NCBI GenBank assembly: GCA_963692775.1
Contig: OY839116.1
Span: 1,542,544-1,606,543 of the forward strand
DNA from: Dehalococcoidia bacterium
Lineage (GTDB): Bacteria > Chloroflexota > Dehalococcoidia > UBA2979
Reading direction: 5' to 3'
Length of the DNA stretch: 64,000 bases
The notes beneath the pieces are model-generated. The model saw only the letters and a program-made list of their open reading frames with translations. It did not search any database and was not told where the DNA came from. Positions 1 to 64,000 of the stretch are shown one piece after another. How positions within the stretch are numbered: the first letter of the stretch is position 1; every line of letters begins with the position of its first letter. Position numbers and translations under genes: made by a program.

Positions 1-179
1 CATGATCCGGTATACTATTTCATGTGCCGGTGAGAGTAGTTCCGCCGTCGTCGCTCCGCCGCGCCACCACCCCGCACAGGGCCTCGTCTTCTGGCGCGGA
101 CCTCACCTCCCCGACAGGCGTCGGCGACGCGCGCCGCGGCCTCGGGCGCGCCCCTGTCCGCGCGCTCCGTACGGATTGA

Positions 180-2240
<2,061 letters not shown>

Positions 2241-2258
2241 CGGCTCCGCACACCGGCA

Positions 2259-2744
2259 ATGACCAGCCCCGCCGAGGACGCCCCGCAGCCGCTCCACGTC
2301 GAGTTCGACGCGGAGGAGGCCTGCCCGATCGCGTTCGAGGGCGACCCCTCGGTGGTGCTGTACTTCGCGTCCTGGGCGTTCTCGCTGCGCTTCGGGGCGC
2401 AGCACGAGCTGGCGCGCGCCGCGAGCCGCATCGAGACGCTGCACAAGGTCGCGCTGCGCCCGCTGCTGCGCTACGCCGACCGCCGCGTCGAGGACGAGGC
2501 GGACCGCCGCGAGCTGCAGCGGATGTGGCAGGACCCCGCGGCCCTCGCCAGCTGCTGCCGCGCCGTGGCCGCGGCGACCACGGCCGGCGACCGCCAGCTC
2601 GACGAGCTGCTCGAGGGCTACGAGAACCTCGCGCCGCGCCTCGAAGAGCTGGCGGCGATGTGCGACTGGGCTGCCGCGCGGGGCGCGCGCGTGCGGCTCT
2701 CCTTCGACCTCGGCGAGCCGGGCCCGCCCGCAACCGGCGATTGA
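2259..2744 (+). CDS. hypothetical protein
   Basis: 161 aa ORF directly after gyrB with high GC3 codon bias; no recognised motif. Confidence 0.5.
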   Translation: MTSPAEDAPQPLHVEFDAEEACPIAFEGDPSVVLYFASWAFSLRFGAQHELARAASRIETLHKVALRPLLRYADRRVEDEADRRELQRMWQDPAALASCCRAVAAATTAGDRQLDELLEGYENLAPRLEELAAMCDWAAARGARVRLSFDLGEPGPPATGD

Positions 2745-2775
2745 GCGCCGATCGGCGGCGTGCCACGATGCGCGC

Positions 2776-3468
2776 ATGAGCTTCGAGCGTGCCCGCTTCG
2801 ACGAGTACGAGCGCCTCTTGGGCCGACCGGGGCTGGCGGCGGCTGGCCTGCGCTGGGCGCTTGGCCCGCAAGGCGCGTTCGTCATGAACGGGCCACTGCT
2901 GCGGCTGCCCGACGAGCTGAACATGGAGCCGGTCCTGCGCGTGCTCGACATCGGCTGCGGACGCGCCTCGGTGCTCCGTTTCATGGACGGCCGCGTGCGC
3001 TTCGACCACCAACCCGTCGGCCTCGACTTCTCGCGAGCGATCCTGCGGCACGCGCAGCGCGACGCGGCCGGAACGGCGCGGCCGCCCGCGCTCGTGCAGG
3101 GCTCGGCGACGAGCCTGCCGATCGCCTCGGGCGCGTTCGACCTCGTGCTCTGCGGCTACCTGGTGAAGCACCTCGATGACGACGGCCTGCGCGACCTGCT
3201 CGACGAGGTCTGGCGCGTGCTCGCGCCCGGCGGGCTGGCGCTGATCTGGGAGTTCGCGTCGACCGGGCGGCGCTTCCTCGACGCCTGGAACCGGCGCTGG
3301 CTGGGCCGCCACGTGCGCGCGCCGCAGCTGCGCTCGGGGCGCACGCTGCTGCGCTTCGCACAGGAGGCAGGCTTCCCGTTCGCGATCGAGGCGGGACTGC
3401 GCCCGTTCCTGTTCCCGCCGGTGCCGCGCGCCTCGATCCTCTTCGGCCGCCCGCCCGACGAGGCGTAG
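2776..3468 (+). CDS. class I SAM-dependent methyltransferase
   Basis: VLDIGCGRAS (motif I), acidic loop, LAPGGLALIWEF (motif II/III) pattern. Confidence 0.7.
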   Translation: MSFERARFDEYERLLGRPGLAAAGLRWALGPQGAFVMNGPLLRLPDELNMEPVLRVLDIGCGRASVLRFMDGRVRFDHQPVGLDFSRAILRHAQRDAAGTARPPALVQGSATSLPIASGAFDLVLCGYLVKHLDDDGLRDLLDEVWRVLAPGGLALIWEFASTGRRFLDAWNRRWLGRHVRAPQLRSGRTLLRFAQEAGFPFAIEAGLRPFLFPPVPRASILFGRPPDEA

Positions 3469-3477
3469 CGGGCGCGC

Positions 3478-4086
3478 TCAGGCGCGGTAGAGCCCACGCT
3501 CGGCAATGAGCCTCCGCACGCCCGGCGGCAGCAGCGGCGCCGTCGGCTCGCCCTCGCGCAGGCGGCGCCGCAGCTCCGAGGCCGAGACATCGAGCTGCGG
3601 AATCAGCACCCGATCGACGCGAGCAGCCAGGTCGGGGAACGCCTCGGCTGCCGCGCGGGGCAGCGATACATCCTCGGCCGCGTCGCCCCGCGCGGCGAGG
3701 GCGAGACGCGCCAGTTCGAGGATGCGGCCCGGCTCGCGCCAGTTCGGGAGGTCGGCGAGCGCGTCCCAGCCGAGGATGAACCACCACTCGTTGCGGGGAG
3801 ACTCCGCGTGCAGCTCCTCGAGCGTCTCGGCGGTGTAGCTGGGGCCGGCCCGCCGCACCTCGACATCGCTCACCTCGGCCCACGGCAGCGCGTCCTCGAC
3901 GGCGGCGCGCGTGAGCGCCAGGCGGTCGGCGGCGGGCGACACCCCGCTCCCCGCCTTGCGCCACGGGTCGCCCGCCGGGACGAGCAGCACGCGGTCGAGG
4001 GCCAGCGCCCGCCTCGCGGCCGCGGCCAGCACGAGGTGCGCGAGGTGCGGCGGGTCGAACGTGCCACCGAGGACGCCGCTGCGCAT
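3478..4086 (-). CDS. nadD: nicotinate-nucleotide adenylyltransferase
   Basis: GGTFDPPHLAHL (HxGH nucleotidyltransferase motif); start taken as internal ATG at 4086 (MRSGVLGGTFDPPH), the track ORF extends artefactually to 4248. Confidence 0.85.
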   Translation of the reverse strand: MRSGVLGGTFDPPHLAHLVLAAAARRALALDRVLLVPAGDPWRKAGSGVSPAADRLALTRAAVEDALPWAEVSDVEVRRAGPSYTAETLEELHAESPRNEWWFILGWDALADLPNWREPGRILELARLALAARGDAAEDVSLPRAAAEAFPDLAARVDRVLIPQLDVSASELRRRLREGEPTAPLLPPGVRRLIAERGLYRA

Positions 4087-4091
4087 CGCCG

Positions 4092-5390
4092 CTACTCCCA
4101 GACCAGCGCGACGTCGCCGACGCGGATCGTCGTGCCCGGCGCGACGCCCTCGCGCGAGAGCGCGCGCGCCAGGCCGAGCCGCCGCAGCCGGTCGAGCAGT
4201 TCCTCGCGCGCCTCGTGGTCCTCGAGGTCGAACGTGGCCGCCAGCCACTCCGGCGTGCGGCCGCGAACCACCACCCCGCCCTCCGCGTCGCGCTCGATCC
4301 GGAAGCGCTCGCGGCGGACCGCGCGCGGCTCAACGAGCGGTGCGGGCGCTTCCTCGGCCTGCTCGCTCCGCAGTTGCTCCTGCAGCAGCTGGAAGGCGCG
4401 CTCCGCGAGCTGCCGCGTGCCCTCCAGCGAGGCCGCCGAGATCGCGAGCCACGGCGTCTCCTGCGCTTCCAGTTGCTCCTCGAGCAGTTCGATGTGCGCA
4501 CGCGCATCCGGGTCGTCGATCTTGTTGAGGGCCAGCAGTTGCGGCTTCCCGGCGAGGCCATGCCCGAACTCCGCCAGCTCGCGGTCGATCAGCGCGCGGT
4601 CGGCGAGCGGGTCGTCGCGCGTCATGTCGAGCACGTGCACGAGCACCCGCGTGCGCTCGATGTGGCGCAGGAACTCGTGCCCGAGGCCCACGCCCTGGCT
4701 CGCGCCCTCGATCAGCCCCGGCATGTCCGCCGCGACAAACGAGTCGTAGCCGAGCTCGACCACACCAAGCTCTGGCTCGAGCGTCGTGAACGGATAGGCG
4801 GCCACCTTCGGATGCGCCGCCGACCACGCGCCCAGCAGCGTCGACTTGCCCGCGTTCGGCAACCCGACGAGGCCCACGTCCGCCAGCAGCTTCAGCTCGA
4901 GCCGCAGCCGGCGGCGCTCACCGGCCATTCCCCGCTGGGCGAAGCGCGGCGTGCGCCGGGTCGCCGTCGCGAAGCGCTTATTGCCCCAGCCGCCGCGGCC
5001 ACCCCTCGCCACGATCGCCTGGGCGCCGTTCGCCGCGAGGTCCGCGAACGGCTCTCGCTCCTCGGCGCTGGGCCGCTCCTCGTGCTCTCCCCCGAAGTCC
5101 AGATCCCACACCACGCAACCGACGGGCACCGGCAACCACAGGTCCTCGCCGGAGGCGCCGCGACGTTGCGAGGAACTCCCCGGCTGCCCGAGCGGCGCCG
5201 CGCGGACGCGACCGTCGCGATACGCCCCCAGCCCCGTCACCGTCCGGTCCGCGACGAACCCGACCGCGCCCCCCCGGCCGCCGTCGCCGCCATCGGGACC
5301 GCCGTGCGGCACGAACTTCTCCCGGCGGAACGAGACGATCCCGTCGCCGCCTTTCCCGGCAGCCACCTCGATCTCAACTTGATCGATCAC
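4092..5390 (-). CDS. obg: GTPase Obg
   Basis: Gly-rich N-terminal Obg fold (GGDGGDGGRGG), G1 GLPNAGKST, G3 DMPGLIEGA, G4 NKID, C-terminal Obg-CT/TGS-like domain; probable GTG start at 5390 (VIDQVEIEV). Confidence 0.9.
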   Translation of the reverse strand: MIDQVEIEVAAGKGGDGIVSFRREKFVPHGGPDGGDGGRGGAVGFVADRTVTGLGAYRDGRVRAAPLGQPGSSSQRRGASGEDLWLPVPVGCVVWDLDFGGEHEERPSAEEREPFADLAANGAQAIVARGGRGGWGNKRFATATRRTPRFAQRGMAGERRRLRLELKLLADVGLVGLPNAGKSTLLGAWSAAHPKVAAYPFTTLEPELGVVELGYDSFVAADMPGLIEGASQGVGLGHEFLRHIERTRVLVHVLDMTRDDPLADRALIDRELAEFGHGLAGKPQLLALNKIDDPDARAHIELLEEQLEAQETPWLAISAASLEGTRQLAERAFQLLQEQLRSEQAEEAPAPLVEPRAVRRERFRIERDAEGGVVVRGRTPEWLAATFDLEDHEAREELLDRLRRLGLARALSREGVAPGTTIRVGDVALVWE

Positions 5391-5729
5391 GGGATCCACT
5401 CCACAACGAAACGAGGATACTTGTCCACGAAGAACCTCTCGGATGAGGGATGGAGGTGGGTTCAGAGTAGTGATAGTAGCGCCGTGGGTTCCGTGGGTGA
5501 GCCCTGCTCGGCGCAATAGGGACAGGCTGAAGCAGTGCGAGTCGGCGTGGAGAGGGGTTCGAGGAAACTGCGAACACTCGTGGGCAGCCGGTGGGCAGTT
5601 GCGCGGGAGGCCTCGCGAAGGGCCGAGGCGGGCGCAAGGTAAGCACAGCCTGCGGGCGGGTTGTGGGGGTTCTGCGCACAGCGGGCGCGCGGCTTACCCA
5701 CAATGCATCGCAAGGGGATGCTGGGCTGG

Positions 5730-6965
5730 TCAGGGCTGGTCGGCGGATGAGAGGAGCGCCGCCACGCGGTCGAGGATGCGGTGCGCGCAGTCGTACTTGG
5801 AGAGGAGCGGCAGCTCGGCGCAGCCGCCCTCGCGGTCGAGGATCACGATGCGGTTCGTGTCGACGGCGAAGCCGGCGTCCTGCGCGCTGACATCGTTCGC
5901 GACGATCAGGTGCGCGCCCTTCGCCGCCAGCTTGTGGGCGGCGTTCTCGATCAGGTCGTCGGTCTCGGCGGCGAACGCGACCTTGATCAGGCCCTCGCGC
6001 TGGATCGAGGCGATCAGGTCCGGGTTGCGCTCCAGCTCCAGCGACCAGTGTTCAAGGCCGCCGCGCTTCTGCTTCCGGTCCAGGGCCGCGCTCGGGCGGT
6101 AGTCGGCGACGGCGGCGGCCATGATCAGCGCGGCGCAGTCCGGGACGTGCGCCTCGAGGGCGGCGAGCATCTCGTGCGCGGTCTCGACGCGCACGACCTC
6201 CGTCGCCTCGGGCGGGGCGAGTTCGGCGCTGGTGATCAGCACCACCTCGGCGCCGCGGTCGCGCGCCGCTTCGGCGACGGCGTGGCCCATCTTGCCGGTG
6301 GAGCGGTTGCCGAGGAAGCGGACGGGGTCGGCGGGCTCGCGCGTGCCGCCCGCGGTCACGGCGACGCGCACGCCGGCGAGATCTCCGTACTCGCGCCCGA
6401 TGCGCGACTTCACGTGGCCTGCGATCGCGGCGGGCTCCATCAGCCGCCCCGCGCCCACCTCGCCGGAGGCGAGCCGCCCCTCGACCGGCCCGATGAACTC
6501 GACGCCGCGCTCGCGGAGCAGGGCGGCGTTGGCCTGCGTGGCGGCGTTGGCCCACATCTGCGCGTCCATCGCGGGCGCGATCAGCAGCGGCCCGCGCATC
6601 GCCAGCGCGGTCAGGGAGACGAAGTCGTCCGCGACGCCGTGCGCGATCCGCGCGATCGTCGAGGCGCTGGCCGGGACGATCAGGTAGAGGTCTGCGCCGC
6701 GGCCGAGTGCGACATGCGGCTCGGCGTGCGGGCCGGCGGTGGCCCAGAGGTCGACGAACGGCTCGCGGCCGGTGATCCCGCGGAAGGTGAGCGGGCCGAC
6801 GAACTTCGTGGCGGCCGCGGTCATCACGACCTCGACCTCGGCGCCCGCCTGCACGAGGCGGCTCGTCACCTCGACGGCCTTGTAGGCGGCGATCGAGCCG
6901 GTGACGCCGAGCACGATCGTGCGTCCGCTCAGCGGCGCCGGCAGCGCGGCGGGCTGCTCGCTCAT
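5730..6965 (-). CDS. coaBC: bifunctional phosphopantothenoylcysteine decarboxylase / phosphopantothenate-cysteine ligase
   Basis: Flavoprotein N-terminus IVLGVTGSIAAYKA plus DFP ligase C-terminal domain; ATG at 6965 overlaps coaX stop (ATGA). Confidence 0.9.
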   Translation of the reverse strand: MSEQPAALPAPLSGRTIVLGVTGSIAAYKAVEVTSRLVQAGAEVEVVMTAAATKFVGPLTFRGITGREPFVDLWATAGPHAEPHVALGRGADLYLIVPASASTIARIAHGVADDFVSLTALAMRGPLLIAPAMDAQMWANAATQANAALLRERGVEFIGPVEGRLASGEVGAGRLMEPAAIAGHVKSRIGREYGDLAGVRVAVTAGGTREPADPVRFLGNRSTGKMGHAVAEAARDRGAEVVLITSAELAPPEATEVVRVETAHEMLAALEAHVPDCAALIMAAAVADYRPSAALDRKQKRGGLEHWSLELERNPDLIASIQREGLIKVAFAAETDDLIENAAHKLAAKGAHLIVANDVSAQDAGFAVDTNRIVILDREGGCAELPLLSKYDCAHRILDRVAALLSSADQP

Positions 6966-7732
6966 CGGTTGGCCTCGTAGACCAGGCGCAGGCCCTCGAG
7001 GTTGAGGTCCTCCTCGACGGCGTCGATGCAGCACGCGACCTCGGCGATGAGCGGGGCGTACCCGCCGGTGGCGATCACCGTGGTGCCGCCGCCGAGCTCG
7101 GCCTGGAAGCGCCGCACCATGCCGCAGATCAGCTCGGCATAGCCGTAGACGATGCCGGACTGCATCGCGTGCCGCGTGTTGCGGCCGATGACGCCGGGCA
7201 TCGCGGGCGGCTCAAGCGCGACGCAGGGCAGCCGCGCCGCGCGCTCGAAGAGCGCGCCGGAAGCGATGCCGATCCCGGGCGCGATCGCGCCGCCCAGGTA
7301 GTCGCCCTCGGCAGAGACCGCGTCGAGGACGAGCGCGGTGCCGAGGTCCACCACGATCAACGGCGGCGGGCGCCGGTCGAGCGCCGCGACCGCGTGGAGG
7401 ATGCGGTCCGGGCCGACCTCGGCCGGGTTGTCGCAGCGAATCGCGATCCCGGTGTCGACGCCGGCGCCGACCACCAGGGGGTCGAACCCGAAGCGTTCGC
7501 GGCAGACGGCGGCGAAGGTGGCCTCGAGGGCCGGCACCGTGGAGGAGAGCGCCGCGCCCTCGATGCGGTCGAGGGGAAGGCCGTTGGAGCACAGCGCCGC
7601 GGTGAGTTCGCGCGCGTAGTCCTCGGCGGAGCGCTCGGCGTCGGCGGGCATGCGAACGCGCGAGGCAAGCCGCGAGCCCTCGTAGACGCCGATCGCGACG
7701 CTGGTATTGCCGATGTCGATGGCGAGAAGCAG
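6962..7732 (-). CDS. coaX: type III pantothenate kinase
   Basis: N-terminus LLAIDIGNTSVAIGVY and C-terminus TVIATGGYAPLI typical of CoaX; no in-frame ATG/GTG/TTG at the conserved N-terminus, start set at CTG 7732 and uncertain. Confidence 0.75.
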   Translation of the reverse strand: MLLAIDIGNTSVAIGVYEGSRLASRVRMPADAERSAEDYARELTAALCSNGLPLDRIEGAALSSTVPALEATFAAVCRERFGFDPLVVGAGVDTGIAIRCDNPAEVGPDRILHAVAALDRRPPPLIVVDLGTALVLDAVSAEGDYLGGAIAPGIGIASGALFERAARLPCVALEPPAMPGVIGRNTRHAMQSGIVYGYAELICGMVRRFQAELGGGTTVIATGGYAPLIAEVACCIDAVEEDLNLEGLRLVYEANR

Positions 7733-7822
7733 GGTGTAGCTCCGGATGCGGGTGCTGGGTTCGAGGGTGGCCGCGAGCGCGCCAAGGTCGTTGGTCGGCT
7801 CGCAGCGAAGCGAGAGCGCGGA

Positions 7823-7831
7823 TTATACACA
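7823..7831 (+). promoter_or_regulatory. DnaA-box-like 9-mer TTATACACA (1 mismatch to TTATCCACA) in the coaX-dnaA intergenic region
   Basis: Direct sequence match; the only good DnaA box seen in the roughly 390 bp spacer upstream of dnaA. Confidence 0.35.
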
Positions 7832-8135
7832 GTTCATCCCAAGGCCGCCCCGAAGTTTGGCGATCGGCGGGGAAAGCCCATGCATGCGCACATAACAGGC
7901 TTGTCGGGCGGTGCGCGGGTCGCTAGCCTCGCGCCTGCCAAGGGCATCGATATCACTTACGGGTCACCCTCGGAGCGGCGGGGGCGAGGGAGTGGCGGGC
8001 CCCTGAGCAGACAGATTCAGGCGTGCGCGTGTTACCAACACGTGTGCATGGGTCGTTGACATCCGTGTCGGCTGTGGTTCCGGGCGCGCGTTATGCGCTC
8101 CGGGAAACGCCCGGCGGCGCCGGAAGGGTACGAGG

Positions 8136-9485
8136 GTGGAGCAGGATCCGGCCCAGCTCTGGCAGTCGGCGCTCCGTTACCTCCGGCAGCACGTTTCCGA
8201 GGCGAACTACCAGACCTGGCTCGCGGACACCGAGGGCGTGCGCCTCGACGGCGCCACGCTGGTTATCGGCACGCGCTCCGAGTTCGTCACGGAGTGGCTG
8301 CAGCAGCGCCTGCGCCCCCTGATCCTGCGGACGCTGACCGATCTCGCGGACCGCCCGATCGAGGTCTCCTTCGAGCCGTTGCGGCCTCCGGCCGACGACT
8401 CGCCGCTGTTGCAGCGAGCGGGGGCCGCCGAGGGGCGCAAGCCGGCGTACCCGCGCCCGCGGCTGCATCCCCGCTACGTCTTCGACACCTTCATCGTCGG
8501 TCCGGGCAACCGCCTGGCGTTCGCCGCGGCCGAGGGCGTCGCCGATTCTCCCGGCATGCTGCACAACCCGCTGTTCCTCTACGGCGCCGTCGGTCTCGGC
8601 AAGACGCACCTGCTGCAGGGCGTCGGCCACAAGCTGGTCAAGGCCGGGCGGCAGATCACCTACATCTCCGCCGAGCAGTTCACGAACGACCTCGTAACGG
8701 CGATTCAGCAGCGCACCCAGGAGGAGTTCCGCGCCCGCTACCGCGCCACCGACGCGCTGCTGATCGACGACATCCAGTTCGTCGGGGGCAAGGAGGCGAC
8801 GCAGGAAGAGCTGTTCCACACCTTCAACGTGCTCTACGAGGCCGGCCACCAGATCGTCATCACCTCGGACAAGAGCCCGGTGCTGATCCCGGACCTCGAG
8901 GAGCGGCTGCGCTCCCGCTTCGAGTGGGGGATGATCGCCGACATCCAGGCGCCCGACCTGGAGACCCGCGTGGCGATCCTGCGCTCCAAGGCGGAGGAGC
9001 AGCGCGTCCGCGTCAACGATGACGCGCTGCACGTCATCGCGCGCCGCTTCATCAGCAACATCCGGGAGCTCGAGGGCTCGTTGACGCGCGTCGTCGCCTA
9101 CTCGCGGCTCACCGGCGAGCCGATCGAGCCGGCGCTGGTGCAGTCCGCGCTCGCCTCGCTCGACCCGACCGAGCCGCGGCTGCCGCCCTCGCCGGAGGCG
9201 ATCCTCGAGGTGGTCTGCCGCTACTTCGAGATCGACCGCGAGGCGCTGCTCTCCAAGAGCCGCGAGAAGCGGGTCGCCTACCCCCGGCAGCTGGCGATGT
9301 ACCTGATGCGCGAGCTCGCGCACCGCTCGCTCGCCGAGATCGGCCAGACCCTGGGCGGACGCGACCACTCCACGGTCCACCACGGCTGGAGCAAGATGGA
9401 GCGCTCCGTCCAGGTCGACCCCGAGACGAAGCGCGACATCGCCACGCTGCGCGAGCTGGTCGAGCGCGCCCGCGAGGTCGCGTAG
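8136..9485 (+). CDS. dnaA: chromosomal replication initiator DnaA
   Basis: AAA+ Walker A GAVGLGKTHL, Walker B LLIDDIQF, C-terminal domain IV HTH (YLMRELAHRSLAEIGQTLGGRDHSTVHH); GTG start at 8136. Confidence 0.95.
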   Translation: MEQDPAQLWQSALRYLRQHVSEANYQTWLADTEGVRLDGATLVIGTRSEFVTEWLQQRLRPLILRTLTDLADRPIEVSFEPLRPPADDSPLLQRAGAAEGRKPAYPRPRLHPRYVFDTFIVGPGNRLAFAAAEGVADSPGMLHNPLFLYGAVGLGKTHLLQGVGHKLVKAGRQITYISAEQFTNDLVTAIQQRTQEEFRARYRATDALLIDDIQFVGGKEATQEELFHTFNVLYEAGHQIVITSDKSPVLIPDLEERLRSRFEWGMIADIQAPDLETRVAILRSKAEEQRVRVNDDALHVIARRFISNIRELEGSLTRVVAYSRLTGEPIEPALVQSALASLDPTEPRLPPSPEAILEVVCRYFEIDREALLSKSREKRVAYPRQLAMYLMRELAHRSLAEIGQTLGGRDHSTVHHGWSKMERSVQVDPETKRDIATLRELVERAREVA

Positions 9486-9530
9486 CCGCTCCTCGGACCC
9501 CGTCCCGGCCGCGCGCCCCCGCGCCGCGCC

Positions 9531-11033
9531 TCAGCGCGCGCGGTTGAGGGCGTAGTGGACGAGCGTGCGCGCCGCGGCGCCGGCGTTGCCCTTGACCAGC
9601 ACCCCGCGGTCGCGGTCCGCGTCCATCACGCCGGCGATGTCGAAGTGCGCCCAGGGCGTGTCGCCGGCGAAGCGATGCAGGAACTTCGCGGCGGTGATCG
9701 AGCCGGCGCCGCGTCCGCCGGTGTTCTTGATGTCCGCCACGTCCGAGCGGATCTGCTCGTCGTACTCGTCGTCGAGCGGGAAGCGCCAGAGCTTCTCGCC
9801 CGAGGCGGACGCGGCGCGCTCGAGGTCGGCGTAGAGCCGGTCGTTGTTCGCGAAGACGCCGATCCGCACGTTGCCGAGCGCGATCGCCATCGCCCCGGTC
9901 AGCGTCGCCACGTCGACGAGCGGCGTGCAGCCCTGCGACTTCGCGTAGGCGAGGGCGTCGGCGAGCACGAGGCGGCCTTCGGCGTCCGTGTTGATCACCT
10001 CGATCGACTGTCCGTCCAGAGCGTAGAAGACGTCGCCGGGCTTGGTCGCCGTCCCGCTCGGCATGTTCTCGGTGCAGGGCGCGATCGCGGTCACGTTGAC
10101 GGCGGGCTCCAGGCGGGCGATCGCGCCGATCGCGCCGATCACCGCGGCGGCCCCGCTCATGTCGCCCTTCATCCGCTCCATGTTCGCCGGCGGCTTCAGC
10201 GAGATGCCGCCCGTGTCGAAGGTGATGCCCTTGCCGACGAGGCCGACGCTGCGCCGCCCGCGGCCGCCGCGGTAGCGCAGCACGATGAACTTGGGAGGCT
10301 GCTGCGAGCCCTGCGCGACGGAGAGGTAGGAGTTCATCCCCATCCGCTCGGCCGCGGCGCGCTCGATCACCTCGCACTCGAGGCCCAGCTCGTCGGCGCG
10401 CGCCTGGGCGCGCGCGGCGACGTCGCTCGGGGTCATCAGGTTGGCGGGCGAGTTGGCGAGGTCGCGCGTGAAGTTCTGCGCCTCGGCGAGGATCGCGCCG
10501 CGGCGCACGCCCGGCTCGGCGGCCCGCGCGCGCCGCGCCGACGTCTCGACGATGGTCAGCGCCGTGACGGAGCCGCGCGGCTTGTCCCGCGCGCGGGTGC
10601 GGTGCTGGTCGAAGCGGTAGAGGCCGAGCTCGAAGGCCTCGGCGAGGATGCGCCCCGTCTCCCCGGCGTCGCCCGTGGCGCGGGCGCCGCCCTGCGTGGA
10701 GATGGCGACGCTGCCGGCGTCGAGGCCGCGCAGCGCGCGCGCCAGTCCGGCGGTCTGGTTGCGCAGCCGGTCGGGCGTCAGCTGCTCGCGCTTGCCGAGC
10801 CCCTGCACCACGACGCGGGCGGCGGGGATGCGGCCGCCCGTGGCGATCGGCGTGGTCTCGTTCGCGCGCCCGGGCGCCAGGCCGGAGCGTAGCAGCGCGC
10901 TGATCGCGCCGTCGAGCGCCTCGTCGAGGGCGGCTGCGGCGCCGCCCAGGCGGCGCGTCTCCTCGGGCAACGCGACGACGATCGTGTCGACCTGCTGGTC
11001 CGCCAAGTCGCCGCTCGTGACGTTGATCTCCAC
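9531..11033 (-). CDS. pepA: leucyl aminopeptidase (M17)
   Basis: M17 signatures VGKGITFDTGGISLKP and NTDAEGRLVLADALAYA. Confidence 0.85.
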   Translation of the reverse strand: MEINVTSGDLADQQVDTIVVALPEETRRLGGAAAALDEALDGAISALLRSGLAPGRANETTPIATGGRIPAARVVVQGLGKREQLTPDRLRNQTAGLARALRGLDAGSVAISTQGGARATGDAGETGRILAEAFELGLYRFDQHRTRARDKPRGSVTALTIVETSARRARAAEPGVRRGAILAEAQNFTRDLANSPANLMTPSDVAARAQARADELGLECEVIERAAAERMGMNSYLSVAQGSQQPPKFIVLRYRGGRGRRSVGLVGKGITFDTGGISLKPPANMERMKGDMSGAAAVIGAIGAIARLEPAVNVTAIAPCTENMPSGTATKPGDVFYALDGQSIEVINTDAEGRLVLADALAYAKSQGCTPLVDVATLTGAMAIALGNVRIGVFANNDRLYADLERAASASGEKLWRFPLDDEYDEQIRSDVADIKNTGGRGAGSITAAKFLHRFAGDTPWAHFDIAGVMDADRDRGVLVKGNAGAAARTLVHYALNRAR

Positions 11034-11147
11034 CGCTGGCTCCTTTCGCAGCCTCGGGACACGCGGGTCACGCTTGCCCGCGAGCGTACGCTATCATTAG
11101 CGGGCGGCGCGGCACGCGGGCAGGCAGCCGGGCCAGCGGGGACACGG

Positions 11148-12029
11148 GTGCAGGGCATCGCGATGAACGCATTGCGAGCGCGTCTTGCGCGCTACCTCTT
11201 CAAATCGACCGACCCGAGGCGCACGGGCCTGAGCTGGTGGGACGCCTCGGAGCTGGGGCTCGTCGCGCTCGGGTTCCTGCTCTACTTCCTCGTGCGCGGC
11301 GCGGTGGTGGACCGCACCGCCGACGCCTTCGCGAACGCGCACTGGATCGTGAACCTCCAGTACTCGTGGGGGCTCTTCGTCGAGCCGGCGTTCCAAGCCT
11401 GGGTGCTGGAGTACGAGCTGCTGCGGCGCGCGCTCAACTTCGTCTACTTCTGGATGGACTTCCCGCTGATCGTGGGAGTGGCGCTGGTGATGTTCTGGAA
11501 GCGCCGCAGCGCCTACACGCTGACGCGCGACTCGATCCTGATCTCGGGCGGGATCGCGCTCGTGATCTACTGGCTCTATCCGGTCGCGCCGCCGCGCTTC
11601 CTGAGCGAGTGGGGCTTCATCGACACGCTCGCCGTCTACGACAACCTCTCCTACCAGGCGCAGTCGCTGCAGCCGTTCGTCAATCCCTTCGCGGCGGTGC
11701 CGTCGCTGCACGTCGGGTGGGCGCTGCTGCTTGCCGTCGGCGTGTTCGCGGCGACGCGCAACCCGTGGCTGCGCGGGGCGTCGATCGTCACCTTCGTGCT
11801 GCAATCGGTCGCCGTCGTGGGGACGGGCAACCACTACATCTTCGACGGCCTCGCGGGGCTGGTGGTCTGCGGCGTGGCGCTGGGCCTGACGCTGGCGCTG
11901 CACCGAGGCGGCTACCCGCGGATCCGCTACTGGCTTGGCAAGTGGGCCGGGCTGGTCCCTTCCCGGCCCTCGTTGCCCCGGGCTGCTCGCCCGCGGGCGC
12001 GCGGTCTGCGTCCCGGCGCGCCTTCGTAG
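11148..12029 (+). CDS. PAP2-family integral membrane protein (phosphatase / inositol-phosphoceramide synthase-like)
   Basis: Multi-TM protein with PAP2_3-like conserved SLHVGWALL and HYIFDGLAG motifs. Confidence 0.6.
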   Translation: MQGIAMNALRARLARYLFKSTDPRRTGLSWWDASELGLVALGFLLYFLVRGAVVDRTADAFANAHWIVNLQYSWGLFVEPAFQAWVLEYELLRRALNFVYFWMDFPLIVGVALVMFWKRRSAYTLTRDSILISGGIALVIYWLYPVAPPRFLSEWGFIDTLAVYDNLSYQAQSLQPFVNPFAAVPSLHVGWALLLAVGVFAATRNPWLRGASIVTFVLQSVAVVGTGNHYIFDGLAGLVVCGVALGLTLALHRGGYPRIRYWLGKWAGLVPSRPSLPRAARPRARGLRPGAPS

Positions 12030-12245
12030 GGCTCCGGCCCGAGGGTGCGAGGCCGGAGCGCGCGCATTGCCCCTCGCCGAAACCGCGTGGTAGCGTGTTT
12101 CCGTAGCCGCGGGCGCGAGGATGCGCCAGGCCCGAGGGCAGGCGCCGGAGGGAGCGAGCGGCTATCGCCCGGTCGGGGAAGACCGGAGCGTGTGTGCAGG
12201 CGTGGTGGACATAGCAGCAGAACAGGGACAGACCAGAACCAACGC

Positions 12246-12512
12246 ATGACCTCCGTGGAGCGCAAGCGCGACCTCATTGCCGAGTACCAGACACACGAGG
12301 GAGACACCGGCTCCCCCGAGGTGCAGGTCGCGCTACTCACCGAGCGCATCAACCACCTGACGGATCATCTCCGCACGCATACGCACGACTACGACACGCG
12401 GCGCGGCCTGCTCAAGCTTGTCGGCCAGCGCCGCCGTCAGCTCCGCTACCTCAGCAAGAAGGACGTGGGGCGCTACCGCACGCTGATCGGCAGGCTGGGG
12501 CTGCGCCGCTAG
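12246..12512 (+). CDS. rpsO: 30S ribosomal protein S15
   Basis: 89 aa; [49 protein letters not shown] is canonical S15; ATG at 12246. Confidence 0.9.
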
Positions 12513-12686
12513 CGCACCTCGCCACCCTTCCCCGTCCCGGCGCAACCGACTTGCACGCGAGATGCGCGGCGCTCAGGCACGCGCGTCGGAAGAGGACGAG
12601 GGAGCACTACCGATCCAGACAGCAATCCAGCAGCAGCTACGAACGAGCGGGGCGGCCAGATGCGCGCGCACCCGAGGAAGGCGAGC

Positions 12687-15128
12687 ATGACCAGCGCCCA
12701 GCGACTTGAGACCGAAGAACGAACCTTCAGCACGGAGATCGAGGGCAAGCCCTTCACCGTCGGCGTGGGGCTGCTGGCCCTCAATGCCGCCGCCTCCTGC
12801 ACCGTCCGCTACGGCGACACGATGATCCTCGCGACCGTCGCCGAGGACGACGCGCGCGAGGGCATCGACTTCTTCCCCCTGACCATCGACTTCGAGGAGC
12901 GGATGTACGCGATCGGGAAGATTCCCGGCTCGTTCTTCCGCCGCGAGGGGCGGCCCGGCAACGAGGCGATCCTCGCGGCGCGGATGACCGACCGCCCGAT
13001 CCGGCCGCTCTTCCCCAAGGGCTTCCGCCGCGAGATCCAGGTGGTGCTGACCACGCTCTCGGCCGACCGCGAGAACCCCGCCGACGTCTTCGGCACGACG
13101 GCCGCCTCGACGGTGCTGGGCATCTCCAGCATCCCCTTCGAGGGCCCGGTCTCCTCGGTGCGCGTCGCGCGCGTCGAGGGCGAGTTCAAGGCGCTCCCCA
13201 CCTACGAGGAGATCGAGGAGTCCGACCTCGACCTGATCGTCGCCGGCACCGAGGACTCGATCGTGATGATCGAGGCGGGCGCCAGCGAGGTGCCGGAGGC
13301 CGAGGTGATCGAGGCGATCGAGTACGCCCAGGGCGTGATCGCGAAGCTGAACGCGCTGCAGCGCGAGATCCACGAGGCGCTCGGCCAGGAGAAGGCCTCG
13401 TTCGAGCCGCCCGCCCCGGACACGGAGCTGGAGGAGCGCGTCGCCGAGGCGCTCGTCGGCCGCGACGCCGAGATGCTGGCCGCCGTGCAGGGCGAGGGCT
13501 GGCGCGGCGTCGACGCCCTCGGCAAGGAGGTCCATGCGGCGATCGGCGACGACGAGCTCGACGCCCGCACAGTGCGCAACGCCGTCGAGGGCGAGATCAA
13601 GAAGCTCGTGCGGCGGCGCATCCTCGATGACGGCCTGCGCCCCGACGATCGCGAGATCGAGCAGGTGCGAGGGCTGCACTCCTCGGTCGGCCTGCTGCCG
13701 CGCGCGCACGGCAGCGGCCTGTTCCGCCGCGGCGGGACGCAGATCCTGTCGGTGGCCACGCTCGGCCCGCTCGGCGACCGCCAGCGCCTCGACACGCTCG
13801 CGCCGACGCAGTTCAAGCGCTACATGCACCACTACAACTTCCCGCCCTACTCGGTCGGCGAGGCGCGCTTCCTGCGCGGCCCCGGTCGTCGCGAGATCGG
13901 CCACGGCTTGCTCGCCGAGCGAGCGCTGGAGCCGGTGCTCCCGGACAGCGAGGAGTTCCCCTACGCGCTGCGCATCGTCTCCGACGCGCTGATGTCCAAC
14001 GGCTCGACCTCGATGGGTTCGGTCTGCGGCTCGACGCTGGCGTTGATGGACGCCGGCGTGCCGATCACCGCGCCCGTCGCCGGCATCGCGATGGGCCTGA
14101 TCACCGGCGACGGTGACGACTACCGCGTGCTCACGGACATCGCGGGCATCGAAGACGGCCTCGGCGACATGGACTTCAAGGTCGCCGGCACGGAGCGCGG
14201 CGTGACCGCCATCCAGATGGACGTCAAGCTGCAGTCGCTGCCGGACGGGCTGCTCGAGACGGTCTTCGAGCGTGCGCGCGAGGCGCGCATGACGATCCTC
14301 GAGGTGATGCTCGAGGCGATCGCGGAGCCGCGCGACGAGATGTCGCCGTACGCGCCGCGCGTCGAGCGGATCGAGATCGACCGCGAGAAGATCGGGACGG
14401 TGATCGGCCCCGGCGGCCGCGTTATCAACGCCATCCAGGAGGAGACGGGCTCGAACATCACCGTCGAGGACGACGGCACCGTGCTCGTCGCCGGGACGGA
14501 CGCCGAGGGCGTCCGCAAGGCGATCGACACGATCCGCGGGCTGACCAAGGAGATCGAGGTCGGCGAGGTCTACGAGGGCCCCGTCAGCCGGATCATGGCC
14601 TTCGGCGCGTTCGTCGAGATCCTCCCGGGCAAGGACGGCCTGGTGCACATCTCCGATCTCGCCGACTACCACGTCAACCGTGTCGAGGACGAGGTCTCCG
14701 AGGGCGACGTGCTGCGCGTCCAGGTGATCGAGATCGACAACCTCGGGCGCATCAACCTCACGCGTCTGCAGGAGGGCGACGACGGCAGCGAGCGCGTCGG
14801 CCTTGCCGACGGCGCCGACGAGCCGGAGCGCGAGCCCGCCTTCGCCGGCGGCCGCGGCCGCGGCGGCGGAGGTGGCGGAGGTGGCCGAGGCGGCCCGGGC
14901 GGCGGCCGCGGTCGTGACGGCGGAGGCCGTGGCGGCAACCGCGGCGGCGAGGGTCGCGGCGGTCGTGGTGGCCGCGGCGGCGGCGGACGCGGCCGTGACG
15001 GCGGAGGTCGCGGCGGTTCCGGCGGCGGACGCGGTCGTGATGGCGGCGGCGGAGGCCGTGGTCGTGACGGCGGAGGCCGCGACGGCGGTAGCCGCGGTGG
15101 AGGCGGAGGCGGCGGTCGCCGCTGGTAG
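12687..15128 (+). CDS. pnp: polynucleotide phosphorylase with about 95 aa C-terminal RGG/GGR-rich tail
   Basis: Two RNase PH domains, KH (IGPGGRVINAIQEETG) and S1 domain, followed by a long Arg/Gly low-complexity extension; ATG 12687 with GGAAGG RBS. Confidence 0.9.
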   Translation: MTSAQRLETEERTFSTEIEGKPFTVGVGLLALNAAASCTVRYGDTMILATVAEDDAREGIDFFPLTIDFEERMYAIGKIPGSFFRREGRPGNEAILAARMTDRPIRPLFPKGFRREIQVVLTTLSADRENPADVFGTTAASTVLGISSIPFEGPVSSVRVARVEGEFKALPTYEEIEESDLDLIVAGTEDSIVMIEAGASEVPEAEVIEAIEYAQGVIAKLNALQREIHEALGQEKASFEPPAPDTELEERVAEALVGRDAEMLAAVQGEGWRGVDALGKEVHAAIGDDELDARTVRNAVEGEIKKLVRRRILDDGLRPDDREIEQVRGLHSSVGLLPRAHGSGLFRRGGTQILSVATLGPLGDRQRLDTLAPTQFKRYMHHYNFPPYSVGEARFLRGPGRREIGHGLLAERALEPVLPDSEEFPYALRIVSDALMSNGSTSMGSVCGSTLALMDAGVPITAPVAGIAMGLITGDGDDYRVLTDIAGIEDGLGDMDFKVAGTERGVTAIQMDVKLQSLPDGLLETVFERAREARMTILEVMLEAIAEPRDEMSPYAPRVERIEIDREKIGTVIGPGGRVINAIQEETGSNITVEDDGTVLVAGTDAEGVRKAIDTIRGLTKEIEVGEVYEGPVSRIMAFGAFVEILPGKDGLVHISDLADYHVNRVEDEVSEGDVLRVQVIEIDNLGRINLTRLQEGDDGSERVGLADGADEPEREPAFAGGRGRGGGGGGGGRGGPGGGRGRDGGGRGGNRGGEGRGGRGGRGGGGRGRDGGGRGGSGGGRGRDGGGGGRGRDGGGRDGGSRGGGGGGGRRW
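14815..15125 (+). repeat. coding tandem low-complexity repeat (GGC/CGC-rich) encoding the PNPase RGG tail
   Basis: Reiterated ggcggaggccgtggc / cgcggcggc units seen directly. Confidence 0.7.
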
Positions 15129-15156
15129 ACCGAGGCCCTGAACTGAGTCGCTACAC

Positions 15157-15182
15157 TTGCGCCCCGCCCCGGCAGGCGGGGC
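15157..15182 (+). terminator. hairpin GCGCCCCGCC-ccggca-GGCGGGGCGC downstream of pnp
   Basis: Perfect 10-bp GC stem just after the pnp stop, followed by agtcgtt; probable intrinsic terminator or attenuator before dapB. Confidence 0.5.
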
Positions 15183-15222
15183 GCAGTCGTTGCGGGCGCG
15201 CGGCGCGGACAGGGGGCAGGCG

Positions 15223-16014
15223 ATGATCCGGGCAGTGGTCAGCGGAAGCGGCAACATGGGCGCGCAGGTCCTCGCCACGCTCGAGGCAGCCGGGGACCTC
15301 GAGCCTGTCGGCGTCATCGAACCGCTCGCGACGGAGGCGGGGGAGCTCGAGGCGGCGAGCGGGGCGACGTACCCGCTGGCGGCCGATCCGGGCGCGCTGC
15401 TCGGCGAGCTGAGTCCGGACGTGGTGGTCGACTTCACGAACGCGGCGTTCACGCCGACGCTCGCCGAGGCCTGCCTCGCGCACGGCGTGCGCCCGGTGAT
15501 CGGCACCTCGGGCCAGCCGGACGACTTCGTCGCGACGCTGCGCGAGCGGCTCGCGGAGCGCGGCCTCGGCGGCGTGGTCGCGCCCAACTTCGCGCTCGGC
15601 GCGGTGGTGCTGATGCACCTCGCGACGCTCGCCGCGCCGCACTTCGACGCCGTCGAGGTGATTGAGCTGCACCACGACGGCAAGGTCGACTCGCCATCCG
15701 GCACGGCCGTCGCGACCGCGCAGTTGATGCGCGAGGCGCGAGGCAGCGACTTCACGCACCGCACGTCGGACCTCGAGGCGGTCGAGGGCGCGCGCGGCGC
15801 CGAGCTGGGCGGCGTCGCGCTGCACTCGGTGCGGCTGCCGGGACTGGTGGCGCACCAGGAGGTGATCTTCGGCGGGACGGGCCAGACGCTGACGCTGCGC
15901 CACGACTCGACGGGCCGCGACTCGTTCATGCCGGGCGTGCTGCTCGCCGTCCGCGAGGTGATGCAGCGCGAAAGCCTCGTCTACGGCCTCGACGTGCTGA
16001 TCGGGCTGGGTTAG
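15223..16014 (+). CDS. dapB: 4-hydroxy-tetrahydrodipicolinate reductase
   Basis: N-terminal Rossmann VVSGSGNMG, DapB core EVIELHHDGKVDSPSGTA. Confidence 0.9.
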   Translation: MIRAVVSGSGNMGAQVLATLEAAGDLEPVGVIEPLATEAGELEAASGATYPLAADPGALLGELSPDVVVDFTNAAFTPTLAEACLAHGVRPVIGTSGQPDDFVATLRERLAERGLGGVVAPNFALGAVVLMHLATLAAPHFDAVEVIELHHDGKVDSPSGTAVATAQLMREARGSDFTHRTSDLEAVEGARGAELGGVALHSVRLPGLVAHQEVIFGGTGQTLTLRHDSTGRDSFMPGVLLAVREVMQRESLVYGLDVLIGLG

Positions 16015-16017
16015 GGC

Positions 16018-16194
16018 TCAGTCTTGTGGCAGCGTTGTCGCCGCCGGAGGCGCTGGCACGGGAGACTCGCTTGTCGTGCGGGCTGCCTCGAACCGCTCAA
16101 GGACGCGATCCGCGGCTTGCACGACTTCCTCAAAGGGGATGCGTCCTTCTGAGTACGCGCGGTAGAGGTCGCGAATGCGTGGCTCATCAGGCAT
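16018..16194 (-). CDS. small hypothetical protein (58 aa), translationally coupled to the upstream gene
   Basis: Not in the ORF track (<60 aa). ATGCCTGA overlap with the stop of the 113-aa gene; reads MPDEPRIRDLYRAYSEGRIPFEEVVQAADRVLERFEAARTTSESPVPAPPAATTLPQD; ends 3 bp from the dapB stop. Confidence 0.4.
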   Translation of the reverse strand: MPDEPRIRDLYRAYSEGRIPFEEVVQAADRVLERFEAARTTSESPVPAPPAATTLPQD

Positions 16195-16528
16195 GTGCGG
16201 GTTCCCTCAACGAGATGCGGATGTTCGGTTCGTACCACATTGCCCAGAACCAGTGACGGGGCTCGAGTTCGTGCACCGGACCGGGCTCGACGCCTGCCGC
16301 CGAAACAGCGAGCGAGCGCAATGGCAGGGAGTCGGCCTCCGAGAGATCCTCGATGAGCCAGGCTGTTGCAACATTCGTCCGCGCATGCTCGTACCCGCAG
16401 TCCAGTTCGTGCGCGGAGGCGTACTTGCAGACATCGCAGATTTCGACGATCGGCTCGGAGTGGAACTCAATCACGCCCGGACGTGTCCTTCTGCCCAGAA
16501 TGGCACCATTGTGCGCACACCTTAGCAC
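16187..16528 (-). CDS. hypothetical protein (113 aa, CxxC...C and Trp-rich C-terminus)
   Basis: Minus-strand frame has much stronger GC3 bias than the overlapping plus-strand ORF 16175..16525; lower-GC segment inserted between dapB and asd; GTG start. Confidence 0.5.
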   Translation of the reverse strand: MLRCAHNGAILGRRTRPGVIEFHSEPIVEICDVCKYASAHELDCGYEHARTNVATAWLIEDLSEADSLPLRSLAVSAAGVEPGPVHELEPRHWFWAMWYEPNIRISLREPAHA

Positions 16529-16623
16529 ATCGCACGGTGCATCGGTGGTTCACGTGTCGAGTCCCGCAGCCGGGCACGCCGCCGCCGTCGCACAGCGCGC
16601 CCGCCACGCGATATGATCGGGGC

Positions 16624-17664
<1,041 letters not shown>

Positions 17665-17722
17665 CGGACCGGCAGGGGGCGAGTTGCGCCCACCATCAGG
17701 CAGAGCTCGGCGGAGGTGTGCC

Positions 17723-18619
17723 ATGACGAACGAGATCGGACGCGTGCTCACGGCCATGGTGACGCCCTTCAACGCGGACGGCGTCGACGAGGAGGCGCTG
17801 GGCCGCCTCGCGCGGGCGCTGCTCGCCTCCGGCTCGGACGGCCTCGTGATCACCGGCACCACGGGCGAGGCGCCCTCGCTGAGCATGGAGGAGCAGGTCG
17901 CCGTCTGGCGCGCGGTGCGCGCCGCGGTCGGGCCGGACGCCGGCCTCGTCGCCGGCGCCTCGACGAACTCGACGGGCGAGTCGCTGGAGCTGGTGACGCA
18001 GGGCGCGGACGCCGGCATGGACGCGCTGATGCTGACCGTGCCGTACTACAACAAGCCGCCGCAGGAGGGCCTGGTGCGTCACTTCACGACGCTCGCCGAG
18101 GCGACGCCGCTGCCCTGCATCCTCTACAACGTGCCCTCGCGCACCTCGCTCAACATGGCCGCCGAGACGACGCTGCGGCTGGCCGCCGTGCCGAACATCG
18201 TGGGCGTGAAGGAGGCGTCGGGCGACTTCGCCCAGATCGCCGCCATCCTCGACGGCGCGCCCGAGGGCTTCCGCATGTGGTCGGGCAACGACGGCGACAC
18301 GGCGCAGCTGGTCGCGATGGGCGGCTACGGCGTGATCTCGGTCGCCTCGCACCTGATCGGCGACCAGATCAAGCAGATGGTCACGGCCGCGGCGGACGGC
18401 CGCCAGGACGGCGCGCAGGCGCTGCACGAGCGGCTGCTGCCGCTGATGGACATCCTCTTCATCGAGTCGAACCCGATCCCGGTAAAGTTCGCGCTCAACG
18501 AGGTGGGCGTGACCGCCGGCGAGCTGCGGCTGCCGCTGATCCCGCCCTCGGAGGCCTCGCAGGCCGCGATCCGCGCCGAGCTGGCGAAGCACCGCATCGA
18601 CGTGACGGCGGCGGTGTAG
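17723..18619 (+). CDS. dapA: 4-hydroxy-tetrahydrodipicolinate synthase
   Basis: DapA signatures VTPFNADGVDEEAL, GLVITGTTGE, YYNKPPQEG, VGVKEASGD (Schiff-base Lys). Confidence 0.9.
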   Translation: MTNEIGRVLTAMVTPFNADGVDEEALGRLARALLASGSDGLVITGTTGEAPSLSMEEQVAVWRAVRAAVGPDAGLVAGASTNSTGESLELVTQGADAGMDALMLTVPYYNKPPQEGLVRHFTTLAEATPLPCILYNVPSRTSLNMAAETTLRLAAVPNIVGVKEASGDFAQIAAILDGAPEGFRMWSGNDGDTAQLVAMGGYGVISVASHLIGDQIKQMVTAAADGRQDGAQALHERLLPLMDILFIESNPIPVKFALNEVGVTAGELRLPLIPPSEASQAAIRAELAKHRIDVTAAV

Positions 18620-18638
18620 GCCGCGCTACGGGCGCGGC
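18620..18638 (+). terminator. hairpin GCCGCGC-tacgg-GCGCGGC immediately after the dapA stop
   Basis: 7-bp GC stem with 5-nt loop followed by gtgtt. Confidence 0.4.
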
Positions 18639-18670
18639 GTGTTAACCTCGGGGCGGGGACGGGAATAGGC

Positions 18671-19300
18671 ATGCTCGATCGAGAGAAGTTCGACCGGGTC
18701 TTGGCGGCGGTGGAGGGTCTCGTAGTTGCGAATGAGTGCTTTGTGCTGCTCCGGCCACCGTTTGGCGCGGCGCTCGAGGTTCGCAACCGCGCCCCAATCG
18801 AGGCACTGACTGAGCATGGGATCACCCTGGCGGAGCGCGAGGAAGGGGTCGATGACATCACGATGCTGATGTGGGCGGCCTTGCTCGATCGTGTCGATGA
18901 GTTCATCGGGCACAGGGTGTCCGAGGACGAGGCGGGGGATTCGGAAGAATGGCAGAGTCGGGCTGAGGCCGTCACGCAAGGGCTGGTCGACGACGGACTG
19001 CGGAGCCGGTATCGCTTGAAGCGACTGTCGAAGGCTCCCGCCTTCACGGATATCGACTGGGACGTCAAGGTGAAGGTTGACGACGCTGGCGAGTCGGATC
19101 TCCAGCCGTTTCCCTATGTGACGGTCAAGCTGAAGTTCCAGCGTGACTTCGGCGACGAGCCGTTCTGGCTGGGAGGCACAACCGTGGACTCTGTGCAGGT
19201 CAACTTCAGCACCGAGGAGTTGGAGTACGTGATCCACTCGCTCCAGCGGTCAAGGGAAGCGATCGTTCGAGTTGGAGAGAAGCTCTCCACATGGCGTTAG
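18671..19300 (+). CDS. hypothetical acidic cytoplasmic protein (209 aa), first gene of a low-GC three-gene cassette
   Basis: ATG preceded by GGGA; about 60% GC versus more than 70% in flanks; no recognisable family motif. Confidence 0.55.
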   Translation: MLDREKFDRVLAAVEGLVVANECFVLLRPPFGAALEVRNRAPIEALTEHGITLAEREEGVDDITMLMWAALLDRVDEFIGHRVSEDEAGDSEEWQSRAEAVTQGLVDDGLRSRYRLKRLSKAPAFTDIDWDVKVKVDDAGESDLQPFPYVTVKLKFQRDFGDEPFWLGGTTVDSVQVNFSTEELEYVIHSLQRSREAIVRVGEKLSTWR

Positions 19301-19716
19301 ACCCGCTCCGATCGCCCCCGGTGCCGATGCCGCCTGCTGTTGGCTGGCGGAAGCTGGAGCCGGACCACCTAGGGCTGTCGGGGGCCTTGCTCGGCAGTAG
19401 CTCGCGACTGCGGTTCCGCTATGAGGCGAACCGCGCGACGGCAGCGCGTCCCGATCCGCAGAGGATACTCAAGCACGGCGCATCGGTGTTCTTTGTCGGA
19501 CTCGTTCTCGCCCTCGGCGCTGCCTTGGTGAGCGTCGCGCTTGGGTTCGTGATTGCGTACTGCGCGACCGGCTTACTCCTGTTGTCCTTCCTTGGTTACT
19601 GGCGCGAAACGGGGCGACCCATCATCGACCCGGGTCGGCTGCTTGTGATGCTGTCGTTCACAGCCGTACTTGCGATCACTTCGGGTGTCGCGGCAGTGGT
19701 ACATCTTCTCGGCTGA
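19291..19716 (+). CDS. hypothetical membrane protein (141 aa, about 3 TM)
   Basis: 10-bp ATGGCGTTAG overlap with the previous gene; hydrophobic helices VFFVGLVLALGAALVSVALGFVIAY and LLVMLSFTAVLAITSGVAAVV. Confidence 0.5.
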   Translation: MALDPLRSPPVPMPPAVGWRKLEPDHLGLSGALLGSSSRLRFRYEANRATAARPDPQRILKHGASVFFVGLVLALGAALVSVALGFVIAYCATGLLLLSFLGYWRETGRPIIDPGRLLVMLSFTAVLAITSGVAAVVHLLG

Positions 19717-19725
19717 CGCGCGTAG

Positions 19726-20052
19726 ATGGATCGTTTCAACACCGCGATCGATGGCTTGACCGCACTCATCCACGCCGCTGTGGATGCTGAGTTCGGGACG
19801 GTGATGGGATTGGTGAACTTTGGGCTGATCCTTGTCGTTTTCCTCGCATACATGAGCGGACGCGCAACTGGCCGTCTCTGGTACTTGGTGATGTGGGTGC
19901 TGGATCGCTGGTGGGGCCCTGCGCCCGATCCACCGCGCACGCCTGCACCGATGCCGTCGTTGACGAAGCTGTTGCAGGATACAGTCGGCTTCTTTCTTTT
20001 CTGTGTCGTGACCGTTAGCATCAGCGCCACGGTCCTGAACCTGTCCGTCTAG
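19726..20052 (+). CDS. hypothetical small membrane protein (108 aa, about 3 TM)
   Basis: Starts 10 bp after the previous stop; TM segments GLVNFGLILVVFLAYM and FFLFCVVTVSISATVL. Confidence 0.5.
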   Translation: MDRFNTAIDGLTALIHAAVDAEFGTVMGLVNFGLILVVFLAYMSGRATGRLWYLVMWVLDRWWGPAPDPPRTPAPMPSLTKLLQDTVGFFLFCVVTVSISATVLNLSV

Positions 20053-20080
20053 GAAATTTGAGGTTTCGGCAGCCCCGTCG

Positions 20081-20593
20081 CTACCTCGCATCGCGCTCCA
20101 CCACCCACGCCGCCCAGCGCTCGCGCAGCGCGCGGCGGGCGCGGTCGTAGCCGATGCGGTCGCCGTAGTAGCCGCCGAGGAAGCCCGCCAGCCCGCGCCC
20201 GCCGACGAGCAGCACGACGGCGTAGACGACCGTCGCCCAGATCAGGTTGGCGCGCAGGAACGGGACGCCGAGGACCAGCGCCAGCCCGGCGAGGACGGCG
20301 ATGATCAGCCCCGCGTAGGCGAAGGCGTTCACGATCCGGCTCTCGGTCTGCCGCTGGGCGCGCAGCATCTCGATGATCTCCGCGGGCACGGAGTCCACGG
20401 GCGCGCGCTCTCCGGTGTCCGTGGCGCAGTGCGGGCAGACTCGGGTCTCGCCGCCGAGCGGGTGGTAGCAGTGGCCGCAGAAGCGCCCGGCGTTCGGTGA
20501 CTCGCCGCGCGTGACGGCGACGAGCAACTCCTCGAGGCGCTCGCTGAACAGCGGGCAGTCGTCGTCCGGCCGGTAGCGCTGCTCCTCGCTCAC
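20081..20593 (-). CDS. zinc-ribbon domain membrane protein
   Basis: CxxC...CxxC ribbon (CPLF...CGHCYHPLGGETRVCPHC) followed by two TM helices; GTG start overlaps the mug stop (GTGA). Confidence 0.55.
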   Translation of the reverse strand: MSEEQRYRPDDDCPLFSERLEELLVAVTRGESPNAGRFCGHCYHPLGGETRVCPHCATDTGERAPVDSVPAEIIEMLRAQRQTESRIVNAFAYAGLIIAVLAGLALVLGVPFLRANLIWATVVYAVVLLVGGRGLAGFLGGYYGDRIGYDRARRALRERWAAWVVERDAR

Positions 20594-21141
20594 GGCGCGA
20601 CTCGCCCGAGTGCGACCGCCAGCTCGCGCAGCACGCGGTGTGTCTCGCCGCGGTAGCCGGCGGCCCGGCCGGACGTCGAGGGCATCACCCACGCCTCGGC
20701 GCCCGCGACCTGCACGGGCTGGCGGCCCCACGTGCCCGAGGGCCGCACGCGCGGGTGCAGCACGTCGAAGGCGCGCGTCGTCGTGAAGCAGACCGCCCGC
20801 GGCGAGGCGTAGGCGATGCGGCGGCGGAAGGCCGGGGCCGAGGCGCGCAGCTCCGCGTCGCCGACGCCGGTGCTGTCGGTCTGCACGCGCTTCACGACAT
20901 CGGTGAAACCGATGCCGTGGTCGGCGGGCAGGCGGCGGTCGTCCTCGGGGCCGACGGGTTCGGGCACGAGGCCGCTCGCCGAGAGGGCGGACCAGAAGGC
21001 GTTGCCGGGGTGGCCGTAGTAGTGGCCGAGCCGCGCCGAGCGCTCGCCGGGGTTGATGCCGACGAAGACGAGGTCGAGGCCGGGGCGCAGCAGGTCGGGC
21101 AGCGTGCGCAGGCGTCCGGGAGCCTCGGCGGACGCGCTCAC
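20590..21141 (-). CDS. mug: G/U mismatch-specific uracil-DNA glycosylase (Mug/TDG family)
   Basis: DLVFVGINPGERSARLGHYYGHPGNAFW matches the Mug active-site GINPG and HP.N.FW region; GTG start at 21141. Confidence 0.75.
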   Translation of the reverse strand: MSASAEAPGRLRTLPDLLRPGLDLVFVGINPGERSARLGHYYGHPGNAFWSALSASGLVPEPVGPEDDRRLPADHGIGFTDVVKRVQTDSTGVGDAELRASAPAFRRRIAYASPRAVCFTTTRAFDVLHPRVRPSGTWGRQPVQVAGAEAWVMPSTSGRAAGYRGETHRVLRELAVALGRVAP

Positions 21142-21145
21142 GCTG

Positions 21146-21667
21146 CTAGAGCGGGTCGTGCGAGTAGGCGTGATTGCCGAGGGTGGCCCCGAGGAAGATC
21201 AGCACGATCGAGACCAGCACCATGATCGAGGAAAAGACCAGCGAGGTGCGTCGCGCCTGCTCGAGCTCGCCGGGGTCCAGCTCGCCCGCCTGCACGGCGT
21301 CCGAGATGCGGGCGATGCGCTGGCCGAAGACGGCGCCGTGCACGGCGATCATGATGATCAGGATCGTGACGAACAGCATCTTCACCATGAAGACGCGCCC
21401 GAAGTGGAACTCCATCATGTCCTCGCGGATGCCGGGCGGGACGAAGATGTCCGTGTAGAACTGCGCCAGCCCGGTCACGATCAGGCCGACGAGCGAGATC
21501 CCGACGATCCACGTGAAGCGATGCGCCACGACCAGCGTGACGCGTCGGCGCAGGCTCTCGTCCTCGATCAGCCAGGTGGAGGGAATGACCGCGAAGGCGA
21601 GCAGCACCTGCCCTCCGACGAGCAGGGCTGCGAACAGCACGTGGAACCCGGGCAGCAGATGCTCCAT
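21146..21667 (-). CDS. hypothetical integral membrane protein (CopD-like fold?)
   Basis: 173 aa with 4-5 hydrophobic helices; TAG stop 4 bp upstream of the mug start, suggesting an operon. Confidence 0.5.
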   Translation of the reverse strand: MEHLLPGFHVLFAALLVGGQVLLAFAVIPSTWLIEDESLRRRVTLVVAHRFTWIVGISLVGLIVTGLAQFYTDIFVPPGIREDMMEFHFGRVFMVKMLFVTILIIMIAVHGAVFGQRIARISDAVQAGELDPGELEQARRTSLVFSSIMVLVSIVLIFLGATLGNHAYSHDPL

Positions 21668-21703
21668 CGTCCGCTCCTTCCTCGAGTGGCCCCGCCGCGC
21701 CGC

Positions 21704-23020
21704 CTAGAGCGGCACGCCGAAGATGTCGCGCGTCACGATCGCCTGCTCGCGCTCCGGTCCGACCGAGATCATGTCGACGGGCGCGTCGACGAGCTCCTCG
21801 ATGCGGCGCACGAAGCGGCGCGCCTCGAGGGGCAGGTCCGGGAAGTGGCGCACGTCCGACACCTCCTGCCGCCAGCCCGGCAGCACCTCGTAGACCGGCC
21901 GCACGGTGTACGCGTCGTGCAGCGAGGCCGGGAGCGAGTCGATCCGTTCGCCGTCCAGCTCGTAGCCGACGCAGACCCGCACCGACTCGAACTGGGCGAG
22001 CACGTCGAGCCGCGTGAGGGCGATCGAGTTGACGCCGTTGAGCTTCGCCGTCTGACGTGCGAGCACGCCGTCGAACCAGCCGCAGCGGCGCGGCCGGCCG
22101 GTGGTGGTGCCGTACTCGCCCGTTCCCTGGTCGATCCCGTGATCGCGCAGCGCGGCGGCCTCCTCGCCGAACAGCTCGGTGGGGAACGGGCCGTCGCCGA
22201 CGCGCGTCTGGTACGCCTTGTAGACCCCCACCACGCGGTCGACCGCCGTGGGGCCGAGCCCGACGCCGAGGCAGGCCCCGGCCGACATCGACGACGGGAC
22301 CGAGGACGTGACGTAGGGGTACGTGCCGTTGTCGAGGTCGAGCAGCGTCCCCTGCGCGCCCTCGAGCAGGATCTGCTCGCCGCGGTCGTGCGCGTCCTGC
22401 AGCAGCCGCGCGGTGTCCGTGACGAACGGGCGGAGCTGGCGGCCGTACTCGCGGTACTCGTCGCGGATCTGCTCGTAGTCCAGCGGCTCGCCGCCGTACA
22501 GCTCGGTGATGATGCGGTTCTTGTAGGGCAGCACGAAGCTCAGCAGCGTCTCCAGCGACTCCGGCTGCGCGAGGTCGATCATGCGCACGCCGAGGCGGCC
22601 CGTCTTGTCGGTGAAGGCCGGCCCCGTGCCGGTGCCGGTCGTGCCGATCGCGTGCTCGCCGCGCAGCTTCTCGTCGAGCTCGTCGATGGCGAGGTGCCAG
22701 GGCATCACGACGTGCGCGCGGTCGCTGACGCGCACACGCGAGGTGTCGACGCCGCGGCTGGAGAGCATCTCCAGCTCCTCGATCAGCGCTTGCGGGTTCA
22801 CGACGACGCCGTTGCCGATGATGCAGGTGGTGCGGGGGTGGAAGATCCCCGCCGGCACGAGGTGCAGGCCGAACTTGCCGAGCTCGTTGACGATCGTGTG
22901 GCCGGCGTTGCTGCCCGCCGAGTAGCGGGCGATCACGGAGCAGTTGCGCGCGAAGAAGTCGACGACGCGGCCCTTGCCCTCGTCGCCCCACTGTCCGCCG
23001 ATGATCACGGTCGCCGGCAT
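21704..23020 (-). CDS. purA: adenylosuccinate synthetase
   Basis: QWGDEGKGRVVD P-loop, GNGVVVNP, GTTGTGTGPAF; ATG at 23020 (MPATVIIGGQWGDEGKG). Confidence 0.9.
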   Translation of the reverse strand: MPATVIIGGQWGDEGKGRVVDFFARNCSVIARYSAGSNAGHTIVNELGKFGLHLVPAGIFHPRTTCIIGNGVVVNPQALIEELEMLSSRGVDTSRVRVSDRAHVVMPWHLAIDELDEKLRGEHAIGTTGTGTGPAFTDKTGRLGVRMIDLAQPESLETLLSFVLPYKNRIITELYGGEPLDYEQIRDEYREYGRQLRPFVTDTARLLQDAHDRGEQILLEGAQGTLLDLDNGTYPYVTSSVPSSMSAGACLGVGLGPTAVDRVVGVYKAYQTRVGDGPFPTELFGEEAAALRDHGIDQGTGEYGTTTGRPRRCGWFDGVLARQTAKLNGVNSIALTRLDVLAQFESVRVCVGYELDGERIDSLPASLHDAYTVRPVYEVLPGWRQEVSDVRHFPDLPLEARRFVRRIEELVDAPVDMISVGPEREQAIVTRDIFGVPL

Positions 23021-23177
23021 CGCCGTCCTCGCGTCCCCGTGCGGTTGGCCCGTGCCCCTCGCTGCGAGAGGCACGAACACACCGCGCGCGGCGCCTGCGC
23101 CGATGCGCGGTGTCCGGGACATGATACCGCAGCACGCGCGGGACTATCCTCGAAGGTGGGGACGGAGGGGATCGCCG

Positions 23178-23972
23178 ATGCTGGTCCGGCTTGCCTGCGT
23201 GATCGCGGCGGCGCTGATCGTTGCCGCCTGTACGTCCGAGGACGCTCCCCCGCCTCGCAGTCCCTTGGCGTCGCCGACGCCCGCCGGACCGGCTGCGACC
23301 GCGGCGCCGACGGATACGCCGGCCGCGACGCCGACGCCGACGCCCACGCTCACCGCGACCGCGACGCCTGCCGCGCCGGCGGGAACCGCCACGCCGGACG
23401 CATCCGCCCCGGCGGCGGAGACGCCGGGAGCGCCCCCCGAGAGCGAGGGCGCGACCAGCGAGCAGCAGCTCGAGCTGGTCACGGGCAATGCGATCGAGTT
23501 GATGGCGGAGTGGCTGGGGATTCCCGCCCCCGACCTGAGCGTGGACCTCGCCGAGGCGGTCGTCTGGCCTGACGCGTGCCTGGGCGTGGCGCAGCCGGGC
23601 GTCGTCTGCGCGGCGGTGCAGACGCCGGGGTTCCGCGTCCTGCTGCGGGATGCGCTCGGCGGCCGGCACCGCGTGCACGCCGGCGGCGACGGCGTGATGC
23701 GCTGGGCCGGCGAGGCGGTGCTGAGCGCCACGATCGTCGCGGTCGAGGGCGCGGCCATCCGGCTCGGCGATCTCGAGGGCGACCACGCAATCCCGGGCAG
23801 CGATCTCGTCTTCGGCGAGGAGGTCACCGCCACGGACGCGCCGGGAACCAGCTACGTCGCGATCGCCGGACCGCATCGGCTCGCCGAGGGCGTCAGCGTC
23901 GCGGTCGCGCTCGATCCGGACCCGAATGGCGGACCACACCCGCTCATCGCCTGGCTCGTGGTCCTCGAGTGA
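23178..23972 (+). CDS. lipoprotein with Pro/Thr/Ala-rich linker
   Basis: Signal peptide with lipobox LIVAAC, PT-rich low-complexity region, then a globular C-terminal domain. Confidence 0.6.
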   Translation: MLVRLACVIAAALIVAACTSEDAPPPRSPLASPTPAGPAATAAPTDTPAATPTPTPTLTATATPAAPAGTATPDASAPAAETPGAPPESEGATSEQQLELVTGNAIELMAEWLGIPAPDLSVDLAEAVVWPDACLGVAQPGVVCAAVQTPGFRVLLRDALGGRHRVHAGGDGVMRWAGEAVLSATIVAVEGAAIRLGDLEGDHAIPGSDLVFGEEVTATDAPGTSYVAIAGPHRLAEGVSVAVALDPDPNGGPHPLIAWLVVLE

Positions 23973-24496
23973 GCGCGACGCAGCGAGGGCTCGTGGGCGA
24001 GGGCGAGATCATCGAGGTCAAGCGCAAGCTCGACGGAAGCGAGGAGCGCTTCGCGACCGAGCTGGTGCAGCGCAGCCCGAGCCTGCTGCTGGTGCTCTAC
24101 CGCATCGAGCGCGGCCCCGACTCGCTGGACTCGTACGGCTGCTTCTGGCCGCGCCGTCCCTACGGCTGCTACCACATCGTGCGCCCGCCCGGCGCGCCCG
24201 ACGCGGGCCGCGAGGTGCTGAGCCGTTTCGACGTGCTGCGGGACGTCGAGATCGACGGCGACGACGTGCGCTACCTCGATCTGCTGCTCGACCTGGTGGT
24301 GCGCGTCGATGCGGCGGGCCGCATCACGACGCGCTGGGAGGACGAGGACGAGCTGGAGGCGGCGCTTGCGAGCGGCCTCCTCGATGCGGCGGGAGGCGCG
24401 TACGTCGCGCGCGCCCGGCGCACGCTCGAGCGGCGGCACCGCCGCGTGGTGGGCGAGATCCGCGCGCTGCTGAGGCGGCTGGGGCGGATCCCGTAG
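23968..24496 (+). CDS. DUF402-like protein
   Basis: YLDLLLDLVVRVDAAGRITTRWEDEDELEAALASGLL matches the DUF402 hallmark (DL.LD.vv...g....DEDEL..A...G); GTGA overlap with the lipoprotein stop. Confidence 0.55.
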
Positions 24497-24505
24497 CGGA
24501 GGCCG

Positions 24506-25147
24506 TCAGGCGTCGCCGGAGAAGAGCGCGTTGAAGCCCGCGACCTCGGCCTCGGCCAGCACTTGGACGCCGGCCGCGCCGAGGGCGCGAGCGCGCGCCG
24601 CGAGGGCGGCCCGCTCGCCCGGCGAGAAGCCCAGCGCCCCGACGGTCCAGGGCAGCCCGGCGGCGCTCGCCGCGAGCGCGACCCGCGCCAGAACCGGCGC
24701 TTGCAACGCCTCGGCGCGCGCATCGGGGGCGCCGAGGTCGGCGGCGATCGCCTCGATGTCGAGGCCGACGCTCGCGATGCGGTCGACGGAGGCGAGCAGC
24801 TGCGGCAGGCGCTCGATGGCGGCCGCGCTCGCGATCTCGGGGATGAGGCCGATGCTGCCGGGCGTGAGCCCGCTGTGCAGCTCGTGGCGGCGCAGTTCGA
24901 CATCGGCGGTTCGCAGATCCTGCGGCTGCGTCGTCCCGGCGAGCAGTACGCAGGCGACCGGGCCGGCGAGCGCCTCGAGCTGTGAGCGCAGCAGGCCCTC
25001 GCGGGGGTGGGCGAGCCGGGCGTGGATCGGGACGCCGGCCGCGCGGGCGGCCTCGGCGCCGCCGGGGGAGGTGGTGACGGCGTCGGCGCGCGTGGGGGCG
25101 GCGGGCGCGCCGGGCGGCAGGACGAGGTTCGTGCGCGGGGCGGTCAT
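24506..25147 (-). CDS. HpcH/HpaI aldolase / citrate lyase beta (CitE)-like protein, degenerate
   Basis: TIM-barrel CitE-like layout (LIPEIASAAAIERL, GLDIEAIAADLGA) but the usual PK and HP.Q residues are not conserved. Confidence 0.45.
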   Translation of the reverse strand: MTAPRTNLVLPPGAPAAPTRADAVTTSPGGAEAARAAGVPIHARLAHPREGLLRSQLEALAGPVACVLLAGTTQPQDLRTADVELRRHELHSGLTPGSIGLIPEIASAAAIERLPQLLASVDRIASVGLDIEAIAADLGAPDARAEALQAPVLARVALAASAAGLPWTVGALGFSPGERAALAARARALGAAGVQVLAEAEVAGFNALFSGDA

Positions 25148-25163
25148 CGCGGGCGCGGCGTGC

Positions 25164-25895
25164 TCACGCCTGACGCTCCGCCCGCCGGGCGTCGCTTGCG
25201 GCGAGGGCGGTGGCGGCGGCGGACAGGGCGATCGTGAGCGCGAGGAAGCTGTAGAGGACGGTCCGCAACACGTCACGCCGGTCGTTCCGGTCGGCCAGCT
25301 CCGCCGCCGTGCGCGCGTCGAAGGCGCCGAGCAGACTGTCGAGCGGAGTCATGATCCTGGCCTTGAGCCGGTGGTACTCGCCGCCGTGAAGCAGCTCGCG
25401 CGCGTGCGCCAGACCCGCCTCGGTGACGGTGCCCATCGCATCCCTCTCGAATTCGACGAGGCTGTCCGAATTCGCCTTCGATTCCTCGAAGAGCACGCGT
25501 TCGGACTCCGTGAGGCCGCCGCCCGCGGCCAGCGTGCTGAGCGCCGCCGCCTCCCCCACCAGGTGCGGCTCCCTGCCGGTCGCGATCACCAGATCCCAGT
25601 AACTCCACCCGTAGTCGATGGGGCGCCGGGCGCCGCCGTCGCGGATGTCCAGGATGCGCTGGAAGTATTCGTTGTAGCGCTCGTCCCCGGTCACGGCGTA
25701 GAGCCGCGCCATCCGCGTCAGGTCGTCGGTCGACTGCCGCAACGCGTCGAGCAGCGCGAGCCCTTCTTCGCGTTCCTGGCGGATGCTCTCCGCCTCGGCC
25801 TGGACCCGGTCGAGCGCGATGAACGCGACGAGCGAAGCGATGCCGAACATCGCCGCCAACGCGGCGGCCGCGAGCGCGAACGCACGGGTGCGCAT
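25164..25895 (-). CDS. membrane-anchored CHASE3-like sensor domain protein without output domain
   Basis: TM1, then an extracytoplasmic helical domain with RMARLYAVTGDERYNEYFQ (CHASE3 RGYLLTGDE.FLEPY-like), then TM2, then stop. Confidence 0.5.
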   Translation of the reverse strand: MRTRAFALAAAALAAMFGIASLVAFIALDRVQAEAESIRQEREEGLALLDALRQSTDDLTRMARLYAVTGDERYNEYFQRILDIRDGGARRPIDYGWSYWDLVIATGREPHLVGEAAALSTLAAGGGLTESERVLFEESKANSDSLVEFERDAMGTVTEAGLAHARELLHGGEYHRLKARIMTPLDSLLGAFDARTAAELADRNDRRDVLRTVLYSFLALTIALSAAATALAASDARRAERQA

Positions 25896-25982
25896 GAGAC
25901 CTCCTCTCAGGGAACATAGCGGCGTTGCCCGCGGGCGGCGAATCGAGCGGCTGGCCGCCGCCGGCGCTGCGGCGGGCGATCC

Positions 25983-27266
25983 TCACGCCGCGAGGATCGC
26001 GCCGAGCCGGTCCGCCGAGGCGGAGGGGCCGACGACGGCGAGCGCGTATTCGCCGCCGAACAGCCGCTGCGCGACGGCCTGCATGTCGGCGGCCTCGACG
26101 GCGCGGATGCGCTCGACGGTGTCGCCGGGCAGCTCGATCTCGCCGTCCTGCAGCAGCTGCGTGCCGAAGTGCTGGCCGAGCGCCATCGGCGTCTCCATCG
26201 AGAGGCGGAAGGTTCCGGCGGCGAAGTCCTTGGCGCGCTGCAACTCCTCGACGCTCACGGGCTCGGCGGCGGCGCGCCGCAGCTCGGCGACGATCACCTG
26301 CAGCGCCTCCTCCTGCTGATCGCGCGAGACGCCCGCGCTGACCACGAAGGAGCCGATGTCCTGGTGCTGCGCGACGCCCGAGGCGACCGAGTAGGCGAGC
26401 CCTCGGCGCTCGCGCACCTCCTGGAAGAGCCGCGAGGACATGCCGCGCCCCAGCACGGTGTGCAGCAGCGCCAGCGCGTAGCGGTCCGGGTCGCGGCGCG
26501 CCGGACCCTGCACCGCGAGGCGGATGTTGGTCTGCTCGATCTCGCGCTCCTCGATGATGATCGATTCCTCCGGCAGGCCGTGCTCGGCGGCCGAAGGCTC
26601 CCGGGCCGCGCCGTCGCGCAGGCCGTCGAAGCACTCCGCGGCTGCCTCGGTCACCCAGTCGTGCGTGACGTTGCCGGCGACGGACAGCACCGAGTTCTCC
26701 GCGCCGTAGAAGCGCTCGACGTGGGAGACGAAGTCGTCGCGGGTGAGCGCCTCGACGGTCTCGATCGAGCCGGTGACGGGCCAGCCGATCGGCTGGTCGC
26801 CGTAGACGGCGCGCACCATCAGCTCGGAGGCGCGGGAGGCCGGGGCGTCGTGGCCGCGGCGGATCTCCTGCTGGACCACCGTGCGCTCGCGGTCGATCTC
26901 CTCGCTGTCGAGCAGGGAGCGCTGGATCATGTCGGCCAGCACCTCGACGCCGGTGGCGGCCCGCTCGAAGGGCATGTTGTTCCAGTAGCAGGTCAGCTCG
27001 CGCGAGGTGTAAGCGTTGAGGGCGCCGCCGGCGCCCTCGATCGCCTCGCTGATCTCCGGTGCGGTGGGGCGCGTCGAGGTGCCCTTGAAGAGCATGTGCT
27101 CCAGGTAGTGGGAGACGCCGTTGGTGCGCGGATCCTCGTCGCGCGAGCCGACGCCGACGAAGAAGGAGACGCTGGCGCTCTGGGCGGTGGGGACGGGCGT
27201 GGTGATGACGCGCAGGCCGTTGGGCAGCGTGCTGATCTGCGGTTGGATCGCCTCGGCGGGTGGCAT
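25983..27266 (-). CDS. M16 family zinc peptidase (insulinase/PqqL-like)
   Basis: Inverted zinc motif GVSHYLEHMLFKGT (HxxEH) and downstream E. Confidence 0.8.
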   Translation of the reverse strand: MPPAEAIQPQISTLPNGLRVITTPVPTAQSASVSFFVGVGSRDEDPRTNGVSHYLEHMLFKGTSTRPTAPEISEAIEGAGGALNAYTSRELTCYWNNMPFERAATGVEVLADMIQRSLLDSEEIDRERTVVQQEIRRGHDAPASRASELMVRAVYGDQPIGWPVTGSIETVEALTRDDFVSHVERFYGAENSVLSVAGNVTHDWVTEAAAECFDGLRDGAAREPSAAEHGLPEESIIIEEREIEQTNIRLAVQGPARRDPDRYALALLHTVLGRGMSSRLFQEVRERRGLAYSVASGVAQHQDIGSFVVSAGVSRDQQEEALQVIVAELRRAAAEPVSVEELQRAKDFAAGTFRLSMETPMALGQHFGTQLLQDGEIELPGDTVERIRAVEAADMQAVAQRLFGGEYALAVVGPSASADRLGAILAA

Positions 27267-27392
27267 CTGTGCGCCTCTCTAGTCGCGGGGCCTCGGGGGC
27301 CCTCGAACGCACGCGGCTCAGCGTACGGCGGGCGTGCTGCGTCGGCAAGGAATGCGGATGGCTGCCTGAGATCTCTCTTGGCAGTTGAGGTG

Positions 27393-27427
27393 ACACACGG
27401 CTAGAGTGTGTTTACGGGTTAGCCGTG
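27393..27427 (+). promoter_or_regulatory. nested inverted repeats (ACACAC-n7-GTGTGT and CACGGCTA-n16-TAGCCGTG), putative operator of the Panacea operon
   Basis: Seen directly in sequence just upstream of and overlapping the annotated GTG of the DUF4065 gene. Confidence 0.45.
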
Positions 27428-28032
27428 CAAGAGGCTGGTCGTGTTGGCTGTGCACAGTCACGATAACGGAGGAGGCACTGGCCAGGACCTTCGACAGCAG
27501 TAAGTTTCGGGAGCTCGTTCTCTATGTGGCCGAGGAGTCGGAGGAGGATCCGCGCTTCGGAGCCACGAAGCTCAACAAGATCCTGTACTTCAGCGACTTC
27601 AAGGCGTTCGGAATGCTCGGCGAGTCGATCACTGGTGCTACGTACCAGCGCCTGGACAGAGGACCTGCCCCCCGGGAGCTGCTTCCAGCCCTGCGCTCAA
27701 TGGAGGCGGAGGGGGAACTCGAACGCTTCGAACGGCGCTACTTCAATCGCCCGCAGAAGGTGATCCGCCCACTGCGAGGGTCGGAAGCGAGCGAGGTCCT
27801 CGATCCCGCCGAACTTGCCATCGTAGATGCGGTGCTCGCCGACCTCCGGGAGCTCAACGCGTCGCAAGTTAGCGCGCTGTCGCACCTCGAGGCGGGGTGG
27901 AGGCTCGCGCGTGACCGCGAGGAGATCCCCTACGAGACCGTGTACATCTCGGACCGCCAGCCCACGCCGACCGAGGTCGCGGCGTGGGAGCGGGCGCTGG
28001 CGGAACGACGTGCCAAGAGATCTTCCTCGTGA
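27406..28032 (+). CDS. Panacea (DUF4065) domain protein, putative PanA-type antitoxin
   Basis: GATKLNKILYFSDFKAFGMLGESITGATYQRLDRGPAPRELLPAL matches the DUF4065 core; start uncertain (GTG 27406 lies inside the inverted repeat; a GGAGGAGG RBS sits at 27467-27474). Confidence 0.6.
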   Translation: MCLRVSRARGWSCWLCTVTITEEALARTFDSSKFRELVLYVAEESEEDPRFGATKLNKILYFSDFKAFGMLGESITGATYQRLDRGPAPRELLPALRSMEAEGELERFERRYFNRPQKVIRPLRGSEASEVLDPAELAIVDAVLADLRELNASQVSALSHLEAGWRLARDREEIPYETVYISDRQPTPTEVAAWERALAERRAKRSSS

Positions 28033-28099
28033 GCAGCCGCCAAGCCGCTGGACACACCACTTCGAGGTAACGCCCGAGTTCTCGGAGCAACTTGGCTCG

Positions 28100-28399
28100 G
28101 TGGCCCCGGCAGCCGTGGCGCGGGGGCATCTGCTCGATCGCGGCATCAAGCACGTCCTCGATCGCGAGATCGAGGCGTACCGGGAAGGCCTGGAACCCCC
28201 ACGGATCAAGGTCGTTGAAGGCGACGAACCGATCCGCGAGGGGCTGCTCCTCACAGAGCCGGGATTCCCGGACGTGCCGGAGTGCATGGTCTGGTTCGAG
28301 TTCCATGCTGATTTCGAGCGAAGTCGCGATGTGATCCTCTGGGGCATCGGGCGTGTCCCGGTTCTGGATGAGATTGAGGACTACACAGGCGATCCGTAG
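28100..28399 (+). CDS. small hypothetical protein (99 aa), putative toxin partner of the Panacea protein
   Basis: First in-frame start (GTG 28100) lies 68 nt after the Panacea stop; no ATG/GTG/TTG earlier; sequence ...CMVWFEFHADFERSRDVILWGIGRVPVLDEIEDYTGDP. Confidence 0.4.
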   Translation: MAPAAVARGHLLDRGIKHVLDREIEAYREGLEPPRIKVVEGDEPIREGLLLTEPGFPDVPECMVWFEFHADFERSRDVILWGIGRVPVLDEIEDYTGDP

Positions 28400-28433
28400 T
28401 GGGCTACCTCAGCTTGGTTGCACACCCCGATCG

Positions 28434-28462
28434 TTGACACCTTCGCGCCGCGCGCGGAATAT
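28434..28462 (+). promoter_or_regulatory. sigma-70-like promoter TTGACA-n17-GAATAT upstream of pyrG
   Basis: Direct sequence match about 33 nt upstream of the pyrG ATG. Confidence 0.5.
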
Positions 28463-28494
28463 GGTCCGTGTCCTCCCCAACCATCCGAGGGCTG

Positions 28495-30135
28495 ATGCCG
28501 AAGTACATCTTCGTCACGGGCGGCGTCGTGAGCTCCGTCGGCAAGGGGATCGTCACCGCCTCGCTCGGCCGCATCCTGCGCGCACGCGGCCTCCGCGTCT
28601 CCGTCCTCAAACTCGACCCCTACATCAACGTCGACCCCGGCACGATGTCCCCGTACCAGCACGGCGAGGTGTTCGTCACCGACGACGGCGCCGAGACAGA
28701 CCTGGACCTCGGGCACTACGAGCGCTTCCTCGACGAGAACTTCTCGCAGGCCAACTCCACCTCCTCCGGCCAGATCTACGAGGAGGTGATCCGCAAGGAG
28801 CGGCACGGCGACTTCCTCGGCGGCACCATCCAGCAGATCCCGCACGTCACCAACGAGATCCGGCGGCGCATCCGCGAGGCGGGCAGCGCGCTGGACGCCG
28901 AGGTCGTGATCGTCGAGGTCGGCGGCACGATCGGCGACATCGAGAGCCAGCCGTTCATCGAGGCGATCGGGCAGATGCGGCACACGCTCGGCGTGGACGC
29001 GACGGCCTCGATCCACGTCACGCTGCTGCCCTACATCGGCTCGACGCGCGAGCTGAAGACCAAGCCGACGCAGCACTCGGTGCGCGAGCTGCGCTCCTTC
29101 GGCATCCAGCCCGACGTGATCATCGCGCGCGCCGACCAGCCGGCGCCGGAGGCGCTGCGCGAGAAGATCGGCCTCTTCTGCAACGTCGAGCGCGAGGCGG
29201 TGATCCCCCTCCAGACGGCCGAATCGATCTACGAGATACCGCTGGTCCTCGAGGCGTGCGGGCTCGCCGACCTCGTGCTGAAGCGCATCGGCATCGAGAC
29301 GCCCGCGTCCGATCTCGACGACTGGCGGGAGTTCGTCCAGCGGCTGCGCAACCCCGACTCCGAGGTGCGCATCGCCGTGGTCGGCAAGTACGTGGAGTTG
29401 CACGACGCGTACCTGTCGATCCGCGAGGCGCTGATCCACGCCGCCGTCTTCCACCGCGCGCACGTCAACTTCCACTGGGTGCATTCCGAGGAGCTGGACA
29501 CGCGGCCGCCCGAGGAGGCGATCGGCGACGTGGACGGCATCCTCGTGTGCCCCGGGTTTGGCGACCGCGGACTGGAAGGGAAGATCTCCGCCGCCACGTA
29601 CGCGCGGGAGCAGCGCATCCCCTACTTCGGCGTCTGCCTCGGCCTGCAGATGATGGTCTGCGAGTTCGCCCGCAACGTGGCCGGGATGCCGGAGGCGAAC
29701 ACCACCGAGGCCGACCCGCGCACCCCGTTCCCGGTGATCTCGTTGCTCTCCGAGCAGCGCGGCATCGAGGACTACGGCGGCACGATGCGCCTCGGAGGCT
29801 TCGATTGCCGGCTGGTCGAGGGGACGCACGCCGCCGCCGCCTACGGGCGGGAGCAGGTGCGGGAGCGGCACCGCCACCGCTACGAGGTCAACAACGCGCT
29901 GTTGCCGGTGCTGGAGCAGCACGGCCTGATCGCGTCCGGTTGCTCGCCGAACGGCGAGCTGGTCGAGATCATGGAGCTGCGCGACCACCCGTGGATGCTG
30001 GGGACGCAGTTCCACCCGGAGTTCACCTCGCGGCCGCTGCGGCCGCAGCCGCTGTTCCGTGACTTCGTGGGCGCGGCGTTGCGGCGCCGGTCGAGCGTCG
30101 GGCAGGCGGCCGCCTCGCAGGCGTCGGCGCCGTGA
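28495..30135 (+). CDS. pyrG: CTP synthase
   Basis: N-terminus MPKYIFVTGGVVSSVGKG, glutamine amidotransferase domain GVCLGLQ; ATG at 28495. Confidence 0.95.
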   Translation: MPKYIFVTGGVVSSVGKGIVTASLGRILRARGLRVSVLKLDPYINVDPGTMSPYQHGEVFVTDDGAETDLDLGHYERFLDENFSQANSTSSGQIYEEVIRKERHGDFLGGTIQQIPHVTNEIRRRIREAGSALDAEVVIVEVGGTIGDIESQPFIEAIGQMRHTLGVDATASIHVTLLPYIGSTRELKTKPTQHSVRELRSFGIQPDVIIARADQPAPEALREKIGLFCNVEREAVIPLQTAESIYEIPLVLEACGLADLVLKRIGIETPASDLDDWREFVQRLRNPDSEVRIAVVGKYVELHDAYLSIREALIHAAVFHRAHVNFHWVHSEELDTRPPEEAIGDVDGILVCPGFGDRGLEGKISAATYAREQRIPYFGVCLGLQMMVCEFARNVAGMPEANTTEADPRTPFPVISLLSEQRGIEDYGGTMRLGGFDCRLVEGTHAAAAYGREQVRERHRHRYEVNNALLPVLEQHGLIASGCSPNGELVEIMELRDHPWMLGTQFHPEFTSRPLRPQPLFRDFVGAALRRRSSVGQAAASQASAP

Positions 30136-30182
30136 GCGCCGCCTGAGGCGGGGCAGGCGCCAGCGGTAGCCGAGGACCGGCG

Positions 30183-30650
30183 ATGACCTTGTTCCGCTTG
30201 CTGCACGTGCTGGCGCTGTTCTGGATGATGGCCGGCCTCGGCACGGTGATGGTGGCCGTCTGGCGCGCCTGGGCGACCAAAGACCTCGAGTTGCGGGCGA
30301 CGCTGCTGACCGAGGCGCAGCAGAACGAGACGCGCTGGCTGCTCTCCGGCCTGCTGGCCACGGGCCTGACGGGGTTCGCCTGGGCGGCCGCGGAGAACAC
30401 GAACCTCGTGACCACCGGCTGGCTGCTGGCGCTCGAGCTGATCTACGCGGTCGACGTCTTCATCTTCCTCCCGCTGCTCGGCGTGGGGCTGCGGCGCGTG
30501 CGGCTGCTCGCGCTACAGGCGAGGAAGCGAGGCGAGACCACCCCCGAGCTCGAGGAGGCGATCAACGATCGCGTGCCGGTGGTGTTCGGCACGCTGATGG
30601 TGCTGACCGTGCCGGTGATGACCTGGCTGGCGATCTACAAGCCGTTCTGA
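30183..30650 (+). CDS. hypothetical integral membrane protein (DUF2269-like)
   Basis: 155 aa, 4 predicted TM helices, high GC3 bias. Confidence 0.5.
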   Translation: MTLFRLLHVLALFWMMAGLGTVMVAVWRAWATKDLELRATLLTEAQQNETRWLLSGLLATGLTGFAWAAAENTNLVTTGWLLALELIYAVDVFIFLPLLGVGLRRVRLLALQARKRGETTPELEEAINDRVPVVFGTLMVLTVPVMTWLAIYKPF

Positions 30651-30673
30651 GCAGGCGCGCGGGTTGGCGGCGC

Positions 30674-32431
30674 TCAGCGCGAGCGGTCGCCGAGGGCCTC
30701 GATCCACTCGCCGCTGCCGCCCGTGACGTCGCCCGTCTCGGCGTCGTCCAGCAGGTCGCCGACCTGGCGGCGGATGGCGGGGGCGTCGAGGCCGAGCACG
30801 CGCAGGACGTGGGCGGACATCTCCGCGCCGCTCTCGAGCTCCTCGCAGACCACCTGATCGGCGCCGAGGGCGAGCAGGCTGGCGCGTTCGGCGACGTAGC
30901 GCGTGCGCACGAGGATCGGGAGGTCCGGGGCCTCCGCGCGGGCGGCGGTGATGGCGATGCGCGCCGCGGGCGGGTCGTTCATCAGCAGCACGAACGCGCG
31001 CGCGTGGGCGATGCGCGCGTGCCGCAGCGCCTCGGGGCTGGTCGCGTCGCCGTAGTAGACGTGCTCGTGCTCGGCGCGCGCGGTGCGGACGGTCTCCGCG
31101 TTCAGTTCCAGCACGAGGTAGGGGATGCCCGCCTGCCCGAGCGCGCGGGCGAGCATCCGCCCGGCGACGCCGAAGCCGGCGACCACGACGTGCCCGGACA
31201 GCGCGGCGTCCTGGGGGGTGGGTTCGTCGATGCCGCGCGCGCGGAGCAGGCGTTCGAGCGGCCGCAGCAGCGCCTCGCCCGCGTGCATCTCGCGGGTCCA
31301 GCGCATCAGCAGCCGCGAGACGATGATGCTGACCACGCCGGTGGTGACGATCAGCCGCACCTCGGAGGACGCGATCAACCCCTCGTTCGCGCCGAGGATC
31401 AGCACCACGTAGCCGAACTCGCCGAACTGCGAGAGGTAGATCCCGGCGCGCCAGGCGGCCCGCGCCGGGTAGCGCATCGCCACCGCCGCGAGCGAGGCGA
31501 TCAGCGCCTTGCCGGGCACGAGGCCGAGCACGATCAGCGCGGCCAGCAGCGGCTCCTGCGCGAACACCCGCCAGTCGACGAGCATCCCCAGCGAGATGAA
31601 GAAGAAGCTCGTGAAGGCGTCGCGCAGCGGGATGATGTCGCTCGTCGCGCGGTGCGAGTAGTCGGTGTCGGCCAGCAGCAGGCCGGCGAGGAACGCGCCC
31701 AGCGCGACCGAGAGCCCGAGCAGGTTCATCAGCCAGGCGGAGCCGAGGGCGACCGAGATCACCATCAGCAGGAACACCTCGCGCGTGCGCGTGGCGTCGA
31801 CGGCCCCGAAGACGCGCGGCACCACGAAGCGGGCGACGAGCATCATCGCGGCGATCGCGAGCGCGGCCCGCGCCAGCGCCCAGCCGGCGTCGAACACGAA
31901 GGATCCGCCACTGCCCCCGGCCAGCACCGGGACGAGCAGCGTGAGCGGGACGATCAGCAGGTCCTGGAAGATCAGCGCTCCCACGGTGAAGCGCCCGTGC
32001 GGCGCCGCCAGCTCGCCCCGCACCGCGAGCACCCGCAGCACGACGACGGTGCTGGAGAGGGCGACGACGAAGCCGAAGACCAGCCCGCGCTCCACGCTGT
32101 CGCCGGCAAGGAGGAGGATCGCGAGCGCCGCCGCCGTCGTGACCCCCACCTGCAGCGAGCCGCCGATCGCCACCGTGCGCCAGATGTAGCGCAGCCGCGA
32201 GAGCGAGAACTCGAGGCCGATCGCGAAGAGCAGCAGGATCACGCCGACCTCGGCGATCTGCGCGATGCTGTCCGGGTTGGTCACGAACTGGAGGCCGTGC
32301 GGGCCGGCGATGCTGCCGGTGATCAGGAAGCCGATCGTGGCGGGCAGGCCGAGGCGGTGCAGGCCGAGCGCGGTCGCCACGGCGAGCAGCCCGATGACCG
32401 CCAGTTCGCCGACCAGTGCGTGATCGTCCAT
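30674..32431 (-). CDS. monovalent cation:proton antiporter-2 (Kef-type) with C-terminal RCK/TrkA-N domain
   Basis: Multi-TM Na/H-exchanger fold plus Rossmann VVVAGFGVAGRMLARAL TrkA-N domain. Confidence 0.85.
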   Translation of the reverse strand: MDDHALVGELAVIGLLAVATALGLHRLGLPATIGFLITGSIAGPHGLQFVTNPDSIAQIAEVGVILLLFAIGLEFSLSRLRYIWRTVAIGGSLQVGVTTAAALAILLLAGDSVERGLVFGFVVALSSTVVVLRVLAVRGELAAPHGRFTVGALIFQDLLIVPLTLLVPVLAGGSGGSFVFDAGWALARAALAIAAMMLVARFVVPRVFGAVDATRTREVFLLMVISVALGSAWLMNLLGLSVALGAFLAGLLLADTDYSHRATSDIIPLRDAFTSFFFISLGMLVDWRVFAQEPLLAALIVLGLVPGKALIASLAAVAMRYPARAAWRAGIYLSQFGEFGYVVLILGANEGLIASSEVRLIVTTGVVSIIVSRLLMRWTREMHAGEALLRPLERLLRARGIDEPTPQDAALSGHVVVAGFGVAGRMLARALGQAGIPYLVLELNAETVRTARAEHEHVYYGDATSPEALRHARIAHARAFVLLMNDPPAARIAITAARAEAPDLPILVRTRYVAERASLLALGADQVVCEELESGAEMSAHVLRVLGLDAPAIRRQVGDLLDDAETGDVTGGSGEWIEALGDRSR

Positions 32432-32659
32432 CCGAGGTTCCCGCTGCCCGCGCCTCTCAGGCTACGCCCAACGCGCCGCCACGCGACAGCGCCGCGCGCC
32501 GAGCGGGACTGCGATCGCCCGCCGGAAGCGCCCGCGGGGCGGCCCGCGGGAAGGGTGCGGCTTGCCCTCTGTTCAATCGGGTGCGCGGTGCGGTAGAATA
32601 TTGGGCGTCCACCTGTCCCCTGGTTCGGAAGCCGTCACGCAGGACGGCGTATAACGCGC

Positions 32660-34120
32660 ATGACACCTTCATCTTCACGGGGGCGCCGAGACGCCTCCAC
32701 CCGGACTGCCGACGAGCCGAGCGCCGCCCGCGCCGCGGACGGCCGCGACGCGCGCGAGGGTCGTGATGGCCGTGACGGACGCGACGGACGCGAGGGCCGC
32801 AACGGCGGACGCTGGCGGCGCCGCGAGCGCGCTCCGCGCCCCGACGGCCCGCCTCCGCCCAGCCTCGACATCGCGGAGCTCGAGGCGCGCACGCAGGACC
32901 AGCTGATCGAGCTCGCCACCGAGCAGGGCGTCGAGAACCCGCACACCTACAACAAGCAGGATCTGCTGTTCCGCATCCTGCGTCACCAGGCCGAGCGCCA
33001 GGGCACGATCTACGCCGGCGGCGTGCTCGCGATCGTCGATGACGGCTTCGGCTTCCTGCGCGGCGAGCGGCTGGTGCCGGGCCCCAACGACGTCTACGTC
33101 TCGCAGTCCCAGATCCGCCGCTTCGGCCTGCGCGGCGGCGACTACGTGACCGGCCAGGTGCGCCAGCCCAAGGACTCGGAGAAGTACTACGGCCTGCTCC
33201 GCGTCGAGGCGGTGAACGGCGTCGATCCCGAGGTTGCGCGGCGACGCCCCAACTTCGAGGAGCTGACCCCGATCTTCCCGGACGAGATGCTGGAGCTGGA
33301 GACCACGAGCAGCGAACTGAGCCAGCGCATCGTCGATCTGTTCTCGCCGGTCGGGCGGGGGCAGCGCGGCCTGATCGTCTCGCCGCCGAAGGCGGGCAAG
33401 ACGATGCTGCTCAAGTCGATCGCGCACGGCATCGCGATCAACAACCCCGAGGTCCACCTCATGGTGCTGCTCGTCGGCGAGCGGCCGGAGGAGGTCACGG
33501 ACATGCGCCGCTCCGTGCGCGGCGAGGTGATCGCCTCGACCTTCGACGAGCCCGTCGAGGACCACACGCGCGTCGCCGAGGTGGCGATCGAGCGGGCGCG
33601 GCGGCTGGTCGAGGGCGGCACGGACGTGGTGATCCTGATGGATTCGATCACGCGGCTGGCGCGCGCCTACAACCTGGCGATTCCGGCCAGCGGGCGCACC
33701 CTCTCGGGCGGCATCGATCCGATCGCGCTGTACCCGCCCAAGCGATTCTTCGGCTCGGCGCGCAACATCGAGGGCGGCGGCTCCCTGACGATCATCGCCA
33801 CCTGCCTCGTCGAGACGGGCTCGCGCATGGACGACGTGATCTTCGAGGAGTTCAAGGGCACGGGAAACATGGAGATCCGGCTCGAGCGGCGGCTCGCGGA
33901 GAAGCGCGTCTACCCGGCGATCGACATCTTCGCCTCCTCGACGCGCCGCGAGGATCTGCTGTTCTCCGAGGAGCAGCTGCGGCAGGTCTGGCTGCTGCGC
34001 CGCATGGCCGCGATGATCAGCGACAACGGCGCCGATGCGACCGAGGACGTGCTGGAGCGCGTCGCCAAGACCGAGACGAACGAGGAGTTCCTCGGCAACC
34101 TCAAGTCCGGGGTCCTCTAG
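32660..34120 (+). CDS. rho: transcription termination factor Rho with RD-rich N-terminal insertion
   Basis: Walker A PPKAGKT, RNA-binding Q/R loops, C-terminus [17 protein letters not shown]; N-terminal [20 protein letters not shown] low-complexity insert. Confidence 0.9.
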
Positions 34121-34418
34121 CCTCGCACCGGCGCGGAAGTCCGCCCGCGACCGGCGCCCCCGGCCCGCAGTAACGCTCCGTGCTAAGATTTGCTTTCCCG
34201 TGGGCGGATTCCTGCCCGGCGGTTGTTGACGCCAGCCCGGGGGTGACGGCGTCCGGCCGGAGGAGGGGCGCATCACTGGCATCGGTCCCGTTCTCCCCCG
34301 ATCGCGCTCCACGCTCGGGCGCGAAGCGTGGCTCCCGCAGCGTCGGCAGGTTGCCGCTGTCGAAGCCCCGTGGCTCCCGCTGTCCCGTCCCGCCCTGTAC
34401 GCGGCGTTCGTCGCCCTC

Positions 34419-35549
34419 GTGCTGGCGGTCGTCGTGTTCGCCGGGCTGTTCCCGGCTACCGAGCGCTCCACGCCGCCGGCCCCGCTGCTGAGGGCTTCGC
34501 AGATCTCGCTGCCGGGCCTCGCCGGGGCTTCCACCTGGACGCGGCCCGCGGCCACCCCGGTGGCGGCTCCCGAGCCGATCGAGCTGCCGACGGTCAATCC
34601 CCTCGATCAGGGCCAGCGGGCGATCAGTCCGCAGCAACAGCGGGAGCAGGCCGCGGCAGCGACGACCGAGGGCCAGGCGCCCCTTTCCGAGACCGACATC
34701 GCAGCGGCCGCCCGGCAGGCGGCCGTGGCGCCGCCCGCTTCGGCCGTGACCCGTGAGCGCGAGCCGCAGTCGCGCCCGCTGTTCTACCGCTACGAGGTAC
34801 GGGCGGGCGACACCGTCAGCGGCATCGCCGAACGCTTCGGCATCGCCGCCAACTACATCCTGTGGAACAACATCGACATCATCGACGACGCCGACGTCCT
34901 GAGCGTGGGCGAGGAGCTGCAGGTGCCGAGCGTGGCGGGGATCCTCCACGGCGTTCGCTACGGCGAGACGCTGCTGGAGATCGCCGAGCGCTACGACGCC
35001 AGGCTCGTCGAGATCATCGAGGTGAACGGGCTGGAGAGCGACGGCAGCATCTACGCCGGCGATACCATCCTCGTGCCCGGAGGGCGCATCGTCGCGCCGC
35101 CGCGGCCGACCATCCGCCCGACCGCCACGGCGGCGCCCGCGAGCGTCGCGACGCCGCAGTCGGCGGCGGCGGCGGCGTCCGCCTTCAACTTCATCTGGCC
35201 CACCAGGGACATCATCACCTCGTACTTCGGACCCAGCCATCCGCTCGGGATCGATATCAGGGCGCCGGTGGGCACGCCGATCAAGGCGGCGGCGGACGGC
35301 ACGGTGATCTTCGTGGGAGGCCCCAGGTGCTGCTCCTACGGGCTCCACGTGGAGGTCAAGCACGACGGCGGGTTCACGACCCTCTACGCGCACCTGCGCG
35401 ACTTCGCCGTCGAGACCGGCGACGAGGTCAAGGCAGGCACGGTCCTCGGCTTCGCCGGCCTGACCGGGCGCACCACGGGCCCGCACCTGCACTTCGAGAT
35501 CGAACTCAACGGGGTGCGCCGCAACCCGATGATCTACCTGTCCGACTGA
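34419..35549 (+). CDS. LysM-domain M23 family peptidase
   Basis: Two LysM repeats (YEVRAGDTVSGIAERFG, HGVRYGETLLEIAERYD) and M23 catalytic core (HLRDFAVETGDEVKAGTVLGFAGLTGRTTGPHLHFEI); start ambiguous: GTG 34419 lies inside the TM helix, a strong GGAGGAGG RBS sits at 34254 followed only by an in-frame ATC. Confidence 0.75.
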   Translation: MLAVVVFAGLFPATERSTPPAPLLRASQISLPGLAGASTWTRPAATPVAAPEPIELPTVNPLDQGQRAISPQQQREQAAAATTEGQAPLSETDIAAAARQAAVAPPASAVTREREPQSRPLFYRYEVRAGDTVSGIAERFGIAANYILWNNIDIIDDADVLSVGEELQVPSVAGILHGVRYGETLLEIAERYDARLVEIIEVNGLESDGSIYAGDTILVPGGRIVAPPRPTIRPTATAAPASVATPQSAAAAASAFNFIWPTRDIITSYFGPSHPLGIDIRAPVGTPIKAAADGTVIFVGGPRCCSYGLHVEVKHDGGFTTLYAHLRDFAVETGDEVKAGTVLGFAGLTGRTTGPHLHFEIELNGVRRNPMIYLSD

Positions 35550-35562
35550 GGGCGCGAACGCG

Positions 35563-36270
35563 CTAGCGGCGCGAAGCCTCCAGCAACACGACGCGCTGCT
35601 CCTCGCCGAGCTGGCGGGGGCGGATGCTCAGCCTCGGCAGCGGCTCGCCGCCGCTGAGGCCGGTGGCGTCGAGGAAGGCGCGCAGCACGGCGGGCTGCTC
35701 GCCCGCGTCCGCCGGACCGTCGTAGCTGACGGGGATCACGATCGTCGGCTCCAGGTCGCGCACTGTGCGCGCCGCGCGCTCGGGCGCGACCGCCTCGTCG
35801 CCGCCGATCGGCACGATCAGGATGTCGATGTTGCTGAACAGGCCGTGCTCGTCCTCGCGCGGCGGCGTGCAGCCGCTGCCGAGGTGCGCGAGGTGCATCC
35901 CCTCCGCCTCGACGACGTAGGCGATGTTGCGCTCGAACGCGGCGCCCTCCCCGTCGCGGGCGAGCGGGCTGGGCAGGCCGAAGAGCTGGACGCCCTCGAT
36001 CTCGTATTCGCCGGGGCCGTCGATGATGATCGGCTGGCCCCGCACCCCGCCGGCGTGGCCGTGGTGGGGGTGGTGGCGGCTGAGCGTCACGATGTCGGCG
36101 GTGGGGCGGCCCATGTCGAAGCCGGCCTCGCGACCCGCCGGGTCCATGACGACGGCCGCCTGCCGCGTGCGCAGCCGCACGCAGGCGTGTCCGAGCCAGT
36201 TGATGTCCATGTGGCGGCGCAGCCCTTCCGTGCCGCCGCGATCGTAGCGAGCGAGCGCCACAGTCGCCAT
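35563..36270 (-). CDS. MBL-fold metallo-hydrolase
   Basis: HxHxDH motif SRHHPHHGHAGG, beta-lactamase-like fold; alternative start at 36210 (MDINWLGHA). Confidence 0.7.
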   Translation of the reverse strand: MATVALARYDRGGTEGLRRHMDINWLGHACVRLRTRQAAVVMDPAGREAGFDMGRPTADIVTLSRHHPHHGHAGGVRGQPIIIDGPGEYEIEGVQLFGLPSPLARDGEGAAFERNIAYVVEAEGMHLAHLGSGCTPPREDEHGLFSNIDILIVPIGGDEAVAPERAARTVRDLEPTIVIPVSYDGPADAGEQPAVLRAFLDATGLSGGEPLPRLSIRPRQLGEEQRVVLLEASRR

Positions 36271-36314
36271 ACCCGGCCACGGCCGTCGCCCGGGATCCCG
36301 CGCGGTAGTGCGGC

Positions 36315-36887
36315 CTACTCCGCTTCGGCGGCGAGGGCCGCGGCGAGCTGGCGCAGCGTGCGGTGGTGCAGCGCCTTCACGGCGCCCTCGCTGCGGCCGA
36401 GGATGCGGCCGATCTCGGCGTTGGTCAGGCCGTCGACGTACTTGAGCGTGATCAGGCGCTGGCGGTCGGGCGCGAGCGCCGCCGCAGCGTCGCGCACGCG
36501 CTGCGTCTCCTCCCGCGCCTCGAGCGTGGACTCCGGTCCCGGCGCGTCGGAGGGCACGGCGAGCGCCTCGTCGAGCGGCGCGGATTGCGGCCTGCGTCCG
36601 CGATCGCGGTACCAGTTGGCCAGCAGGTTGTGGGCGATGGACATCAGCCAGGACTCGAACTTGCCGCGCCCGCGGTAGCTGCCGAGGCTGGCGAAGGCGT
36701 TGGTGAAGGTGCGCGAGGTCAGTTCCTCGGCGTCGCTCACGCTGCTGGTGCGGGACAGCAGGTAGCGGTAGACGCGGCCGGCGTGCGCCTCGTACAGCTC
36801 GGAGAAGGCGTCGCGCGCTTCGTCCGCGCGGGCGGGATCGCCGGCCTGCGCCGGGGCGGCGGTGTGGCGGTCCGAATCGCGGTCCAT
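36315..36887 (-). CDS. ECF-type RNA polymerase sigma factor
   Basis: Region 2 (FSELYEAHAGRVYRYLLSR) and region 4 HTH (YVDGLTNAEIGRILGRSEGAVKALHHRTLRQL). Confidence 0.75.
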   Translation of the reverse strand: MDRDSDRHTAAPAQAGDPARADEARDAFSELYEAHAGRVYRYLLSRTSSVSDAEELTSRTFTNAFASLGSYRGRGKFESWLMSIAHNLLANWYRDRGRRPQSAPLDEALAVPSDAPGPESTLEAREETQRVRDAAAALAPDRQRLITLKYVDGLTNAEIGRILGRSEGAVKALHHRTLRQLAAALAAEAE

Positions 36888-36946
36888 GCGCTCCCGCCTC
36901 GTGCTCTCGATCCCGCGCGGATGCGCCTTCCGGGCCCGTCCGAGCG

Positions 36947-36976
36947 TTGACCGGGTGGGTGTCCGGCGGCTAGAAT
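36947..36976 (+). promoter_or_regulatory. sigma-70-like promoter TTGACC-n18-TAGAAT of the hrcA operon
   Basis: Direct sequence match immediately upstream of CIRCE. Confidence 0.55.
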
Positions 36977-36984
36977 CCAGTTTG

Positions 36985-37011
36985 TTAGCACTCTCCCCAT
37001 GAGAGTGCTAA
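36985..37011 (+). promoter_or_regulatory. CIRCE operator TTAGCACTC-n9-GAGTGCTAA (HrcA binding site)
   Basis: Perfect match to the CIRCE consensus; sits between the promoter and hrcA. Confidence 0.9.
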
Positions 37012-37040
37012 TCCGCGGGGTAGACCGGGATGGAGGGCCC

Positions 37041-38054
37041 GTGCTCACTCAGCGCCGGGCGGACATCCTCAATCTCGTCGTAGACGAGTATATCGGCACG
37101 GCTGCGCCGGTGAGTTCGCGCGCGCTGGTCGACCGCCACAACCTCGACGTCTCCACCGCCACCGTGCGCAACGAGCTGGCCGCGCTCGAGCAGGAGGGGT
37201 ACATCACGCACCCCTACACCTCGGCCGGCCGCGTCCCCTCCAACACGGGCTACCGCTTCTACGTCGAGCAGCTGATGGCCGAGGATCCGGTCGGCGCGGA
37301 CGAGCGGCGGACGATCGAGCACCAGTTCTACCAGGCGCCGCCGGGGCTGGATGAGTGGCTCGAGCTCGCCGCCTCGGTCCTCGCGGCGGCGGTCGGCAAC
37401 GTCGCCGTCGTCTCGCGTCCGCAGCGGCCGGTGCCGCACCTGCGGCAGGCGCAGCTGGTGCACCTGCGGCCCGGCGCCGCGCTGCTGGTGGCGGTGCTGG
37501 ACGACGGCAGCGTGCAGGAGCGGATCGTCGCGGCGCCGGAGAGCGAGGACCAGGCGGAGCTGCTCACCCGCGCCGCGCGCCTCAACGATCGGCTCTCGCT
37601 CTCCGACGCGGAGCGGATCCGCACCGTGGCGCCGCAGTTCGAGGACGACGACGACCGCCGGCTCGCGCTCGAGATCGCCGACCTGGTGGCGGAGGGGGCG
37701 AATGCGGCGCAACTCTTCATCGAAGGCATCCGCAAGGCGCTGGAGCAGCCGGAGTTCTCCACCACCGATCGCATGCTGGACGCAGTCGAACACCTCGAGG
37801 CCTACGAGCTCCGCGGCGCGCTGCGGCCGCCGCGGAGCCCGGACCCCGGCGCGCGCGTGCTGATCGGCGACGAGAACGAGCGGGGCTGGCTGCACGACTG
37901 GACGATGGTCATCTCGGCGTTCGGAGAGCCCGGCGGGGCCGTCGGCTCGGTCGCGGTGCTGGGCCCGACGCGGATGCATTACGGGCACACGATCCCGCGC
38001 GTCCGCTACTTCGCCCGGCTGATGACCGAGCTGCTGCACGAGCTCGATGGCTGA
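37041..38054 (+). CDS. hrcA: heat-inducible transcription repressor HrcA
   Basis: N-terminus LTQRRADILNLVVDEYIGTAAPVSSRAL winged helix plus HrcA C-terminal domain; the track ATG at 36999 is inside CIRCE, so start moved to in-frame GTG 37041 after GGAGG. Confidence 0.85.
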   Translation: MLTQRRADILNLVVDEYIGTAAPVSSRALVDRHNLDVSTATVRNELAALEQEGYITHPYTSAGRVPSNTGYRFYVEQLMAEDPVGADERRTIEHQFYQAPPGLDEWLELAASVLAAAVGNVAVVSRPQRPVPHLRQAQLVHLRPGAALLVAVLDDGSVQERIVAAPESEDQAELLTRAARLNDRLSLSDAERIRTVAPQFEDDDDRRLALEIADLVAEGANAAQLFIEGIRKALEQPEFSTTDRMLDAVEHLEAYELRGALRPPRSPDPGARVLIGDENERGWLHDWTMVISAFGEPGGAVGSVAVLGPTRMHYGHTIPRVRYFARLMTELLHELDG

Positions 38055-38655
38055 GGCGTCGCCCGCCGGCCGCACACACAACCCGATGACGAACCACCAG
38101 GAGCAAGACGACGTGCCTCTTGAAGGAGACAGCGCCGGGGAACCAACCGCCCCCGCCGGAGAGCCCGGCGGCGCGGACGAGGCCCCCGGCGACGCCGAGC
38201 GCATCGCCGCCCTCGAGGCGGAGGTGGCGGAGTTGACGGAGCGGCACGCCCGCGCGGTCGCCGATCTGCAGAACTACCGCCGCCGCGCCGAGGAGCGCTG
38301 GACGGAGCGGGCGCGGGCGCAGCTGGCGACGACGATGGCGCGCTGCCTGCCGCCGCTCGACGATCTGAACCGCGCCCTCGACTCGGTCGACGGAAACCTC
38401 GCGGGCGACCAGTGGGTCGAGGGGATCCGGCTGGTGCAGCGCAAGTTCCAGGAGATGCTGGCGGGCGCCGGCGTCGAGGAGATCGGCGGCGAGGGCGAGG
38501 CCTTCGATCCGCTGGTGCACGAGGCCGTCTCGTCCGCGCCGGGTCCGGACGGGCAGATCCTCGCGCTGGTGCGCGAGGGCTACCGCATCGAGAACTACGT
38601 GCTGCGACCGGCCCAGGTGGTGGTCGGGGGCGGCGAGGAGACGGAAGAACAGTAG
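38047..38655 (+). CDS. grpE: nucleotide exchange factor GrpE
   Basis: Coiled-coil DLQNYRRRAEE and GrpE C-terminal beta domain; 8-bp overlap with hrcA. Confidence 0.9.
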   Translation: MAEASPAGRTHNPMTNHQEQDDVPLEGDSAGEPTAPAGEPGGADEAPGDAERIAALEAEVAELTERHARAVADLQNYRRRAEERWTERARAQLATTMARCLPPLDDLNRALDSVDGNLAGDQWVEGIRLVQRKFQEMLAGAGVEEIGGEGEAFDPLVHEAVSSAPGPDGQILALVREGYRIENYVLRPAQVVVGGGEETEEQ

Positions 38656-38728
38656 GCATTGCCCGTGAGCGGGGCGGGCCCGCTCCCGAAAGCGAGACGA
38701 ACAGCAGGACGCACGCAGGGGGTACGAG

Positions 38729-40633
38729 ATGGCAAGAGTAGTCGGCATCGACCTCGGCACGACGAACAGCGCGATGGCGGTGATGGAGGGCGGCGAGCCC
38801 GTGATCATCGCCAACGCCGAGGGCGGCCGCACGACGCCCTCGATGGTCGCGGTCAGCGGCTCGGGCGAACGGCTCGTCGGGACCGTGGCGAAGCGCCAGG
38901 CGGTGACGAACCCGGACGGCACGATCTTCTCGGTCAAGCGGCTGATGGGCCGCCGCTTCGAGGACGCCGAGGTCACGCAGCTGCGGGAAGTCGCGCCCTT
39001 CGGCCTCAACGCGGCGAGCAATGGCGACGCACACGTGACGATGGGCGATCGCGACTACTCGCCGCCCGAGATCTCGGCGATGATCCTGCAGAAGCTGAAG
39101 GCGGACGCCGAGGCCTACCTCGGCGAGGAGGTCACCGAGGCGGTGATCACCGTGCCCGCCTACTTCAACGACTCGCAGCGCCAGGCCACGCGCGACGCCG
39201 GCCGCATCGCCGGCCTCGAGGTGTTGCGCATCATCAACGAGCCCACCGCCGCCTCGCTCGCCTACGGCCTCGACAAGAAGGGCGACGAGGTGATCGCGGT
39301 CTACGACCTCGGCGGCGGCACGTTCGACATCTCGATCCTCGAGATCGGCGACGGCACCTTCCAGGTGCAGGCCACGAACGGCGACACCTTCCTCGGCGGC
39401 GACGACTTCGACAACGCGGTGATCGACTTCCTGGTGGCGGAGTTCAAGCGCGACCAGGGCATCGACCTGGCCAGCGACCGGATGGCGCTGCAGCGCCTCA
39501 AGGAGGCCGCCGAGCGGGCCAAGATCGAGCTTTCGACCGCGCAGCAGAGCGAGGTCAACCTGCCGTTCATCACCGCGGACCAGAGCGGCCCGCGGCACAT
39601 GCAGATCACGATCACGCGCGCTCGCCTCGAGCAGCTCGTCGACGGCCTCGTCGAGCGCACGATCGGGCCGGTGCGGGACGCGCTCAAGGACGCGGGGATG
39701 CAGCCCTCGGACGTCGACGAGGTGGTGCTGGTCGGCGGGATGACGCGCATGCCGCTGGTGCAGGAGAAGGTGCGCGAGTTCTTCGGCAAGGATCCGCACC
39801 AGGGCGTCAACCCGGACGAGGTCGTCGCGATCGGCGCGGCGATCCAGGCGGGCGTGCTGCGCGGCGACGTCAAGGACGTGCTGCTGCTCGACGTGACGCC
39901 GCTGACGCTTGGCATCGAGACGCTGGGCGGGGTGCTGACCTCGCTGATCGAGCGCAACACGACGATCCCGACGAGCGCGCAGCAGACCTTCTCGACCGCG
40001 GCCGACAACCAGCCGTCCGTGGAGATCCACGTGCTGCAGGGCGAGCGGCCGATGGCGGCCGACAACAAGTCGCTGGCGCGCTTCATCCTCGACGGCATCC
40101 TGCCCGCCCCGCGCGGCGTCCCGCAGATCGAGGTCGAGTTCAACATCGACGCGAACGGGATCGTGACGGTCTCGGCGCGCGACAAGGCGACGGGCAAGGA
40201 GCAGCACGTCACGATCCAGGCGAGCTCCGGCCTCACCGACGACGAGGTCGAGCGCCTCACGCGCGAGGCCGAGGAGCACGCGGCCGAGGACGCGGCGCGG
40301 CGCGAGGCGGTGGAGCTGCGCAACGCGGCCGACAACCTCGCCTACTCGGCGGAGCGCACGCTCAGCGAGCACGCGGACAAGATCGACGACGAGATGAAGG
40401 GCCGCGTCGAGGCGGCCATCGCCGAGGTGCGCTCCGCCCTCGCCGACACGGACGCCGACGCCGCGGCGTTGCAGCCGAAGGTGGAGGCGCTCTCGCAGGC
40501 GATGCAGGAGATCGGCGAGGCGGTCTACACCGCCACGGCTGCCGAGGCCGAGGCTGGCGGCGACGGAGCGGCCGGCGAGGCGGACGACGAGGAGGCGGCG
40601 AGCACCGTCGAGGGCGAGTTCCGCGAGGTCTAG
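38729..40633 (+). CDS. dnaK: molecular chaperone DnaK (Hsp70)
   Basis: [31 protein letters not shown] Hsp70 signatures. Confidence 0.95.
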
Positions 40634-40641
40634 CCTCGCGG
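40621..40641 (+). terminator. hairpin CCGCGAGG-tctag-CCTCGCGG spanning the dnaK stop codon
   Basis: Perfect 8-bp inverted repeat with the TAG stop in the loop; no U-tract. Confidence 0.4.
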
Positions 40642-40650
40642 GTCCGGCTC

Positions 40651-40775
40651 GCGCGAAAGTGTGCGGCACATTTCTGGATGGGTGCAGCGCGCACTTTCAC
40701 CGTGGCGGGTGGAAGTGCGCGGTTTATTTTTTGGGGGCTGTAGCGTACACTTTCTGGGTGAAAGTGTACGGTTCG
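40651..40775 (+). repeat. three dyad-symmetric elements sharing the core GAAAGTGT / ACACTTTC in the AT-rich dnaK-fic spacer
   Basis: R1 40655-40674 GAAAGTGTGC-GGCACATTTC; R2 40688-40721 CGCGCACTTTC-n12-GGAAGTGCGCG; R3 40744-40770 CGTACACTTTC-tgggt-GAAAGTGTACG (perfect 11-bp arms); a T-run tttatttttt between R2 and R3. Confidence 0.7.
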
Positions 40776-40779
40776 ATTT

Positions 40780-41817
40780 ATGAGGCGTGAACCTGATCAA
40801 CTTGGGGAGGGCCGGGCGGTGCGGCGCGGCCGGCCGCCTCGCGCTGCCGTCTACGCCCGGCTCGATACGCAGATCAACGAACTGTGGACGCGCATGGGGG
40901 GACTCCCCAACCGCCTGGAGGCGTCCGACATCTGGCGCGGCATCTGGTTCGAGGAGGCGCACCACTCCACCGCGATCGAGGGCAATACGCTCGTCCTGAA
41001 GCAGGTCGAGGCCTTGCTCGCGGAAGGGCGCGCCGTCGGCGACAAGCAGCTTGCGGAGTACATGGAGGTCCGCGGCTACGCGAACGCCGCCGACTGGGTC
41101 TACGGCCAGGCGATCGAGCCTGGCGATTGGTCCGGGGGCGAGTGGCTATCGCTGACCGAGGTCAGGCGCATCCATGAGGTTGCGATGGAGCCGGTCTGGG
41201 ATGTCGCGCCCCATCCGGTCGCCGAGTCGGCAGAGAGTCCGGGGGCGTACCGGCGACACGACATCCAGCCGTTCCCGGAGGGCATGACGCCTCCCGCGTG
41301 GACCGATGTGTCGGCGTTGATGGCTGACTGGATCGCCGACGTGAACCGCCTCGAGCCCGACGCCGAGCAGTTTCCGGAGGCCGTCGCCGCGCTGCACTGC
41401 CGGTTCGAGCAGATTCATCCCTTCCTCGATGGCAACGGCAGGACGGGTCGCCTGGTCCTCAACCTGCTGCTCGTCCGGCTCGGCTATCCGCCGGCGATTA
41501 TCTACAAGAACCAGCGCGGCACGTATCTGGCCGCGCTGCGGAAGGCCGACCGGGGAGACATCGGTCCGCTCGGCGAACTGCTCGCGCGGGCGATTCTCGA
41601 CAACCTCTACAAGTTCGTCATCCCGGCGGTGGCGGGCCCCGGCCGGCTTGTGCCGCTCGCTGCGCTGGCAAGTGAGCGGATCTCGCACTCGGCGCTGCGG
41701 ACGGCCGCGATCCGCGGGCGACTGCAGGCGACGCGCGGCGCCGACGGGCAGTGGCGCAGCACCATCAACTGGGTCGAGGACTACCTCGCGACTCGCTATG
41801 TGCGGGGCGCGCTGTAA
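40780..41817 (+). CDS. fic: Fic family protein, class II (FICD/HYPE-like) AMP-transferase
   Basis: Fic motif HPFLDGNGRTGR and upstream inhibitory-helix motif STAIEGN ((S/T)xxxE(G/N)); alternative start GTG 40819 after a GGGGAGGG RBS. Confidence 0.85.
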   Translation: MRREPDQLGEGRAVRRGRPPRAAVYARLDTQINELWTRMGGLPNRLEASDIWRGIWFEEAHHSTAIEGNTLVLKQVEALLAEGRAVGDKQLAEYMEVRGYANAADWVYGQAIEPGDWSGGEWLSLTEVRRIHEVAMEPVWDVAPHPVAESAESPGAYRRHDIQPFPEGMTPPAWTDVSALMADWIADVNRLEPDAEQFPEAVAALHCRFEQIHPFLDGNGRTGRLVLNLLLVRLGYPPAIIYKNQRGTYLAALRKADRGDIGPLGELLARAILDNLYKFVIPAVAGPGRLVPLAALASERISHSALRTAAIRGRLQATRGADGQWRSTINWVEDYLATRYVRGAL

Positions 41818-41870
41818 TCATGGCCGCCGGGCACGCGCATGCGGCGACTCTTCGGTAGACTGAGAGGTTG

Positions 41871-42989
41871 ATGGCTGCGGAAATCGACCTCTACGCGACC
41901 CTCGGGGTCCAGCGCGACGCCTCGCAGGAGGAGATCAAGCGCGCCTTCCGCAAGGCTGCGATGGAGTCCCACCCCGATCGCAACAAGAGCGAGGGCGCCG
42001 AGGATCGCTTCAAGCAGGTCAACGCCGCCTACGAGGTGCTCTCCGATCCGGAGAAGCGGCAGACCTACGACCGCTTCGGCATGGCCGGGCTCAACGGCGG
42101 CGGGCAGCACGGCTTCGCCGGCTTCGAGGGCTTCGGCGGCTTCGGCGATATCTTCGACGCCTTCTTCCGCGGCACCGGCGCGCGCCGGCCGGGTCCGCAG
42201 CGGGGGGCCGACCGCCGCGCCTCGATCTCCGTCTCGTTCGCGGATGCGGTCTTCGGGGTGGAGCGCGAGATCCAGTTCGATCGCGTGGGACGCTGCGAGG
42301 ACTGCCGCGGCAGCGGCTCGGCCAACGGCAGCCGTCCCTCCAGCTGTCCGGAGTGCGGCGGCCAGGGCGAGATCCGCCGCGTCCAGGAGTCGCTGTTCGG
42401 GCGCTTCGTGAACTCGGCGCTGTGCAACCGCTGCGGCGGTGACGGCGAGGTGGTGACCGACCCCTGCAAGGGCTGCGGCGGGCGCGGCCTGCGCATGGAC
42501 ACCGTCACGCGCTCCGTCAACATCCCCGCCGGCGTCGACGCGGAGCACCAGATCCGCCTCAGCGGGGAGGGCGACGCCGGGGTGCGCGGCGGCCCCTCCG
42601 GCCACCTCTACCTGGACCTCGACATCGCGGGTCACGAGCGCTTCGAGCGGCGCGGCGATCACCTGGTCTACGAGCTGCCGCTGAACCCGGCGCAGGCCGC
42701 ACTCGGCGCGGAGATCGAAGCGCCGACCCTCGAGGGCGATCCGGTCACCATCGACGTGCCCGCCGGCACGCAGCCCGGGCAGATCTTCAGCGTGCGGGGG
42801 CGCGGCGTGCCGCACCTGCGGGGTAGCGGGCGCGGCGATCTGCTGGTGCGCACGCACGTGGTCACGCCCACGAAGCTCACGGCCGAGCAGCGCGAGCTCA
42901 TGGAGCAGCTCGCCGACTCGCTCGGCACGCCGGCGCTGCCCGAGGACGATCGAGGACTGTTCGGCCGCATCCGGGAGGCCTTCTCCTAG
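41871..42989 (+). CDS. dnaJ: molecular chaperone DnaJ
   Basis: J-domain HPD (ESHPDRN), G/F region, four CxxCxGxG zinc-finger repeats. Confidence 0.9.
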
Positions 42990-42993
42990 CCCC

Positions 42994-43938
42994 ATGGCGG
43001 CGGGCGCGAACGCACGCGCCGCGCCGGGCGGCCCCGGCGCCTGGGTCGAGCTGACGGTCCGGCTGGCGCTCGCGGACGCGGAGCTGGTCGCCGACGCCCT
43101 CGCGACGCTGGCCGAGGGCGCGGTCGCGCTGGAGCCGCGCATCCGGACCTCGGGCGAGGTCGATTTCGCGTACACGGTCGAGGACGGCGGCGCGACGGTG
43201 CGGGCGTTCCTGCCAGCGCCGCTGCCGCCTCGCGAGCGCCGCGCGCTGCGGCGCCGGCTGGCCGCCCTGCCGCTGCGCGGCCCGCTGCCCCGGCTGCGTT
43301 ACCGTGCGGTCGAGAACCTCGACTGGTCCGAACTCTGGCGCGAGCACTTCACGACACTGCGGATCGGGCGGCTCGTGGTTCACCCGTCATGGGAGCCCGC
43401 GGAGGAGGGCGAGGCGCTGGCGATCAGCCTCGATCCGGGGCAGGCGTTCGGGACCGGCCAGCATCCGACAACCCGGCTCTGCCTCGCGGCGATCGAGCGT
43501 GCGTGCGCGCCCGGCGATGCGGTGCTCGACCTCGGTACCGGCTCCGGCATCCTCGCGCTCGCCGCCGCGCGGCTGGGCGTCGCGCGCGTCGACGCGCTCG
43601 ACACCGACCGCGACGCCGTGGAGGCGGCTCGCGAGAACGTGCGGCGCAACGGCCTCGAAGGCGTCGTGCGGGTCAGGAGGGGCTCCCTGCATCCCGACCA
43701 TGGCGCGCTGGAGACCTACGACCTGGTGGCGGCGAACATCTCGGCGGGCGTGGTCCGTGAGCTGCTGCCGGCGATGGCGCGGGCGCTGCATCCGGGCGGC
43801 CGGGTCGTCGTCAGCGGCTTCATGGAGGATCGCGCGCGGGAGGTGGTCGCGGCCGCGCGCGCGGCCGGTCTGATCGACGGCGTCGTCGAGCGGGACGAGG
43901 AGTGGTGCGCGGTCGTCGCGAGGAAGCCGCGTCCGTGA
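42994..43938 (+). CDS. prmA: ribosomal protein L11 methyltransferase
   Basis: FGTGQHPTTRLCL and SAM motif VLDLGTGSGILALAA. Confidence 0.85.
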   Translation: MAAGANARAAPGGPGAWVELTVRLALADAELVADALATLAEGAVALEPRIRTSGEVDFAYTVEDGGATVRAFLPAPLPPRERRALRRRLAALPLRGPLPRLRYRAVENLDWSELWREHFTTLRIGRLVVHPSWEPAEEGEALAISLDPGQAFGTGQHPTTRLCLAAIERACAPGDAVLDLGTGSGILALAAARLGVARVDALDTDRDAVEAARENVRRNGLEGVVRVRRGSLHPDHGALETYDLVAANISAGVVRELLPAMARALHPGGRVVVSGFMEDRAREVVAAARAAGLIDGVVERDEEWCAVVARKPRP

Positions 43939-44660
43939 GGCGCCTCTACGCGCCGGACGCGGGACTCGGACCCGGCGCCGGGTTGCGACTCGACGCGGCG
44001 CGGTCGCACCGGCTGCGCAACGTGCTGCGGCTGCGTCCGGGCGACGGCCTCGCCGTCTTCGACGGCGGCGGCGGCGAGTGGGCCGCGACCGTCGCCGAGG
44101 TCGCGGCCGAGGGCGTCGTGCTGCGAGTCGGCGAGCCGCTCGAGGCGCTTCCGGAGCCGCCGGTCGCGGTGACGTTGGTCTGCGCCTTCCCGCGCGGGCA
44201 GCGCGGCGACTGGATCGTGGAGAAGGCGACGGAGCTGGGCGTGGCAGCGATCACGCCGCTGGCGAGCGATCGCGCGGTGCTGCAGCCCGGCGAGGGTCGC
44301 ATCGAGCGCTGGCGGCGCATCGCGATCGAGGCGGCCGAGCAGTGCGGACGCGCCTCGCTGCCGGCGTTCGGCGAGGAGCCGCCGGACGGCGCGCTGCGGC
44401 TGCTTGCCGATCCGGGTGCGCCGCGGACGGTGGCCGAGGCGCTCGCGGACGCCTCGCCCGCGCCCGCCGCGGTCGCGATCTACGTCGGGCCGGAGGGCGG
44501 CTGGACGCCCGGGGAGCGCGAGCGGCTGATTGGCGAGGGCGCGCGGCCGGTGAGCCTTGGACCTCGCAGGCTGCGCGTGGAGACGGCGGCGCTCGTCACT
44601 CTTGCGCAGACTCTGTCGGCGCTGGAGGCCCGAAGCTCCCGCTCGTCAGAAACGATTTGA
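43935..44660 (+). CDS. rsmE: 16S rRNA (uracil1498-N3)-methyltransferase
   Basis: RsmE/SPOUT family pattern ([36 protein letters not shown]); GTG start overlaps the prmA stop (GTGA). Confidence 0.8.
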
Positions 44661-45906
44661 AAGTCCAGTCGAGCGGTTCGACGTTCACGCCGTGAATGCT
44701 GATCTCCCAGTGCAGGTGCGGGCCGGTGGAGACGCCGGTCGAGCCGAGCGTTCCGATCTGGTCGCCCGCCGCGACGACGTCCTCGTCGGCGACAGCGATG
44801 CCTGAGAGGTGGTGGTAGCCGCTCATGACGCCGGCGCCGTGGTCGATGATCACGGAGTTGCCGCGGAGCGGCATCTCGCCCGTCCAGCTCACGCGGCCGG
44901 GGGCGGCGGCCAGCACCGGGTCGCCCTCGTTCCCTCCGTAGTCCACGCCGCTGTGGAAGCTCTCGACCGTACCGCCGTCATAGGAACGCCGAACGCCGAA
45001 CTGCGACGTGACCGTTGAGCCGGGCGGGCGGAAAGGCCCGGACCAGGCCGGGGCGGGATCCGATTGCGCGAACTGCTCGGCGCGCCGTTCGGCCTCGCGC
45101 AGCTTCGACTCCTCGGTTCGCAGCGCGGCCGTCTCCGGCGTCAGGATGATGTGCTCGATGTCGCGCTCGATCTCAAAGATCTCACACGCGCCGGTGGCGT
45201 CGCCGATCTCCGCGCCGTCGGCATCGTGGAAGGTGACGCGCAGCGGCTCCTCGCCCGGCTCGGCGTCCAGGGGGATGCCGAGCACGCCCCAGAACGAGTC
45301 CCCCCGCGCCACGAGGGGATAGGCGCCCCCCCGGAACTCGATCCGCGCAGAGACGGCTCCAGCGGCGGAGGCCGTGACGACGAACGTCTGCCCGGAGCCG
45401 ATCCGTTCCGGGTCTACCGCGAGTTCGCCCGCGACGGGCGTGGGTTCGGGCGTCGGGGTAGGTGTCGGCGTGGGCGTGGGGGTTGGCGAGGGTGATGGTG
45501 TCGCGGTCGCGGTCGGAGTCGGGGTTGCCGTCGGTGTGGGCGTAGCCGTTGGGGTGGGTGACGGGGTGACGGTCGGCGTCGCGGTCGGCGTCGGCGAAGG
45601 TGTTGCGGTCGGCGTTGGTGTCGGTGACGGCGTGGCTGTCGAGGTGGGCGTGGGCGCCGGACGAGGAGTCGGAGTTGGTGGGGGCGTCGGGGTTGGAGTC
45701 GGCGTCGGCGTTGGGGCCGGGGTGGCGGTGCGCGTGATCGGGACGGCCCACACGGGCGGCGGCTGCGCGGGCGTGTCGCCGGCGCCTCGGAGCAGCGCCG
45801 CGGCGGCGGCGACGACCAGCAGCAGCACGACGATGGCCGCCAGCACGGCGGCGCTGCCGGGGCGCCGCGAGGAGCGCGGCGGCGGCGGGGTCTGATCTGC
45901 GGCCAC
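44596..45906 (-). CDS. membrane-anchored M23 family peptidase with Pro/Thr-rich linker
   Basis: N-terminal TM, about 110 aa (PT)n linker, M23 core (HSGVDYGG...GYHHLSGI...GPHLHWEI); 3-prime end overlaps rsmE convergently by 65 bp. Confidence 0.75.
45420..45720 (-). repeat. coding (PT)n / ACCCC-GGCGT tandem low-complexity repeat
   Basis: Reiterated ggtgtcggcgtggg-like units seen directly; encodes the PT linker of the M23 peptidase. Confidence 0.7.
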
Positions 45907-46093
45907 GGGCCTCCTCGCCGGAAGTCCCTACATCCTATCCGCAGGATCGGGTAGAAGGCTGCCGGCGCGCGCCGGGCGGGCGGCAAGCGTGTTCGAGGTC
46001 GCTGCTATACTGGCGCGCGCCGCGCCTGGGAGCCCGCCTCCGCAGATCCGGCGAGGAATACGAGACGGGACTGCGAACGGTTGGGAGGGCGAC

Positions 46094-47050
<957 letters not shown>

Positions 47051-47053
47051 GCC

Positions 47054-48310
47054 ATGAGCGCGCTGTGGCGGGCGGCAAGCCTCGCCGCGCGCCGGCCCAA
47101 CGTGGCGGCGGCGATCGCCGTCGCGCTCTTCACCCTCGCCGTCGCCAGCGCGACCGGGTTCTGGCTGCTGTTCCGCTTCGCCTACCTGATCGCGATCGCG
47201 ATCCCGCTGCTCTACTTCTGGAACCGTTCGATGATCCGCGGCATCGAGGTGGAGGTGCGGCGCCGCGACCAGCGCGTCTCGCGCGGGCGGGCGCTGCACG
47301 GTCGCGTGATCGTGCGCTCGCGCTCCTGGCTGCCCAAGGTCTGGCTCGAGGTCCACGACCACTCGACGCTGCCGGGCCATGTGACGAACCGCGTGCTCAC
47401 GCTCGGCCGCCGCGGGATCGACGTCTGGCGCTACGAGACGCCGGCGCTGCGGCGCGGGCTCTACGAGCTGGGCCCGGTCACGGTGACGGCGACGGACCCG
47501 TTCGGCTTCTTCCGCATGTCGCGCACCTTCGGCGTGAGCTCGGAGGTGCTCGTCTACCCGAGCGCGCCCGAGCTTCCGAGGCTGCACGTGCCGCCGGCGA
47601 ACCTGCCGGGCGACGGGCGCTTCCGCAGGCGCACGCACAACGTCACGCCCAACGTCGCCGGTCTGCGCGCCTACGAGGCGGGCGATTCGCTCAGCCGCGT
47701 GCACTGGCCGGCCACGGCCCGCACCGGCAACCTGATGGTGAAGCTCTTCGAGCTCGACCCCGCCTCCGACATCTGGGTGCTGCTCGATCTCGAGGAGGGG
47801 GTCCACGTCGGGGAGGGCGACGACGGCACCGAGGAGGCGGCCGTGATGGTCGCCGCCTCGATCGCGCGCTACTTCATCACCCAGAACCGCTCCGTCGGCA
47901 TGATCGCCTACGACGACGACCTGCGCGTCAACGAGCCGAGCCGCGGCGGCAACCACTACACGCGCCTGCTCGAGCTGCTGGCGCTGGCCCGCGCCGTCGG
48001 CGAGGTGTCGCTGGCGCAGCTGCTGCTCGAGGAGTCGCGCAAGTTCGGGCGGCATACCACCGTGGTCGCCGTGACGCCCTCGCCGCGCGACGACTGGGCG
48101 CTGGCGCTGATGTCGCTCTCCGCGCGCGGGGTGAAGGTGGCGGCGGTGCTGCTGGAGGGTGAGACCTTCGGCGCGACGACCAGCTCGCTCGACGTCTACG
48201 GCACGCTCGCCTCGGGCGGCGTCTACACCTACACCGTGAAGCGCCAGGACGACCTCGTGCAGGTGCTGTCGTCCGTGGGCGTGGGCGATCGAGGGAGCGT
48301 GTACGCATGA
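47054..48310 (+). CDS. DUF58 domain protein (MoxR-associated, vWA-like)
   Basis: AGLRAYEAGDSLSRVHWPATARTGNLMVKLFELD DUF58 core; 3 bp after the moxR stop. Confidence 0.75.
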   Translation: MSALWRAASLAARRPNVAAAIAVALFTLAVASATGFWLLFRFAYLIAIAIPLLYFWNRSMIRGIEVEVRRRDQRVSRGRALHGRVIVRSRSWLPKVWLEVHDHSTLPGHVTNRVLTLGRRGIDVWRYETPALRRGLYELGPVTVTATDPFGFFRMSRTFGVSSEVLVYPSAPELPRLHVPPANLPGDGRFRRRTHNVTPNVAGLRAYEAGDSLSRVHWPATARTGNLMVKLFELDPASDIWVLLDLEEGVHVGEGDDGTEEAAVMVAASIARYFITQNRSVGMIAYDDDLRVNEPSRGGNHYTRLLELLALARAVGEVSLAQLLLEESRKFGRHTTVVAVTPSPRDDWALALMSLSARGVKVAAVLLEGETFGATTSSLDVYGTLASGGVYTYTVKRQDDLVQVLSSVGVGDRGSVYA

Positions 48311-50721
48311 CCGCGCTCTCCGACAGCACGGAGAGCCAGGCGGGCTTCGGTTCTCGCAGCGTGCGGGAACTGGTGGCTGCGGCCGATCCGAGGGGCGTGA
48401 GCGCCTGGCGCTTCTGGGAAGACTGGATCAGCTTCACGCTGCTCGCCATCGCCCAGTTCTCCGTGGTCTTCTCGATCGCTCGCGCGAACTGGGTCGACGA
48501 GATGCCGGCCCTCCCGGTGGCGGCCGGGATCGGGCTGGCGATCGGGTCGCTGCTCGCCCGCTTCGGCACGCGCCCGTGGTCGCTGTTCCTCGGAGGCCTC
48601 GCGCTCGGCGTCGCGACCGCCACGGCGATGGTGATGCACACGATGGAGCTGTCCGACCCCTTCGCCACGGGGTTGGGGGTCGCGACGCGCTGGGGCGATC
48701 TGTGGGGCCGGATGGTCGACTGGCTGGCGGCGCTCGTCACCGGCGGCGTCTCGACGGACCCGCTGCCGTTCGTGCTGCTGCTGGTGTGGGCGGTCTGGCT
48801 CGTCCCCTACCTCGCGGCCTGGGCGGTCTTCCGCTGGCGCAACGCCTGGCTGGCGCTGCTGCCGGGCGGGTTCGCGCTGCTGACCAACATCTCCTACCTG
48901 CCGGGGAAGCCGGCGCTGGAGTTCGTGATCTTCCTTTTCGCCGCCATCCTGCTGTTCACGCGCATCCACCTGTTGCGCACGATCCGGGGCTGGCGAGGCC
49001 AGGCGATCGCGATGCCTCGCTGGCTCTCGGTGCAGGTGCTCCACGCCGGCGGGTGGGTGGCGGCGGGGCTGATCCTCTTCGCCTGGATCGTGCCGGTCGG
49101 TGATGGCTGGGAACCCGCCGCCGGGGCGTGGGGCAATGCGATCCGCCCGATCACCGATCGCATCCAGCCGCTCGGCCAGGTCTTCATCGGCATCGACGGC
49201 AAGCACGGGCAGCTGATCCACCAGTTCGAGGGCGCCCTGCCGCTGCAGGGCCGCGTCAGGCTCGACGACGAGACGATGTACGTCGTCTCCGCGGAGACCG
49301 GCGGCCTCGCCTACCTGCGCGCCTACGTGTTCGATCGCTACGAGCGAGGGGGCTGGCGGCTCTCCGAGACCGAGCTGATCGATCCGCCGGCGATCACCGT
49401 CGAGGCGGCGCGCTTCGGGACGCCCGCGACGCGCGCCCAGCAGCGGCGCCTCGTCGCCGTCGAGGTCCACGTCGAGTCGCCGCTGAGTGATCGCCGCCTG
49501 GTGACGGTCGGCGAGCCGCTCGCGACCGACATCGGGGCGAAGTTCCTGACGGGCGCCTCGGCCGACGACGTGATCGGGCTGCGCCCGAGCGGCCGCGTCG
49601 GCAGTGGCGCGAGCTACACGGCGGTGGGCTCCGTCTCCGTCGCCAACGTCGAAGAGTTGCTGGCGGCGGGGACCGGGTATCCCGAGTGGCTCCCCGAGCG
49701 CTATCTGCAGTTGCCGGGAGACCTCCCGCCGCGGGTGGGCGAGCTGGCGGCGCAGATCGTCCGGCAGGATGACGAACCGTACCTCGCGGCCTATCGCGTC
49801 GAGCGCTACCTGCGCGAGAACTACCCGTTCAGCCTGAAGGTTGCGGACCCGCCGCCGCGCCGCGATCCGATCGACTGGTTCCTGTTCGAGAGCCGCGAGG
49901 GCTACTTCGACCACCACGCCTCGGCGATGGTGGTGCTGCTGCGCACGCTCGGCATTCCCGCGCGCATCGCCGTGGGCTTCGCGCTGGACGAGACCTCGTT
50001 CAGTGAGTCCTCGGAGGCGTTCGTGCTGAGCGAGAAGGACTCGTGGGCCTGGCCGGAGGTCTTTTTCCCCGGCTACGGCTGGGTGGAGTTCAACCCGGCG
50101 CCGGTGCGCGAGCTGGTCAGCCGCAGCGGCGCGGGGAACCCGTTCTCCGTCCTCCCCGGGGCCGCCACGGATGACGCGATCGCCGCCCTCGAGCTGGCGG
50201 AGTTGCTGGAGGAGAGCCTGGAGCCGACCGGCGGCGGCGGACCGCGAGAAGACCTCCTCGACGGTGGCGACGGATCGCTCTGGGCGCCGCTTGGACTGAT
50301 CGCCGGCTGGACGATCGCGGCGCTCGCGGCCGTCGCGGCGCTCGTCCTGATCGTGCGGGGAGCCTGGGCCTTCCCCGATCGAGGGTTGAGCCCGGCCACG
50401 GCGCGCTGGGCGAGGGTGCAGCGGATCGCGGGCTGGGCCGGCATCCCGGCCCCCGCCAACCGCACGCCGCTCGAGGCGGCCGCCGGGCTCAGGCGCGACC
50501 TCGAGAGCGAGGAGCCCGTCGAGATCCTCGCCGCCGCCTTCACGCGCGAGCGCTACGGCGCGCCCTCCGTGGGCGCGGCCGAGGCGCAGGCGGCGACCGA
50601 GGAGCCCGACGAGGACGATCCGGCCGTGCGCCGCGCCGACGTCCTTTACCGCCGCCTGCGCAACCGGCTCTTCCGCGAGACGCTGCTGCGCCGCCTCGGT
50701 CTGCGCCGCTTCGCCCGCTGA
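48307..50721 (+). CDS. transglutaminase-like membrane protein (TgpA-like)
   Basis: Multi-TM N-terminus, transglutaminase core (region ...EKDSWAWPEVFFPGYGWVEFNPAP), C-terminal TM; ATGA overlap with DUF58. Confidence 0.75.
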   Translation: MTALSDSTESQAGFGSRSVRELVAAADPRGVSAWRFWEDWISFTLLAIAQFSVVFSIARANWVDEMPALPVAAGIGLAIGSLLARFGTRPWSLFLGGLALGVATATAMVMHTMELSDPFATGLGVATRWGDLWGRMVDWLAALVTGGVSTDPLPFVLLLVWAVWLVPYLAAWAVFRWRNAWLALLPGGFALLTNISYLPGKPALEFVIFLFAAILLFTRIHLLRTIRGWRGQAIAMPRWLSVQVLHAGGWVAAGLILFAWIVPVGDGWEPAAGAWGNAIRPITDRIQPLGQVFIGIDGKHGQLIHQFEGALPLQGRVRLDDETMYVVSAETGGLAYLRAYVFDRYERGGWRLSETELIDPPAITVEAARFGTPATRAQQRRLVAVEVHVESPLSDRRLVTVGEPLATDIGAKFLTGASADDVIGLRPSGRVGSGASYTAVGSVSVANVEELLAAGTGYPEWLPERYLQLPGDLPPRVGELAAQIVRQDDEPYLAAYRVERYLRENYPFSLKVADPPPRRDPIDWFLFESREGYFDHHASAMVVLLRTLGIPARIAVGFALDETSFSESSEAFVLSEKDSWAWPEVFFPGYGWVEFNPAPVRELVSRSGAGNPFSVLPGAATDDAIAALELAELLEESLEPTGGGGPREDLLDGGDGSLWAPLGLIAGWTIAALAAVAALVLIVRGAWAFPDRGLSPATARWARVQRIAGWAGIPAPANRTPLEAAAGLRRDLESEEPVEILAAAFTRERYGAPSVGAAEAQAATEEPDEDDPAVRRADVLYRRLRNRLFRETLLRRLGLRRFAR

Positions 50722-50734
50722 GCAGGCGCGATCG

Positions 50735-52603
50735 CTAGCGGTCGGCGGGCCCGCCGCCTCCGCCGCGCGGCTCGAGCGCCTCGAGTTCGCTGGCGCGGCG
50801 GACCAGGTTGAGCAGGCGGATCGCGTCCTCGATGGTCAGCGGCGCGTCTCCCAGCCGCAGCGCCTCCTCGGAGAGCAGCGCGCGCGCGTCCTCGATCGTC
50901 GAGGGCGGCGGGTCGACCTGCTCCCCGGCCCCGCCCGCTGGCGAGCCGCCGGAGTCCGAGGGATCGTCCGAGGGCGGTCGCGCGCCGGGGGCGCCACCTT
51001 CCGACGTCGCCTCGGGCGTTGGTCCGCTCACCGGCTGTCCGCCGCCCTCACCGGTCTGGTCGCCGCCGTCGTCATCCTCCGGTTCGGGCGGCTGCTCGCC
51101 GGAGCCGCCCTCGCCGTCACCGCTCCCGTCGCCTTCGCCGCCGCCGCCCTCGGGTGGGGGCGGGTCCGCGGGTTCGGGCGTGAGCAGGCGCAGCACCAGT
51201 TCGAGGTTGTGCTTGGCGTCGCGGTCGGAGGGATCGCGGAGCAGCACGCTGATCCAGGCGTCGCGCGCGGCCTCCAGGTCGTTGCGGAGGAAGGCGTGGC
51301 TGCCGAGGGCGTAGGCGGCGCGGGTGAACAGCACGGGGTCGACGGCGGCGCTCATCGCCGTCGTCGAGGCGACCGTCGCCTCCTCGTAGCGGCCCAGGCG
51401 GTGCAGCGTGTTGCCGATGTTGTAGGGCGGCTGCGGGGCCTCGGGCGCCAGCGCCTCCGAGTCGCGATAGGAGGCGAGGGCGTCGTCGTAGCGCCCGGCG
51501 GCGTAGGCCTCGTGGCCGTCCTCGGTGGCGCTGTACTCGGGGCTGGCGCAGGCGGCGATCAGCGCGATCGCGGGCAGCGCCGCGGAGGCGAGGCTGAGCC
51601 GGCCGGCGCGCAGCCGCCGCCACCAGCCGCCGTCGGCGAGGAGCGCCTGCAGGAGCAGCAGCAGCAGCGCGCCGCCGAGGAACCACTGGAAGCGCTCGAT
51701 CGGGGCGCGGTTCGCGCCCTCGTCGAAGGCGGACTGGCGCAGCCGCTGGAACTCGACGGCGAGGCCCGGCAACTCGTCCAGCTCGCGCAGATCGCCGCCC
51801 GTGGCCTCGGCGACGCGCCGCAGCGTGGGCCGATCGGCGTGGCTCAGTTCGCCGCGCTGGATGGCGGCGCTGCCTCCTGCGTCCTCGTCGCCGCTCGGGC
51901 GCACCGCCATCGCGCCGCCGTCGGCGGTGCCGGCCGCGACGGTGAAGACGCGGACATCCCTGTCGGCGGCTGCCTCGAGGGCGTCGGCGAGGTCTTCGCC
52001 CTGATCCTCGCCGTCCGAGATCAGCACGATGACCTGCGTAGCGGCGGCGTCGTCGATGTCGAGCAGGCGCAGCGCGGCGGCGAGGGCCTCGCCGATGTCT
52101 GTGCCCGGCCGCACGAAGGCCGGCTCGTCCTGCGCGCGCGCGACCAGCTGGCGCGCGGCGCTCAGGTCGAGCGTGAGCGGGGAGCGCTCGAAGGCGTCGC
52201 CGGCGAAGCTGACGAGGCCGACGCGGTCGCCCCGCAGGTGATTGAACAGCTCGTCGATCGCGGCGGCGGCGGCCTCGGCGCGGGAGGGCTCGACGTCGTT
52301 CGCCGTCATCGAGCGCGAGATGTCGAGGGCGATCGCGATGTCGATGCCGAGCCGGGTGAGCGGGCGCTCTTCCGCGCCCCACTGCGGTCGCGCGATTGCG
52401 ATCACCGCCAGCACGATCGCGCCGAGCAGCAGGAGCTCCCGCAGCGGACGCCGCCAGTCGGCGCGTCCGCGGCGCAGCAACGGGGCCCCGCCGAAGGCGT
52501 CGTCCGCCTCGCGCCGGCGCCGCGCGGCGTACGAGCCCGCGTACAGCACCGGCAGCGCGATCACGAGCCAGAGCAGTCCCAGCGGGTCGGCGAGCGCGAT
52601 CAC
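50735..52603 (-). CDS. vWA plus TPR domain protein (BatB-like)
   Basis: N-terminal TM pair, vWA MIDAS DISRSM, then TPR-like repeats and an acidic tail. Confidence 0.7.
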   Translation of the reverse strand: MIALADPLGLLWLVIALPVLYAGSYAARRRREADDAFGGAPLLRRGRADWRRPLRELLLLGAIVLAVIAIARPQWGAEERPLTRLGIDIAIALDISRSMTANDVEPSRAEAAAAAIDELFNHLRGDRVGLVSFAGDAFERSPLTLDLSAARQLVARAQDEPAFVRPGTDIGEALAAALRLLDIDDAAATQVIVLISDGEDQGEDLADALEAAADRDVRVFTVAAGTADGGAMAVRPSGDEDAGGSAAIQRGELSHADRPTLRRVAEATGGDLRELDELPGLAVEFQRLRQSAFDEGANRAPIERFQWFLGGALLLLLLQALLADGGWWRRLRAGRLSLASAALPAIALIAACASPEYSATEDGHEAYAAGRYDDALASYRDSEALAPEAPQPPYNIGNTLHRLGRYEEATVASTTAMSAAVDPVLFTRAAYALGSHAFLRNDLEAARDAWISVLLRDPSDRDAKHNLELVLRLLTPEPADPPPPEGGGGEGDGSGDGEGGSGEQPPEPEDDDGGDQTGEGGGQPVSGPTPEATSEGGAPGARPPSDDPSDSGGSPAGGAGEQVDPPPSTIEDARALLSEEALRLGDAPLTIEDAIRLLNLVRRASELEALEPRGGGGGPADR

Positions 52604-53550
52604 GGGTACCTCCGGAATGCGGTGGCCCGCAGTGCGGTCTCGGCCGCCAGCAGCAGCAGCGCCGCGGCCGCGAGCAGCGGCCCGTACTCCTGGAACTCGG
52701 TGAAGCGGCGCTCGCCGACGCGACTGCGTTCGAGCCGGCGAACCTCGCGATACGCCTCGGAGAGCTCGTCCCGCGTGGCGGCGTCGAAGTATCCGGCGCC
52801 GGTGACGGCGGCGATCTGTTGCAGCAGCCGCACGTCCACGTCGCTGCCGCCGCGGGCGGCGCCGTGCAGGCCGATGGTGTAGACGCGGATGTCGAGCGAT
52901 TCCGCGACGCGCGCCGCCTGCATCGGCGGCACCTCGCCCTGGTTGTTCTCGCCGTCGGTCAGCAGCACGACGATGCGGCTGCGCGCGGGCGACTCGCGGA
53001 GCAGGTTGAGCGCCTCGGCGATGCCGAGGCCGATCGCCGTGCCGTCCGCGATCAGCCCGGACTCGGCCGCGTCGACCTGCCGCGTGAGCGCGGCGTGGTC
53101 CAGGGTGAGCGGCGAGAGCAGGATGGCGCGCGACTGGAACGCCACGAGGCCGATCCGATCGCCCTCGAGACTCTCGATGAACTCGCCGATCACCTCCTGC
53201 GCCGCCTCCAGCTTGGAGGGCGCGTTCCGGCCCGGCTCGGCGAGCTGGCCCATCGAGCCGGAGACATCGAGGGCGACGACGATGTCGATGCCGTCCTCGG
53301 GCAACGTGGTGAGGGCGAGGCCGCGCTGGGGGCGGGCGATGGCGAGGATCAGCAGGGCGATGGCGGCGACGCGCAGCAGCCAGGGCAGCCAGCGCAGCCG
53401 CAGCCGCCAGCTTGGCGCCGCCGCCTCACGCAGCGGACCGAGGTCGGCGACGGCGAGCCGCGGGCGGCGCGGCCGCAGCAGCGCTCGCGCCAGCAGCAGC
53501 GCGGCGGCGGCCGGCAGCAGCAGCAACAGCCAGGGGGTCGCGAAACTCAC
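52600..53550 (-). CDS. vWA domain protein (BatA-like)
   Basis: TM, vWA MIDAS DVSGSM, VLLTDGENN; GTG start overlapping the upstream stop. Confidence 0.75.
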   Translation of the reverse strand: MSFATPWLLLLLPAAAALLLARALLRPRRPRLAVADLGPLREAAAPSWRLRLRWLPWLLRVAAIALLILAIARPQRGLALTTLPEDGIDIVVALDVSGSMGQLAEPGRNAPSKLEAAQEVIGEFIESLEGDRIGLVAFQSRAILLSPLTLDHAALTRQVDAAESGLIADGTAIGLGIAEALNLLRESPARSRIVVLLTDGENNQGEVPPMQAARVAESLDIRVYTIGLHGAARGGSDVDVRLLQQIAAVTGAGYFDAATRDELSEAYREVRRLERSRVGERRFTEFQEYGPLLAAAALLLLAAETALRATAFRRYP

Positions 53551-54560
53551 GGCCGCCTCGTTGCCGGGCCGGGCCCGCCGTAGGCTCCGGCGGGGGCCGG
53601 CGGGCGGGTGCGCGAAAGGTCGATGACCTCGAAGGCCACGGTCAGGTCATGGTCGGCCGAGCCGGGATCGGGGTGGCGGCCCGCGTAGACGGCGGCGTCG
53701 CAGCGGTCGAGCAGCCCGCCGGCGAGTCGCGCCTGCCAGCGGTCGACCCCGTGGCCGCCCATCGAGCGGTCCAGCTCCGGCGTCGTGAGCGCCGAGGCGT
53801 TGAACTCGAAGCGAGCCTCCAGGTAGTCGCGGAGCACGACCGAGAGCGTGCCGTAGAAGCGCTCGTAGTCTCCGGCGGCGAGCGCGCCGCTGTGAGCCAG
53901 CTCCTCGAGCCGCCGCCGGGCGGCGGTCTCCGGCACGAGCTCGTAGTGCTCGGCCGGTGGCGCGGGCGCCGGAGTGCGTCGCCGCAGCCAGGCCAGCGCG
54001 AGCGCGGCGATCAGGGCGAGCGCGAGCACGGCGCCGGCGGCGATCGCGGGCCGCAGCCAGCCCGGGGGCGGCTCGCCGAACGCCGCCTGCGGCTTCAGCG
54101 GGCGCAGCGCGCCGGAGTCGTCGAGGAGCGCGCTCGCGACCTCGAAGGTCGGCGGGATCGCCTGCACCTCGCCGGAGCTGCCGTCCTGGCGCAGCCAGAA
54201 GACGCGCAGCAGGCCGGGATCCCGCACGCCCAGCGCGAACGCCGCGACGGTGAACGCGACCTCGGTGCGCAGGGAGCCGTCGGGCAGCGTGATCGTCTGC
54301 GCGGGGCTCGTCTCGATCAGCTGGAGCGCGTCTCCGCGGGAGGGCGGCTCGGCGGTGATCAACAGCGCCTCGGTGTGCGTGGCGATCACGGTGATCCGCA
54401 CCCGGTCGCCGAGGGTGACGACCGGCGGCGTGACGTCGACGCGCAGCCGCAGCGGCGCGGCCTCCTGCGCCGCGGCCGGCGCCGCGCCGCCCGCCCCGAG
54501 GATCGCGAGCGCGGCCAGCGCCAGCGCGCCGAGCGCGGCGGCCAGCGACGCGCGCGTCAC
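53547..54560 (-). CDS. hypothetical membrane protein (BatD/DUF4381-like) of the MoxR-vWA operon
   Basis: Signal peptide, beta-rich ectodomain, single TM, cytoplasmic region YLEARFEFNASALTTPELDRS resembling DUF4381; GTGA overlap at both ends. Confidence 0.45.
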   Translation of the reverse strand: MTRASLAAALGALALAALAILGAGGAAPAAAQEAAPLRLRVDVTPPVVTLGDRVRITVIATHTEALLITAEPPSRGDALQLIETSPAQTITLPDGSLRTEVAFTVAAFALGVRDPGLLRVFWLRQDGSSGEVQAIPPTFEVASALLDDSGALRPLKPQAAFGEPPPGWLRPAIAAGAVLALALIAALALAWLRRRTPAPAPPAEHYELVPETAARRRLEELAHSGALAAGDYERFYGTLSVVLRDYLEARFEFNASALTTPELDRSMGGHGVDRWQARLAGGLLDRCDAAVYAGRHPDPGSADHDLTVAFEVIDLSRTRPPAPAGAYGGPGPATRRP

Positions 54561-55555
54561 GAGCGGCGGCTCCGGCGGCGGAAGAACTCGAGGACCGGTT
54601 CGGCGGCGTCCGAGTCGGTGCGCACGACCAGCTCCTCGACGCCGGCGCGGCGGAGGATGGCGCTCCGCTCCTCGCGGCGCCCGGCGGCGACCTCCGCATA
54701 GCGGCGGCGCAATCCCTCGTCCGAGCTGTCGAGCAGCAGCCTCCCGCCGCGCTCGATGTCCTCGGCCTCGACGATGCCGGCCTCCGGCAGCGCCTCGTCG
54801 AGCGGGTCGACGATCACGACGGCGATCACCTCGTGGCGGCGCGCGAGGTCGCGCAGCGGGCGCTCGTACCCGTCGTCGATGAAGTCCGAGATCAGGAACA
54901 CGGTGGAGCGGCGGCGCAGCACGCGGACCAGGTAGTCGCAACCGGCGGCGATCGAGGTGGTCGCGTTCGGCTGACCGGGGGCCAGCACCTCGCGTACCAG
55001 GCGCATCGCGTGGCGCGCGCCCTTGGCGGGCGGGACGTAGCGCTCGACGCGGTCGCTGAACGTGAGCAGGCCGGTGCGATCGTGGCTGTAGGCCGCGGCG
55101 AGGGTGACGAGCGTGCAGACCTCGGCGGCGGCGGCGCGGCGACCCTGCGCCGGCCGCCCGGCGAGTTGCGAGGCGGAGACGTCGACGGCGCAGACGAGGT
55201 GCAGCTCGCGCTCCTCGACGTACTCCTTGACCCAGGGCGCGCCCATGCGCGCGGTGACGTTCCAGTCGATGCGCCGCACGTCGTCGCCGGGGACGTACTC
55301 GCGCGCCTCGGCGAACTCGATGCCGGCGCCGCGGAAGACGCTGCGGTACTCGCCGCCGAGCTCGCCGCTGACGAGGCGGCGCGCGCGGATTTCGAGGCGC
55401 CGCACGGAGGCGAGCAGCCGCGGCGAGAGGGCCGGCGGGGTGTTCGCCGCGCCGCCATCCGGGCGCTCGCCCGGGCGCTCGTCCGGGCGCTGATCGCCGC
55501 GGTCCCGGGGCCCCCTCGCCCCGCCGCGCAGCAGGCCGAGCAGGCGCGCGCGCAC
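54557..55555 (-). CDS. DUF58 domain protein
   Basis: EYVPGDDVRRIDWNVTARMGAPWVKEYVEE DUF58 core; GTG start. Confidence 0.75.
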   Translation of the reverse strand: MRARLLGLLRGGARGPRDRGDQRPDERPGERPDGGAANTPPALSPRLLASVRRLEIRARRLVSGELGGEYRSVFRGAGIEFAEAREYVPGDDVRRIDWNVTARMGAPWVKEYVEERELHLVCAVDVSASQLAGRPAQGRRAAAAEVCTLVTLAAAYSHDRTGLLTFSDRVERYVPPAKGARHAMRLVREVLAPGQPNATTSIAAGCDYLVRVLRRRSTVFLISDFIDDGYERPLRDLARRHEVIAVVIVDPLDEALPEAGIVEAEDIERGGRLLLDSSDEGLRRRYAEVAAGRREERSAILRRAGVEELVVRTDSDAAEPVLEFFRRRSRRS

Positions 55556-55557
55556 GC

Positions 55558-56571
55558 TCAGGGAATCCCGACGCCGGCCAGCAGCCGTTCGACGATCTGG
55601 TCCGGGCTGACGCCGCGCGCCTCGGCCTCGTAGGTGAGCACCAGGCGATGGCGGAGCACGTCGGGCGCCAGGTCCTTCACGTCCTCGGGCAGGGCGTAGC
55701 CGCGTCCGCGGATGCGGGCGAGGCTGCGCACGGCCTGCGCCAGCATCGCGCCGGCGCGAGGCGAGGCGCCGTACTCGATCAGCGGCTCCAGCTCGTCGAG
55801 CTGGTAGCGCGCGGGCTCCCGCGTCGCCTCCAGCAAGCGCACGATGTACTCGCGGATGCGCTCGTTCACCTCGACACGCCGGGTCTCGAGGACGAGCGCC
55901 TCGATGTCCCGTTGGCCGGCGGCCGGCTCCACGTCGACCTCGTCCTGATCGAGCGCGCGCCTGATGATGCTGCGTTCGGAGTCCCGGTCGGGGTAGTCGA
56001 CGAGGATCTTGAGCATGAAGCGGTCGAGTTGCGCCTCGGGCAGCGGGTAGGTGCCCTCGTGCTCGATCGGGTTCTGGGTGGCGAGGACGAAGAACGGGTC
56101 GGGCAGCGGATGGCTGGCGCCGCCGATCGTGACCTGGCGCTCCTGCATCGCCTCGAGCAGCGCGGACTGCACCTTCGCGGGCGCGCGGTTGATCTCGTCG
56201 GCGAGGATCACGTTCGCGAAGAGCGGGCCGCGGCGCAGCCGGAACTGGCCGTCGGACTGCTGGAAGACGAGCGTGCCGGTGATGTCGGCGGGCAGCAGGT
56301 CCGGCGTGAACTGGATGCGCGAGAAGGAGAGCTTCAGCGTGCGCGCCAGCGTCGAGACCGTGAGTGTCTTGGCGAGGCCCGGCGCGCCCTCGATCAGCGC
56401 GTGCTGACCGGTCAGCAGGGCGACGAGCAGCCGCTCGATCAGCTGGTCCTGGCCGACGATCACGCGCCCGATCTCGCCCCTGACGTTGGCGATCACGGTC
56501 TGCGTGCGGGACGACACCGCCTCGCCGGACGGTTGCGGCGCCTCCGCCTCCGAGGGTTGCTGCTGCGCCAT
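55558..56571 (-). CDS. MoxR-family AAA+ ATPase
   Basis: Walker A IEGAPGLAKT, Walker B ILADEINRA. Confidence 0.85.
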   Translation of the reverse strand: MAQQQPSEAEAPQPSGEAVSSRTQTVIANVRGEIGRVIVGQDQLIERLLVALLTGQHALIEGAPGLAKTLTVSTLARTLKLSFSRIQFTPDLLPADITGTLVFQQSDGQFRLRRGPLFANVILADEINRAPAKVQSALLEAMQERQVTIGGASHPLPDPFFVLATQNPIEHEGTYPLPEAQLDRFMLKILVDYPDRDSERSIIRRALDQDEVDVEPAAGQRDIEALVLETRRVEVNERIREYIVRLLEATREPARYQLDELEPLIEYGASPRAGAMLAQAVRSLARIRGRGYALPEDVKDLAPDVLRHRLVLTYEAEARGVSPDQIVERLLAGVGIP

Positions 56572-56658
56572 CGCGATCCGTCTCGAACGGGCGGGGAGGG
56601 CTGGAACCCAGTCTAACTGCTCAGGCCATCAGGGGCGCGCCGGGAGCGGCGCGGCGGA

Positions 56659-58686
56659 TCAGGAGTGGCCCTCGAAGGTGGCGCGCACCTCGGCGACGGA
56701 GTCGGCGGCGGCGATGATCGTGACGCGGTCACCCTCGGTGAGCTGCGTGTGGCCGCGCGGGATCAGCGTGGCGCCCTCGTGGCGGACGGCGACGATCACG
56801 GCGTCTTCGGTGAGATCGACGTCGGAGAGCATCTTGCCGTCGAGCCCGCTCTCGGGCGAGACGCGCAGCTCGAGGTAGCGCACGTTGTCGCTGCGCCGCA
56901 CGGGCCGCAGGCGCCGGCGGCGGGCGCGCGAGGCGCGGCGGTCCACGGCCTCGGCGTAGGCGCGCGTGACGTCGACGCGCCGCAGCAATCCGGCGGGGCG
57001 CCACGGGTCGTCCGCCTCGACCACGGGCAGCGCGCGCACGTCCCGGGAGGCGAAGAGGTTGAGCGCTTCCTGCAGGGTCTGGTCCGGGTGGATCGTGCGC
57101 AGGTGCGTCGAGCAGATATCGGCGGCCGTGGCGTGCTGCTCGCCGTGGGCGAGCGCGTCGCCGATGTCGGCCCCGGTGAGGATGCCGTAGATCTCGCCGT
57201 TCTCCCGCACCACGAGGGCGATCGGATCGGGGTCGCCCTCGAACGCGAGCGTGATCTGGTCGAGGGTGGCGTCGGGGCCGAAGGCCTCCATCATCGGCGA
57301 CATCGCATCGGAGACGCGCAGCTGCGCCATCACGTCCGAGGGCTCCACGTCCTCCTCGATCGCGACACCGAGGCGCTCCGCCTTGATCGAGTAGATCGTG
57401 CCGCGGCTGAGCAGCTGGGAGACGACGGTGGCGATCGTGATCGAGATCAGCAGCGGCACCATCAGGCCGAAGTCGTCCGTCATCTCCACCAGGATCAGGG
57501 TCGAGGTGATCGGGGCGCGCGAGGCGGCGGCGAACACGGCGGCCATCCCCACGGTGGCGTACGTCCCGGAGTCGTCGACGATGTCGGGAAGCAGGTAGAC
57601 CGCGGCCTCCTCGAAGACGCCGCCGGTCATCGCGCCGATGAAGAGCGCGGGGAAGAAGACGCCGCCGCTGCCTCCGCTGCCGGCGCTGATCGAGGTCGCC
57701 GCCATCTTGAGCAGCAGCAGGGCCAGCATGACGCCGACCACTCCCTGGCCGGTGAGCGCCTCGTCGCGGGCGACCTCGCGGATGCCGAGGATGCTCCCGT
57801 CGTACAGGGCGAGCGCGCCGACGATGGCGCCGCCGGCCGCCGGCAGCAGCCAGCCGGGGATGCCGGAGAGGCGTGCGACGCCGTCCTCGGTCCAGTAGAA
57901 GACGCGGATGAAGGCGACGCCGACGAGCCCGCACAGCACGCCGAGCACGGCGTAGAGCGGGGCCTCCTCGATGCTCGTGAGGTGCTGGTGGGTCGGGACG
58001 GGGATCGCGAGTTCGTCGCCGCGCAACGCGATCGCGGTGACCGTGGCGACGATCGAGGCGAGCACGACGACGCTGAAGTTGCGCGTGCTGAAGCGCCGCA
58101 GCAGCACCTCGAGCGCGAAGAAGACGCCGGCGATCGGCGCATTGAAGACGCCGGCGACCCCGCCGGCCGCGCCCGCCGCCGCGAGCAGCCGCATCGTCTG
58201 CTCGTTGAGCAGCAGGATGCGCCCGGCGAGGGAGCCGAACGCCGCGCCGATGAAGACGACCGGCCCCTGCCGGCCGACCGCGCCGCCGGAGCCGATGGTG
58301 ATGGTCGCCGCGGCGATCTTCGCGACCGCGTCGCTGGCGGGCAGCCGTCCGCCGCGCGAGTCCAGCGCCGCCATCACCTCGGGGATCGAGTGGCCGCGCG
58401 CCCCCGGCGCGAGGAGGTAGGTGATCGGGCCGACGAGCAGCCCGCCGATCGCGGGGATCAGGATCAGGCGCGCGTTGGGCAGCCCGCCCAGCCACTCGTC
58501 CTTGAGGATGTCGAAGAAGAAGCGGTCGCTCAGCTCGACGAGGATCGAGAAGCCGACGGCGGCAAGCCCGGCGCCGAGCCCGACGACGGCCGCGAGTACC
58601 ATCGGCCCCGCGCGAGGCGAGCGCTCGATCCGGCGGGTCAGGATCTCGCGGAACCGGAGCGCCGACCGCTGCGCCGTGGGGGTCAT
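56659..58686 (-). CDS. ClC-family chloride channel with CBS pair and TrkA-C domain
   Basis: ClC selectivity motifs GSGIP-like (GHSIPEV), GREGP-like (GRQGPVV), GxFxP (GVFFPAL); C-terminal CBS pair and TrkA-C; ATG at 58686. Confidence 0.8.
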   Translation of the reverse strand: MTPTAQRSALRFREILTRRIERSPRAGPMVLAAVVGLGAGLAAVGFSILVELSDRFFFDILKDEWLGGLPNARLILIPAIGGLLVGPITYLLAPGARGHSIPEVMAALDSRGGRLPASDAVAKIAAATITIGSGGAVGRQGPVVFIGAAFGSLAGRILLLNEQTMRLLAAAGAAGGVAGVFNAPIAGVFFALEVLLRRFSTRNFSVVVLASIVATVTAIALRGDELAIPVPTHQHLTSIEEAPLYAVLGVLCGLVGVAFIRVFYWTEDGVARLSGIPGWLLPAAGGAIVGALALYDGSILGIREVARDEALTGQGVVGVMLALLLLKMAATSISAGSGGSGGVFFPALFIGAMTGGVFEEAAVYLLPDIVDDSGTYATVGMAAVFAAASRAPITSTLILVEMTDDFGLMVPLLISITIATVVSQLLSRGTIYSIKAERLGVAIEEDVEPSDVMAQLRVSDAMSPMMEAFGPDATLDQITLAFEGDPDPIALVVRENGEIYGILTGADIGDALAHGEQHATAADICSTHLRTIHPDQTLQEALNLFASRDVRALPVVEADDPWRPAGLLRRVDVTRAYAEAVDRRASRARRRRLRPVRRSDNVRYLELRVSPESGLDGKMLSDVDLTEDAVIVAVRHEGATLIPRGHTQLTEGDRVTIIAAADSVAEVRATFEGHS

Positions 58687-58754
58687 GCGTAGCACGAGCC
58701 CGATAGTAGCGCCGGACTCGCGCAAGCGCTGGCGCGGCCGGCGGAAGGGACGAA

Positions 58755-59062
58755 CGATGATGAGTGGGCGCGCCGAACTGGAGGCCGACCTCGCGGCGCT
58801 GCTTGCGATCGTGGCGGAGCCGCCGCAGCGCTGGAGGGTCGCCAACGTCCGGCGATCGGACAGCAGCGCGTCGATCTACGTCACGCTGCGCCTCAGGCGC
58901 GCGCCCCGCGTGAGCGAACGGCGCGTGATCCGCGTCTCCGATCACCCGCGGTCCGAGCGCGACGCGATGGTCGATCTCGACATCGGCGCGCACCGGGACG
59001 GGATCGGCCACCTCGGCGAGGCGGATCTCCGCGCGTTCCTGCGAGACTGGCTTGCGGAGTGA
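58755..59062 (+). CDS. hypothetical protein (102 aa)
   Basis: ATGATG start after GGAAGGGA RBS, high GC3 bias; no known motif. Confidence 0.45.
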
Positions 59063-59084
59063 CGCGCGGGCGGATGGCGGGCTG

Positions 59085-62000
59085 CTAGATCGCCTCTGCC
59101 GTGGCGAGCGCCTCGGACTGCGCGTCGCCCGCCCGCGCCGCGCTGCCGAGCACGCCGAGCAGCGGCTTGAGTTCGGGCAGCAGCGCCTCGATGTCGGCGA
59201 CGGGAGGCAGGCGCAGGCGTTCGCTGCGGCCGTCTTGCGCCTGCAACTCGATCTCCACCGGCTGCGCGCCGGGGTGGGCCTCGAGGAGCTGCACGATCTT
59301 GCCGAGGCGGCGGCGGTCCGCGCCGCTGTCCGTGGTCTCCTCGATCAGGATCCAGAGCCGCTGCGGGCCGTCCGGCGGCGGACCGGGGCGCGGTCGCCGT
59401 CCGCCCGGCGCGCCGTTGCGCCGGGCGCCGTTCGCGGCGGCAGCCGGGCCGTGCGCCCCGTTGCCGCCTGGCTGGGCCGCGGCCGGGGCGCCGTGCCCGT
59501 TCCCGTTCGCGGCTGCCTCCGGGATCGGCGGCACCGCCTCCAGGTGGGGCGCCGCGCCGTTGCCGTTGGCGGCGGCGCGGTCCGCGCCGCGCTGCTGGCG
59601 GCGGCCTCGCGAGGGCGTGAACCGGGCGGGATCGAAGTTCAGCGGCTTGCCCTTCTCCGGGTCGTACGGGGCGAGTTCGGCGACGGCGAGCGTGAGACGG
59701 TCGCCGCGCTCCCGCACCTCCACCTTCGCGAGCAGCACGTTGCCGTGCACCAGCAGCGCCTGGTGCTGCTCGTAGGAGTCGGGCCAGACCGTCAGCTCCG
59801 CCGTGCCGCTGAGATCCTCGACGGTGACGGCGGCGAAGGCCTTGCCCTGGCGCGTCGTCAGCCTGCGGACGCCCGTGACCATCCCGGCCACGACCGCCTC
59901 GAGGCCCGCCAGCTCCGCCGTCAGCTCCGGCGTCTGGTGCGTGACGTGCTCCGCGAGACGCTGCGCCCCCTCCCGGAACGGGTGCGCCGAGACGTAGGCG
60001 CCGAGCAGCTCGCGCTCCCAGCCGAGCAGCTCGCGCTGCGGCGTCGCGACCGCCTCGAGCTCCAGCGCGGGCAGCGGCGTGTCCACCTCGTCGCCGAACA
60101 GGTCGAACATCGAGGTCTGGCCGGTGTCGCGCTGGCGCTGCGCCTCCTGCGCGACCGTGAGGATGCGGTCCACGCCGTAGACGATCGCGGAGCGGTCCAC
60201 GCCGTCTGAGCCGAGGCGGTCGAGCGCGCCCGCCTTGGCGAGCGATTCGAGCACCCGGCGGTTGCAGTCGCGCGCGTTGACGCGCCGCGCGAAGTCCTCG
60301 ATCGAGCCGAACGGGCCGTCCTTCTCGCGCTCGGCGACCAGGCCCTCGACGGCGGCCGCGCCGACGTTCTTGATCTGCGCCATGCCGAAGCGGATCGCCG
60401 GCTCCTCGCCGCTGGCCGGGTCGCCGAGGCGCTCGATCGCGAAGTTGACCCCGGAGCGGTTGACGTCCGGCGGCAGGACGGAGATGCCGAGGCGCAGGCA
60501 CTCCGCGATCGCGGCGGCGATGCGCTCCTGCGCCCCCGTGGGGTGCGCGCCCGCGGCCATCAGCACGGCGGTCATGAACTGCACCGGGTAGTGCGCCTTC
60601 AGCCAGGCCGTGCGGTAGGCGATCACGCCGTAGGAGAAGGCGTGCGCCTTGTTGAAGGCGTAGCCGGCGAACGGCTCGATCAGGTCGAAGAGCTGCTCGG
60701 CGAGGCGGCGGTCGTGGCCGTTGGCCAGCGCGCCCTCGATGAAGCTGTCGCGCTCGGCGAGCATCACCTCGGGGATCTTCTTGCCCATCGCCTTGCGCAT
60801 CACGTCGGCGTGGCCGAGCGAGTAGCCGGCGAAGGTGCGCGCGATCTCCAGCACCTGGTCCTGGTAGGTGATCACCCCGTACGTCTCGTCGAGCACGCCC
60901 GCGAGGTTCTCGTGCGGGTAGTGCGGCGCGGCGCGGCCGTGCTTGACATCGACGTAGCGCTGGATGTGCTCCATCGGGCCGGGGCGGTAGAGCGCGATCA
61001 TCGCCGCCAGCTCGCGGATGTCGCGCGGCTGCAGCTCCGTCACCCAGCGCCGCATCCCGCCGCCCTCGAGCTGGAAGACGCCGAACGTGCGGCCCTCGCG
61101 CAACAGGTCCGCCGTCGCCTCGTCCCCGTCGGGGATCGACTCGAGGTCGAGCGGCTCGCCGAGGTGCTCGCCGATCAGGTCGGCGGCGCGGCCGAGGATC
61201 GTGAGGTTCGCCAGCCCGAGGAAGTCGAGCTTGAGCAGCCCGATCTTCGCGACGTCGTTCATGTCGAACTGCGTCGTCGGCAGCGGCTGCTCGTCGTCCT
61301 CGCGCGCGGAGGTGGCGCGCTGCAACGGCGCGACGTCGACGAGCGGCTCGCGCGAGATCACGATGCCGGCGGCGTGCGTGCTCGCGTGGCGGGCGACGCC
61401 CTCGAGGCTGCGCGCCGTGTCCAGCAGCTCGGCGACGGCCTGGTCCTCCTCGGTCGCGCGGCGCAGGTCCTCGACCTCGTTGAGCGCCTGGTCGAGGGTG
61501 ATGCCGAGCGAGTTCGGCACGAGCCGGGCGACGCGGTCGACCTCGCCGTAGGACATGCCGAGGGCGCGACCGCTGTCGCGGATCGCGGCCTTTGCGCCGA
61601 GCGTCCCGAAGGTGACGATCTGCGCGACGCGGTCGCGGCCGTAGCGCTCGGCGGCGTAGCGGATCACCTCCTCGCGGCGGTCGTCGGCGAAGTCGAAGTC
61701 GACGTCCGGCATCTCGCGCCGCTCGGGGTTGAGGAAGCGCTCGAAGACGAGCCGGTACTGTGTCGGCTCGATGTCGGTGACGTCCAGGCAGTAGAGGACG
61801 ATCGAGGCCGCGGCCGAGCCGCGCACGCCCATCGGGATGCGCTGCTCGCGGGCGAAGCGGGCGATGTCGCGCACGATCAGGATGTACTCGGCGAACCCGG
61901 TCTCCGCGATCACCTCGAGCTCGTAGCGCAGCCGCTCGCGCTGCTCCTCGCCGGGGTCGCGGTAGCGCCGCTCGAGGCCCTCCTCGCAGAGCTGCCGGAG

Positions 62001-62879
62001 GTAGCCGTCGGCGGTCAGGCCCTCGGGGATACCGGGGTCGGGCAGCAGCGTGCGCCCGAAGTCGAGCCGGATGTCGACCTGCTCGGAGATGCGCGAGGTG
62101 GCGTCGCAGGCCTCGGGCAGTTCGGGCAGCAGCGCGCGCATCTCCTCCTCGGAGCGGAGGTAGAAGGTGCCGCCCTCGAGCTTCATGCGGTCGGTCTCGT
62201 GGATCGTCGAGTTGGTGCCGATGCAGAGCAGCACGTCGTGGGGGTGCTCCTGCTCGGGCGCGGTGTAGTGCGAGTCGTTGGTCAGCACCAGCGGCAGCTC
62301 GAACTCGCGGGCGAGCGAGACGAGGCGAGGGTTGAGGCGGCTGAACTGCTCCTGGCCGTGCTCCTGCAGCTCGACGTAGTAGCGGCCGGGGAAGACGTCG
62401 GCGTACCAGCCGAGGGCCTCGCGGGCGTCGGGCTCGCGCTCCTCCTGGAGCGCCGTCATTACCTCGCCGGAGGGGCAGGCGGAGAGCGCGATCAGGCCCT
62501 CGTTGTGCCGTTCGAGCAGCTCGCGGTCGACGCGCGGCCGGTAGTAGAAGCCTTCCAGGTGCGAGGCACTGGAGAGCTTGAGCAGATTGCGGTAGCCGGT
62601 CTCGTTCTGCGCGAGCAGGGTGAGGTGGAAGGGGGTGCGCGAGGCGGCGCTGCGGTCGAAGCGGCTGCCGGGCGCGACGTAGCCCTCGAGGCCGATGATC
62701 GGCTTGATCCCGTTGGCGCGCGCCTCCTCGTAGAACTGGAGGGCGCCGTGCAGGTTGCCGTGGTCGGTGATCGCGAGGGCGTCCTGCCCGAGCGCCTTCG
62801 CGCGCGCGACGAGGTCCGGGATGGTGCTGAGCCCGTCCAGCAGTGAGTACTCGGTGTGTGTATGAAGGTGCGTGAACAT
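59085..62879 (-). CDS. dnaE: DNA polymerase III alpha subunit
   Basis: PHP domain MFTHLHTHTEYSLLDG, Pol-beta-like palm, OB fold, then NG/A-rich linker and a roughly 90-aa C-terminal domain; 1264 aa. Confidence 0.95.
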   Translation of the reverse strand: MFTHLHTHTEYSLLDGLSTIPDLVARAKALGQDALAITDHGNLHGALQFYEEARANGIKPIIGLEGYVAPGSRFDRSAASRTPFHLTLLAQNETGYRNLLKLSSASHLEGFYYRPRVDRELLERHNEGLIALSACPSGEVMTALQEEREPDAREALGWYADVFPGRYYVELQEHGQEQFSRLNPRLVSLAREFELPLVLTNDSHYTAPEQEHPHDVLLCIGTNSTIHETDRMKLEGGTFYLRSEEEMRALLPELPEACDATSRISEQVDIRLDFGRTLLPDPGIPEGLTADGYLRQLCEEGLERRYRDPGEEQRERLRYELEVIAETGFAEYILIVRDIARFAREQRIPMGVRGSAAASIVLYCLDVTDIEPTQYRLVFERFLNPERREMPDVDFDFADDRREEVIRYAAERYGRDRVAQIVTFGTLGAKAAIRDSGRALGMSYGEVDRVARLVPNSLGITLDQALNEVEDLRRATEEDQAVAELLDTARSLEGVARHASTHAAGIVISREPLVDVAPLQRATSAREDDEQPLPTTQFDMNDVAKIGLLKLDFLGLANLTILGRAADLIGEHLGEPLDLESIPDGDEATADLLREGRTFGVFQLEGGGMRRWVTELQPRDIRELAAMIALYRPGPMEHIQRYVDVKHGRAAPHYPHENLAGVLDETYGVITYQDQVLEIARTFAGYSLGHADVMRKAMGKKIPEVMLAERDSFIEGALANGHDRRLAEQLFDLIEPFAGYAFNKAHAFSYGVIAYRTAWLKAHYPVQFMTAVLMAAGAHPTGAQERIAAAIAECLRLGISVLPPDVNRSGVNFAIERLGDPASGEEPAIRFGMAQIKNVGAAAVEGLVAEREKDGPFGSIEDFARRVNARDCNRRVLESLAKAGALDRLGSDGVDRSAIVYGVDRILTVAQEAQRQRDTGQTSMFDLFGDEVDTPLPALELEAVATPQRELLGWERELLGAYVSAHPFREGAQRLAEHVTHQTPELTAELAGLEAVVAGMVTGVRRLTTRQGKAFAAVTVEDLSGTAELTVWPDSYEQHQALLVHGNVLLAKVEVRERGDRLTLAVAELAPYDPEKGKPLNFDPARFTPSRGRRQQRGADRAAANGNGAAPHLEAVPPIPEAAANGNGHGAPAAAQPGGNGAHGPAAAANGARRNGAPGGRRPRPGPPPDGPQRLWILIEETTDSGADRRRLGKIVQLLEAHPGAQPVEIELQAQDGRSERLRLPPVADIEALLPELKPLLGVLGSAARAGDAQSEALATAEAI

Positions 62880-63049
62880 CGGCTCTCGCTACCGAGAATC
62901 GGCTTATGTCGTTACGCGAACGCGCGTGCGGGCTGTGTCCGCAGGGTGCCGGATCGCGGCAGGGCTGTCAACCAATGGTGTACGGGCGGCAGGGTGGAAA
63001 CAGGGGAGCTTTTGTTCTATTGTAGGCTCGCGGGTGAGGAGGTGCGATC

Positions 63050-63499
63050 ATGGCGGCACAGGGGGTCTTCACGAAGACGGCGGAAACCTCAGAGGAGCAC
63101 CGCCACCGGTTCATCTGCGCCGCGTGCCGCGCCCCACTGGATTCGCTGCCGCTGGTGAATAAGGCGGCCGTGAGCATCCCGGACATGGAGGGTGCCGCGT
63201 GCCCGCGATGCAAGGGGTGGCTGTCCAGGAACCTGATGATCATCGTCGCGGATTGCGACGCGGAGGCCTGCGAGATGCGGGCGGCGATCACGCGCATCGA
63301 GCAGGGGCACGAGGCCGAGGGCTGCGAGGATTGCTACGGCATCTGCGCTCGTGGCGGCTGTCACTGCGCCCCGTTCCACCTCGATGGCTGCGAGCCTGAC
63401 TGCGTGAACGAGTGCGTCGACTGCGACATGGTGCTGGATACCCCGGAGTCCGTCGCCCTCTGGGCGGCGCGAAACCGGCAGTGGGAGGCGGCAGCGTGA
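63050..63499 (+). CDS. Cys-rich hypothetical protein (149 aa, 18 Cys in CxxC/CxxxC clusters)
   Basis: GAGGAGG RBS then ATG; lower-GC region; TGA overlaps the GTG of the downstream methyltransferase. Confidence 0.5.
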   Translation: MAAQGVFTKTAETSEEHRHRFICAACRAPLDSLPLVNKAAVSIPDMEGAACPRCKGWLSRNLMIIVADCDAEACEMRAAITRIEQGHEAEGCEDCYGICARGGCHCAPFHLDGCEPDCVNECVDCDMVLDTPESVALWAARNRQWEAAA

Positions 63500-64000
63500 C
63501 GTATCGCTTCTACGCTCACTCGTCGGAGGAGATGCGCGAGGTCGACGACGGTAGCGTTACTTTGACGGTGACCTCGCCACCGTACTGGAATTCGATCGAC
63601 TACGACATCCACACGGGCCAAGGCAACGACGCGTGGCATAGAGAGCGCGAGTATCAAGCGTTCGGCGAGACGTTTGAGGACTACCTCTCCAATATCGAGA
63701 AGGTATTCGGAGAGGTTCTCAGGGTGACGCAGGACGGCGGGTTCTGCGCCATCGTGGTTGGTACGATCCTCTATAAGGGCAAGCACTATCCGACTCCGAT
63801 GATGATTACAGAGCGCATGTTGAAAATAGGTTGGGAGTTCCACCAGGACATCATCTGGAACAAGGTGACTGGCGGAGTGAAGCGAGCGGGGTCGTTTATC
63901 CAGCGACCGCGGTCTGGGTATTACTACCCGAACATCATGACGGAGTACATCCTGGTGTTCCGCAAGTCTGGCGAACCACGGCGAGGGACCAAACAGGCAC
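63496..64000 (+). CDS. DNA methyltransferase, beta-class N4/N6 (SPPY motif IV), 3-prime truncated by window end
   Basis: N-terminus ...EVDDGSVTLTVTSPPYW matches the GD..E.L..LPD.SVDLI.TDPPY motif of N4-C/N6-A methyltransferases; alternative GTG start at 63481. Confidence 0.7.
   Translation, partial: MTYRFYAHSSEEMREVDDGSVTLTVTSPPYWNSIDYDIHTGQGNDAWHREREYQAFGETFEDYLSNIEKVFGEVLRVTQDGGFCAIVVGTILYKGKHYPTPMMITERMLKIGWEFHQDIIWNKVTGGVKRAGSFIQRPRSGYYYPNIMTEYILVFRKSGEPRRGTKQA

Follow-up and report, generated by a model that had tools for sequence, protein, structure and literature searches.

Two overlapping genes between dapB and asd

The window, i.e., the whole stretch of 64,000 nucleotides that we have analysed, comes from a Dehalococcoidia bacterium and carries two minus-strand ORFs between dapB (ending at 16014) and asd (starting at 16624), which were reported in the initial annotation and have been confirmed from the window sequence and its ORFs. 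We define the cassette as the promoter plus the two genes, about 0.55 kb in all and without mobility genes. The features of the locus are as follows.

15223–16014, plus strand: dapB (flank), convergent with the small gene, with 3 nt between both stop codons
16018–16194, minus strand: small gene, 58 aa, ATG at 16192–16194, TGA stop at 16018–16020
16187–16474, minus strand: large gene, 95 aa, GTG start at 16474, TGA stop at 16187–16189
16187–16194, minus strand: start/stop overlap ATGCCTGA of 8 nt, the translational-coupling junction
16203–16208, minus strand: Shine-Dalgarno-like GAGGGA of the small gene, 8 nt upstream of its ATG and within the final codons of the large gene
16486–16490, minus strand: Shine-Dalgarno-like AAGGA of the large gene, 11 nt upstream of the GTG
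16510–16519, no strand assigned: palindrome TGTGCGCACA at the predicted transcription start, a candidate operator
16519–16527, minus strand: extended -10-like box TGCTAAGGT (TGnTAnnnT), conserved in clade (a) relatives
16624–17664, plus strand: asd (flank), divergent from the cassette

The stop-to-stop gap between dapB and the small gene has no terminator, and the start-to-start intergenic region between the large gene and asd spans 149 nt (16475–16623). As was noticed at the outset, the segment is lower in GC, with 0.62–0.65 in the cassette against 0.72–0.76 in the flanks; the GC3 of the two genes is 0.76 and 0.64, while it is 0.93–0.97 for pnp, dapB, and dapA. The large product had been given as 113 aa counted from 16528, but it is actually 95 aa from the GTG at 16474, since the equivalent Met/Val is the first residue in 25 of 25 homologues and conservation ends upstream of this start.

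The two genes are real, and purifying selection acts on both. The minus strand, preferred already in the initial annotation, has homologues for both products, and third-codon-position substitutions dominate both frames, with dN/dS between 0.09 and 0.3. Compared with relative L001, the substitutions by codon position in the minus-strand frames are 4/1/13 for the large gene (first 45 codons) and 4/4/17 for the small gene. The dN/dS values among relatives are 0.10–0.28 for the large gene and 0.09–0.28 for the small gene (first 37 codons). The segment lies upstream of asd and could also be a non-coding spacer or a regulatory RNA, or the real gene could be a plus-strand ORF of 116 aa that is present at 16175–16525. 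An expressed plus-strand ORF or a conserved non-coding spacer had been named at first as what would overturn the two-gene proposal; this reading is refuted by the dN/dS values, the homologues, and the concentration of substitutions at minus-strand third positions. In addition, both minus-strand products are conserved across unrelated genomic contexts, the plus-strand ORF has no family match above threshold in Pfam, NCBIfam, PADLOC or PHROGs, and Rfam gives nothing for the segment even at E ≤ 1, nor over the whole window, nor in a sensitive scan of 15900–16750. We consider its probability negligible.

The stop of the large gene overlaps the start of the small gene through ATGCCTGA, just as first described, and the description of a translationally coupled unit holds as well, with the junction overlap kept in relatives. 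Overlaps of 1, 4 or 8 nt (ATGA, GTGA, ATGnnTGA) are present in 15 of the 15 intact relatives examined, and the same types recur in L024, L105, L111, and L112. Overall, an intact large gene is followed by an overlapping small gene at 18 of 18 distinct loci, that is, the two are small adjacent coupled genes inherited together, as is characteristic of type II toxin-antitoxin (TA) systems. The Shine-Dalgarno-like signal of the small gene has the equivalents GAGGAGG, AGGGGA or GAGAGGAG in relatives, which likewise show GAGGG or GGAGG where the window has the signal of the large gene.

Sequence and structure features of the two proteins

The large protein has a 99%-identical copy in the protein database (P0001). 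Its invariant residues, in the 95-aa numbering, are C13-x2-C16, E29-H30, and P72-R73-H74-W75-F-W77-A78. From the CxxC...C cluster proposed earlier, the CxxC is conserved while the third Cys is variable in the homologue alignment; the Trp-rich HWFWA motif, also pointed out earlier, turns out to be the best-conserved stretch of the protein. C13, C16, and H30 are kept in every aligned sequence covering those columns and H74 in 38 of 38, and each of the four stands at the N-terminus of a predicted helix in the AF2 model. We infer that C-x2-C together with His30 and His74 probably forms a zinc site of the C2H2 type.

The likeness to C2H2 and short zinc modules consists of a CxxC at a helix N-terminus and invariant His residues. 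Profile matches to C2H2 fingers, rubredoxin-like and phage zinc-binding domains are weak (E from 0.04 to 5; 0.8–5 for the profile matches in PDB). A classical finger follows C-x2-4-C-x12-H-x3-5-H and folds as a beta-beta-alpha unit, whereas the large protein shows C13-x2-C16-x13-H30 without a conserved His 3–5 residues later, and its fourth candidate ligand, H74, comes 44 residues past H30, within a helical domain of ~95 aa that has no Foldseek neighbour. A cytidine-deaminase-like interpretation of the CxxC/EH residues was also considered and has been rejected because neither the motif order nor the fold, as judged from the AF2 model, is suitable.

The AF2 model is helical and confident (pLDDT 91.6). 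Foldseek finds no match for it in PDB or BFVD, with no PDB match better than E = 4, and a profile search against solved structures gives only matches with E > 0.1, to C2H2 fingers and SATB1. If the model is right, the large protein would adopt a previously unseen helical fold that is absent from PDB, where all major toxin folds are represented. The protein bears no nuclease-like or other enzymatic signature. It is strongly acidic, which sets it apart from RNase-type toxins, with a pI of 4.8 in the window, a pI of 4.7–5.8 in the family, and a net charge of -4 to -10. An exhaustive HMM search of 1.84 billion representatives returned only 21 matches, two of which (P0036 and P0047) are spurious repeat proteins; as far as sequence searches can tell, the family is genuinely small.

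Relatives of the small protein form 59 clusters of 44–65 aa. They share an N-terminal helical hairpin (residues ~5–38), followed by a variable, disordered tail rich in Pro, Ala, Ser, and Thr; the model places helices at 7–15 and 21–42, and the pLDDT of the tail is about 50. Antitoxins commonly combine a short structured part with such a tail that is disordered and not conserved. The protein is hydrophilic and the family mostly acidic to near-neutral, with no HTH, RHH, AbrB or Phd/YefM-type DNA-binding domain above threshold, and a profile search against solved structures gives only ribosomal protein bL9, at E > 0.1.

Insertion site and relocation of the cassette

The initial annotation had proposed comparing dapB-asd adjacency in relatives. 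Among 50 metagenomic loci with both genes, 45 have a gap of at most 260 nt without the cassette (less than 60 nt in 32, 60–260 nt in 13), and the cassette occurs in none. On this comparison of gene order, the cassette has truly been inserted into what was ancestrally a contiguous pnp-dapB-asd-dapA cluster. Within the dap-site clade, its vertical inheritance goes back far, with dS above 1. The loci L015 and L025 are ~96% identical in the asd/dapA and HAD/dapB flanks and have different two-gene cassettes in between: 821 bp of cassette in L015, and in L025 848 bp encoding a DUF5678-like protein and a clan AA protease-like protein. In L031, the dap site is occupied by a HicB antitoxin according to Pfam. 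The dapB-asd site is a swap hotspot with strain-level cassette exchange.

At least 8 unrelated genomic contexts harbour the cassette, namely asd/dapB, leuA/Fic, PIG-L/metallophosphatase, glnA/glnA, thiolase, RsgA/ECH, rpsL, and NrtR/NadA, all of them in Dehalococcoidia-type MAGs. L007 and L112 share 88% identity over 524 bp, which comprise the cassette only, and their flanks are unrelated. The relocating unit is the promoter plus the two genes. As expected of type II TA systems, the cassette is accessory, patchy, and relocating, as seen in its contexts, in the L007/L112 homology, and in the L015/L025 swap. A pattern scan of 185,579 species-representative genomes gave 14 positives, of which 12 are labelled Dehalococcoidia, one Chloroflexi, and one Actinomycetes. 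No relatives of the cassette have been found in IMG/VR or in plasmid and phage collections, and no paralogue within the window.

In the eight relatives measured, the cassette GC is 0.60–0.64 against 0.67–0.73 for the locus. Recent horizontal transfer is unsupported as the cause of this low GC, since all lineages measured show the same low GC in the cassette, also those with vertical inheritance.

Promoter box and palindrome

The extended -10-like box moves with the cassette into unrelated contexts, where it reads TGCTAAAGT in L108, TGCTATCGT in L007 and L112, and TGGTACAGT in L008; the L108 cassette, in the NrtR/NadA context, shares both promoter box and palindrome with the window. A strict scan for sigma-70 promoters and terminators over 15900–16700 returned nothing, so TGCTAAGGT should be taken as a putative promoter. 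Directly after the box comes the palindrome, which occurs once in the window. The initial annotation was right about its presence and put it at the 5' end of the first gene, but it actually lies in the promoter/5' UTR, since the large gene starts at 16474. Its core GTGCGCAC is kept in L001, L004, L005, L017, and L108; variants exist in L012, L015, and L105 (GTGCAC) and in L007 (GTGC-TG-GCAC), and the element is degenerate (GTGCTCAG) in L013 and L016. The palindromic 8-mer is not enriched in the window. About 60 10-bp palindromes of any kind are expected in 64 kb, and the weight of this one lies solely in its conservation.

A CxxC/His motif together with a conserved intergenic palindrome would suit a local transcription-factor pair that regulates its divergent biosynthetic neighbour by way of this palindrome, i.e., asd-dapA here and leuA or glnA elsewhere. 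The cassette is divergent from asd in the window, from leuA in L008, from glnA in L112, and from rpsL in L024, but 4 of 8 contexts are only the chance level. The net charge of the large protein is poor for DNA binding, promoter and palindrome travel with the cassette and not with asd, the same TATGAT-type box precedes asd in relatives that lack the cassette, and a ~96%-identical genome has an unrelated cassette instead. We regard this explanation as very improbable.

Comparison with known systems

The initial annotation recognised no family for either product, and we have likewise obtained no above-threshold match in Pfam, NCBIfam, PADLOC or PHROGs; per-member Pfam scans of both protein alignments gave sub-threshold matches only. 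In Pfam, NCBIfam, and PADLOC, the large protein matches none of the known toxin superfamilies (RelE/ParE, MazF/CcdB, PIN, HicA, Doc/Fic, HipA, zeta, GNAT, RES, and others). Literature searches on DUF7795, on DUF5678 with an aspartic protease, and on Dehalococcoidia TA systems gave nothing useful.

The resemblance to TA pairs that had been suggested stands with regard to accessory-cassette behaviour (at least 8 contexts, atypical GC, swapping, and a HicB at the same site), while a relationship to higBA or hicAB does not. HigB of the RelE/ParE or Gp49 family (PF05015, PF05973) and an HTH_3 HigA are unmatched in either product, and the same resources detect a genuine Gp49+HTH pair elsewhere in L001. 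HicA (PF07927) and HicB (PF15919, PF05534) are unmatched too, in a Pfam library that does recognise the real HicB of L031. What the cassette has in common with toxin-first type II systems (higBA, hicAB, mqsRA) is a two-gene operon with the larger, effector-like gene first and a start/stop overlap, a patchy, mobile, intergenic lifestyle, and a palindrome at the promoter. On the other hand, it shows no sequence or fold similarity to RelE/ParE-like HigB, HicA or MqsR; its first protein is acidic whereas theirs is basic; and HigA, HicB, and MqsA carry an HTH or RHH, which the much shorter second product (about 37 structured residues) does not. The tomB-hha and ghoST-type pairs (~100 aa, then ~60–70 aa) are similar in size order and in the all-helical small second product, but without homology to the cassette. 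In these pairs, toxicity resides in the small product (GhoT, a membrane peptide, or Hha, an H-NS partner); that of the cassette differs in being hydrophilic, and its decay pattern suggests a protein that must be kept.

A generic motif, helix-G-[RK]-[ILV]-x-[FL]-[ED]-x-[VL]-helix, is common to the small protein and the hairpins of VbhA/FicA, SHOCT-like (DUF1707), and DUF7795 proteins. The VbhA profile (PF18495) reaches only E 4.8e-4 and 20.5 bits against a cut-off of 25.9, and does so only in the fused double copy P0051. For DUF7795 (PF25071), the best score is 25.2 bits, again in P0051, against a gathering threshold of 27, covering profile positions 4–36 of 123, and the small protein of the window has no match; for DUF1707 (PF08044), one member scores 13.8 bits (E 0.062) against a threshold of 27.6. 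A Fic gene comes after the cassette in L008 and relatives and is absent from the other seven contexts. The idea of a Fic antitoxin of the VbhA/FicA kind has been rejected, as the inhibitory motif (S/T)xxxE(G/N) is absent from 19 of 19 small proteins and the Fic of L008, carrying its own inhibitory motif STRIEG, needs no separate antitoxin.

Decay, duplication, and replacement of the two genes

The large gene bears a nonsense or frameshift mutation in L017, L022, L023, and L108/L109. In L106/L107/L110, it is replaced by an 84-aa protein and a divergent DCD-like (dCTP-deaminase-like) protein, which scores 85.9 bits against an equivalog cut-off of 92.8 bits, while the promoter-like box and the small gene persist. 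At all loci with a broken or replaced large gene, the small gene is intact. This asymmetry is not significant alone (5 of 5 events, with the large gene being 63% of the target; P about 0.1), and some of the frameshifts may be MAG assembly errors. The small gene also occurs in tandem, intact in L015, partial in L013, and as a second match in L017, and as a fused double copy in P0050, P0051, and L105.

The replacement in L106/L107/L110, together with a variable hotspot shared with TA-type cassettes, may suggest a defence or counter-defence cassette, of host anti-phage or of phage/mobile-element origin, in which the small protein would be a portable regulatory partner for alternative effectors. 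Deaminases that deplete nucleotides are known among defence effectors, but the DCD-like gene may be a mere metabolic paralogue. Besides, PADLOC and PHROGs give no matches, IMG/VR, phage, and plasmid collections contain nothing similar, and the neighbours are housekeeping genes rather than defence islands. Overall, this origin is improbable.

A toxin-antitoxin-like module as the best-supported reading

Among the readings considered, the best supported one, which we hold tentatively, is that the cassette is a toxin-antitoxin-like two-protein module with the large protein as effector and the small one as neutraliser. An autonomous accessory cassette of ~0.55 kb, with its promoter, a short 5' UTR, and the two genes, would have been inserted between dapB and asd in an ancestor of this Dehalococcoidia lineage. 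The large protein would be the effector and, being acidic, would probably have a protein and not nucleic acid as its target. The small protein would be made by translational coupling from the same mRNA, would probably dimerise, and would bind and neutralise the large protein, possibly with a conserved C-terminal I-R-[IL]-S-L strand at the interface, and the palindrome at the transcription start may serve autoregulation. The effector assignment, the protein-protein interaction, any toxicity, and the autoregulation are inferences. The following observations speak for such a module. The pairing is invariable (1-, 4- or 8-nt overlaps in all 18 intact large genes), the cassette is mobile over at least 8 contexts, GC is atypical in the window and eight relatives, and the insertion is at a swap hotspot that also houses the HicB of L031. 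Decay is asymmetric, the large gene being broken or replaced while the small one survives, the distribution is narrow and patchy (14 of 185,579 genomes), and the small protein has the short structured part and disordered tail.

Several observations do not agree with a TA-like module. Neither product resembles a toxin or antitoxin family in Pfam, NCBIfam, PADLOC or PHROGs, the confident model of the large protein has no PDB match in Foldseek, and the small partner lacks an HTH, RHH, AbrB or Phd-type DNA-binding domain. The usual TA pair joins a basic toxin to an acidic antitoxin, but here all members of the large-protein family are acidic, and most small proteins are acidic to near-neutral. TA families are usually multi-copy and taxonomically broad, while this cassette has no paralogue in the window and no copy on plasmids, phages or IMG/VR contigs. 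The long vertical inheritance in the dap-site clade (dS above 1) and the non-significance of the decay asymmetry alone count against it too.

More specifically, the cassette might represent an undescribed Dehalococcoidia-specific family of the TA or defence type, in which an acidic zinc effector with a fold absent from PDB is combined with a portable hairpin of ~40 residues that serves different effectors as neutraliser or regulator. L106/L107/L110, where promoter and small gene are kept beside the 84-aa and dCTP-deaminase-like replacement, point that way, and we rate this proposal as possible but rather doubtful.

Alternatively, the two products could be a non-toxic, lineage-specific protein-binding pair that is kept for modulating a host process and not for addiction. 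One member would be a regulator or adaptor that contains zinc and resembles small acidic proteins of the anti-sigma or RNA-polymerase-binding type, and a small, dimeric, helical protein would assist it as co-factor. Natural for such a pair would be the acidity of both proteins, in which no signature of a nuclease or other enzyme is seen, the strong purifying selection, the long vertical inheritance within the dap-site clade, and a cassette that is apparently single-copy and absent from plasmid, phage, and viral collections. This reading is less easily reconciled with ~96%-identical genomes that carry the cassette or lack it and have an unrelated one instead, with a large gene repeatedly broken while the small gene survives, with atypical GC in all genomes measured, and with the lack of a sigma factor or any other consistent neighbour over the 8 contexts. 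We consider it rather unlikely, and somewhat less probable than the TA-like module.

Most Dehalococcoidia and other Chloroflexota have yet to be cultured, and little of their accessory gene content has been mapped. The cassette offers a clean and compact case, in which ~0.55 kb has moved among at least 8 sites and has been traded for other two-gene modules at a fixed hotspot among housekeeping genes. Should the large protein prove to be an effector, it would bring a new fold and a new target class into the TA/defence repertoire and give a handle on cassette relocation without transposases; if harmless, it still represents a family without annotation, with a confident fold and probable zinc binding, that is worth an entry of its own. 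In addition, the protein database has the 99%-identical copy of the large protein but not the exact 58-aa product, in agreement with a small gene that went uncalled in the source record; gene calling overlooks the 58-aa partner in some genomes, apparently also in the one from which the window comes.

Two overlapping genes on the minus strand

The dap region of the window is GC-rich (GC 0.70–0.76), with the following layout.

12660..15128, + strand: pnp
15157..16014, + strand: dapB ORF, probable start 15223
16018..16194, − strand: second ORF between dapB and asd, 58 aa
16187..16528, − strand: first ORF between dapB and asd, 113 aa counted from the first GTG
16624..17664, + strand: asd
17684..18619, + strand: dapA

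The stop of the first ORF and the start of the second overlap as ATGCCTGA. The small-gene stop is separated by 3 nt from that of dapB, and no terminator-like site was found between them. The lower GC noted by the initial annotation is evident, as GC drops to 0.62–0.65 across 16000–16600; GC3 is 0.76 in the large gene and 0.64 in the small one, versus 0.93–0.97 for pnp, dapB and dapA.

In a search of 5.8 billion proteins, 25 clusters proved to be relatives of the first product; almost all of them are 94–98 aa long and start at the residue equivalent to GTG 16474, upstream of which the DNA of close relatives keeps a promoter-like block and no reading frame. Judged by these homologue starts, the large gene is 95 aa long, not 113 aa as first annotated. 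An exhaustive profile search (1.84 billion representatives) gained only ~15 more distant members; its two longest matches were discarded as spurious repeat proteins. For the small product, a single-sequence search gave 3 matches and a profile 59 clusters, all of 44–65 aa save two 115-aa fused double copies.

We have calculated dN/dS between the window and its relatives, and obtained 0.10–0.28 for the large gene and 0.09–0.28 for codons 1–37 of the small gene. In the minus-strand frames, most substitutions fall at third positions; compared with the related locus L001, the counts at positions 1/2/3 are 4/1/13 (large gene, first 45 codons) and 4/4/17 (small gene). An Rfam search gave no match, and the plus-strand ORF matches no family. 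Because of these four observations, the readings that the segment is non-coding, or that the plus-strand ORF is the real gene, are refuted and retain practically no probability. Homologues, dN/dS and third-position substitutions together establish that both overlapping minus-strand genes are real, and the last two bear out the earlier preference for this strand over the plus-strand ORF.

Anatomy of the cassette

In minus-strand order, the cassette is composed of the following elements.

16519–16527, − strand: extended −10-like box TGCTAAGGT
16510–16519: palindrome TGTGCGCACA
16486–16490, − strand: AAGGA within a 5′UTR of ~35–45 nt
16474..16187, − strand: large gene
16203–16208, − strand: GAGGGA within the last codons of the large gene
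16194..16018, − strand: small gene, overlapping the large gene

In 15/15 intact relatives first examined, the two genes share 1, 4 or 8 nt at their junction, and they overlap too in L024, L105, L111 and L112. The TGnTAnnnT box is retained in most lineages and travels with the cassette. The palindrome, formerly placed at the 5′ end of a 113-aa gene, lies outside the 95-aa gene. Its core is GTGCGCAC in five lineages and GTGCAC or GTGC-N2-GCAC in four others, and is degenerate in L013 and L016. Since the core varies by lineage and the 8-mer is not enriched within the window, the palindrome is a plausible, weakly supported candidate for an operator. Apart from these gene length and palindrome position errors, the initial annotation was mostly right.

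In several cassette 5′UTRs, the Shine-Dalgarno sequence is immediately preceded by a GC-rich, perfect hairpin (L018 ~1180–1225; L019; L013, L015, L016), which in L018 reads CCCTCGCCGC-AACT-GCGGCGAGGG and could modulate large-gene translation.

Features of the two proteins

The large protein is acidic in all members (pI 4.7–5.8, net charge −4 to −10). Its invariant or near-invariant residues are C13, C16, E29, H30, D43, G61, P64-G65-P66 and P72-R73-H74-W75-x-W77-A78, and H74 alone does not vary among the 38 sequences of the alignment. Thus, of the CxxC...C cluster noted initially, the C13/C16 pair holds, and the third Cys is variable in the alignment. The AF2 model based on this alignment is confident (pLDDT 91.6, pTM 0.81), consisting of helices 14–21, 26–45, 52–55 and 72–81 and a short hairpin 59–69. 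As C13/C16, H30 and H74 each sit at a helix N-terminus in the model, we infer a predicted structural zinc site of C2H2 type. No PDB neighbour of the model was found.

The small protein has helices 7–15 and 21–42, followed by a disordered tail without sequence conservation. Its matches to DUF7795 (at most 25.2 bits vs threshold 27), VbhA (20.5 vs 25.9) and DUF1707/SHOCT-like families (13.8 vs 27.6) are all sub-threshold, and what it has in common with them is a generic hairpin, helix-G-R-[ILV]-x-F-[ED]; the Fic-inhibitory (S/T)xxxE(G/N) motif of VbhA/FicA is missing. Natural two-copy fusions (protein entries P0050 and P0051, and locus L105) suggest that it may act as a dimer. Overall, since the cassette lacks each testable defining feature of HigBA, HicAB, VbhA/FicA, DUF7795, SHOCT and the classical C2H2 family, it belongs to none of them.

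Distribution and genomic contexts

When 185,579 species-representative genomes were scanned by pattern, 14 loci were found, labelled Dehalococcoidia (12), Chloroflexi (1) and Actinomycetes (1). With metagenomic contigs included, the cassette occurs in at least 8 contexts.

Genomic contexts of the cassette
a: asd / cassette / (HAD) / dapB; window, L001–L006, L011–L017, L105, L111
b: leuA / cassette / Fic; L008, L009, L020, L022, L023
c: PIG-L / cassette / metallophosphatase; L007
d: glnA / cassette / glnA; L112
e: cassette, thiolase downstream; L010 (FMO-like gene before thiolase), L021 (ABC-transporter permease upstream)
f: RsgA / cassette / ECH; L018
g: rpsL-rpsG / cassette / PIG-L-like; L024
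h: NrtR / cassette / NadA; L108, L109

That the cassette regulates asd, leuA or glnA locally, each of which flanks it in one of these contexts, seems very improbable to us. L007 and L112 are 88% identical across 524 bp, which is the cassette only, with unrelated flanks; both have the promoter box TGCTATCGTGC just upstream. Likewise, L108 and the relatives with the cassette at the dap site have the promoter box, palindrome and genes in common, and nothing else. No cassette relatives were found in IMG/VR, PLSDB or phage genomes. The cassette GC is 0.60–0.64 vs 0.67–0.73 for the locus in 8/8 relatives measured; because it is low in each, the low GC is intrinsic, and its reading as a sign of recent transfer was rejected.

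A PIG-L/LmbE-family deacetylase gene adjoins the cassette in two contexts that are unrelated in other respects (L007 4019–4888; L024 ~6522–7200), which may be coincidence. In L008 (1347–1989, 5487–6551), the Fic after the cassette is of class II; it carries an inhibitory motif of its own, STRIEG, and has a wHTH-like region at its C-terminus. A VapBC-like PIN-domain pair is located 3 kb upstream.

Insertion and exchange between dapB and asd

A DapB metagenome scan returned 80 loci, with the cassette in 0/80. Of the 50 having both dapB and asd, the gap is <60 nt in 32 and 60–260 nt in 13, and other genes are inserted in 5. The contiguous pnp-dapB-asd-dapA cluster is the ancestral state, and the insertion proposed earlier is confirmed by the 45/50 loci with a gap of at most 260 nt, none of which carries the cassette.

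Other insertions occur at this junction, where L031 has a HicB-family antitoxin (PF05534, E 1.4e-11). L025 and L015 are ~96% identical over asd/dapA and HAD/dapB, and exactly in place of the 821 bp of cassette in L015 (5847–6667; large gene, small gene, second small copy), a same-strand segment of 848 bp is found in L025. Its two products (L025 1558–2299, minus strand) are a DUF5678-like protein of 97 aa and a 148-aa protein resembling clan AA (retropepsin-like) aspartic proteases, both by sub-threshold matches. At this site cassettes are exchanged at the strain level, and the housekeeping genes on either side stay fixed. The family is unannotated, has a confident model without PDB neighbour, and occupies a clear cassette-swap hotspot.

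In cassette-free relatives, the dapB-asd spacer is 107–170 nt (L027 865–1005, L028 954–1124, L037 4789–4936, L047 678–785) and contains a similar −10-like box, then a conserved GC-rich hairpin (GCCGCC...GGCGGCGTCT) and a Shine-Dalgarno sequence. It may be a small leader element; Rfam gave no match to such an element in the window, where asd looks leaderless, with TATGAT 7 nt ahead of ATG 16624 (16607–16626).

Directly after dapA, window 18640–20080 is a second variable lower-GC segment (0.58–0.64) that looks like another cassette-swap site: homology to L011, L012 and L014 ends at ~18621–18638 and restarts at 20081, and Pfam gave no match for ORFs 18671..19300 (209 aa) and 19291..19716 (141 aa). 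Within this lineage, another small indel of TA type is found between housekeeping genes, a Gp49 (HigB-like) + HTH pair upstream of rpsO in L001 (9537–10207) and L011; the pair is absent in the window, where the junction is only ~34 bp (12029–12063). The C-terminal ~110 aa of PNPase (window 14800–15128) form a Gly/Arg-rich (RGG-like) low-complexity tail of GC 0.83–0.86, and total lengths of 806–844 aa among relatives suggest that it expands and contracts.

Decay of the large gene and possible function

The large gene has a nonsense codon in L017 and frameshifts in L022, L023 and L108/L109, and at the dap site of L106/L107/L110 an 84-aa unknown protein and a divergent dCTP-deaminase-like protein stand in its place. 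At every such locus the small gene is intact, and it is also found duplicated in tandem or fused; among the loci examined, no intact large gene without the small gene was found. Decay confined to the large gene would be expected if its product were harmful in the absence of the small protein, although the asymmetry is not significant (5/5 events, P ~0.1 under a length-proportional null) and frameshifts in MAGs may be assembly errors.

The best-supported reading, which we hold tentatively, is a TA-like accessory module, where the large protein would be the effector and the small protein its co-translated neutraliser. The earlier analogy to toxin-first pairs (higBA/hicAB-like) is reasonable in architecture and lifestyle, and putative in mechanism. 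Against the TA-like module, no homology and no similarity in fold to any toxin or antitoxin was found, a DNA-binding domain is absent, neither product is basic (that of the large gene being acidic in all members), and the family is narrow, with an apparently single copy. As an alternative to the TA-like module, we consider a protein-binding pair that is harmless and lineage-specific somewhat unlikely; a defence or counter-defence cassette whose small partner is portable is clearly less probable still. The rest of the probability is reserved for functions outside the readings listed here.

In L106 (3050–4153), L107 and L110 (3094–4174), the 84-aa protein has no family match and the dCTP-deaminase-like protein matches PF22769, with TIGR02274 at 85.9 bits vs a cut-off of 92.8. 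Both the small gene and a promoter-like box of similar sequence (TAnnGTGC) are retained at these loci, which may represent an effector swap with the same small partner kept.

Follow-up and report, generated by a model that had tools for sequence, protein, structure and literature searches.

The three-gene region at positions 18671 to 20052 of the window (the whole stretch of 64,000 nucleotides that was analysed) encodes a protein, here called g1, which is very probably COMMD-like, followed by two small membrane proteins, g2 and g3. The linkage of a COMMD-like gene, mostly with start/stop overlap, to two small genes was found in all 14 loci and appears to be new. There is about an even chance that the three genes form a horizontally exchanged operon which carries a membrane-tethered COMMD-like ring complex as accessory cargo. 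The features of the locus, each with its basis, are:

18620 to 18638, + strand: GC-rich hairpin directly 3' of the dapA stop codon (sequence reading)
18671 to 19300, + strand: g1, very probably COMMD-like, 209 aa (ORF)
19031 to 19297, + strand: COMM-domain portion of g1, residues ~121-209 (alignments A1 and A2, Pfam match, HMM alignment to COMMD9)
19291 to 19716, + strand: g2, basic membrane protein, 141 aa (ORF, AF2 helices, hydropathy, alignment A3)
19726 to 20052, + strand: g3, small membrane protein, 108 aa (ORF, alignment A4, hydropathy)

The three open reading frames lie exactly where a preliminary description of this DNA had placed them, all on the + strand, and its account of their tight packing was correct, with a 10-bp overlap between g1 and g2 and a 9-bp gap between g2 and g3. 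The start of g2 lies within the end of g1, and translational coupling is therefore indicated by the arrangement of the frames. The structure described earlier as the dapA terminator hairpin is present 3' of the dapA stop codon, with a 7-bp stem (GCCGCGC/GCGCGGC) and a TACGG loop, but no T-run follows it and a terminator-pattern scan of positions 18300-20400 gave no canonical intrinsic terminator. A promoter/terminator scan at the cassette returned zero sites, and there were no Rfam matches in the window. The neighbours of the cassette in the window are housekeeping genes, not defence genes.

The GC content of the cassette is 0.59-0.65, compared with a window mean of 0.72, and its GC3 is 0.74-0.78, compared with 0.88-0.99 in eight neighbouring genes. 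The 600-bp stretch with the lowest GC of the whole 64-kb window begins at 19500. The composition is thus atypical, as had been claimed from the low GC. Relative to L021, a relative with ~92-96 % identity, the dN/dS values were 0.18 for g1, 0.16 for g2 and 0.11 for g3, with 0.135 for dapA. All three genes are real and under purifying selection. Both g2 and g3 of L001 had escaped the gene callers, the call of g3 in L010 was wrong and the calls of g2 or g3 in L004, L016-L018 and L021 were too short, and the GC3 of the cassette is weaker than that of host genes, as might be seen if the frames had opened by chance in a low-GC intergenic or decayed, non-functional insert. The dN/dS of 0.11-0.18 across the three genes, the architecture and motifs kept across distant loci and the confident AF2 model of g1 contradict this explanation, which has a negligible probability and is effectively refuted already.

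The g1 protein (209 aa) is acidic and soluble, as had been described, with a pI of 4.66 and no TM segment by hydropathy. Residues ~1-120 comprise an HN-like helical domain with a conserved beta-hairpin and a CF(I/V)LLxPPF motif, and residues ~121-209 correspond to a COMM domain (LKRLSKAPAFxDIDWDVKVKVxDA, DSVQVNFSxEEL and a long C-terminal helix). Within the family, conservation is highest in the COMM-domain portion, W130 being invariant and K121 and K135 kept in at least 90 % of 86 sequences. The Pfam COMM_domain profile matched residues 123-192 of g1 over profile positions 3-62 of 64 with E=0.014 and 15.9 bits, which for g1 alone is below the gathering threshold of 22.4 bits. PF07258 was matched by 22 of the 86 family members (best E=1.2e-4), no other family recurred, and one homologue has a precomputed PF07258 assignment. 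The HMM of the g1 family matched the COMM domain of human COMMD9 with E=7.5e-6 (query positions 132-213) and, more weakly, COMMD8 and COMMD1. By sequence the COMM domain is accordingly sub-threshold in g1 alone and recognised at the level of the family. The family is very rare and patchy, with 286 clusters at 50 % identity among 1.84 billion representatives.

The AF2 monomer model of g1 (pLDDT 84.6, pTM 0.79) has helices at residues 4-19, 41-49, 53-71, 75-85, 91-105 and 108-119, with pLDDT of ~80-95, and thus an N-terminal helical HN domain, the variant feature of which is an inserted beta-hairpin at residues 23-37. The COMM fold, a three-stranded antiparallel beta-sheet followed by a long C-terminal alpha-helix, is recognisable in strands 124-135 and 147-157 and helix 181-208. 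Its third strand (the conserved DSVQVNF, ~172-179) is barely formed in the monomer model, in which residues 162-170 have a pLDDT <50; such a weak strand would be expected if the fold needs dimerisation. COMMD-like proteins are characterised by obligate dimers of the COMM domain, from which octameric or decameric rings are built. When the model was compared with the PDB using Foldseek, the top 17 matches were without exception COMMD or COMMD-like chains, with probabilities reaching 0.95, E-values of only ~0.01, TM-scores of ~0.35 and 9-17 % identity, the best being 9q6a_B from the bacterial octamer 9q6a. The alignments span 199-224 columns and therefore cover the N-domain as well. The earlier statement that no domain was recognisable in the cassette is wrong in view of the sub-threshold Pfam match of g1, the family profile and the fold evidence.

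Prokaryotic COMMD-like proteins were described in 2026 by Liu, Collins, Healy et al. (Nat Commun, PMC13392464) in a set that includes 250 bacterial proteins; their function is not known. Solved examples are PDB 9q6a/9q6c, from a Flavobacteriaceae bacterium, and the bacterial rings may need 'additional components' for stability (PMC13392464). The g1 protein is similar to these proteins in length (~200-230 aa), in combining an N-terminal helical domain with a C-terminal COMM domain, and in being patchily distributed and usually present as a single copy per genome. It differs in its HN-like domain, which has the beta-hairpin with the PPF motif whereas the paper describes an all-helical HN, and the A2 profile, when run against the PDB, picks up just human COMMD9, COMMD8 and COMMD1 and not the solved bacterial proteins. 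It is also tied to two small membrane or coiled-coil partner genes, and partners of this kind are not mentioned in the main text of the paper (PMC13392464). Myxococcota members are linked to T6SS-like genes (PMC13392464), and such genes are absent around g1. The chlamydial proteins CT584/Cpn0803 (PDB 3Q9D, 4MLK) likewise combine a helical N-domain with a COMM-like dimerisation domain at the C-terminus (PMC13392464), but they are absent from the top 50 Foldseek matches of g1; they assemble into hexamers through the HN domain and have a link to type III secretion.

The g2 protein (141 aa) is basic, with a pI of 10.5. Its N-terminal ~52 residues are disordered (pLDDT <50 in AF2), Arg/Pro-rich, cytoplasmic and fast-evolving, dN/dS being 0.76 in this part and 0.17 in the TM part. 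The three TM helices attributed to g2 in the preliminary description were recovered both by hydropathy and as helices 56-80, 82-107 and 114-140 of an AF2 model of low confidence (pLDDT 59.8), which was used for helix positions only. The g3 protein (108 aa) starts with an amphipathic helix ending in AE(F)xTxxGxxN, in which G28 and N31 are invariant (alignment A4), and continues with TM1, a Trp/Pro-rich loop and TM2. Three TM segments had been assigned to g3 too; hydropathy supports two of them clearly (~25-45 and ~84-106), but the third is only a Trp-rich amphipathic stretch and is uncertain. A word-indexed homologue search gave eight relatives of g2 and two of g3, too few for profiles, and Pfam searches with g2, g3 and their distant counterparts returned only noise. 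Among the 14 distinct loci, most products of the second and third genes combine an N-terminus that is cytoplasmic or coiled-coil with a TM hairpin at the C-terminus. The middle protein of L019/L020 is without a TM segment, and anchoring of both partners is therefore not universal.

Two small genes come after the g1-like gene in all of the 14 distinct loci with downstream sequence (the window, L001-L004, L006-L011, L019/L020, L021 and L022), with identity to g1 ranging from ~96 % down to ~20 %, so that the cassette of one soluble protein and two membrane partners recognised earlier is conserved. In 10 further loci the start of the second gene either overlaps the g1 stop or directly adjoins it, and in L007 there is a gap of 71 bp. 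A pattern scan with alignment A1 found four genome loci and two metagenome loci. Related genomes contain g2 alone (L013-L015) or g2 with g3 (L016-L018) without g1; these copies have dN/dS of 0.21 and GC3 of ~0.89-0.91 and are partly ameliorated. Since g2, with or without g3, is kept under purifying selection in the absence of g1, the membrane proteins do not strictly need g1. The lone copies have no assigned function, and dispersed single homologues with a known housekeeping function, which would have spoken against a dedicated cassette, were not seen. The possibility that the N-terminal helix of g3 is lost in the absence of g1 was rejected, as the 79-aa call in L016-L018 results from a gene-caller error and an intact full-length ORF begins there with GTG.

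In 12 of 12 loci the GC content of the cassette is 2-14.5 points below that of the flanks, the cassette being the AT-richer part. Mobile elements are associated with 6 of the 14 distinct loci: DDE/IS110 transposases are neighbours in L001-L003 and L007, in L009 an inovirus-like element (prophage) contributes an integrase, Zot and DUF2523, and in L011 the neighbours are Rep_trans, an excisionase and an integrase. Housekeeping neighbours are found in the window, L004, L006, L008 and L019, the cassette of L019 lying inside a nadA-nadB-nadC operon. When the window, L004 and L006 were compared, the flanking proteins were 80-93 % identical and the cassette proteins just 42-59 %. Both dapA (78-82 %) and znr (69-72 %) place L022 as the outgroup, yet its g1 allele is the closest to that of the window (79 %), and its g3, unlike its g1, groups with L004/L006. 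For the same genome pair dS was 1.34 in g1 versus 0.45 in dapA. The g1 tree conflicts with the dapA/znr tree among syntenic genomes, a conflict which indicates that the cassette at the dapA locus has been replaced by divergent alleles. Simple fast evolution as the sole cause of the divergence was rejected because the g1 tree contradicts the flank tree. The suggestion in the preliminary description that the genes were horizontally acquired is in agreement with the composition, the tree incongruence and the mobile elements adjoining the cassette elsewhere. Searches of IMG/VR viral contigs, GenBank phages and PLSDB plasmids, the last two by tblastn with three different family members, gave no relatives, and the module is therefore not claimed to be phage- or plasmid-borne in sequenced collections.

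The three products probably work together as one membrane-associated complex, a view held with somewhat more than even confidence. The g2 and g3 proteins would both be small inner-membrane proteins. The cytoplasmic N-terminal segment of g2 is a disordered basic tail, that of g3 an amphipathic helix with acidic character, and coiled coils take their place in distant versions. These segments may dock the acidic putative g1 ring at the cytoplasmic face of the membrane and so give a membrane-tethered COMMD-like complex. Docking is proposed because of the strict gene linkage and the coupling, which are its sole basis. The tethering would be functionally similar to the holding of the COMMD ring by CCDC22 and CCDC93 in the eukaryotic CCC complex.

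The likeness to the eukaryotic COMMD1-10 ring of CCC/Commander (PDB 8f2r, 8p0w) lies in the COMM profile homology to COMMD9, in the full-length fold matches and, in concept, in a COMMD ring held by two partners with extended N-terminal segments and coiled coils. There is, however, a single g1 gene as opposed to ten paralogues, and counterparts of Retriever or DENND10 are lacking here. No Pfam match to CCDC22/CCDC93 was obtained with g2, g3 or their distant counterparts, and the analogy is functional only. It is doubtful, though conceivable, that the module is a minimal prokaryotic counterpart of the CCC core, in which a homo-oligomeric ring would be gripped by two membrane-anchoring partners through their N-terminal tails or coiled coils. 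If it were, the association of COMMD rings with two partners and membranes would predate eukaryotes, and the long-obscure function of prokaryotic COMMD-like proteins would be membrane-associated and carried on mobile elements, possibly as a new exclusion or defence machine. The proposed ring with two membrane tethers offers a first testable clue to the function of prokaryotic COMMD-like proteins, in a compact cassette that is a tractable three-gene experimental system, and results obtained with it could shed light on how COMMD rings came to cooperate with partners at membranes.

The products could alternatively form a membrane-homeostasis or stress scaffold with an accessory housekeeping role, in which a soluble ring-former recruited by two small membrane proteins would stabilise or remodel the cytoplasmic membrane; this is considered unlikely. 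In the Psp system, which is chromosomal and stress-regulated, pspA-pspB-pspC encode a soluble oligomer and two small TM proteins. The gene logic of the cassette is the same, a soluble oligomer-former followed by two small integral membrane proteins as putative recruiters, and the purifying selection on g1, g2 and g3, the absence of effector, toxin and nuclease domains, the housekeeping neighbours in the window, L004, L006, L008 and L019 and the retention of g2/g3 on their own in some genomes would all suit such a scaffold. Eukaryotic COMMDs also act at membranes, and the COMM domains of some of them bind acidic lipids via a basic patch (PMC6089597). Against this stand the rarity and patchiness of the family (286 clusters), a cassette that is always compositionally foreign, mobile and hypervariable, with mobile elements at 6 of 14 distinct loci, and allele replacement at a fixed locus, which is atypical of housekeeping membrane maintenance. 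Moreover, the predicted fold of g1 is that of COMMD and not the PspA/ESCRT-III coiled coil, and no Pfam match to PspA, PspB or PspC was found.

Mobile DNA carrying small hydrophobic proteins encoded by tightly coupled genes, in AT-rich cargo adjoining transposases and integrases and, in L003, near a BrnT toxin gene, could also point to an addiction or toxin-antitoxin-like module, in which g2 and/or g3 would be holin- or Hok-like toxins, the antidote would be the COMMD-like protein or the other membrane protein, and the module would stabilise the elements carrying it. That g2 alone (L013-L015) or g2 with g3 (L016-L018) is found without g1, at dN/dS of 0.21, fits poorly with g1 as an essential antidote, and this persistence under selection argues against a simple neutralisation of a membrane toxin by g1. 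There was also no match to a TA family, and a ~210-aa ring-forming protein would be unusual as an antitoxin; the reading is very unlikely. The same occurrence of g2/g3 without g1 would agree with mere neighbourhood, the COMMD-like protein acting alone or with unlinked partners such as secretion machinery and g2/g3 being an unrelated pair. No complexes of COMMD-like proteins with neighbouring gene products were predicted in Myxococcota, Chlamydia or Haloarchaea, and an association with T6SS was suggested in Myxococcota (PMC13392464). Nevertheless, two small partner genes follow g1 in 14 of 14 distinct loci at ~20-96 % identity and in unrelated contexts, start/stop overlaps are kept while the surroundings change, and no secretion-system genes were found near the examined loci, which leaves mere neighbourhood scarcely probable.

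If the module is a membrane-tethered COMMD-like complex, it may serve an accessory membrane function borne by mobile elements, for example exclusion of, or defence against, incoming genetic elements, which is the weakest step of the scheme. An accessory mobile role is suggested by the AT-richness of the cassette, the mobile elements often lying beside it, its replacement by divergent alleles at one fixed site and its rare, patchy occurrence; defence, exclusion or conflict as the role is a tentative possibility with a chance clearly short of even. Its behaviour in populations (constant AT-richness, allele replacement and carriage by IS elements, integrative elements and an inovirus-like prophage) makes the cassette a candidate for an undescribed conflict system.

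The resemblance to small defence or toxin-immunity modules pointed out in the preliminary description is upheld circumstantially and not by significant database matches or by an effector or toxin domain. PADLOC-DB v2 gave 0 matches at E<=1 for g1, g2 and g3, PHROGs and NCBIfam gave nothing significant, and no toxin, antitoxin, immunity or effector domain was found in the three proteins with Pfam, PADLOC, NCBIfam and PHROGs. Like small membrane-effector modules for defence, abortive infection or superinfection exclusion, the cassette is compact, AT-rich mobile cargo, hypervariable at a conserved locus, with small TM proteins as possible effectors; unlike them, it has no PADLOC/PHROG match and no sensor, enzyme or nucleotide-signalling domain. 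A defence-island flavour is seen in two loci only, L002, with an MTase-HNH protein nearby, and L003, with HsdR, BrnT and a Schlafen/AlbA_2 protein. The fourth gene of L002/L003 gave no match in Pfam and has, by eye, a GIY-YIG-like motif.

The three cassette genes, g1, g2 and g3, were recovered by the ORF call at exactly the coordinates of the preliminary description, with the 10-bp overlap between g1 and g2 and the 9-bp gap between g2 and g3. ORFs and Pfam matches also bore out their described position after dapA (DHDPS match, E=6e-86) and convergent with the mug side, where a zinc-ribbon membrane protein gene (znr) directly follows the UDG/mug gene and overlaps it.

18620-18638, after the dapA stop codon: 7-bp GC hairpin, no T-run
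18671-19300, + strand: g1, ORF of 209 aa
19291-19716, + strand: g2, ORF of 141 aa
19726-20052, + strand: g3, ORF of 108 aa
20081-20731, − strand: znr, zinc-ribbon protein with two C-terminal TM segments, overlapping 20590-21141 (− strand)

The hairpin, earlier read as the dapA terminator, is present but lacks a T-run, and a pattern scan of 18300-20400 reported neither promoter nor terminator. The znr product, whose conserved 170-aa form begins near 20593, had only weak DZR/zinc-ribbon matches in Pfam and is kept in three loci with relatives of the cassette genes (L004, L021 and L022, 69-92 % identity).

The g1 protein is very probably a prokaryotic COMMD-like protein, as judged from profile, Pfam and fold evidence combined, and the earlier statement that no domain is recognisable does not hold for it. 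The Pfam COMM_domain match of g1 itself is sub-threshold (E=0.014) and spans nearly the entire profile. A word-indexed search of 5.8 billion proteins gave only 16 homologues, one with a precomputed PF07258 assignment, and when a profile built from the homologues was run against 1.84 billion representatives, 286 clusters matched at E<=1e-3, with lengths of 200-240 aa in nearly every case. PF07258 was matched by 22 of 86 aligned family members, among which no second Pfam family recurred, and the family HMM matched the crystallised COMM domain of human COMMD9 with E=7.5e-6 (COMMD8 and COMMD1 more weakly). The alignment-based AF2 model was confident (pLDDT 84.6, pTM 0.79), with a helical N-domain containing one beta-hairpin, then a pair of long strands and, at the C-terminus, a long helix. 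The best 17 Foldseek matches in the PDB were all COMMD or COMMD-like chains (199-224 columns aligned), headed by the bacterial COMMD-like octamer 9q6a; the individual scores were modest (E ~0.01, TM-scores ~0.35), as expected for an obligate-dimer fold with flexible domain arrangement modelled as a monomer. A family-level COMM sequence signal, the COMM fold and an N-terminal helical domain, by which COMMD-like proteins are recognised, were thus all found. Among the residues most conserved in the family is a Lys/Arg cluster where the COMM domain begins (R113, K117, K121, K133, K135), and W130 is invariant in the alignments, the larger of which has 86 members.

All three are genuine genes under purifying selection. 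Compared with the metagenomic relative L021 (g1 96 %, g2 83-91 % and g3 92 % identical), dN/dS was 0.18, 0.16 and 0.11 for g1, g2 and g3, respectively, and 0.135 for dapA; these values and the conservation rule out spurious ORFs. As described earlier, g1 is acidic and soluble (pI 4.66, no TM segment). The assignment of three TM segments to both partners was right for g2 (pI 10.5), whereas g3 has two clear segments and a Trp-rich amphipathic stretch. AF2 predicted disorder for residues ~1-52 of g2, and omega was 0.76, almost neutral, in this N-terminal part versus 0.17 in the TM block.

Downstream sequence was available for 14 distinct loci (the window, L001-L004, L006-L011, L019/L020, L021 and L022), and in all 14 the COMMD-like gene is directly followed by two small genes, so that the proposed unit of one soluble protein and two small partners is conserved. 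The linkage and start/stop arrangement hold from ~96 % to ~20 % identity to g1. Linkage of the genes is strict and translational coupling almost invariable: as in the window, the second gene begins within or directly against the end of g1 in 10 other loci (ATGA-type overlaps, 1-23 bp), the single exception found being a 71-bp gap in L007. In close versions of g2, conservation is low in the N-terminal tail and high in the 3-TM block (for example AYCATG..LLS.LGYWRETGR.I..PG), and in close versions of g3 an N-terminal amphipathic helix ends in AE..T..G..N, with invariant G and N, before two TM segments. Distant versions keep the logic and not the sequence. In L011, one partner (205 aa) combines a coiled coil with two TM segments at its C-terminus and the other (120 aa) has three TM segments; the partners in L019/L020 are coiled-coil proteins of 138 aa (no TM segment) and 179 aa (weakly hydrophobic C-terminal hairpin). 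In a subgroup of ~40 % identity, a fourth co-directional gene follows the cassette (L002 9396-9737, L003 9515-9859; 113/114 aa), which has no counterpart in the window and no Pfam match, with a GIY-YIG-like motif visible by eye (GVYVIWAGNxWVYVGQGDIxxRL).

The module was shown to move horizontally, in agreement with the acquisition proposed earlier. In 12 of 12 loci, cassette GC lies 2-14.5 points below that of the surrounding sequence, at host GC of 0.47-0.73. DDE or IS110 transposases adjoin it in L001, L002, L003 and L007, the neighbours in L003 also including HsdR, BrnT and a Schlafen/AlbA_2 protein and those in L002 an MTase-HNH protein. In L011 the module is followed by Rep_trans, excisionase and integrase genes and immediately preceded by a mutagenesis cassette (1784-6565; LexA-like peptidase S24, Y-family polymerase (IMS) and DnaE2-like genes). 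The relatives that were identified belong to Dehalococcoidia-class MAGs, apart from one in a Syntrophorhabdales MAG (L009), in which the cassette is bracketed by the following genes, suggesting that an integrated filamentous prophage carries it as cargo:

4003-5292, − strand: tyrosine integrase
7544-12528, − strand: inovirus-like row of Zot/pI-like ATPase, DUF2523 and 475-aa protein genes

At other loci, rows of housekeeping genes surround the cassette: dapA and znr-mug flank it in the window, L004, L006, L021 and L022, and in L019 it separates nadA from nadB. Pairwise identities among the window, L004 and L006 are 80-93 % for flanking proteins and only 42-59 % for cassette proteins. Although dapA (78-82 %) and znr (69-72 %) place L022 as the outgroup, its g1 is the allele closest to that of the window (79 %) and its g3 groups with L004/L006; between the window and L022, dS is 1.34 for g1 versus 0.45 for dapA. 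These patterns indicate replacement of alleles, with recombination, at the fixed dapA locus and not rapid drift alone, and a cassette history different from that of the genome.

Six loci of related genomes lack g1 and have a lone g2 (L013-L015; L013 8001-8312) or g2 and full-length g3 (L016-L018; L016 2138-2827) directly after dapA, followed by an inverted dapB. Their g2 is shorter by ~35 residues at the N-terminus, and the copies have GC3 of 0.885-0.91 and dN/dS of 0.21; the membrane proteins can thus be retained without the COMMD-like protein. The reverse, g1 without membrane partners, was never seen among the loci examined. The 79-aa g3 gene call in L016-L018 was rejected as too short, the full-length ORF with a GTG start being intact. 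A 51-bp tandem duplication covers the g2-stop/g3-start junction in L016 (~2450-2560) and L018 (~1700-1810) and is single-copy in L017.

Prokaryotic COMMD-like proteins (250 bacterial, 111 archaeal) were described in 2026 by structure search, form homo-octameric or homo-decameric rings (8 or 10 subunits in 10 of 10 tested experimentally) and have a function called 'obscure' (PMC13392464). The g1 family differs from the solved bacterial proteins in having no detectable sequence similarity to them and in the conserved beta-hairpin of its N-domain. By homology, COMM-domain dimers of g1 would assemble into such a ring, and from linkage and protein features we infer that the basic, disordered, cytoplasmic N-terminal segment of g2 and the amphipathic helix of g3 may dock the acidic ring at the inner membrane face. 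This fits the suggestion by Liu et al. that stable bacterial rings may depend on 'additional components', the partners CCDC22 and CCDC93 that hold the eukaryotic ring (PMC13392464) and the binding of acidic lipids by some COMM domains via a basic patch (PMC6089597). The main text of PMC13392464 mentions no conserved two-partner operon ('operon' and 'membrane protein' are absent, 'transmembrane' is in the introduction only) and found no neighbour complexes; judged against it, the protein family is known and the three-gene, putatively membrane-tethered, mobile module appears to be new. The module makes the role of prokaryotic COMMD-like proteins directly testable.

The biological role of the module is the least certain part of this reading. 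An accessory role in conflict, for example exclusion or defence, is tentatively suggested by its mobility, AT-richness, rarity and turnover of alleles and by neighbouring MGE and defence genes. The likeness to defence or toxin-immunity modules noted earlier stands for mobility and, in L002 and L003, neighbourhood, but g1-g3 matched no known defence, toxin or phage family in PADLOC, NCBIfam and PHROGs; no relatives were found in phage, plasmid and viral-contig collections. A Psp-like membrane-maintenance scaffold would suit the architecture and the absence of effector domains, but fits the mobile, hypervariable behaviour poorly and is unlikely. Still less probable are a toxin-antitoxin module, which is less plausible because g2/g3 persist where g1 is missing, and mere proximity of g1 to g2/g3, given their linkage at 14 of 14 loci in unrelated contexts.

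The composition of the cassette is clearly atypical, as first described: GC of g1-g3 is 0.59-0.65 versus a window mean of 0.72 (sd 0.033, 600-bp windows), the 600-bp stretch of lowest GC in all 64 kb starts at 19500, and GC3 is 0.74-0.78 versus 0.88-0.99 in flanking genes (n=8). A nearby gene provides the contrast, its low overall GC (0.655) with host-like GC3 (0.948) reflecting amino acid composition and not foreign origin:

21146-21667, − strand: 173-aa polytopic membrane protein between mug and purA, weak sub-threshold CopD-like match (E=0.0012)

Further stretches of GC <0.65 lie at ~27100-28200 and ~63200-63900, and another small inserted pair may be present between dapB and asd:

15950-16650: low-GC islet (~0.63)
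16018-16194, − strand: ORF of 58 aa
16187-16528, − strand: ORF of 113 aa

Pfam gave no significant match for either ORF, and in the syntenic genome of L004 genes of 58 and 94 aa are found at this position.

Follow-up and report, generated by a model that had tools for sequence, protein, structure and literature searches.

A Panacea-domain gene overlapping a small acidic partner of a rare family between M16 peptidase and CTP synthase genes of Dehalococcoidia: a candidate PanAT-type module

RESULTS

A two-gene cassette lies between an M16 peptidase gene and pyrG

We analyzed a window of 64,000 nucleotides from a Dehalococcoidia bacterium (GenBank assembly GCA_963692775.1, contig OY839116.1, positions 1,542,544 to 1,606,543 of the forward strand); all coordinates below are those of the window. 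Here, an M16 peptidase gene (25983 to 27266, minus strand) and pyrG, which encodes CTP synthase (ATG at 28495), bracket a two-gene cassette, in agreement with the initial annotation. The cassette consists of a Panacea-domain gene of the PanA antitoxin type (ORF1) that overlaps a gene for a small acidic protein belonging to a very rare family (ORF2). The features of the locus are collected in Table 1. The GC3 of the pair is 0.73 to 0.80, versus 0.97 in the flanks, and the pair is lower than the host genes in every genome.

Table 1. Features of the cassette and of its upstream and downstream spacers
Feature	Position	Strand	Basis
Predicted sigma-70-type promoter: TTGGCA, 18-nt spacer, TAGAGT	27378..27407	+	Promoter search; function inferred
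Two overlapping inverted repeats, covering the -10 box and the start of the leader	27393..27427	.	Read from the sequence
Shine-Dalgarno-like GGAGGAGG, directly 5' of the ORF1 start	27469..27476	+	Read from the sequence
ORF1: stand-alone Panacea-domain (PanA-like) protein, 184 aa, probable CTG start	27478..28032	+	Pfam and starts across loci
ORF2: acidic partner, 129 aa, candidate PanT from a family of its own, beginning at a GTG within ORF1	28010..28399	+	Conservation across loci
pyrG promoter-like element and leader (TTGACA, 17 nt, GAATAT), outside the pair	28434..28494	+	Comparison across loci

ORF1 is a stand-alone Panacea protein with a probable CTG start

ORF1 matched the Pfam profile SocA_Panacea (PF13274) over model positions 1 to 112 of 113, with an E value of 4.1e-15 and a score of 57.1 bits (cutoff, 25.7), which upholds the DUF4065/Panacea assignment made earlier from the sequence. 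The domain covers approximately residues 32 to 141, is followed by a conserved C-terminal extension of about 43 aa, and is the only Pfam domain of the protein; we found neither an HTH nor any other DNA-binding domain in ORF1. The same profile is present on the gene upstream of the partner in L001 to L004, L010, L013, L015, L017, and L019 (precomputed assignments) and in L016 (our scan), these labels denoting the related loci compared here. ORF1 has 444 homologues at an E value below 1e-5, is under purifying constraint with a dN/dS of 0.05 to 0.14, and is more conserved than ORF2.

Comparison of start codons points to CTG 27478 as the most likely start of ORF1. Nine of 10 loci carry CTG at this position and L001 carries TTG, distant homologues have an ATG or GTG at the matching residue, and a purine-rich GGAG/GGGGG stands 5 to 10 nt upstream in all syntenic loci. 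The only canonical in-frame start further upstream, GTG 27406, would give 208 aa; we discarded this start, as the frame upstream of CTG 27478 shows conservation of neither sequence nor length. Reading upstream in L004, L007, L010, and L001, one reaches an in-frame stop without passing a canonical start, and in the window, GTG 27406 falls inside the predicted -10 box. The CTG start, together with the low GC3, fits a gene pair of low expression.

ORF2 is a genuine gene for a 129-aa acidic protein

The partner had initially been described as a 99-aa ORF located 68 nt downstream of the Panacea gene. This model gives way to a protein of 129 aa whose gene overlaps ORF1 by 23 nt, as the frame is conserved from GTG 28010: residues 1 to 129 aligned in all syntenic loci (tblastn), and 10 of 11 loci begin the gene with GTG, L004 having ATG instead. 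In codons 9 to 21, which lie past the overlap, pN was far below pS, indicating purifying selection, and the gene has a dN/dS of 0.10 to 0.23, with dS saturated. That the partner is a real gene, conserved in relatives, was thus confirmed. The high G+C content here yields long spurious ORFs in other frames.

ORF2 has a predicted mass of 14.8 kDa and a pI of 4.68. Conserved features of the family are a TEPG loop, a PEC-VWF strand, and an acidic C-terminal tail (LDExEDY), and the family alignment contains no conserved set of catalytic residues. With a maximal Kyte-Doolittle hydropathy of 0.64 over 19 residues, ORF2 has no predicted membrane helix. The AlphaFold2 (AF2) model has a pLDDT of 86.5 and the topology b-a-a-b-b-b-b, and the five models range from 79 to 86.5.

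An exhaustive HMMER search of 1.84 billion representatives recovered 18 clusters of the ORF2 family, all metagenomic, and none of those checked carried an NCBI accession. We found no match to ORF2 in Pfam, NCBIfam, PADLOC, PHROG, or the PDB, and no solved fold in the PDB resembled its confident model (Foldseek; best E value of 0.19, TM of at most 0.31), so the earlier statement that the partner has no recognizable family still holds. Profile searching of a database of 5.8 billion proteins with a diverse alignment (A2) added no further member, and a scan with a narrower alignment (A3) yielded a single locus, from a metagenome, and none from viruses. ORF2 was absent from the sequenced phages and plasmids searched, and neither ORF1 nor ORF2 matched the anti-phage defense models of PADLOC at an E value of ≤1.

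In size and in the order of its elements (b1-a1-a2, followed by an antiparallel sheet), the ORF2 model is similar to the RelE/ParE toxins, and this order of secondary structure was the lead for considering membership in that superfamily. However, there was no profile match, and two Foldseek searches of the PDB were negative; a ParE chimera appeared at rank 16 (E value of 0.7) with the weaker first model only. We dropped the idea because the confident model resembles no solved fold. Likewise, ORF2 showed no domain, fold, or transmembrane segment of the MazF/PemK-like, MqsR, Fic/Doc, toxSAS, or membrane-peptide PanT toxins. ORF2 is therefore outside every described family searched, with toxin cluster T1 of Kurata compared by description only.

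The predicted promoter is conserved and the inverted repeats are not

Between 27200 and 28550, the TTGGCA-18-TAGAGT element is the sole promoter-like site, where shuffled sequences lead one to expect 0.2. Its -35 core TCTTGGCA (27376 to 27383) and the TAGAG core are the best-conserved blocks of the spacer across nine syntenic loci, the -35 core reading CTTGGCA in L005 and L003.

The initial annotation had also proposed a nested inverted-repeat operator upstream of ORF1. The repeats do exist as described, a 6-bp repeat, ACACAC/GTGTGT (27393 to 27398 and 27406 to 27411), and an 8-bp repeat, CACGGCTA/TAGCCGTG (27396 to 27403 and 27420 to 27427), but the proposed operator role was not supported. 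When the 211-nt spacer was shuffled with its dinucleotides preserved, a perfect 8-bp repeat arose in 8% of shuffles and a 6-bp repeat in 70%; of 303 window tiles of equal size, 89 (29%) contained a perfect 8-bp repeat. Among the relatives, only the nearest, L005, keeps the 8-bp repeat, which is degraded or replaced in L007, L008, L003, L010, L004, and L001. Alignment folding with RNAalifold gave no consensus RNA structure for the leader (-0.98 kcal/mol). The shuffles, the comparison across loci, RNAalifold, and Rfam thus lend no support to the repeats as an operator or as an RNA hairpin. The signs of an autoregulated type II toxin-antitoxin (TA) operon are missing from this locus, as the repeat is at chance level and unconserved beyond L005 and ORF1 has no DNA-binding domain. 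Panacea itself has been argued to be probably no autoregulator (PMC10440598).

Downstream of the pair, the pyrG promoter-like element is near-invariant in the window, L003, and L005 to L009, and the comparison of loci showed that it is missing from L004, L010, L014, and L001. In these four loci, pyrG begins 7 to 10 nt past the ORF2 stop codon or overlaps ORF2, an arrangement that implies constitutive cotranscription.

The pair is conserved in synteny and recurs in other contexts

We found the pair between the M16 peptidase gene and pyrG in at least 10 Chloroflexi/Dehalococcoidia genomes, across which identity is 76 to 96% for pyrG and 73 to 97% for the M16 peptidase. The dN of the pair tracks that of M16, pyrG, and DUF2269 and, as judged from these comparisons, the pair is inherited strictly vertically with its housekeeping flanks in the syntenic genomes. 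Typical TA loci are patchy and mobile.

Relatives of ORF2 with 30 to 43% identity were traced to seven other contexts, namely, rpoBC, rplI-dnaB, a racemase gene, ilvC, a gene for an EF-Tu-like GTPase, and two more without named neighbors. In all five distant loci with upstream DNA on the contig (L013, L015, L016, L017, and L019), a Panacea gene of about 180 aa abuts or overlaps the partner; L012 and L018, where the contig stops short of that position, are left out of this count. Across the other loci, syntenic and distant, the spacing of the two genes is an overlap of 29 to 38 nt, 0 nt, or a gap of 4 nt, compared with the 23-nt overlap in the window. In L019, the pair lies 4.6 kb from the M16 gene, and rpoBC is now the downstream neighbor. 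The pairing of the Panacea gene with its partner, as first suggested, is thus conserved in the syntenic genomes and in divergent members elsewhere.

More distant ORF1 relatives (35 to 45% identity) are found on phage or prophage contigs, where a partner of 88 to 100 aa abuts or overlaps the 3' end of the Panacea gene in six of seven cases; one of these Panacea genes adjoins a portal gene and another a phage repressor gene. A weak tie links ORF2 to such phage-type partners (hhalign P value of 0.002), and the top match of the ORF2-family HMM among 538 ORFs was the partner in L020.

DISCUSSION

Published PanAT-like loci are defined by a distance of at most 100 nt between the two genes and by occurrence in at least two species, and in most of them the antitoxin gene precedes that of the toxin (PMC8832971). 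The genes described here are within that distance and occur together in two or more species, with pyrG as a third cistron in four loci, and since the pairing is kept across divergent members and contexts, the cassette falls within this bioinformatic definition. We put the probability that it is a chromosomal, type II-like PanAT module, its partner being a candidate for a new toxin family, at roughly 50%. In the published screen, 9 of 25 PanT candidates were validated and 8 of 25 were nontoxic in E. coli (PMC8832971). Vertical inheritance, an acidic noncatalytic partner, the fusion of pyrG into the operon in four relatives, the failure of ORF2 to match any toxin family or fold searched, and its absence from phages and plasmids are observations that run against the PanAT reading.

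If the PanAT reading holds, one transcript from the TTGGCA-18-TAGAGT promoter would cover the pair, ORF1, with its Panacea domain and short C-terminal helical tail, would be made from the weak CTG start, and translation of ORF2 would be coupled to that of ORF1 through the GTG that opens the 23-nt overlap. Stand-alone Panacea proteins neutralize toxins directly or via C-terminal helices (PMC10440598); by analogy with those tested, ORF1 may bind ORF2 directly and hold it inactive until it is released by some cue, for which the Panacea domain may be the sensor. As ORF2 has no conserved catalytic set, stoichiometric binding is its most likely mode, and this soluble acidic alpha/beta protein would then act by binding a cellular target, with neither an enzymatic nor a membrane-peptide mode of action.

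The cassette shares several traits with PanA-PanT systems in which the antitoxin stands alone (Kurata et al. 2022, PMC8832971; Ernits et al. 2023, PMC10440598): PF13274 without an N-terminal HTH, PAD1, or ZBD, an antitoxin-first order with overlapping genes, a small "hypothetical" partner, a chromosomal location, and relatives on prophage-like contigs. Unlike in those systems, ORF2 is not detectably related to the described PanT domains (MqsR, Fic/Doc, toxSAS, PemK/MazF, ParE, and membrane peptides), the pair is fixed vertically at one locus across the clade and fused into an operon with pyrG in some members, and the antitoxin gene probably starts with CTG. Toxicity and complex formation are experimental for PanA-PanT, whereas the present pair is known from sequence and predicted structure. 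Cluster T1 of Kurata includes a pair from Nitrolancea hollandica (Chloroflexi; PanA WP_008476557.1 and PanT WP_008476559.1), and its tested member, from Clostridium cadaveris, is labeled an mRNase and was toxic but not neutralized (PMC8832971). Our pair resembles T1 in its A|T order, overlapping or abutting genes, "noNTD" PanA, hypothetical partner, and the presence of one T1 member in the same phylum; it differs from T1 as described in that the ORF2 model has no match to an RNase fold and the 18 ORF2 clusters are all metagenomic.

A domesticated, nontoxic module is the main alternative, although we rate it as unlikely. The Panacea protein would be a sensor or adaptor governing a small acidic binding protein that serves host physiology, and the module would be lineage-fixed and coexpressed with essential neighbors instead of acting as a selfish or defensive TA system. 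The locus is kept across genomes whose flanking genes vary as given above, with an ORF1 dN near that of the flanks; L019 retains the pair near M16 despite having rpoBC downstream; and pyrG has joined the operon in four loci. ORF2 itself would suit such a role, being acidic, devoid of a catalytic signature, absent from the phages and plasmids searched, and conserved in its acidic tail, a type of sequence characteristic of protein-binding motifs, and Ernits et al. see Panacea as primarily a sensor (PMC10440598). However, the occurrence of the pair in at least six unrelated contexts indicates that the two genes travel together in the manner of TA cassettes, and related cassettes of Panacea and a small partner sit on phage contigs. 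In every genome, the GC3 is much lower than in the host genes, which marks the pair as compositionally foreign or specially constrained, and we can name no host function for it.

We regard as improbable a type VI arrangement of the kind known from Caulobacter SocA-SocB, in which ORF1 would not sequester ORF2 but would serve as a proteolytic adaptor, handing an intrinsically toxic ORF2 over to ClpXP so that it is degraded continuously. The Panacea-domain proteins were founded on SocA, whose gene also comes first, two ORF1 homologues bear the NCBI name "SocA family protein," and the stronger conservation of ORF1 relative to ORF2 would be expected if ORF1 also contacted a conserved protease. SocB is a replication-clamp-binding toxin. 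Yet ORF1 scored 12.4 bits against the NCBIfam SocA equivalog NF047745, for which the cutoff is 190, and ORF2, which has no detectable relation to SocB or other described proteins, ends in an acidic C terminus unlike a typical ClpX degron. Very improbable in our estimate is that the roles are reversed, with ORF1 inhibiting growth and the acidic ORF2 neutralizing it, or that ORF2 is a miscalled ORF of high-G+C DNA. Small acidic proteins are more often antitoxins, and the published screen found three PanA proteins that were toxic to E. coli in their own right (PMC8832971), but nothing positive speaks for a reversal here. As for a miscall, which the long spurious ORFs of this DNA might suggest, it is excluded by the dN/dS of ORF2 at saturated dS, by relatives in other contexts that are conserved at identities as low as 30%, and by the confident fold reproduced in five AF2 models.

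A bolder proposal, which we consider unlikely, is that ORF2 represents both a new fold and a new family, acting as a nonenzymatic toxin neutralized by Panacea or as a host regulator under a domesticated Panacea sensor, and that the pair has become near-core beside pyrG and rpoBC. Under this proposal, cell physiology would have absorbed a TA-like cassette as a lasting component.

Panacea pairs with dozens of unrelated toxins. One more family would therefore extend the catalogue and not the concept, and the pair overturns no current view. The partner protein nonetheless combines a confident predicted fold without a solved counterpart with the lack of a catalytic signature, and for this reason it could reveal a new mode of growth arrest or a new target. 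A codon composition that is persistently atypical, combined with the CTG start, hints that selection has favored very low expression. Fixed and coevolving with housekeeping flanks in uncultured, partly sponge-associated Chloroflexi, the cassette may offer a natural test of TA-like domestication.

Gene boundaries of the ORF1-ORF2 locus

Two overlapping plus-strand ORFs occupy the interval between the M16 peptidase gene and pyrG, and the domain matches of both flanking genes bore out this placement, already made in the initial annotation. The first protein, ORF1, matches PF13274 (SocA_Panacea) over essentially the whole Pfam model (E value of 4.1e-15; 57.1 bits versus a gathering score of 25.7), so its earlier DUF4065 assignment survives profile search and is correct.

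Features of the Panacea locus and its flanks in the window
Feature	Positions	Strand	Remarks
M16 peptidase gene	25983-27266	-	PF00675, PF05193; divergent from the pair
Promoter-like element, M16 peptidase gene	27320-27348	-	TTGCCG, 17 nt, TACGCT
Sigma-70-like site (predicted)	27378-27407		TTGGCA, 18 nt, TAGAGT
ORF1 (Panacea domain)	27478-28032	+	Start codon and length inferred
ORF2 (small partner)	28010-28399	+	Boundaries from comparison of loci
Open frame within pyrG	28353-30062	+	569 codons; non-coding frame of pyrG
pyrG promoter-like element and leader	28434-28494	+	TTGACA, 17 nt, GAATAT; 32-nt leader, GGTCCGTGTCCTCCCCAACCATCCGAGGGCTG
pyrG		+	PF06418, PF00117; downstream of ORF2

We compared the window with ten syntenic loci. 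Metagenome assemblies supplied L001 and L002 (duplicates of a single locus), L003, L004, L010, the frameshifted L011, and L014; GTDB genomes supplied L005 to L009, each of them a MAG under the name Chloroflexi or Dehalococcoidia bacterium. Residues 1 to 129 of ORF2 were matched in every locus; ten loci have GTG, and L004 has ATG, as its first codon; and codons 9 to 21, which are free of ORF1 constraint because they lie downstream of the ORF1 stop, have a pN of 0.03 to 0.15 versus a pS of 0.12 to 1.0. On this conservation, ORF2 has 129 aa and overlaps ORF1 by 23 nt. The 99-aa ORF previously proposed 68 nt downstream of ORF1 (GTG 28100) is a truncation of it, and several database gene calls (81 to 110 aa) are likewise truncated. 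Aberrant forms of 110 and 140 aa with a foreign C terminus (e.g., P0003) result from L011 (ena:ERZ24894577:ctg451531l), a low-coverage long-read contig in which ORF1, the M16 gene, pyrG, and rho are broken up by frameshifts.

Position 27478 carries CTG in 9/10 loci (window, L003 to L005, and L007 to L011) and TTG in L001. In four loci (L007, L010, L004, and L001), an in-frame stop lies ahead of ORF1 with no canonical start in the intervening stretch. Distant homologues have an ATG or GTG start codon at this same residue, and the codon follows a Shine-Dalgarno sequence of the GGAG type. GTG 27406, the sole canonical start available in frame further upstream, falls within the predicted -10 box, and the stretch that it would add is conserved in neither sequence nor length. 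From these features, we infer that ORF1 has 184 aa and a CTG start. The open frame within pyrG, "conserved" between genomes at 59 to 83% identity, stays open because of extreme GC3 and cautions against ORF-based reading of the window.

Conservation and evolution of the pair

Purifying selection acts on both genes (dN/dS relative to the window of 0.05 to 0.14 for ORF1 and 0.10 to 0.23 for ORF2, with dS reaching saturation), and ORF2 is no spurious ORF. Its family is extremely rare: a word-indexed search over 5.8 billion proteins found 8 clusters, and an exhaustive HMMER search across 1.84 billion representatives found 18; the clusters checked were all metagenomic, none with an NCBI accession. 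We traced distant members (30 to 43% identity to ORF2) to their contigs and found a ∼180-aa PF13274 gene upstream of the ORF2 relative in L013 (4-nt gap), L015 and L017 (38-nt overlap), L016 (abutting), and L019 (29-nt overlap); the contigs of L012 and L018 end before that position, which leaves the spacing out of view. Since the Panacea gene adjoins ORF2 relatives while the flanks differ (rplI-dnaB, Asp/Glu racemase, ilvC, EF-Tu-type GTPase, and rpoB-rpoC), ORF1 and ORF2 form an obligate unit that has settled at several chromosomal sites. The pair is followed by a co-oriented core housekeeping gene (pyrG, rpoBC, rplI-dnaB, Asp/Glu racemase, ilvC, or EF-Tu-type GTPase) in six independent contexts (L012, L015, L017, L018, L019, and the window). 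Chance in compact genomes may account for this, or such sites may be preferred.

Within the syntenic clade, identity to the window is 76 to 96% for pyrG, 73 to 97% for the M16 peptidase, 80 to 97% for the DUF2269 protein, 76 to 99% for ORF1, and 62 to 94% for ORF2; in dN, ORF1 tracks the housekeeping flanks and ORF2 evolves somewhat faster. The identities in the distant locus L019 (61% and 37% for the pair and 64% for the M16 peptidase, 4.6 kb away) are consistent with long vertical descent. The subfamily of ORF1 (∼183-aa proteins) is well populated, with 444 matches at an E value of <1e-5, the best 120 of which are 47 to 97% identical; named homologues come from Dehalococcoidia, Chloroflexi, and Dormibacteraeota MAGs. 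Because ORF2 diverges much faster (31 to 43% identity where ORF1 has 65 to 70%), its true family is probably larger than detectable.

The pair has a GC3 of 0.64 to 0.82, versus 0.91 to 0.97 for its neighbours, in 10/10 genomes (window, L001, L003 to L005, L007, L008, L010, L014, and L019), and its dS is 2 to 3 times that of the flanking genes. These features and the CTG start together suggest that the pair either came from elsewhere and was never ameliorated or is selected for poor translation. The low GC3 persists despite apparently long vertical inheritance.

Promoters and the pyrG leader

A single sigma-70-like site was predicted ahead of the pair, and the conserved blocks of the spacer are its -35 core, TCTTGGCA (CTTGGCA in L005 and L003), and a TAGAG core. 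The promoter block of the divergent M16 gene, TCAGCGTACG, is near-invariant across nine loci, with one substitution in L005. The inverted repeats noted earlier in this spacer are present, but their reading as an operator is not supported: an 8-bp perfect repeat occurs in 8% of dinucleotide shuffles and in 89/303 equal-sized tiles of the GC-rich window, a 6-bp repeat occurs in 70% of shuffles, and the 8-bp repeat of the spacer is kept only in L005, the closest relative. RNAalifold found no shared RNA structure (-0.98 kcal/mol), an Rfam search gave no match, and a Pfam search found no HTH or other N-terminal domain in ORF1; Ernits et al. also make the case that Panacea is itself unlikely to act as an autoregulator (PMC10440598).

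The promoter-like element and leader of pyrG are nearly invariant in the window, L003, and L005 to L009. The leader, which matched no Rfam family, could be regulatory. In L004, L010, L014, and L001, pyrG either begins 7 to 10 nt beyond the stop codon of ORF2 or overlaps it, and the element is absent, with no room for a promoter; simple scanning of L004 and L001 for internal promoters gave none. In these four loci, pyrG, an essential gene, is probably cotranscribed with the pair.

Sequence and predicted fold of ORF2

ORF2 had no match in Pfam, NCBIfam, PADLOC, or PHROGs at permissive thresholds, in agreement with the initial annotation, which recognised no family for the partner. The protein is soluble (maximum 19-residue hydropathy of 0.64) and acidic (pI 4.68; 27 D/E versus 14 K/R), with a conserved G-L-L-L-T-E-P-G loop, a V-P-E-C-x-V-W-F strand, and an acidic tail, L-D-E-x-E-D-Y-S. 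Only F24, R38, and G78 are (nearly) invariant in a 19-sequence alignment, which contains no conserved catalytic constellation. AlphaFold2 gave a pLDDT of 75 with a 9-sequence alignment and of 86.5 with the 19 sequences (pTM of 0.76; 5/5 models agree), for a topology of b1(17-20)-a1(22-31)-a2(35-58)-b(66-69)-b(75-81)-b(92-99)-b(107-115); the N terminus, with a P-E-Q-P-P motif, is modelled at low confidence. Foldseek against 350,542 PDB chains yielded at best an E value of 0.19 and a TM score of 0.31 (E value of 0.14 for the first model), profile searches against PDB sequences gave no match at an E value of ≤10, and BFVD gave insignificant matches only. A RelE/ParE identity, suggested by the order of the elements, was rejected on the Foldseek-PDB and profile searches, and no test applied supported MazF, MqsR, Doc, toxSAS, or membrane-peptide identities.

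Viral relatives and possible function of the pair

We found no ORF2 relatives in GenBank phages, PLSDB plasmids, or IMG/VR, and ORF1 relatives on sequenced phages and plasmids are only 24 to 29% identical. Seven IMG/VR contigs carry Panacea proteins 32 to 45% identical to ORF1 with the same ∼185-aa architecture, and in 6/7 the 3' end of the Panacea gene is overlapped or directly followed by an ORF of 88 to 100 aa, for which no family was found either. Neighbours of these cassettes include a portal gene, a phage repressor with a moron, and a DNA methyltransferase, on one contig each. Alignment of the small viral partners with the ORF2 family by hhalign was collinear (P of 0.002 but a probability of only 13%), and the partner in the viral contig L020 ranked first for the ORF2-family HMM among 538 stop-to-stop ORFs of those loci (E value of 0.049), which is suggestive of distant homology. 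The Chloroflexi pair may derive from a phage-borne Panacea cassette that became fixed in the chromosome. In another viral contig, the Panacea gene is followed, in place of a small alpha/beta partner, by a gene for a 178-aa zinc-ribbon/MqsA-like protein (L021:4538-5074; weak matches to TIGR03830 and Lar), an example of partner swapping within the Panacea lineage of ORF1.

Tested by domain and by locus, the pair is filed as PanA/PanAT: since the ORF1-ORF2 pairing is conserved across contexts, it falls within the published in silico definition of PanAT-like loci (PMC8832971). The sequences are best read as a PanAT-type module whose partner represents a new candidate PanT family and in which ORF1 would neutralise ORF2 by direct binding, via its Panacea core or its conserved C-terminal extension. 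We give it a probability of about 0.5, because the pair is atypical in its vertical fixation, in the acidic, non-enzymatic nature of the partner, and in its operon fusion with pyrG. The main rival, a domesticated, non-toxic sensor/partner module, is a tentative alternative. A SocAB-like adaptor mechanism is less likely still and improbable, as ORF1 scores 12.4 bits with the SocA equivalog model versus a cut-off of 190; the tests applied do not support identity of the pair with SocAB.

Among known PanAT systems, the one Chloroflexi pair listed in Dataset S1 of Kurata et al. belongs to Nitrolancea hollandica, in the phylum of the pair described here, and falls in cluster T1; the tested T1 member was called an mRNase (PMC8832971). 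The promiscuity of Panacea is established, with 88 toxin clusters, 41/88 of them without a known domain (PMC8832971), and the pair therefore adds to a known kind of system.

Follow-up and report, generated by a model that had tools for sequence, protein, structure and literature searches.

A tandem array of a fic-associated 44-bp element between dnaK and fic in a Dehalococcoidia bacterium, a possible autoregulatory operator

The spacer between dnaK and fic in the 64,000-nucleotide stretch of Dehalococcoidia DNA analysed here (hereafter, the window) is a tandem array of a fic-specific 44-bp element, with two complete units and one that has decayed. Each conserved unit is built from two inverted arms of 10-11 bp, arm1 (A)AAGTGYRCG and arm2 CGYRCACTTT, which enclose a 22-nt inner spacer that opens with a box, GGTNCANTT, itself a repeat of the arm1 core in direct orientation. 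Judging from sequence comparison, structural models and analogy, we hold with moderate confidence that the array serves as an autoregulatory Fic operator, and that in the window's lineage the junction between its first two units, R2, may also have been reshaped into a terminator.

Anatomy of the array

The features discussed below are the following (all on the + strand):

40621..40641: dnaK-stop hairpin, 8 bp, CCGCGAGG / CCTCGCGG (40621-28 / 40634-41)
40655..40698: unit 1, arm1 GAAAGTGTGCG (40655-65), box GCACATTT (40666-73), arm2 CGCGCACTTTC (40688-98)
40688..40732: R2, junction hairpin made of unit 1 arm2 and unit 2 arm1, followed by GTTTATTTTTT
40711..40754: unit 2, arm1 GGAAGTGCGCG (40711-21), arm2 CGTACACTTTC (40744-54), 22-nt inner spacer
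40744..40770: R3, junction dyad made of unit 2 arm2 and unit 3 arm1
40760..40803: unit 3, arm1 GAAAGTGTACG (40760-70), box GTTCGATTT (40771-79), 22-nt inner spacer
40804..40821: probable fic ribosome-binding site GGGGAGGG (40804-11) and start codon GTG (40819-21)
40819..41817: fic (Pfam Fic), class II, FICD-like, with the inhibitory motif TAIEGN
41647..41796: region encoding the C-terminal domain of Fic as seen in AlphaFold models (about residues 277-326)

The repeats are real and not a product of chance: GAAAGTGT occurs three times in the window, all within 113 bp of spacer, where 0.19 copies would be expected, and a count of three was reached in none of 100 shuffles. The spacer is also AT-rich for its surroundings, as had been noted, with a G+C content of 0.52-0.59 vs about 0.70 in the flanks.

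The original prediction placed here three dyads built on one half-site, and its features do lie where it put them and exceed chance, but their phasing has to be revised. The half-sites exist; their true register, however, is arm-N22-arm, as in 40655-40698 and 40711-40754. R1, which needs a 1-nt indel to form a dyad at all, is arm1 plus box of unit 1, and is palindromic only in the closest relatives (loci L001, L009 and L016, not L002, L003 or L010). R2, described with a 12-nt gap, is a genuine dyad, but one with a 14-bp stem (40688-40701 / 40708-40721, 9 G-C pairs) and a 6-nt loop, GTGGCG, that straddles an inter-unit junction; likewise, R3 is indeed a dyad free of mismatches, with 11 bp paired around a gap of 5 nt, yet it is the next junction and not an independent element. 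To treat the dyads of this spacer as three separate palindromes would be misleading.

The three units differ in preservation. The arms of unit 1, which was found by the nhmmer profile and is part of the unit alignment, are 11 nt long, 91% complementary and 22 nt apart. Those of unit 2 pair imperfectly, with one mismatch and G:T pairs, and its box has decayed to GTTTATTTTTT (40722-32), with the T-run (40723-32) correctly reported between R2 and R3. In the promoter-proximal unit 3 it is arm2 that has decayed, the profile recovering arm1 and box only; its position (40793-40803) holds CTGATCAACTT, and the fic ribosome-binding site follows directly. The sequence at this position, GATCAACTT, is nevertheless kept across the dnaK clade and resembles the actinobacterial arm2, CGTACAACTT, which also abuts a ribosome-binding site.

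The hairpin said to cross the dnaK stop is likewise present, with the stop codon TAG (40631-33) in its loop (-20.1 kcal/mol, z = -2.75). It lies outside the repeat family, and other members of the dnaK clade carry a different short G+C-rich hairpin at this site.

The start of fic

An exact-protein look-up of the 345-aa open reading frame returned no match, and the start codon of fic was therefore re-examined and corrected. Homologues of Fic are 332-333 aa long and cover 95-96% of that frame, and tblastn alignments of fic orthologues begin at the residue encoded at 40819. The start is thus probably GTG 40819 and not ATG 40780, so that the spacer measures 185 bp instead of the 146 bp first given, and the GGTTC-n14-GAACC dyad, present at 40770-93 and conserved only among the closest relatives, would not lie over the start codon as had been proposed.

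The unit travels with fic

To which of its two neighbouring genes does the element belong? Comparison of loci indicates that it travels with fic and not with dnaK. The gene order dnaK-fic-dnaJ is confined to a single Dehalococcoidia clade, in whose orthologous spacers the element is kept, whereas some 60 further orthologues of fic, from Chloroflexota and Actinomycetota and 58-74% identical, reside in unrelated contexts and still have units just upstream. When upstream regions were first scanned loosely for inverted repeats, chance matches from G+C-rich coding sequence drowned any signal (G:T 221, A:C 225), and a sequence-only nhmmer profile was used instead. Of 75 non-redundant loci, 67 proved by this profile to have units upstream of fic, 115 units in all, and over the window and 1.35 Mb of loci every match fell immediately upstream of fic or right after its stop; in the window itself no copy occurs outside the spacer. 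An independent, motif-first scan of metagenomes yielded 22 stretches, of which 18 have fic adjacent, two are cut by a contig end and two are without fic, so that 18 of the 20 informative matches adjoin the gene. Of the two findings named at the outset as speaking against the proposal, scattered copies in random contexts and a lack of conservation in orthologous dnaK-fic spacers, neither was made in the DNA covered.

Copy number ranges from 1 to 5 and varies between close relatives. Most loci carry units on the upstream side only, seven carry them on both sides of fic, and the two orphan units are single and lie in gaps between convergent genes; downstream and fic-less units are not predicted by a pure promoter-operator model. 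A tRNA gene lies within about 700 bp in 22 of 60 stand-alone fic loci. No conserved partner gene or recombinase was found beside stand-alone fic, no neighbour family recurring in more than five such loci.

DNA palindrome or RNA helix?

The architecture of the unit is strongly constrained. Among 94 full units the inner spacer is 22 nt long in 79, 21 nt in 11 and 23 nt in four; linkers between units, in contrast, vary from -1 to 29 nt across loci. In the 76 units without gaps, pairing holds in 84.8% of arm cells vs 71.6% in shuffles, and 104 cells show double changes vs 40.7, a value reached by none of 500 shuffles, while slid registers pair at only 26-50%. Three columns, number 7 in arm1, 12 in the box and 38 in arm2, switch in concert from G,G,C to C,C,G, and the TT at columns 18-19 is invariant (76/76 units).

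These data bear on the possibility that the array works as RNA, with mutually exclusive unit and junction hairpins (R2 and R3) acting as terminators, attenuators, or elements of RNA processing or stability, and so fixing the ratio of dnaK to fic-dnaJ. Folding lends it some appeal: the plus-strand spacer folds to -87.8 kcal/mol (z = -5.6 vs shuffles), R2 has the classic shape of a terminator, R3 is a strong hairpin (-17 kcal/mol, z = -3.7), every arm has two possible pairing partners, and several units sit between convergent genes, a place where one would look for terminators, their stem being preceded by an A-run and followed by a T-run. The spectrum of arm mismatches points the other way. With 16 G:T, 11 A:C and 33 others (60 mismatches, partly non-independent), G:U is not in excess over A:C and transversions are the majority; because wobble pairs are not in excess, the unit looks like a DNA palindrome and not an RNA helix. 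Moreover, columns 7 and 12 belong to a direct repeat, and their co-variation therefore cannot reflect base-pairing. A DNA element is also favoured by the reversed orientation of the unit relative to fic in two loci, L105 and L110, and by the Acidimicrobiia, where the likely ATG lies within the inner spacer, with arm2 inside codons 2-4. The conserved pairing encloses a fixed 22-nt loop, whereas the more stable junction hairpins differ arbitrarily in loop length and do not exist in single-unit loci, and the T-run is limited to the window's closest relatives. Unit 2, folded as an RNA hairpin, does no better than shuffled sequence (-10.4 kcal/mol, z = -0.04), and in many Actinomycetota the likely start site lies between the arms, which would leave arm1 untranscribed. 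Rfam covariance models gave no hit at gathering score in the 64 kb and, at permissive E, only noise in the spacer (microRNA and lncRNA models at E of 0.3 or more). Nor is the ribosome-binding site sequestered; an RNA thermometer was rejected, since the predicted fold leaves GGGGAGGG unpaired with the arms (z = -1.9). We therefore regard control at the RNA level as unlikely, and the structured RNA element that was among the first suggestions draws no support from either the mismatches or Rfam.

A candidate terminator after dnaK

R2 may be the exception. It combines a G+C-rich stem, a loop and a T-run within the bounds usual for intrinsic terminators (stem of at least 5 bp, loop of 3-8 nt), and folds at -27.8 kcal/mol (z = -5.7); R3, with its weak T-rich tail, resembles one only weakly, and the conserved 44-bp units do not, owing to their 22-nt loop. 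Like a canonical terminator, R2 has its 14-bp stem, 6-nt loop and T-run placed right after a highly expressed gene; unlike one, its stem is made of two arms of a repeat family, and the canonical form, i.e. the stem extension plus T-run, is found only in the window and in L001, L009 and L016, whereas the family-wide unit has a 22-nt 'loop' and no T-run. We thus infer that R2 is a candidate intrinsic terminator after dnaK, added in one lineage. The idea of an internal terminator or processing site in the dnaK operon would hold for R2 and not for the remainder of the array.

Fic as a candidate reader of the arms

That the dyads could be operator sites for a dedicated regulator of fic is the proposal that fits best, the element being tied to fic and not to dnaK, and the regulator is most likely Fic itself. 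The protein's family is large, over 5,800 relatives being counted at E no worse than 1e-20, and its best solved relative is human FICD (sequence E = 1e-23; Foldseek E = 2e-10). Its C-terminal 64 residues match nothing in Pfam or the PDB by sequence. In AlphaFold models, however, the last 50 residues or so are predicted to form helix, helix, beta-hairpin, helix, and this predicted MerR/BldC/Xis-like winged helix-turn-helix is our candidate reader of the arms. Searched in isolation, the domain retrieves SoxR-DNA, BldC-DNA, RacA, NmlR, GlnR/TnrA, CarH and phage Xis, among them MerR, BldC and Xis domains whose structures were determined on DNA, with probabilities of 0.9-0.99 and rmsd values of 2.0-3.1 A, but E-values of only 0.08-0.4. 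Along its full length, Fic aligns in Foldseek only with Fic proteins that possess a C-terminal HTH (4rgl, 7xux, 7cb8, 3eqx). Each major class of arms comes with its own pattern of wHTH residues, a loose association that follows phylogeny and has exceptions (e.g. L058); the residues ALRNAA occur with both GTCTACG and GTGTGCG arms.

Alternatively, the units could be operators of a non-Fic transcription factor encoded elsewhere in each host genome, as their palindromic, fixed-spacing, promoter-overlapping layout would suit any dimeric DNA-binding protein and the fold of the Fic C-terminus is only predicted. Such a factor acting in trans would need to travel or co-evolve with a module that moves among unrelated contexts in two phyla without a conserved partner gene. 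Furthermore, the arms change with the fic allele though host flanks stay the same: between L031 and the window, DnaK is 96% and DnaJ 90% identical, whereas Fic is 72% identical and the L031 arms differ (GTCTTC). We consider a host factor improbable.

Relation to known systems

The closest precedent is CccR of Yersinia pseudotuberculosis (PDB 7XUX), a Fic protein with a C-terminal HTH that represses its own promoter as a dimer (PMC9755527). Its operator, AGATAATCAT-N26-ATGATAATCT, consists of 10-bp inverted repeats and was defined by footprinting, EMSA, ITC and reporter assays (PMC9755527). Both systems share a two-arm inverted operator upstream of the gene with an unusually long spacer (26 bp in CccR, 22 bp here) as well as an N-terminal inhibitory (S/T)xxxE(G/N) helix; in the window too, arms of about 10 bp are separated by more than two helical turns upstream of fic. 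The CccR operator is read by a dimer whose DNA-binding helices lie far apart, and the unit described here, for which binding is predicted, is likened to it. The operator sequences, on the other hand, are unrelated (AGATAATCAT in CccR vs AAAGTGTACG here), the protein match is restricted to the Fic domain (E = 7e-12; about 18% identity in Foldseek), the C-terminal domain here is MerR/BldC/Xis-like by prediction, there are 1-5 tandem units with an internal direct-repeat box, and the window Fic is not a T6SS effector. The Fic/unit pair is an analogue or distant relative of CccR/PcccR and not an orthologue.

A second parallel concerns the box. BldC, a MerR-like protein, binds direct-repeat arrays as head-to-tail multimers. 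The Streptomyces protein (PDB 6AMA, 6AMK) ranks with the best of the structures retrieved by the Fic C-terminal domain, and arm1 and box together form a direct repeat of a 5-nt core, with a number of sites that varies between loci; BldC, however, is a free-standing 68-aa protein, and the units here are mainly an inverted, widely spaced pair.

The location within a dnaK operon also calls to mind the inverted repeats of CIRCE/HrcA and HAIR/HspR, and the array had rightly been judged to be neither. A perfect CIRCE, TTAGCACTC-N9-GAGTGCTAA, lies at 36985-37011 upstream of hrcA and is absent from the dnaK-fic spacer, whose arms do not share its consensus, and HAIR (CTTGAGT-N7-ACTCAAG) has no match in the window at up to three mismatches. 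The LexA box and the mycobacterial RecA-NDp promoter were also considered, and were rejected on account of wrong spacing and orientation. As for the metazoan FICD/HYPE-BiP pair, FICD is the closest solved relative of Fic and fic here adjoins an Hsp70 gene, but the likeness concerns the protein and not the repeat, FICD has no DNA-binding domain, and most orthologues of the window fic are unlinked to dnaK. In the literature searched, neither a description of the element nor a bacterial Fic-DnaK pair was found.

Promoter context and proposed mechanism

The units closest to the gene have a distinct box: TANNNT stands there in 32 of the 51 promoter-proximal units that belong to stand-alone fic genes, vs 2 of 22 upstream ones and none of 16 in the dnaK clade. 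Between the arms of many units in Actinomycetota there is a likely -10 box together with a start site. No -35 element (TTGACA-like) is seen upstream of promoter-proximal units, that stretch being mostly the arm2 remnant CGCGCAAC of the preceding unit. Among the window's dnaK clade, the promoter-proximal box has a -11 A in none of 16 units, and no sigma-70-like promoter was found in the dnaK-fic spacer; the window's array could act on transcription running through from the CIRCE promoter, or else on some other kind of promoter.

We envisage that array and fic entered the hrcA-grpE-dnaK-dnaJ operon together, as one self-contained module. The units would be operators for a Fic dimer, contacted through its two C-terminal winged-helix domains, which would sit about three helical turns apart on the same face of the DNA, and Fic would repress transcription that enters or starts at fic. 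On stand-alone fic, the gene-proximal unit would bracket the -10 region and start site. In the window's lineage, the junction of units 1 and 2 would have become the terminator R2, with less read-through from dnaK into fic and dnaJ. That the units are bound by protein, that Fic is the binder and that it represses are what we infer from models and analogy; the link between Fic and the arms draws on their co-occurrence, on a fold prediction whose Foldseek E-values are weak (0.08-0.4), and on the analogy with a distant relative.

If Fic does bind the units, Yersinia CccR would no longer be a special case: Fic-HTH proteins in general would regulate themselves through inverted repeats spaced two to three helical turns apart, and a large, highly conserved and uncharacterised Fic family would come with a ready-made DNA motif. 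The presence of a FICD-like enzyme between dnaK and dnaJ also raises a broader question. Is bacterial Hsp70 regulated by AMPylation? Perhaps a FICD-like AMPylase that carries a MerR/Xis-like DNA-binding domain makes up, with a wide-spaced operator array of its own, a self-regulating module that spreads through Chloroflexota and Actinomycetota, often beside tRNA genes, and that one Dehalococcoidia lineage has domesticated in its HrcA/CIRCE operon between dnaK and dnaJ, where array and derived terminator would gate dnaJ and DnaK would be the substrate of the enzyme, in a bacterial parallel to the metazoan FICD-BiP circuit; taken as a whole, this picture is decidedly unlikely.

A mobile cassette or a dispersed repeat?

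Could the units instead mark the boundaries of a small mobile cassette that carries fic, or serve it as recombination sites, so that flanking direct copies recombine to excise or swap fic while the Xis-like domain of Fic plays an architectural part? Units that flank fic on both sides in seven loci, orphan single units between convergent genes, copy numbers of 1 to 5 that vary in close relatives, the swap of the entire module in L031, the tRNA genes within about 700 bp of 22 of the 60 stand-alone loci, and phage Xis and RdfS excisionase among the structural matches would all agree with this. Integrase, transposase and other conserved neighbours are, however, all absent, units lie only upstream in most loci, and the promoter-proximal unit is fixed relative to the ribosome-binding site or start codon and carries a -10-like box, so that we judge the cassette improbable next to an autoregulatory operator. 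The arms are also unlike attC core sites, and an attC-like site was rejected, the order of AAC and GTT cores being reversed (both from reading the sequence). The chance arrival in the spacer of some generic REP- or MITE-like dispersed repeat is barely credible, for although the units are short, palindromic, tandem and intergenic, with two orphan copies elsewhere, the spacer is the only site of copies in the 64-kb window, those in 1.35 Mb of related loci lie at fic flanks only, and position and orientation relative to fic are kept across phyla, along with compensatory changes.

Gene context and the probable start of fic

The window has a G+C content of ~70%, and its nearest relatives are metagenome-assembled genomes of Dehalococcoidia (Chloroflexota). 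The operon runs in the order hrcA, grpE, dnaK, fic, dnaJ, prmA and a gene for an RsmE-like methyltransferase, and is headed by a sigma-70-like promoter directly 5' of a perfect CIRCE element:

36947-76, sigma-70-like promoter TTGACC-18-TAGAAT
36985-37011, CIRCE, TTAGCACTC-n9 (tccccatga)-GAGTGCTAA
about 37042-38054, hrcA
38047-38655, grpE
38729-40633, dnaK
40819-41817, fic (probable start)
41868-42989, dnaJ

Because the listed start of the hrcA ORF, ATG 36999, falls within CIRCE, the true start probably lies further downstream. Divergent from hrcA is an ORF on the minus strand (36315-36887), whose syntenic gene in the related loci L001-L008 encodes Sigma70_r2/r4 domains (ECF-type sigma factor).

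The original prediction let the dnaK-fic spacer end at ATG 40780, which opens the longest fic ORF (345 aa). However, Fic homologues are 332-333 aa long, their alignment begins at codon 40819 and a strong ribosome-binding site, GGGGAGGG, lies 8 nt 5' of GTG 40819; this GTG is therefore most likely the start, the longest ORF then being 13 codons too long, which would make the spacer 185 bp. Within it, G+C falls to 0.52-0.59.

Anatomy of the repeat unit

All of the sequence features originally listed for this spacer are present, but the three palindromes named R1, R2 and R3 do not represent the repeat unit. Whereas R3 is the perfect dyad described (11-bp stem, 5-nt loop), R2 is real but of another size (14-bp stem, 6-nt loop, then GTTTATTTTT), and R1 becomes a dyad only with an indel. 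In addition, the arms complement each other across a gap of exactly 22 nt (40655-65 with 40688-98; 40711-21 with 40744-54); on this reading R2 and R3 are junctions between arm2 of one unit and arm1 of the next, and R1 is arm1 plus the box of unit 1. Orthologous spacers, obtained by look-up of close Fic homologues, show arm-N22-arm to be the conserved register: two copies each of AAAGTCTACG-N22-CGTAGACTTT in L005 and L008, and three to five copies of AAAGTGTACG-N22-CGTACACTTT in L010-L013. In each case the 22-nt spacer opens with a box, e.g. GGTTCAATT, GGTGCATTT or GCTTCAATT. Conservation among orthologues, which had been left for checking, thus holds for arm-N22-arm units upstream of fic. The window contains three units:

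40655-40698, unit 1
40711-40754, unit 2, box turned into a T-run
40760-40803, unit 3, arm1 and box intact, CTGATCAACTT in the arm2 position, adjoining the ribosome-binding site

CIRCE and HAIR were both considered as identities for the spacer element and both were rejected, in keeping with the original reading.

Among the 94 full units of all loci, the within-unit spacer measures 22 nt in 79, 21 nt in 11 and 23 nt in 4, and linkers between successive units range from -1 to 29 nt. Arm sequences vary by lineage with their complementarity kept; outside the dnaK clade (Dehalococcoidia with dnaK-fic-dnaJ) the pairs are GTGTTCG/CGAACAC, TTGTACG/CGTACAA, TTGTTCG/CGAACAA, TCGTACG/CGTACGA and GTGTGTCG/CGACACAC. 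In an alignment of 76 gapless units, the 11 arm pairs are complementary in 84.8% of cases versus 71.6% in column shuffles, with 104 double-change cells versus 40.7, values reached by none of 500 shuffles; with the register displaced by 1-3 columns, complementarity is 26-50%. At columns 7/38, 65 units have G-C and 11 have C-G, so that the pair is intact throughout.

DNA site or RNA structure?

Complementarity by itself does not settle whether the units act as DNA or as RNA. Several observations, nevertheless, favour the operator option of the original prediction, i.e. a DNA site bound by a protein. Selection on an RNA helix should leave wobble pairs clearly over-represented on the transcribed strand; arm mismatches comprise 16 G:T, 11 A:C and 33 others, without such an excess, which counts towards a DNA site. 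The conserved pairing encloses a fixed 22 nt. Junction hairpins, which are thermodynamically more favourable, have loops of no set length and are impossible where a locus has a single unit. Arm1 column 7 and box column 12 vary in step and share the same base (G,G in 65 units; C,C in 10), and the complementary column 38 follows, so that the box is one more copy, the third, of the half-site core in direct orientation (GTACG-GTACA, CTACG-CTTCA); this identity is not explicable by base-pairing, but one or two evolutionary events may be all that lies behind it. At stand-alone fic genes (orthologues not near dnaK), the promoter-proximal box reads TANNNT in 32/51 cases (TACAAT, TACAGT, TACGAT and others), as against 2/22 for upstream units, and TT at columns 18-19 is invariant. 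Since Acidimicrobiia have a conserved in-frame ATG/GTG 10 nt 3' of the TANNNT hexamer, with arm2 inside codons 2-4, their arms would flank the start site and leave arm1 outside the mRNA.

Could attenuation or termination at the RNA level nonetheless be the primary function? This is unlikely, but it finds some support in the window, where the hairpins formed as RNA by single units (-21.5 and -10.4 kcal/mol) are far less stable than R2 (-27.8 kcal/mol, z = -5.7) or R3 (-17 kcal/mol, z = -3.7). Under the operator reading, too, R2 would be a terminator: an extended stem at the unit 1/2 junction together with the T-run from the unit 2 box, a combination confined to the window and its three closest relatives, gives it the canonical intrinsic shape after dnaK. 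Besides the missing wobble excess, the absence of any Rfam match and a predicted fold in which the ribosome-binding site is not sequestered speak against RNA-level control as the primary function.

Two further arrangements deserve mention. Also in favour of a DNA site, two loci (L105:1659-1698 and L110:7954-7993) have the unit turned round with respect to fic, its box beside arm2 and a separate TAGAGT hexamer after it; the unit thus works, or at least persists, either way round. Several Acidimicrobiia (L021, L023, L024, L026, L028, L032 and others) have another conserved stretch beyond the main unit, ~60-110 nt upstream of fic. It contains (A)ATCACACCGGTGTRA, a short palindrome, then GTGGTTCGGTTCGGTTCG with GTTCG in tandem, then CGCGCAAC, and resembles a degraded second unit with an additional site.

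The units accompany fic rather than dnaK

A Fic protein scan with one genome per species yielded 80 loci, and the order dnaK-fic-dnaJ occurs only in a Dehalococcoidia clade (L001-L016, L019, L020 and L031). The other ~60 fic orthologues (58-74% identity), from Tepidiformaceae and other Chloroflexota, Acidimicrobiia, Thermoleophilia, Solirubrobacterales and a Pseudonocardia, are not adjacent to dnaK, yet the same kind of unit, in one or two copies, lies immediately 5' of their ribosome-binding site or start codon. No other gene family recurs beside stand-alone fic in more than five loci. An nhmmer profile based on sequence alone, started from 27 clean units and iterated, found 115 units in 67/75 non-redundant loci; across 1.35 Mb (loci plus window, both strands) it matched only upstream of fic or directly after its stop codon. 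As these loci were all fic-derived, a DNA-pattern-only search of metagenome contigs was added, returning 22 stretches: 18 with fic adjacent, two cut by contig ends and two orphan. The element belongs to fic, not to dnaK. In L031, DnaK and DnaJ share 96% and 90% identity with those of the window, whereas Fic shares only 72% and the units have arms of a different type (AAAGTCTTC), implying that units and fic move as one module; L031:9700-11000, set against window 40634-41817, was apparently exchanged whole between conserved flanks.

Units directly after the fic stop codon are as follows:

L008:7070-7115, between fic and dnaJ
L015:11032-11071, between fic and dnaJ
L019:10999-11038, between fic and dnaJ, box TACAAT
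L020:11002-11041, between fic and dnaJ
L029:5627-5666, L035:11023-11062 and L064:11024-11063, stand-alone loci, facing a convergent gene

Given its TACAAT box, the L019 unit may be a Fic-controlled dnaJ promoter. The fic-dnaJ spacer of the window (41818-41867) has no unit.

Fic as the candidate binder

The only gene always accompanying the units is fic, and we infer that its product binds them. Fic is a class II protein with the inhibitory TAIEGN motif, its best solved relative being human FICD (E = 1e-23; Foldseek 2e-10). For its last ~50 residues the predicted order is helix, helix, beta-hairpin, helix. A model of this domain in isolation matches MerR-type/Xis-type winged-helix domains solved on DNA (SoxR, BldC, RacA, NmlR, GlnR/TnrA, CarH, Pukovnik Xis) with Foldseek probabilities of 0.9-0.99 and rmsd of 2-3 A; the E-values of 0.08-0.4 are weak, which is common with domains of this size. 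Full-length Foldseek alignments extend beyond the Fic core only for Fic proteins with a C-terminal HTH domain (4rgl, 7xux, 7cb8, 3eqx).

One of these, 7XUX, is CccR of Yersinia pseudotuberculosis, whose dimer represses its own promoter by binding AGATAATCAT-N26-ATGATAATCT, as established by DNase I footprinting, EMSA, ITC, palindrome mutants and lacZ fusions; its DNA-binding helices are ~70 A apart (PMC9755527). Both operators have unusually wide-spaced arms, here of 10-11 bp around a 22-bp spacer, with an arm centre-to-centre distance of about 32-33 bp, i.e. three helical turns. By analogy, the element would work like the CccR operator in a Fic lineage of its own, with a different predicted DNA-binding fold; unlike that operator, it forms tandem arrays with an internal direct-repeat box, spans two phyla and has been co-opted here into a heat-shock operon. 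Apart from this precedent, the literature yielded no account of the element, of the DNA-binding domain of this Fic family or of a bacterial Fic-DnaK pair. That the units are an operator for another host factor is distinctly improbable.

The favoured mechanism, held with moderate confidence, is that a Fic dimer would bind each unit via its two C-terminal winged-helix domains. At stand-alone fic the promoter-proximal unit would cover the -10 region and start site, so that Fic would repress its own synthesis, extra units serving as cooperative or auxiliary sites. In the dnaK clade the promoter-proximal box lacks the -11 A (0/16 units), and a simple scan detected no sigma-70-like promoter in the dnaK-fic spacer of the window. 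Perhaps the array there blocks read-through from the CIRCE promoter, or controls a promoter that the simple scan missed.

Possible mobility of the fic module

Alternatively, the units might mark the boundaries of a mobile fic cassette or serve in its recombination. Pointing that way are loci with units flanking fic, the orphan units, differing copy numbers and the L031 module swap, together with the tRNA genes within about 700 bp of fic at 22/60 stand-alone loci (L021, L022, L024, L029, L035, L036, L038, L041, L048, L049, L052, L054, L057, L058, L059, L063, L064, L071, L074, L076, L078, L083), tRNA adjacency being typical of integrated islands. These tRNAs have many different anticodons (Gly, Pro, Asp, Ser, Lys, Leu, Arg, Gln). 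The cassette is nevertheless very unlikely, and no recombinase, integrase or other conserved neighbour is present beside stand-alone fic. Scarcely credible is a REP-like repeat: GAAAGTGT occurs three times in the 64-kb window (0.19 expected; count reached in 0/100 shuffles), always inside 113 bp of the dnaK-fic spacer, which also holds all five clustered copies of the 11-mer with 0-1 mismatch, and at two mismatches the window has 51 copies versus 62 expected, no more than chance.

The orphan units (L090:2080-2120 and L092:11285-11324, metagenome contigs) each lie between two convergent genes with no fic within reach, and could be remnants after fic loss or sites with another role; the L092 gap is flanked by an adenylylsulfate kinase-like ORF and a convergent ORF (function read from translations). 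An Acidimicrobiia contig packs 16 tRNA genes into 4.5 kb (L042:71-4570) some 5.5 kb 5' of fic; for one of them the anticodon was called, oddly, with 4 bases.

A FICD-like enzyme between dnaK and dnaJ

Moderately surprising in itself, the element is less provocative as a lead than its setting, a CIRCE-controlled operon in which a FICD-like fic, TAIEGN kept, separates dnaK from dnaJ. Most fic orthologues are unlinked to dnaK. Human FICD/HYPE adds AMP to the Hsp70 BiP and also removes it. A Thr is present in the DnaK stretch DKATGKEQ, the loop which in BiP carries Thr518.
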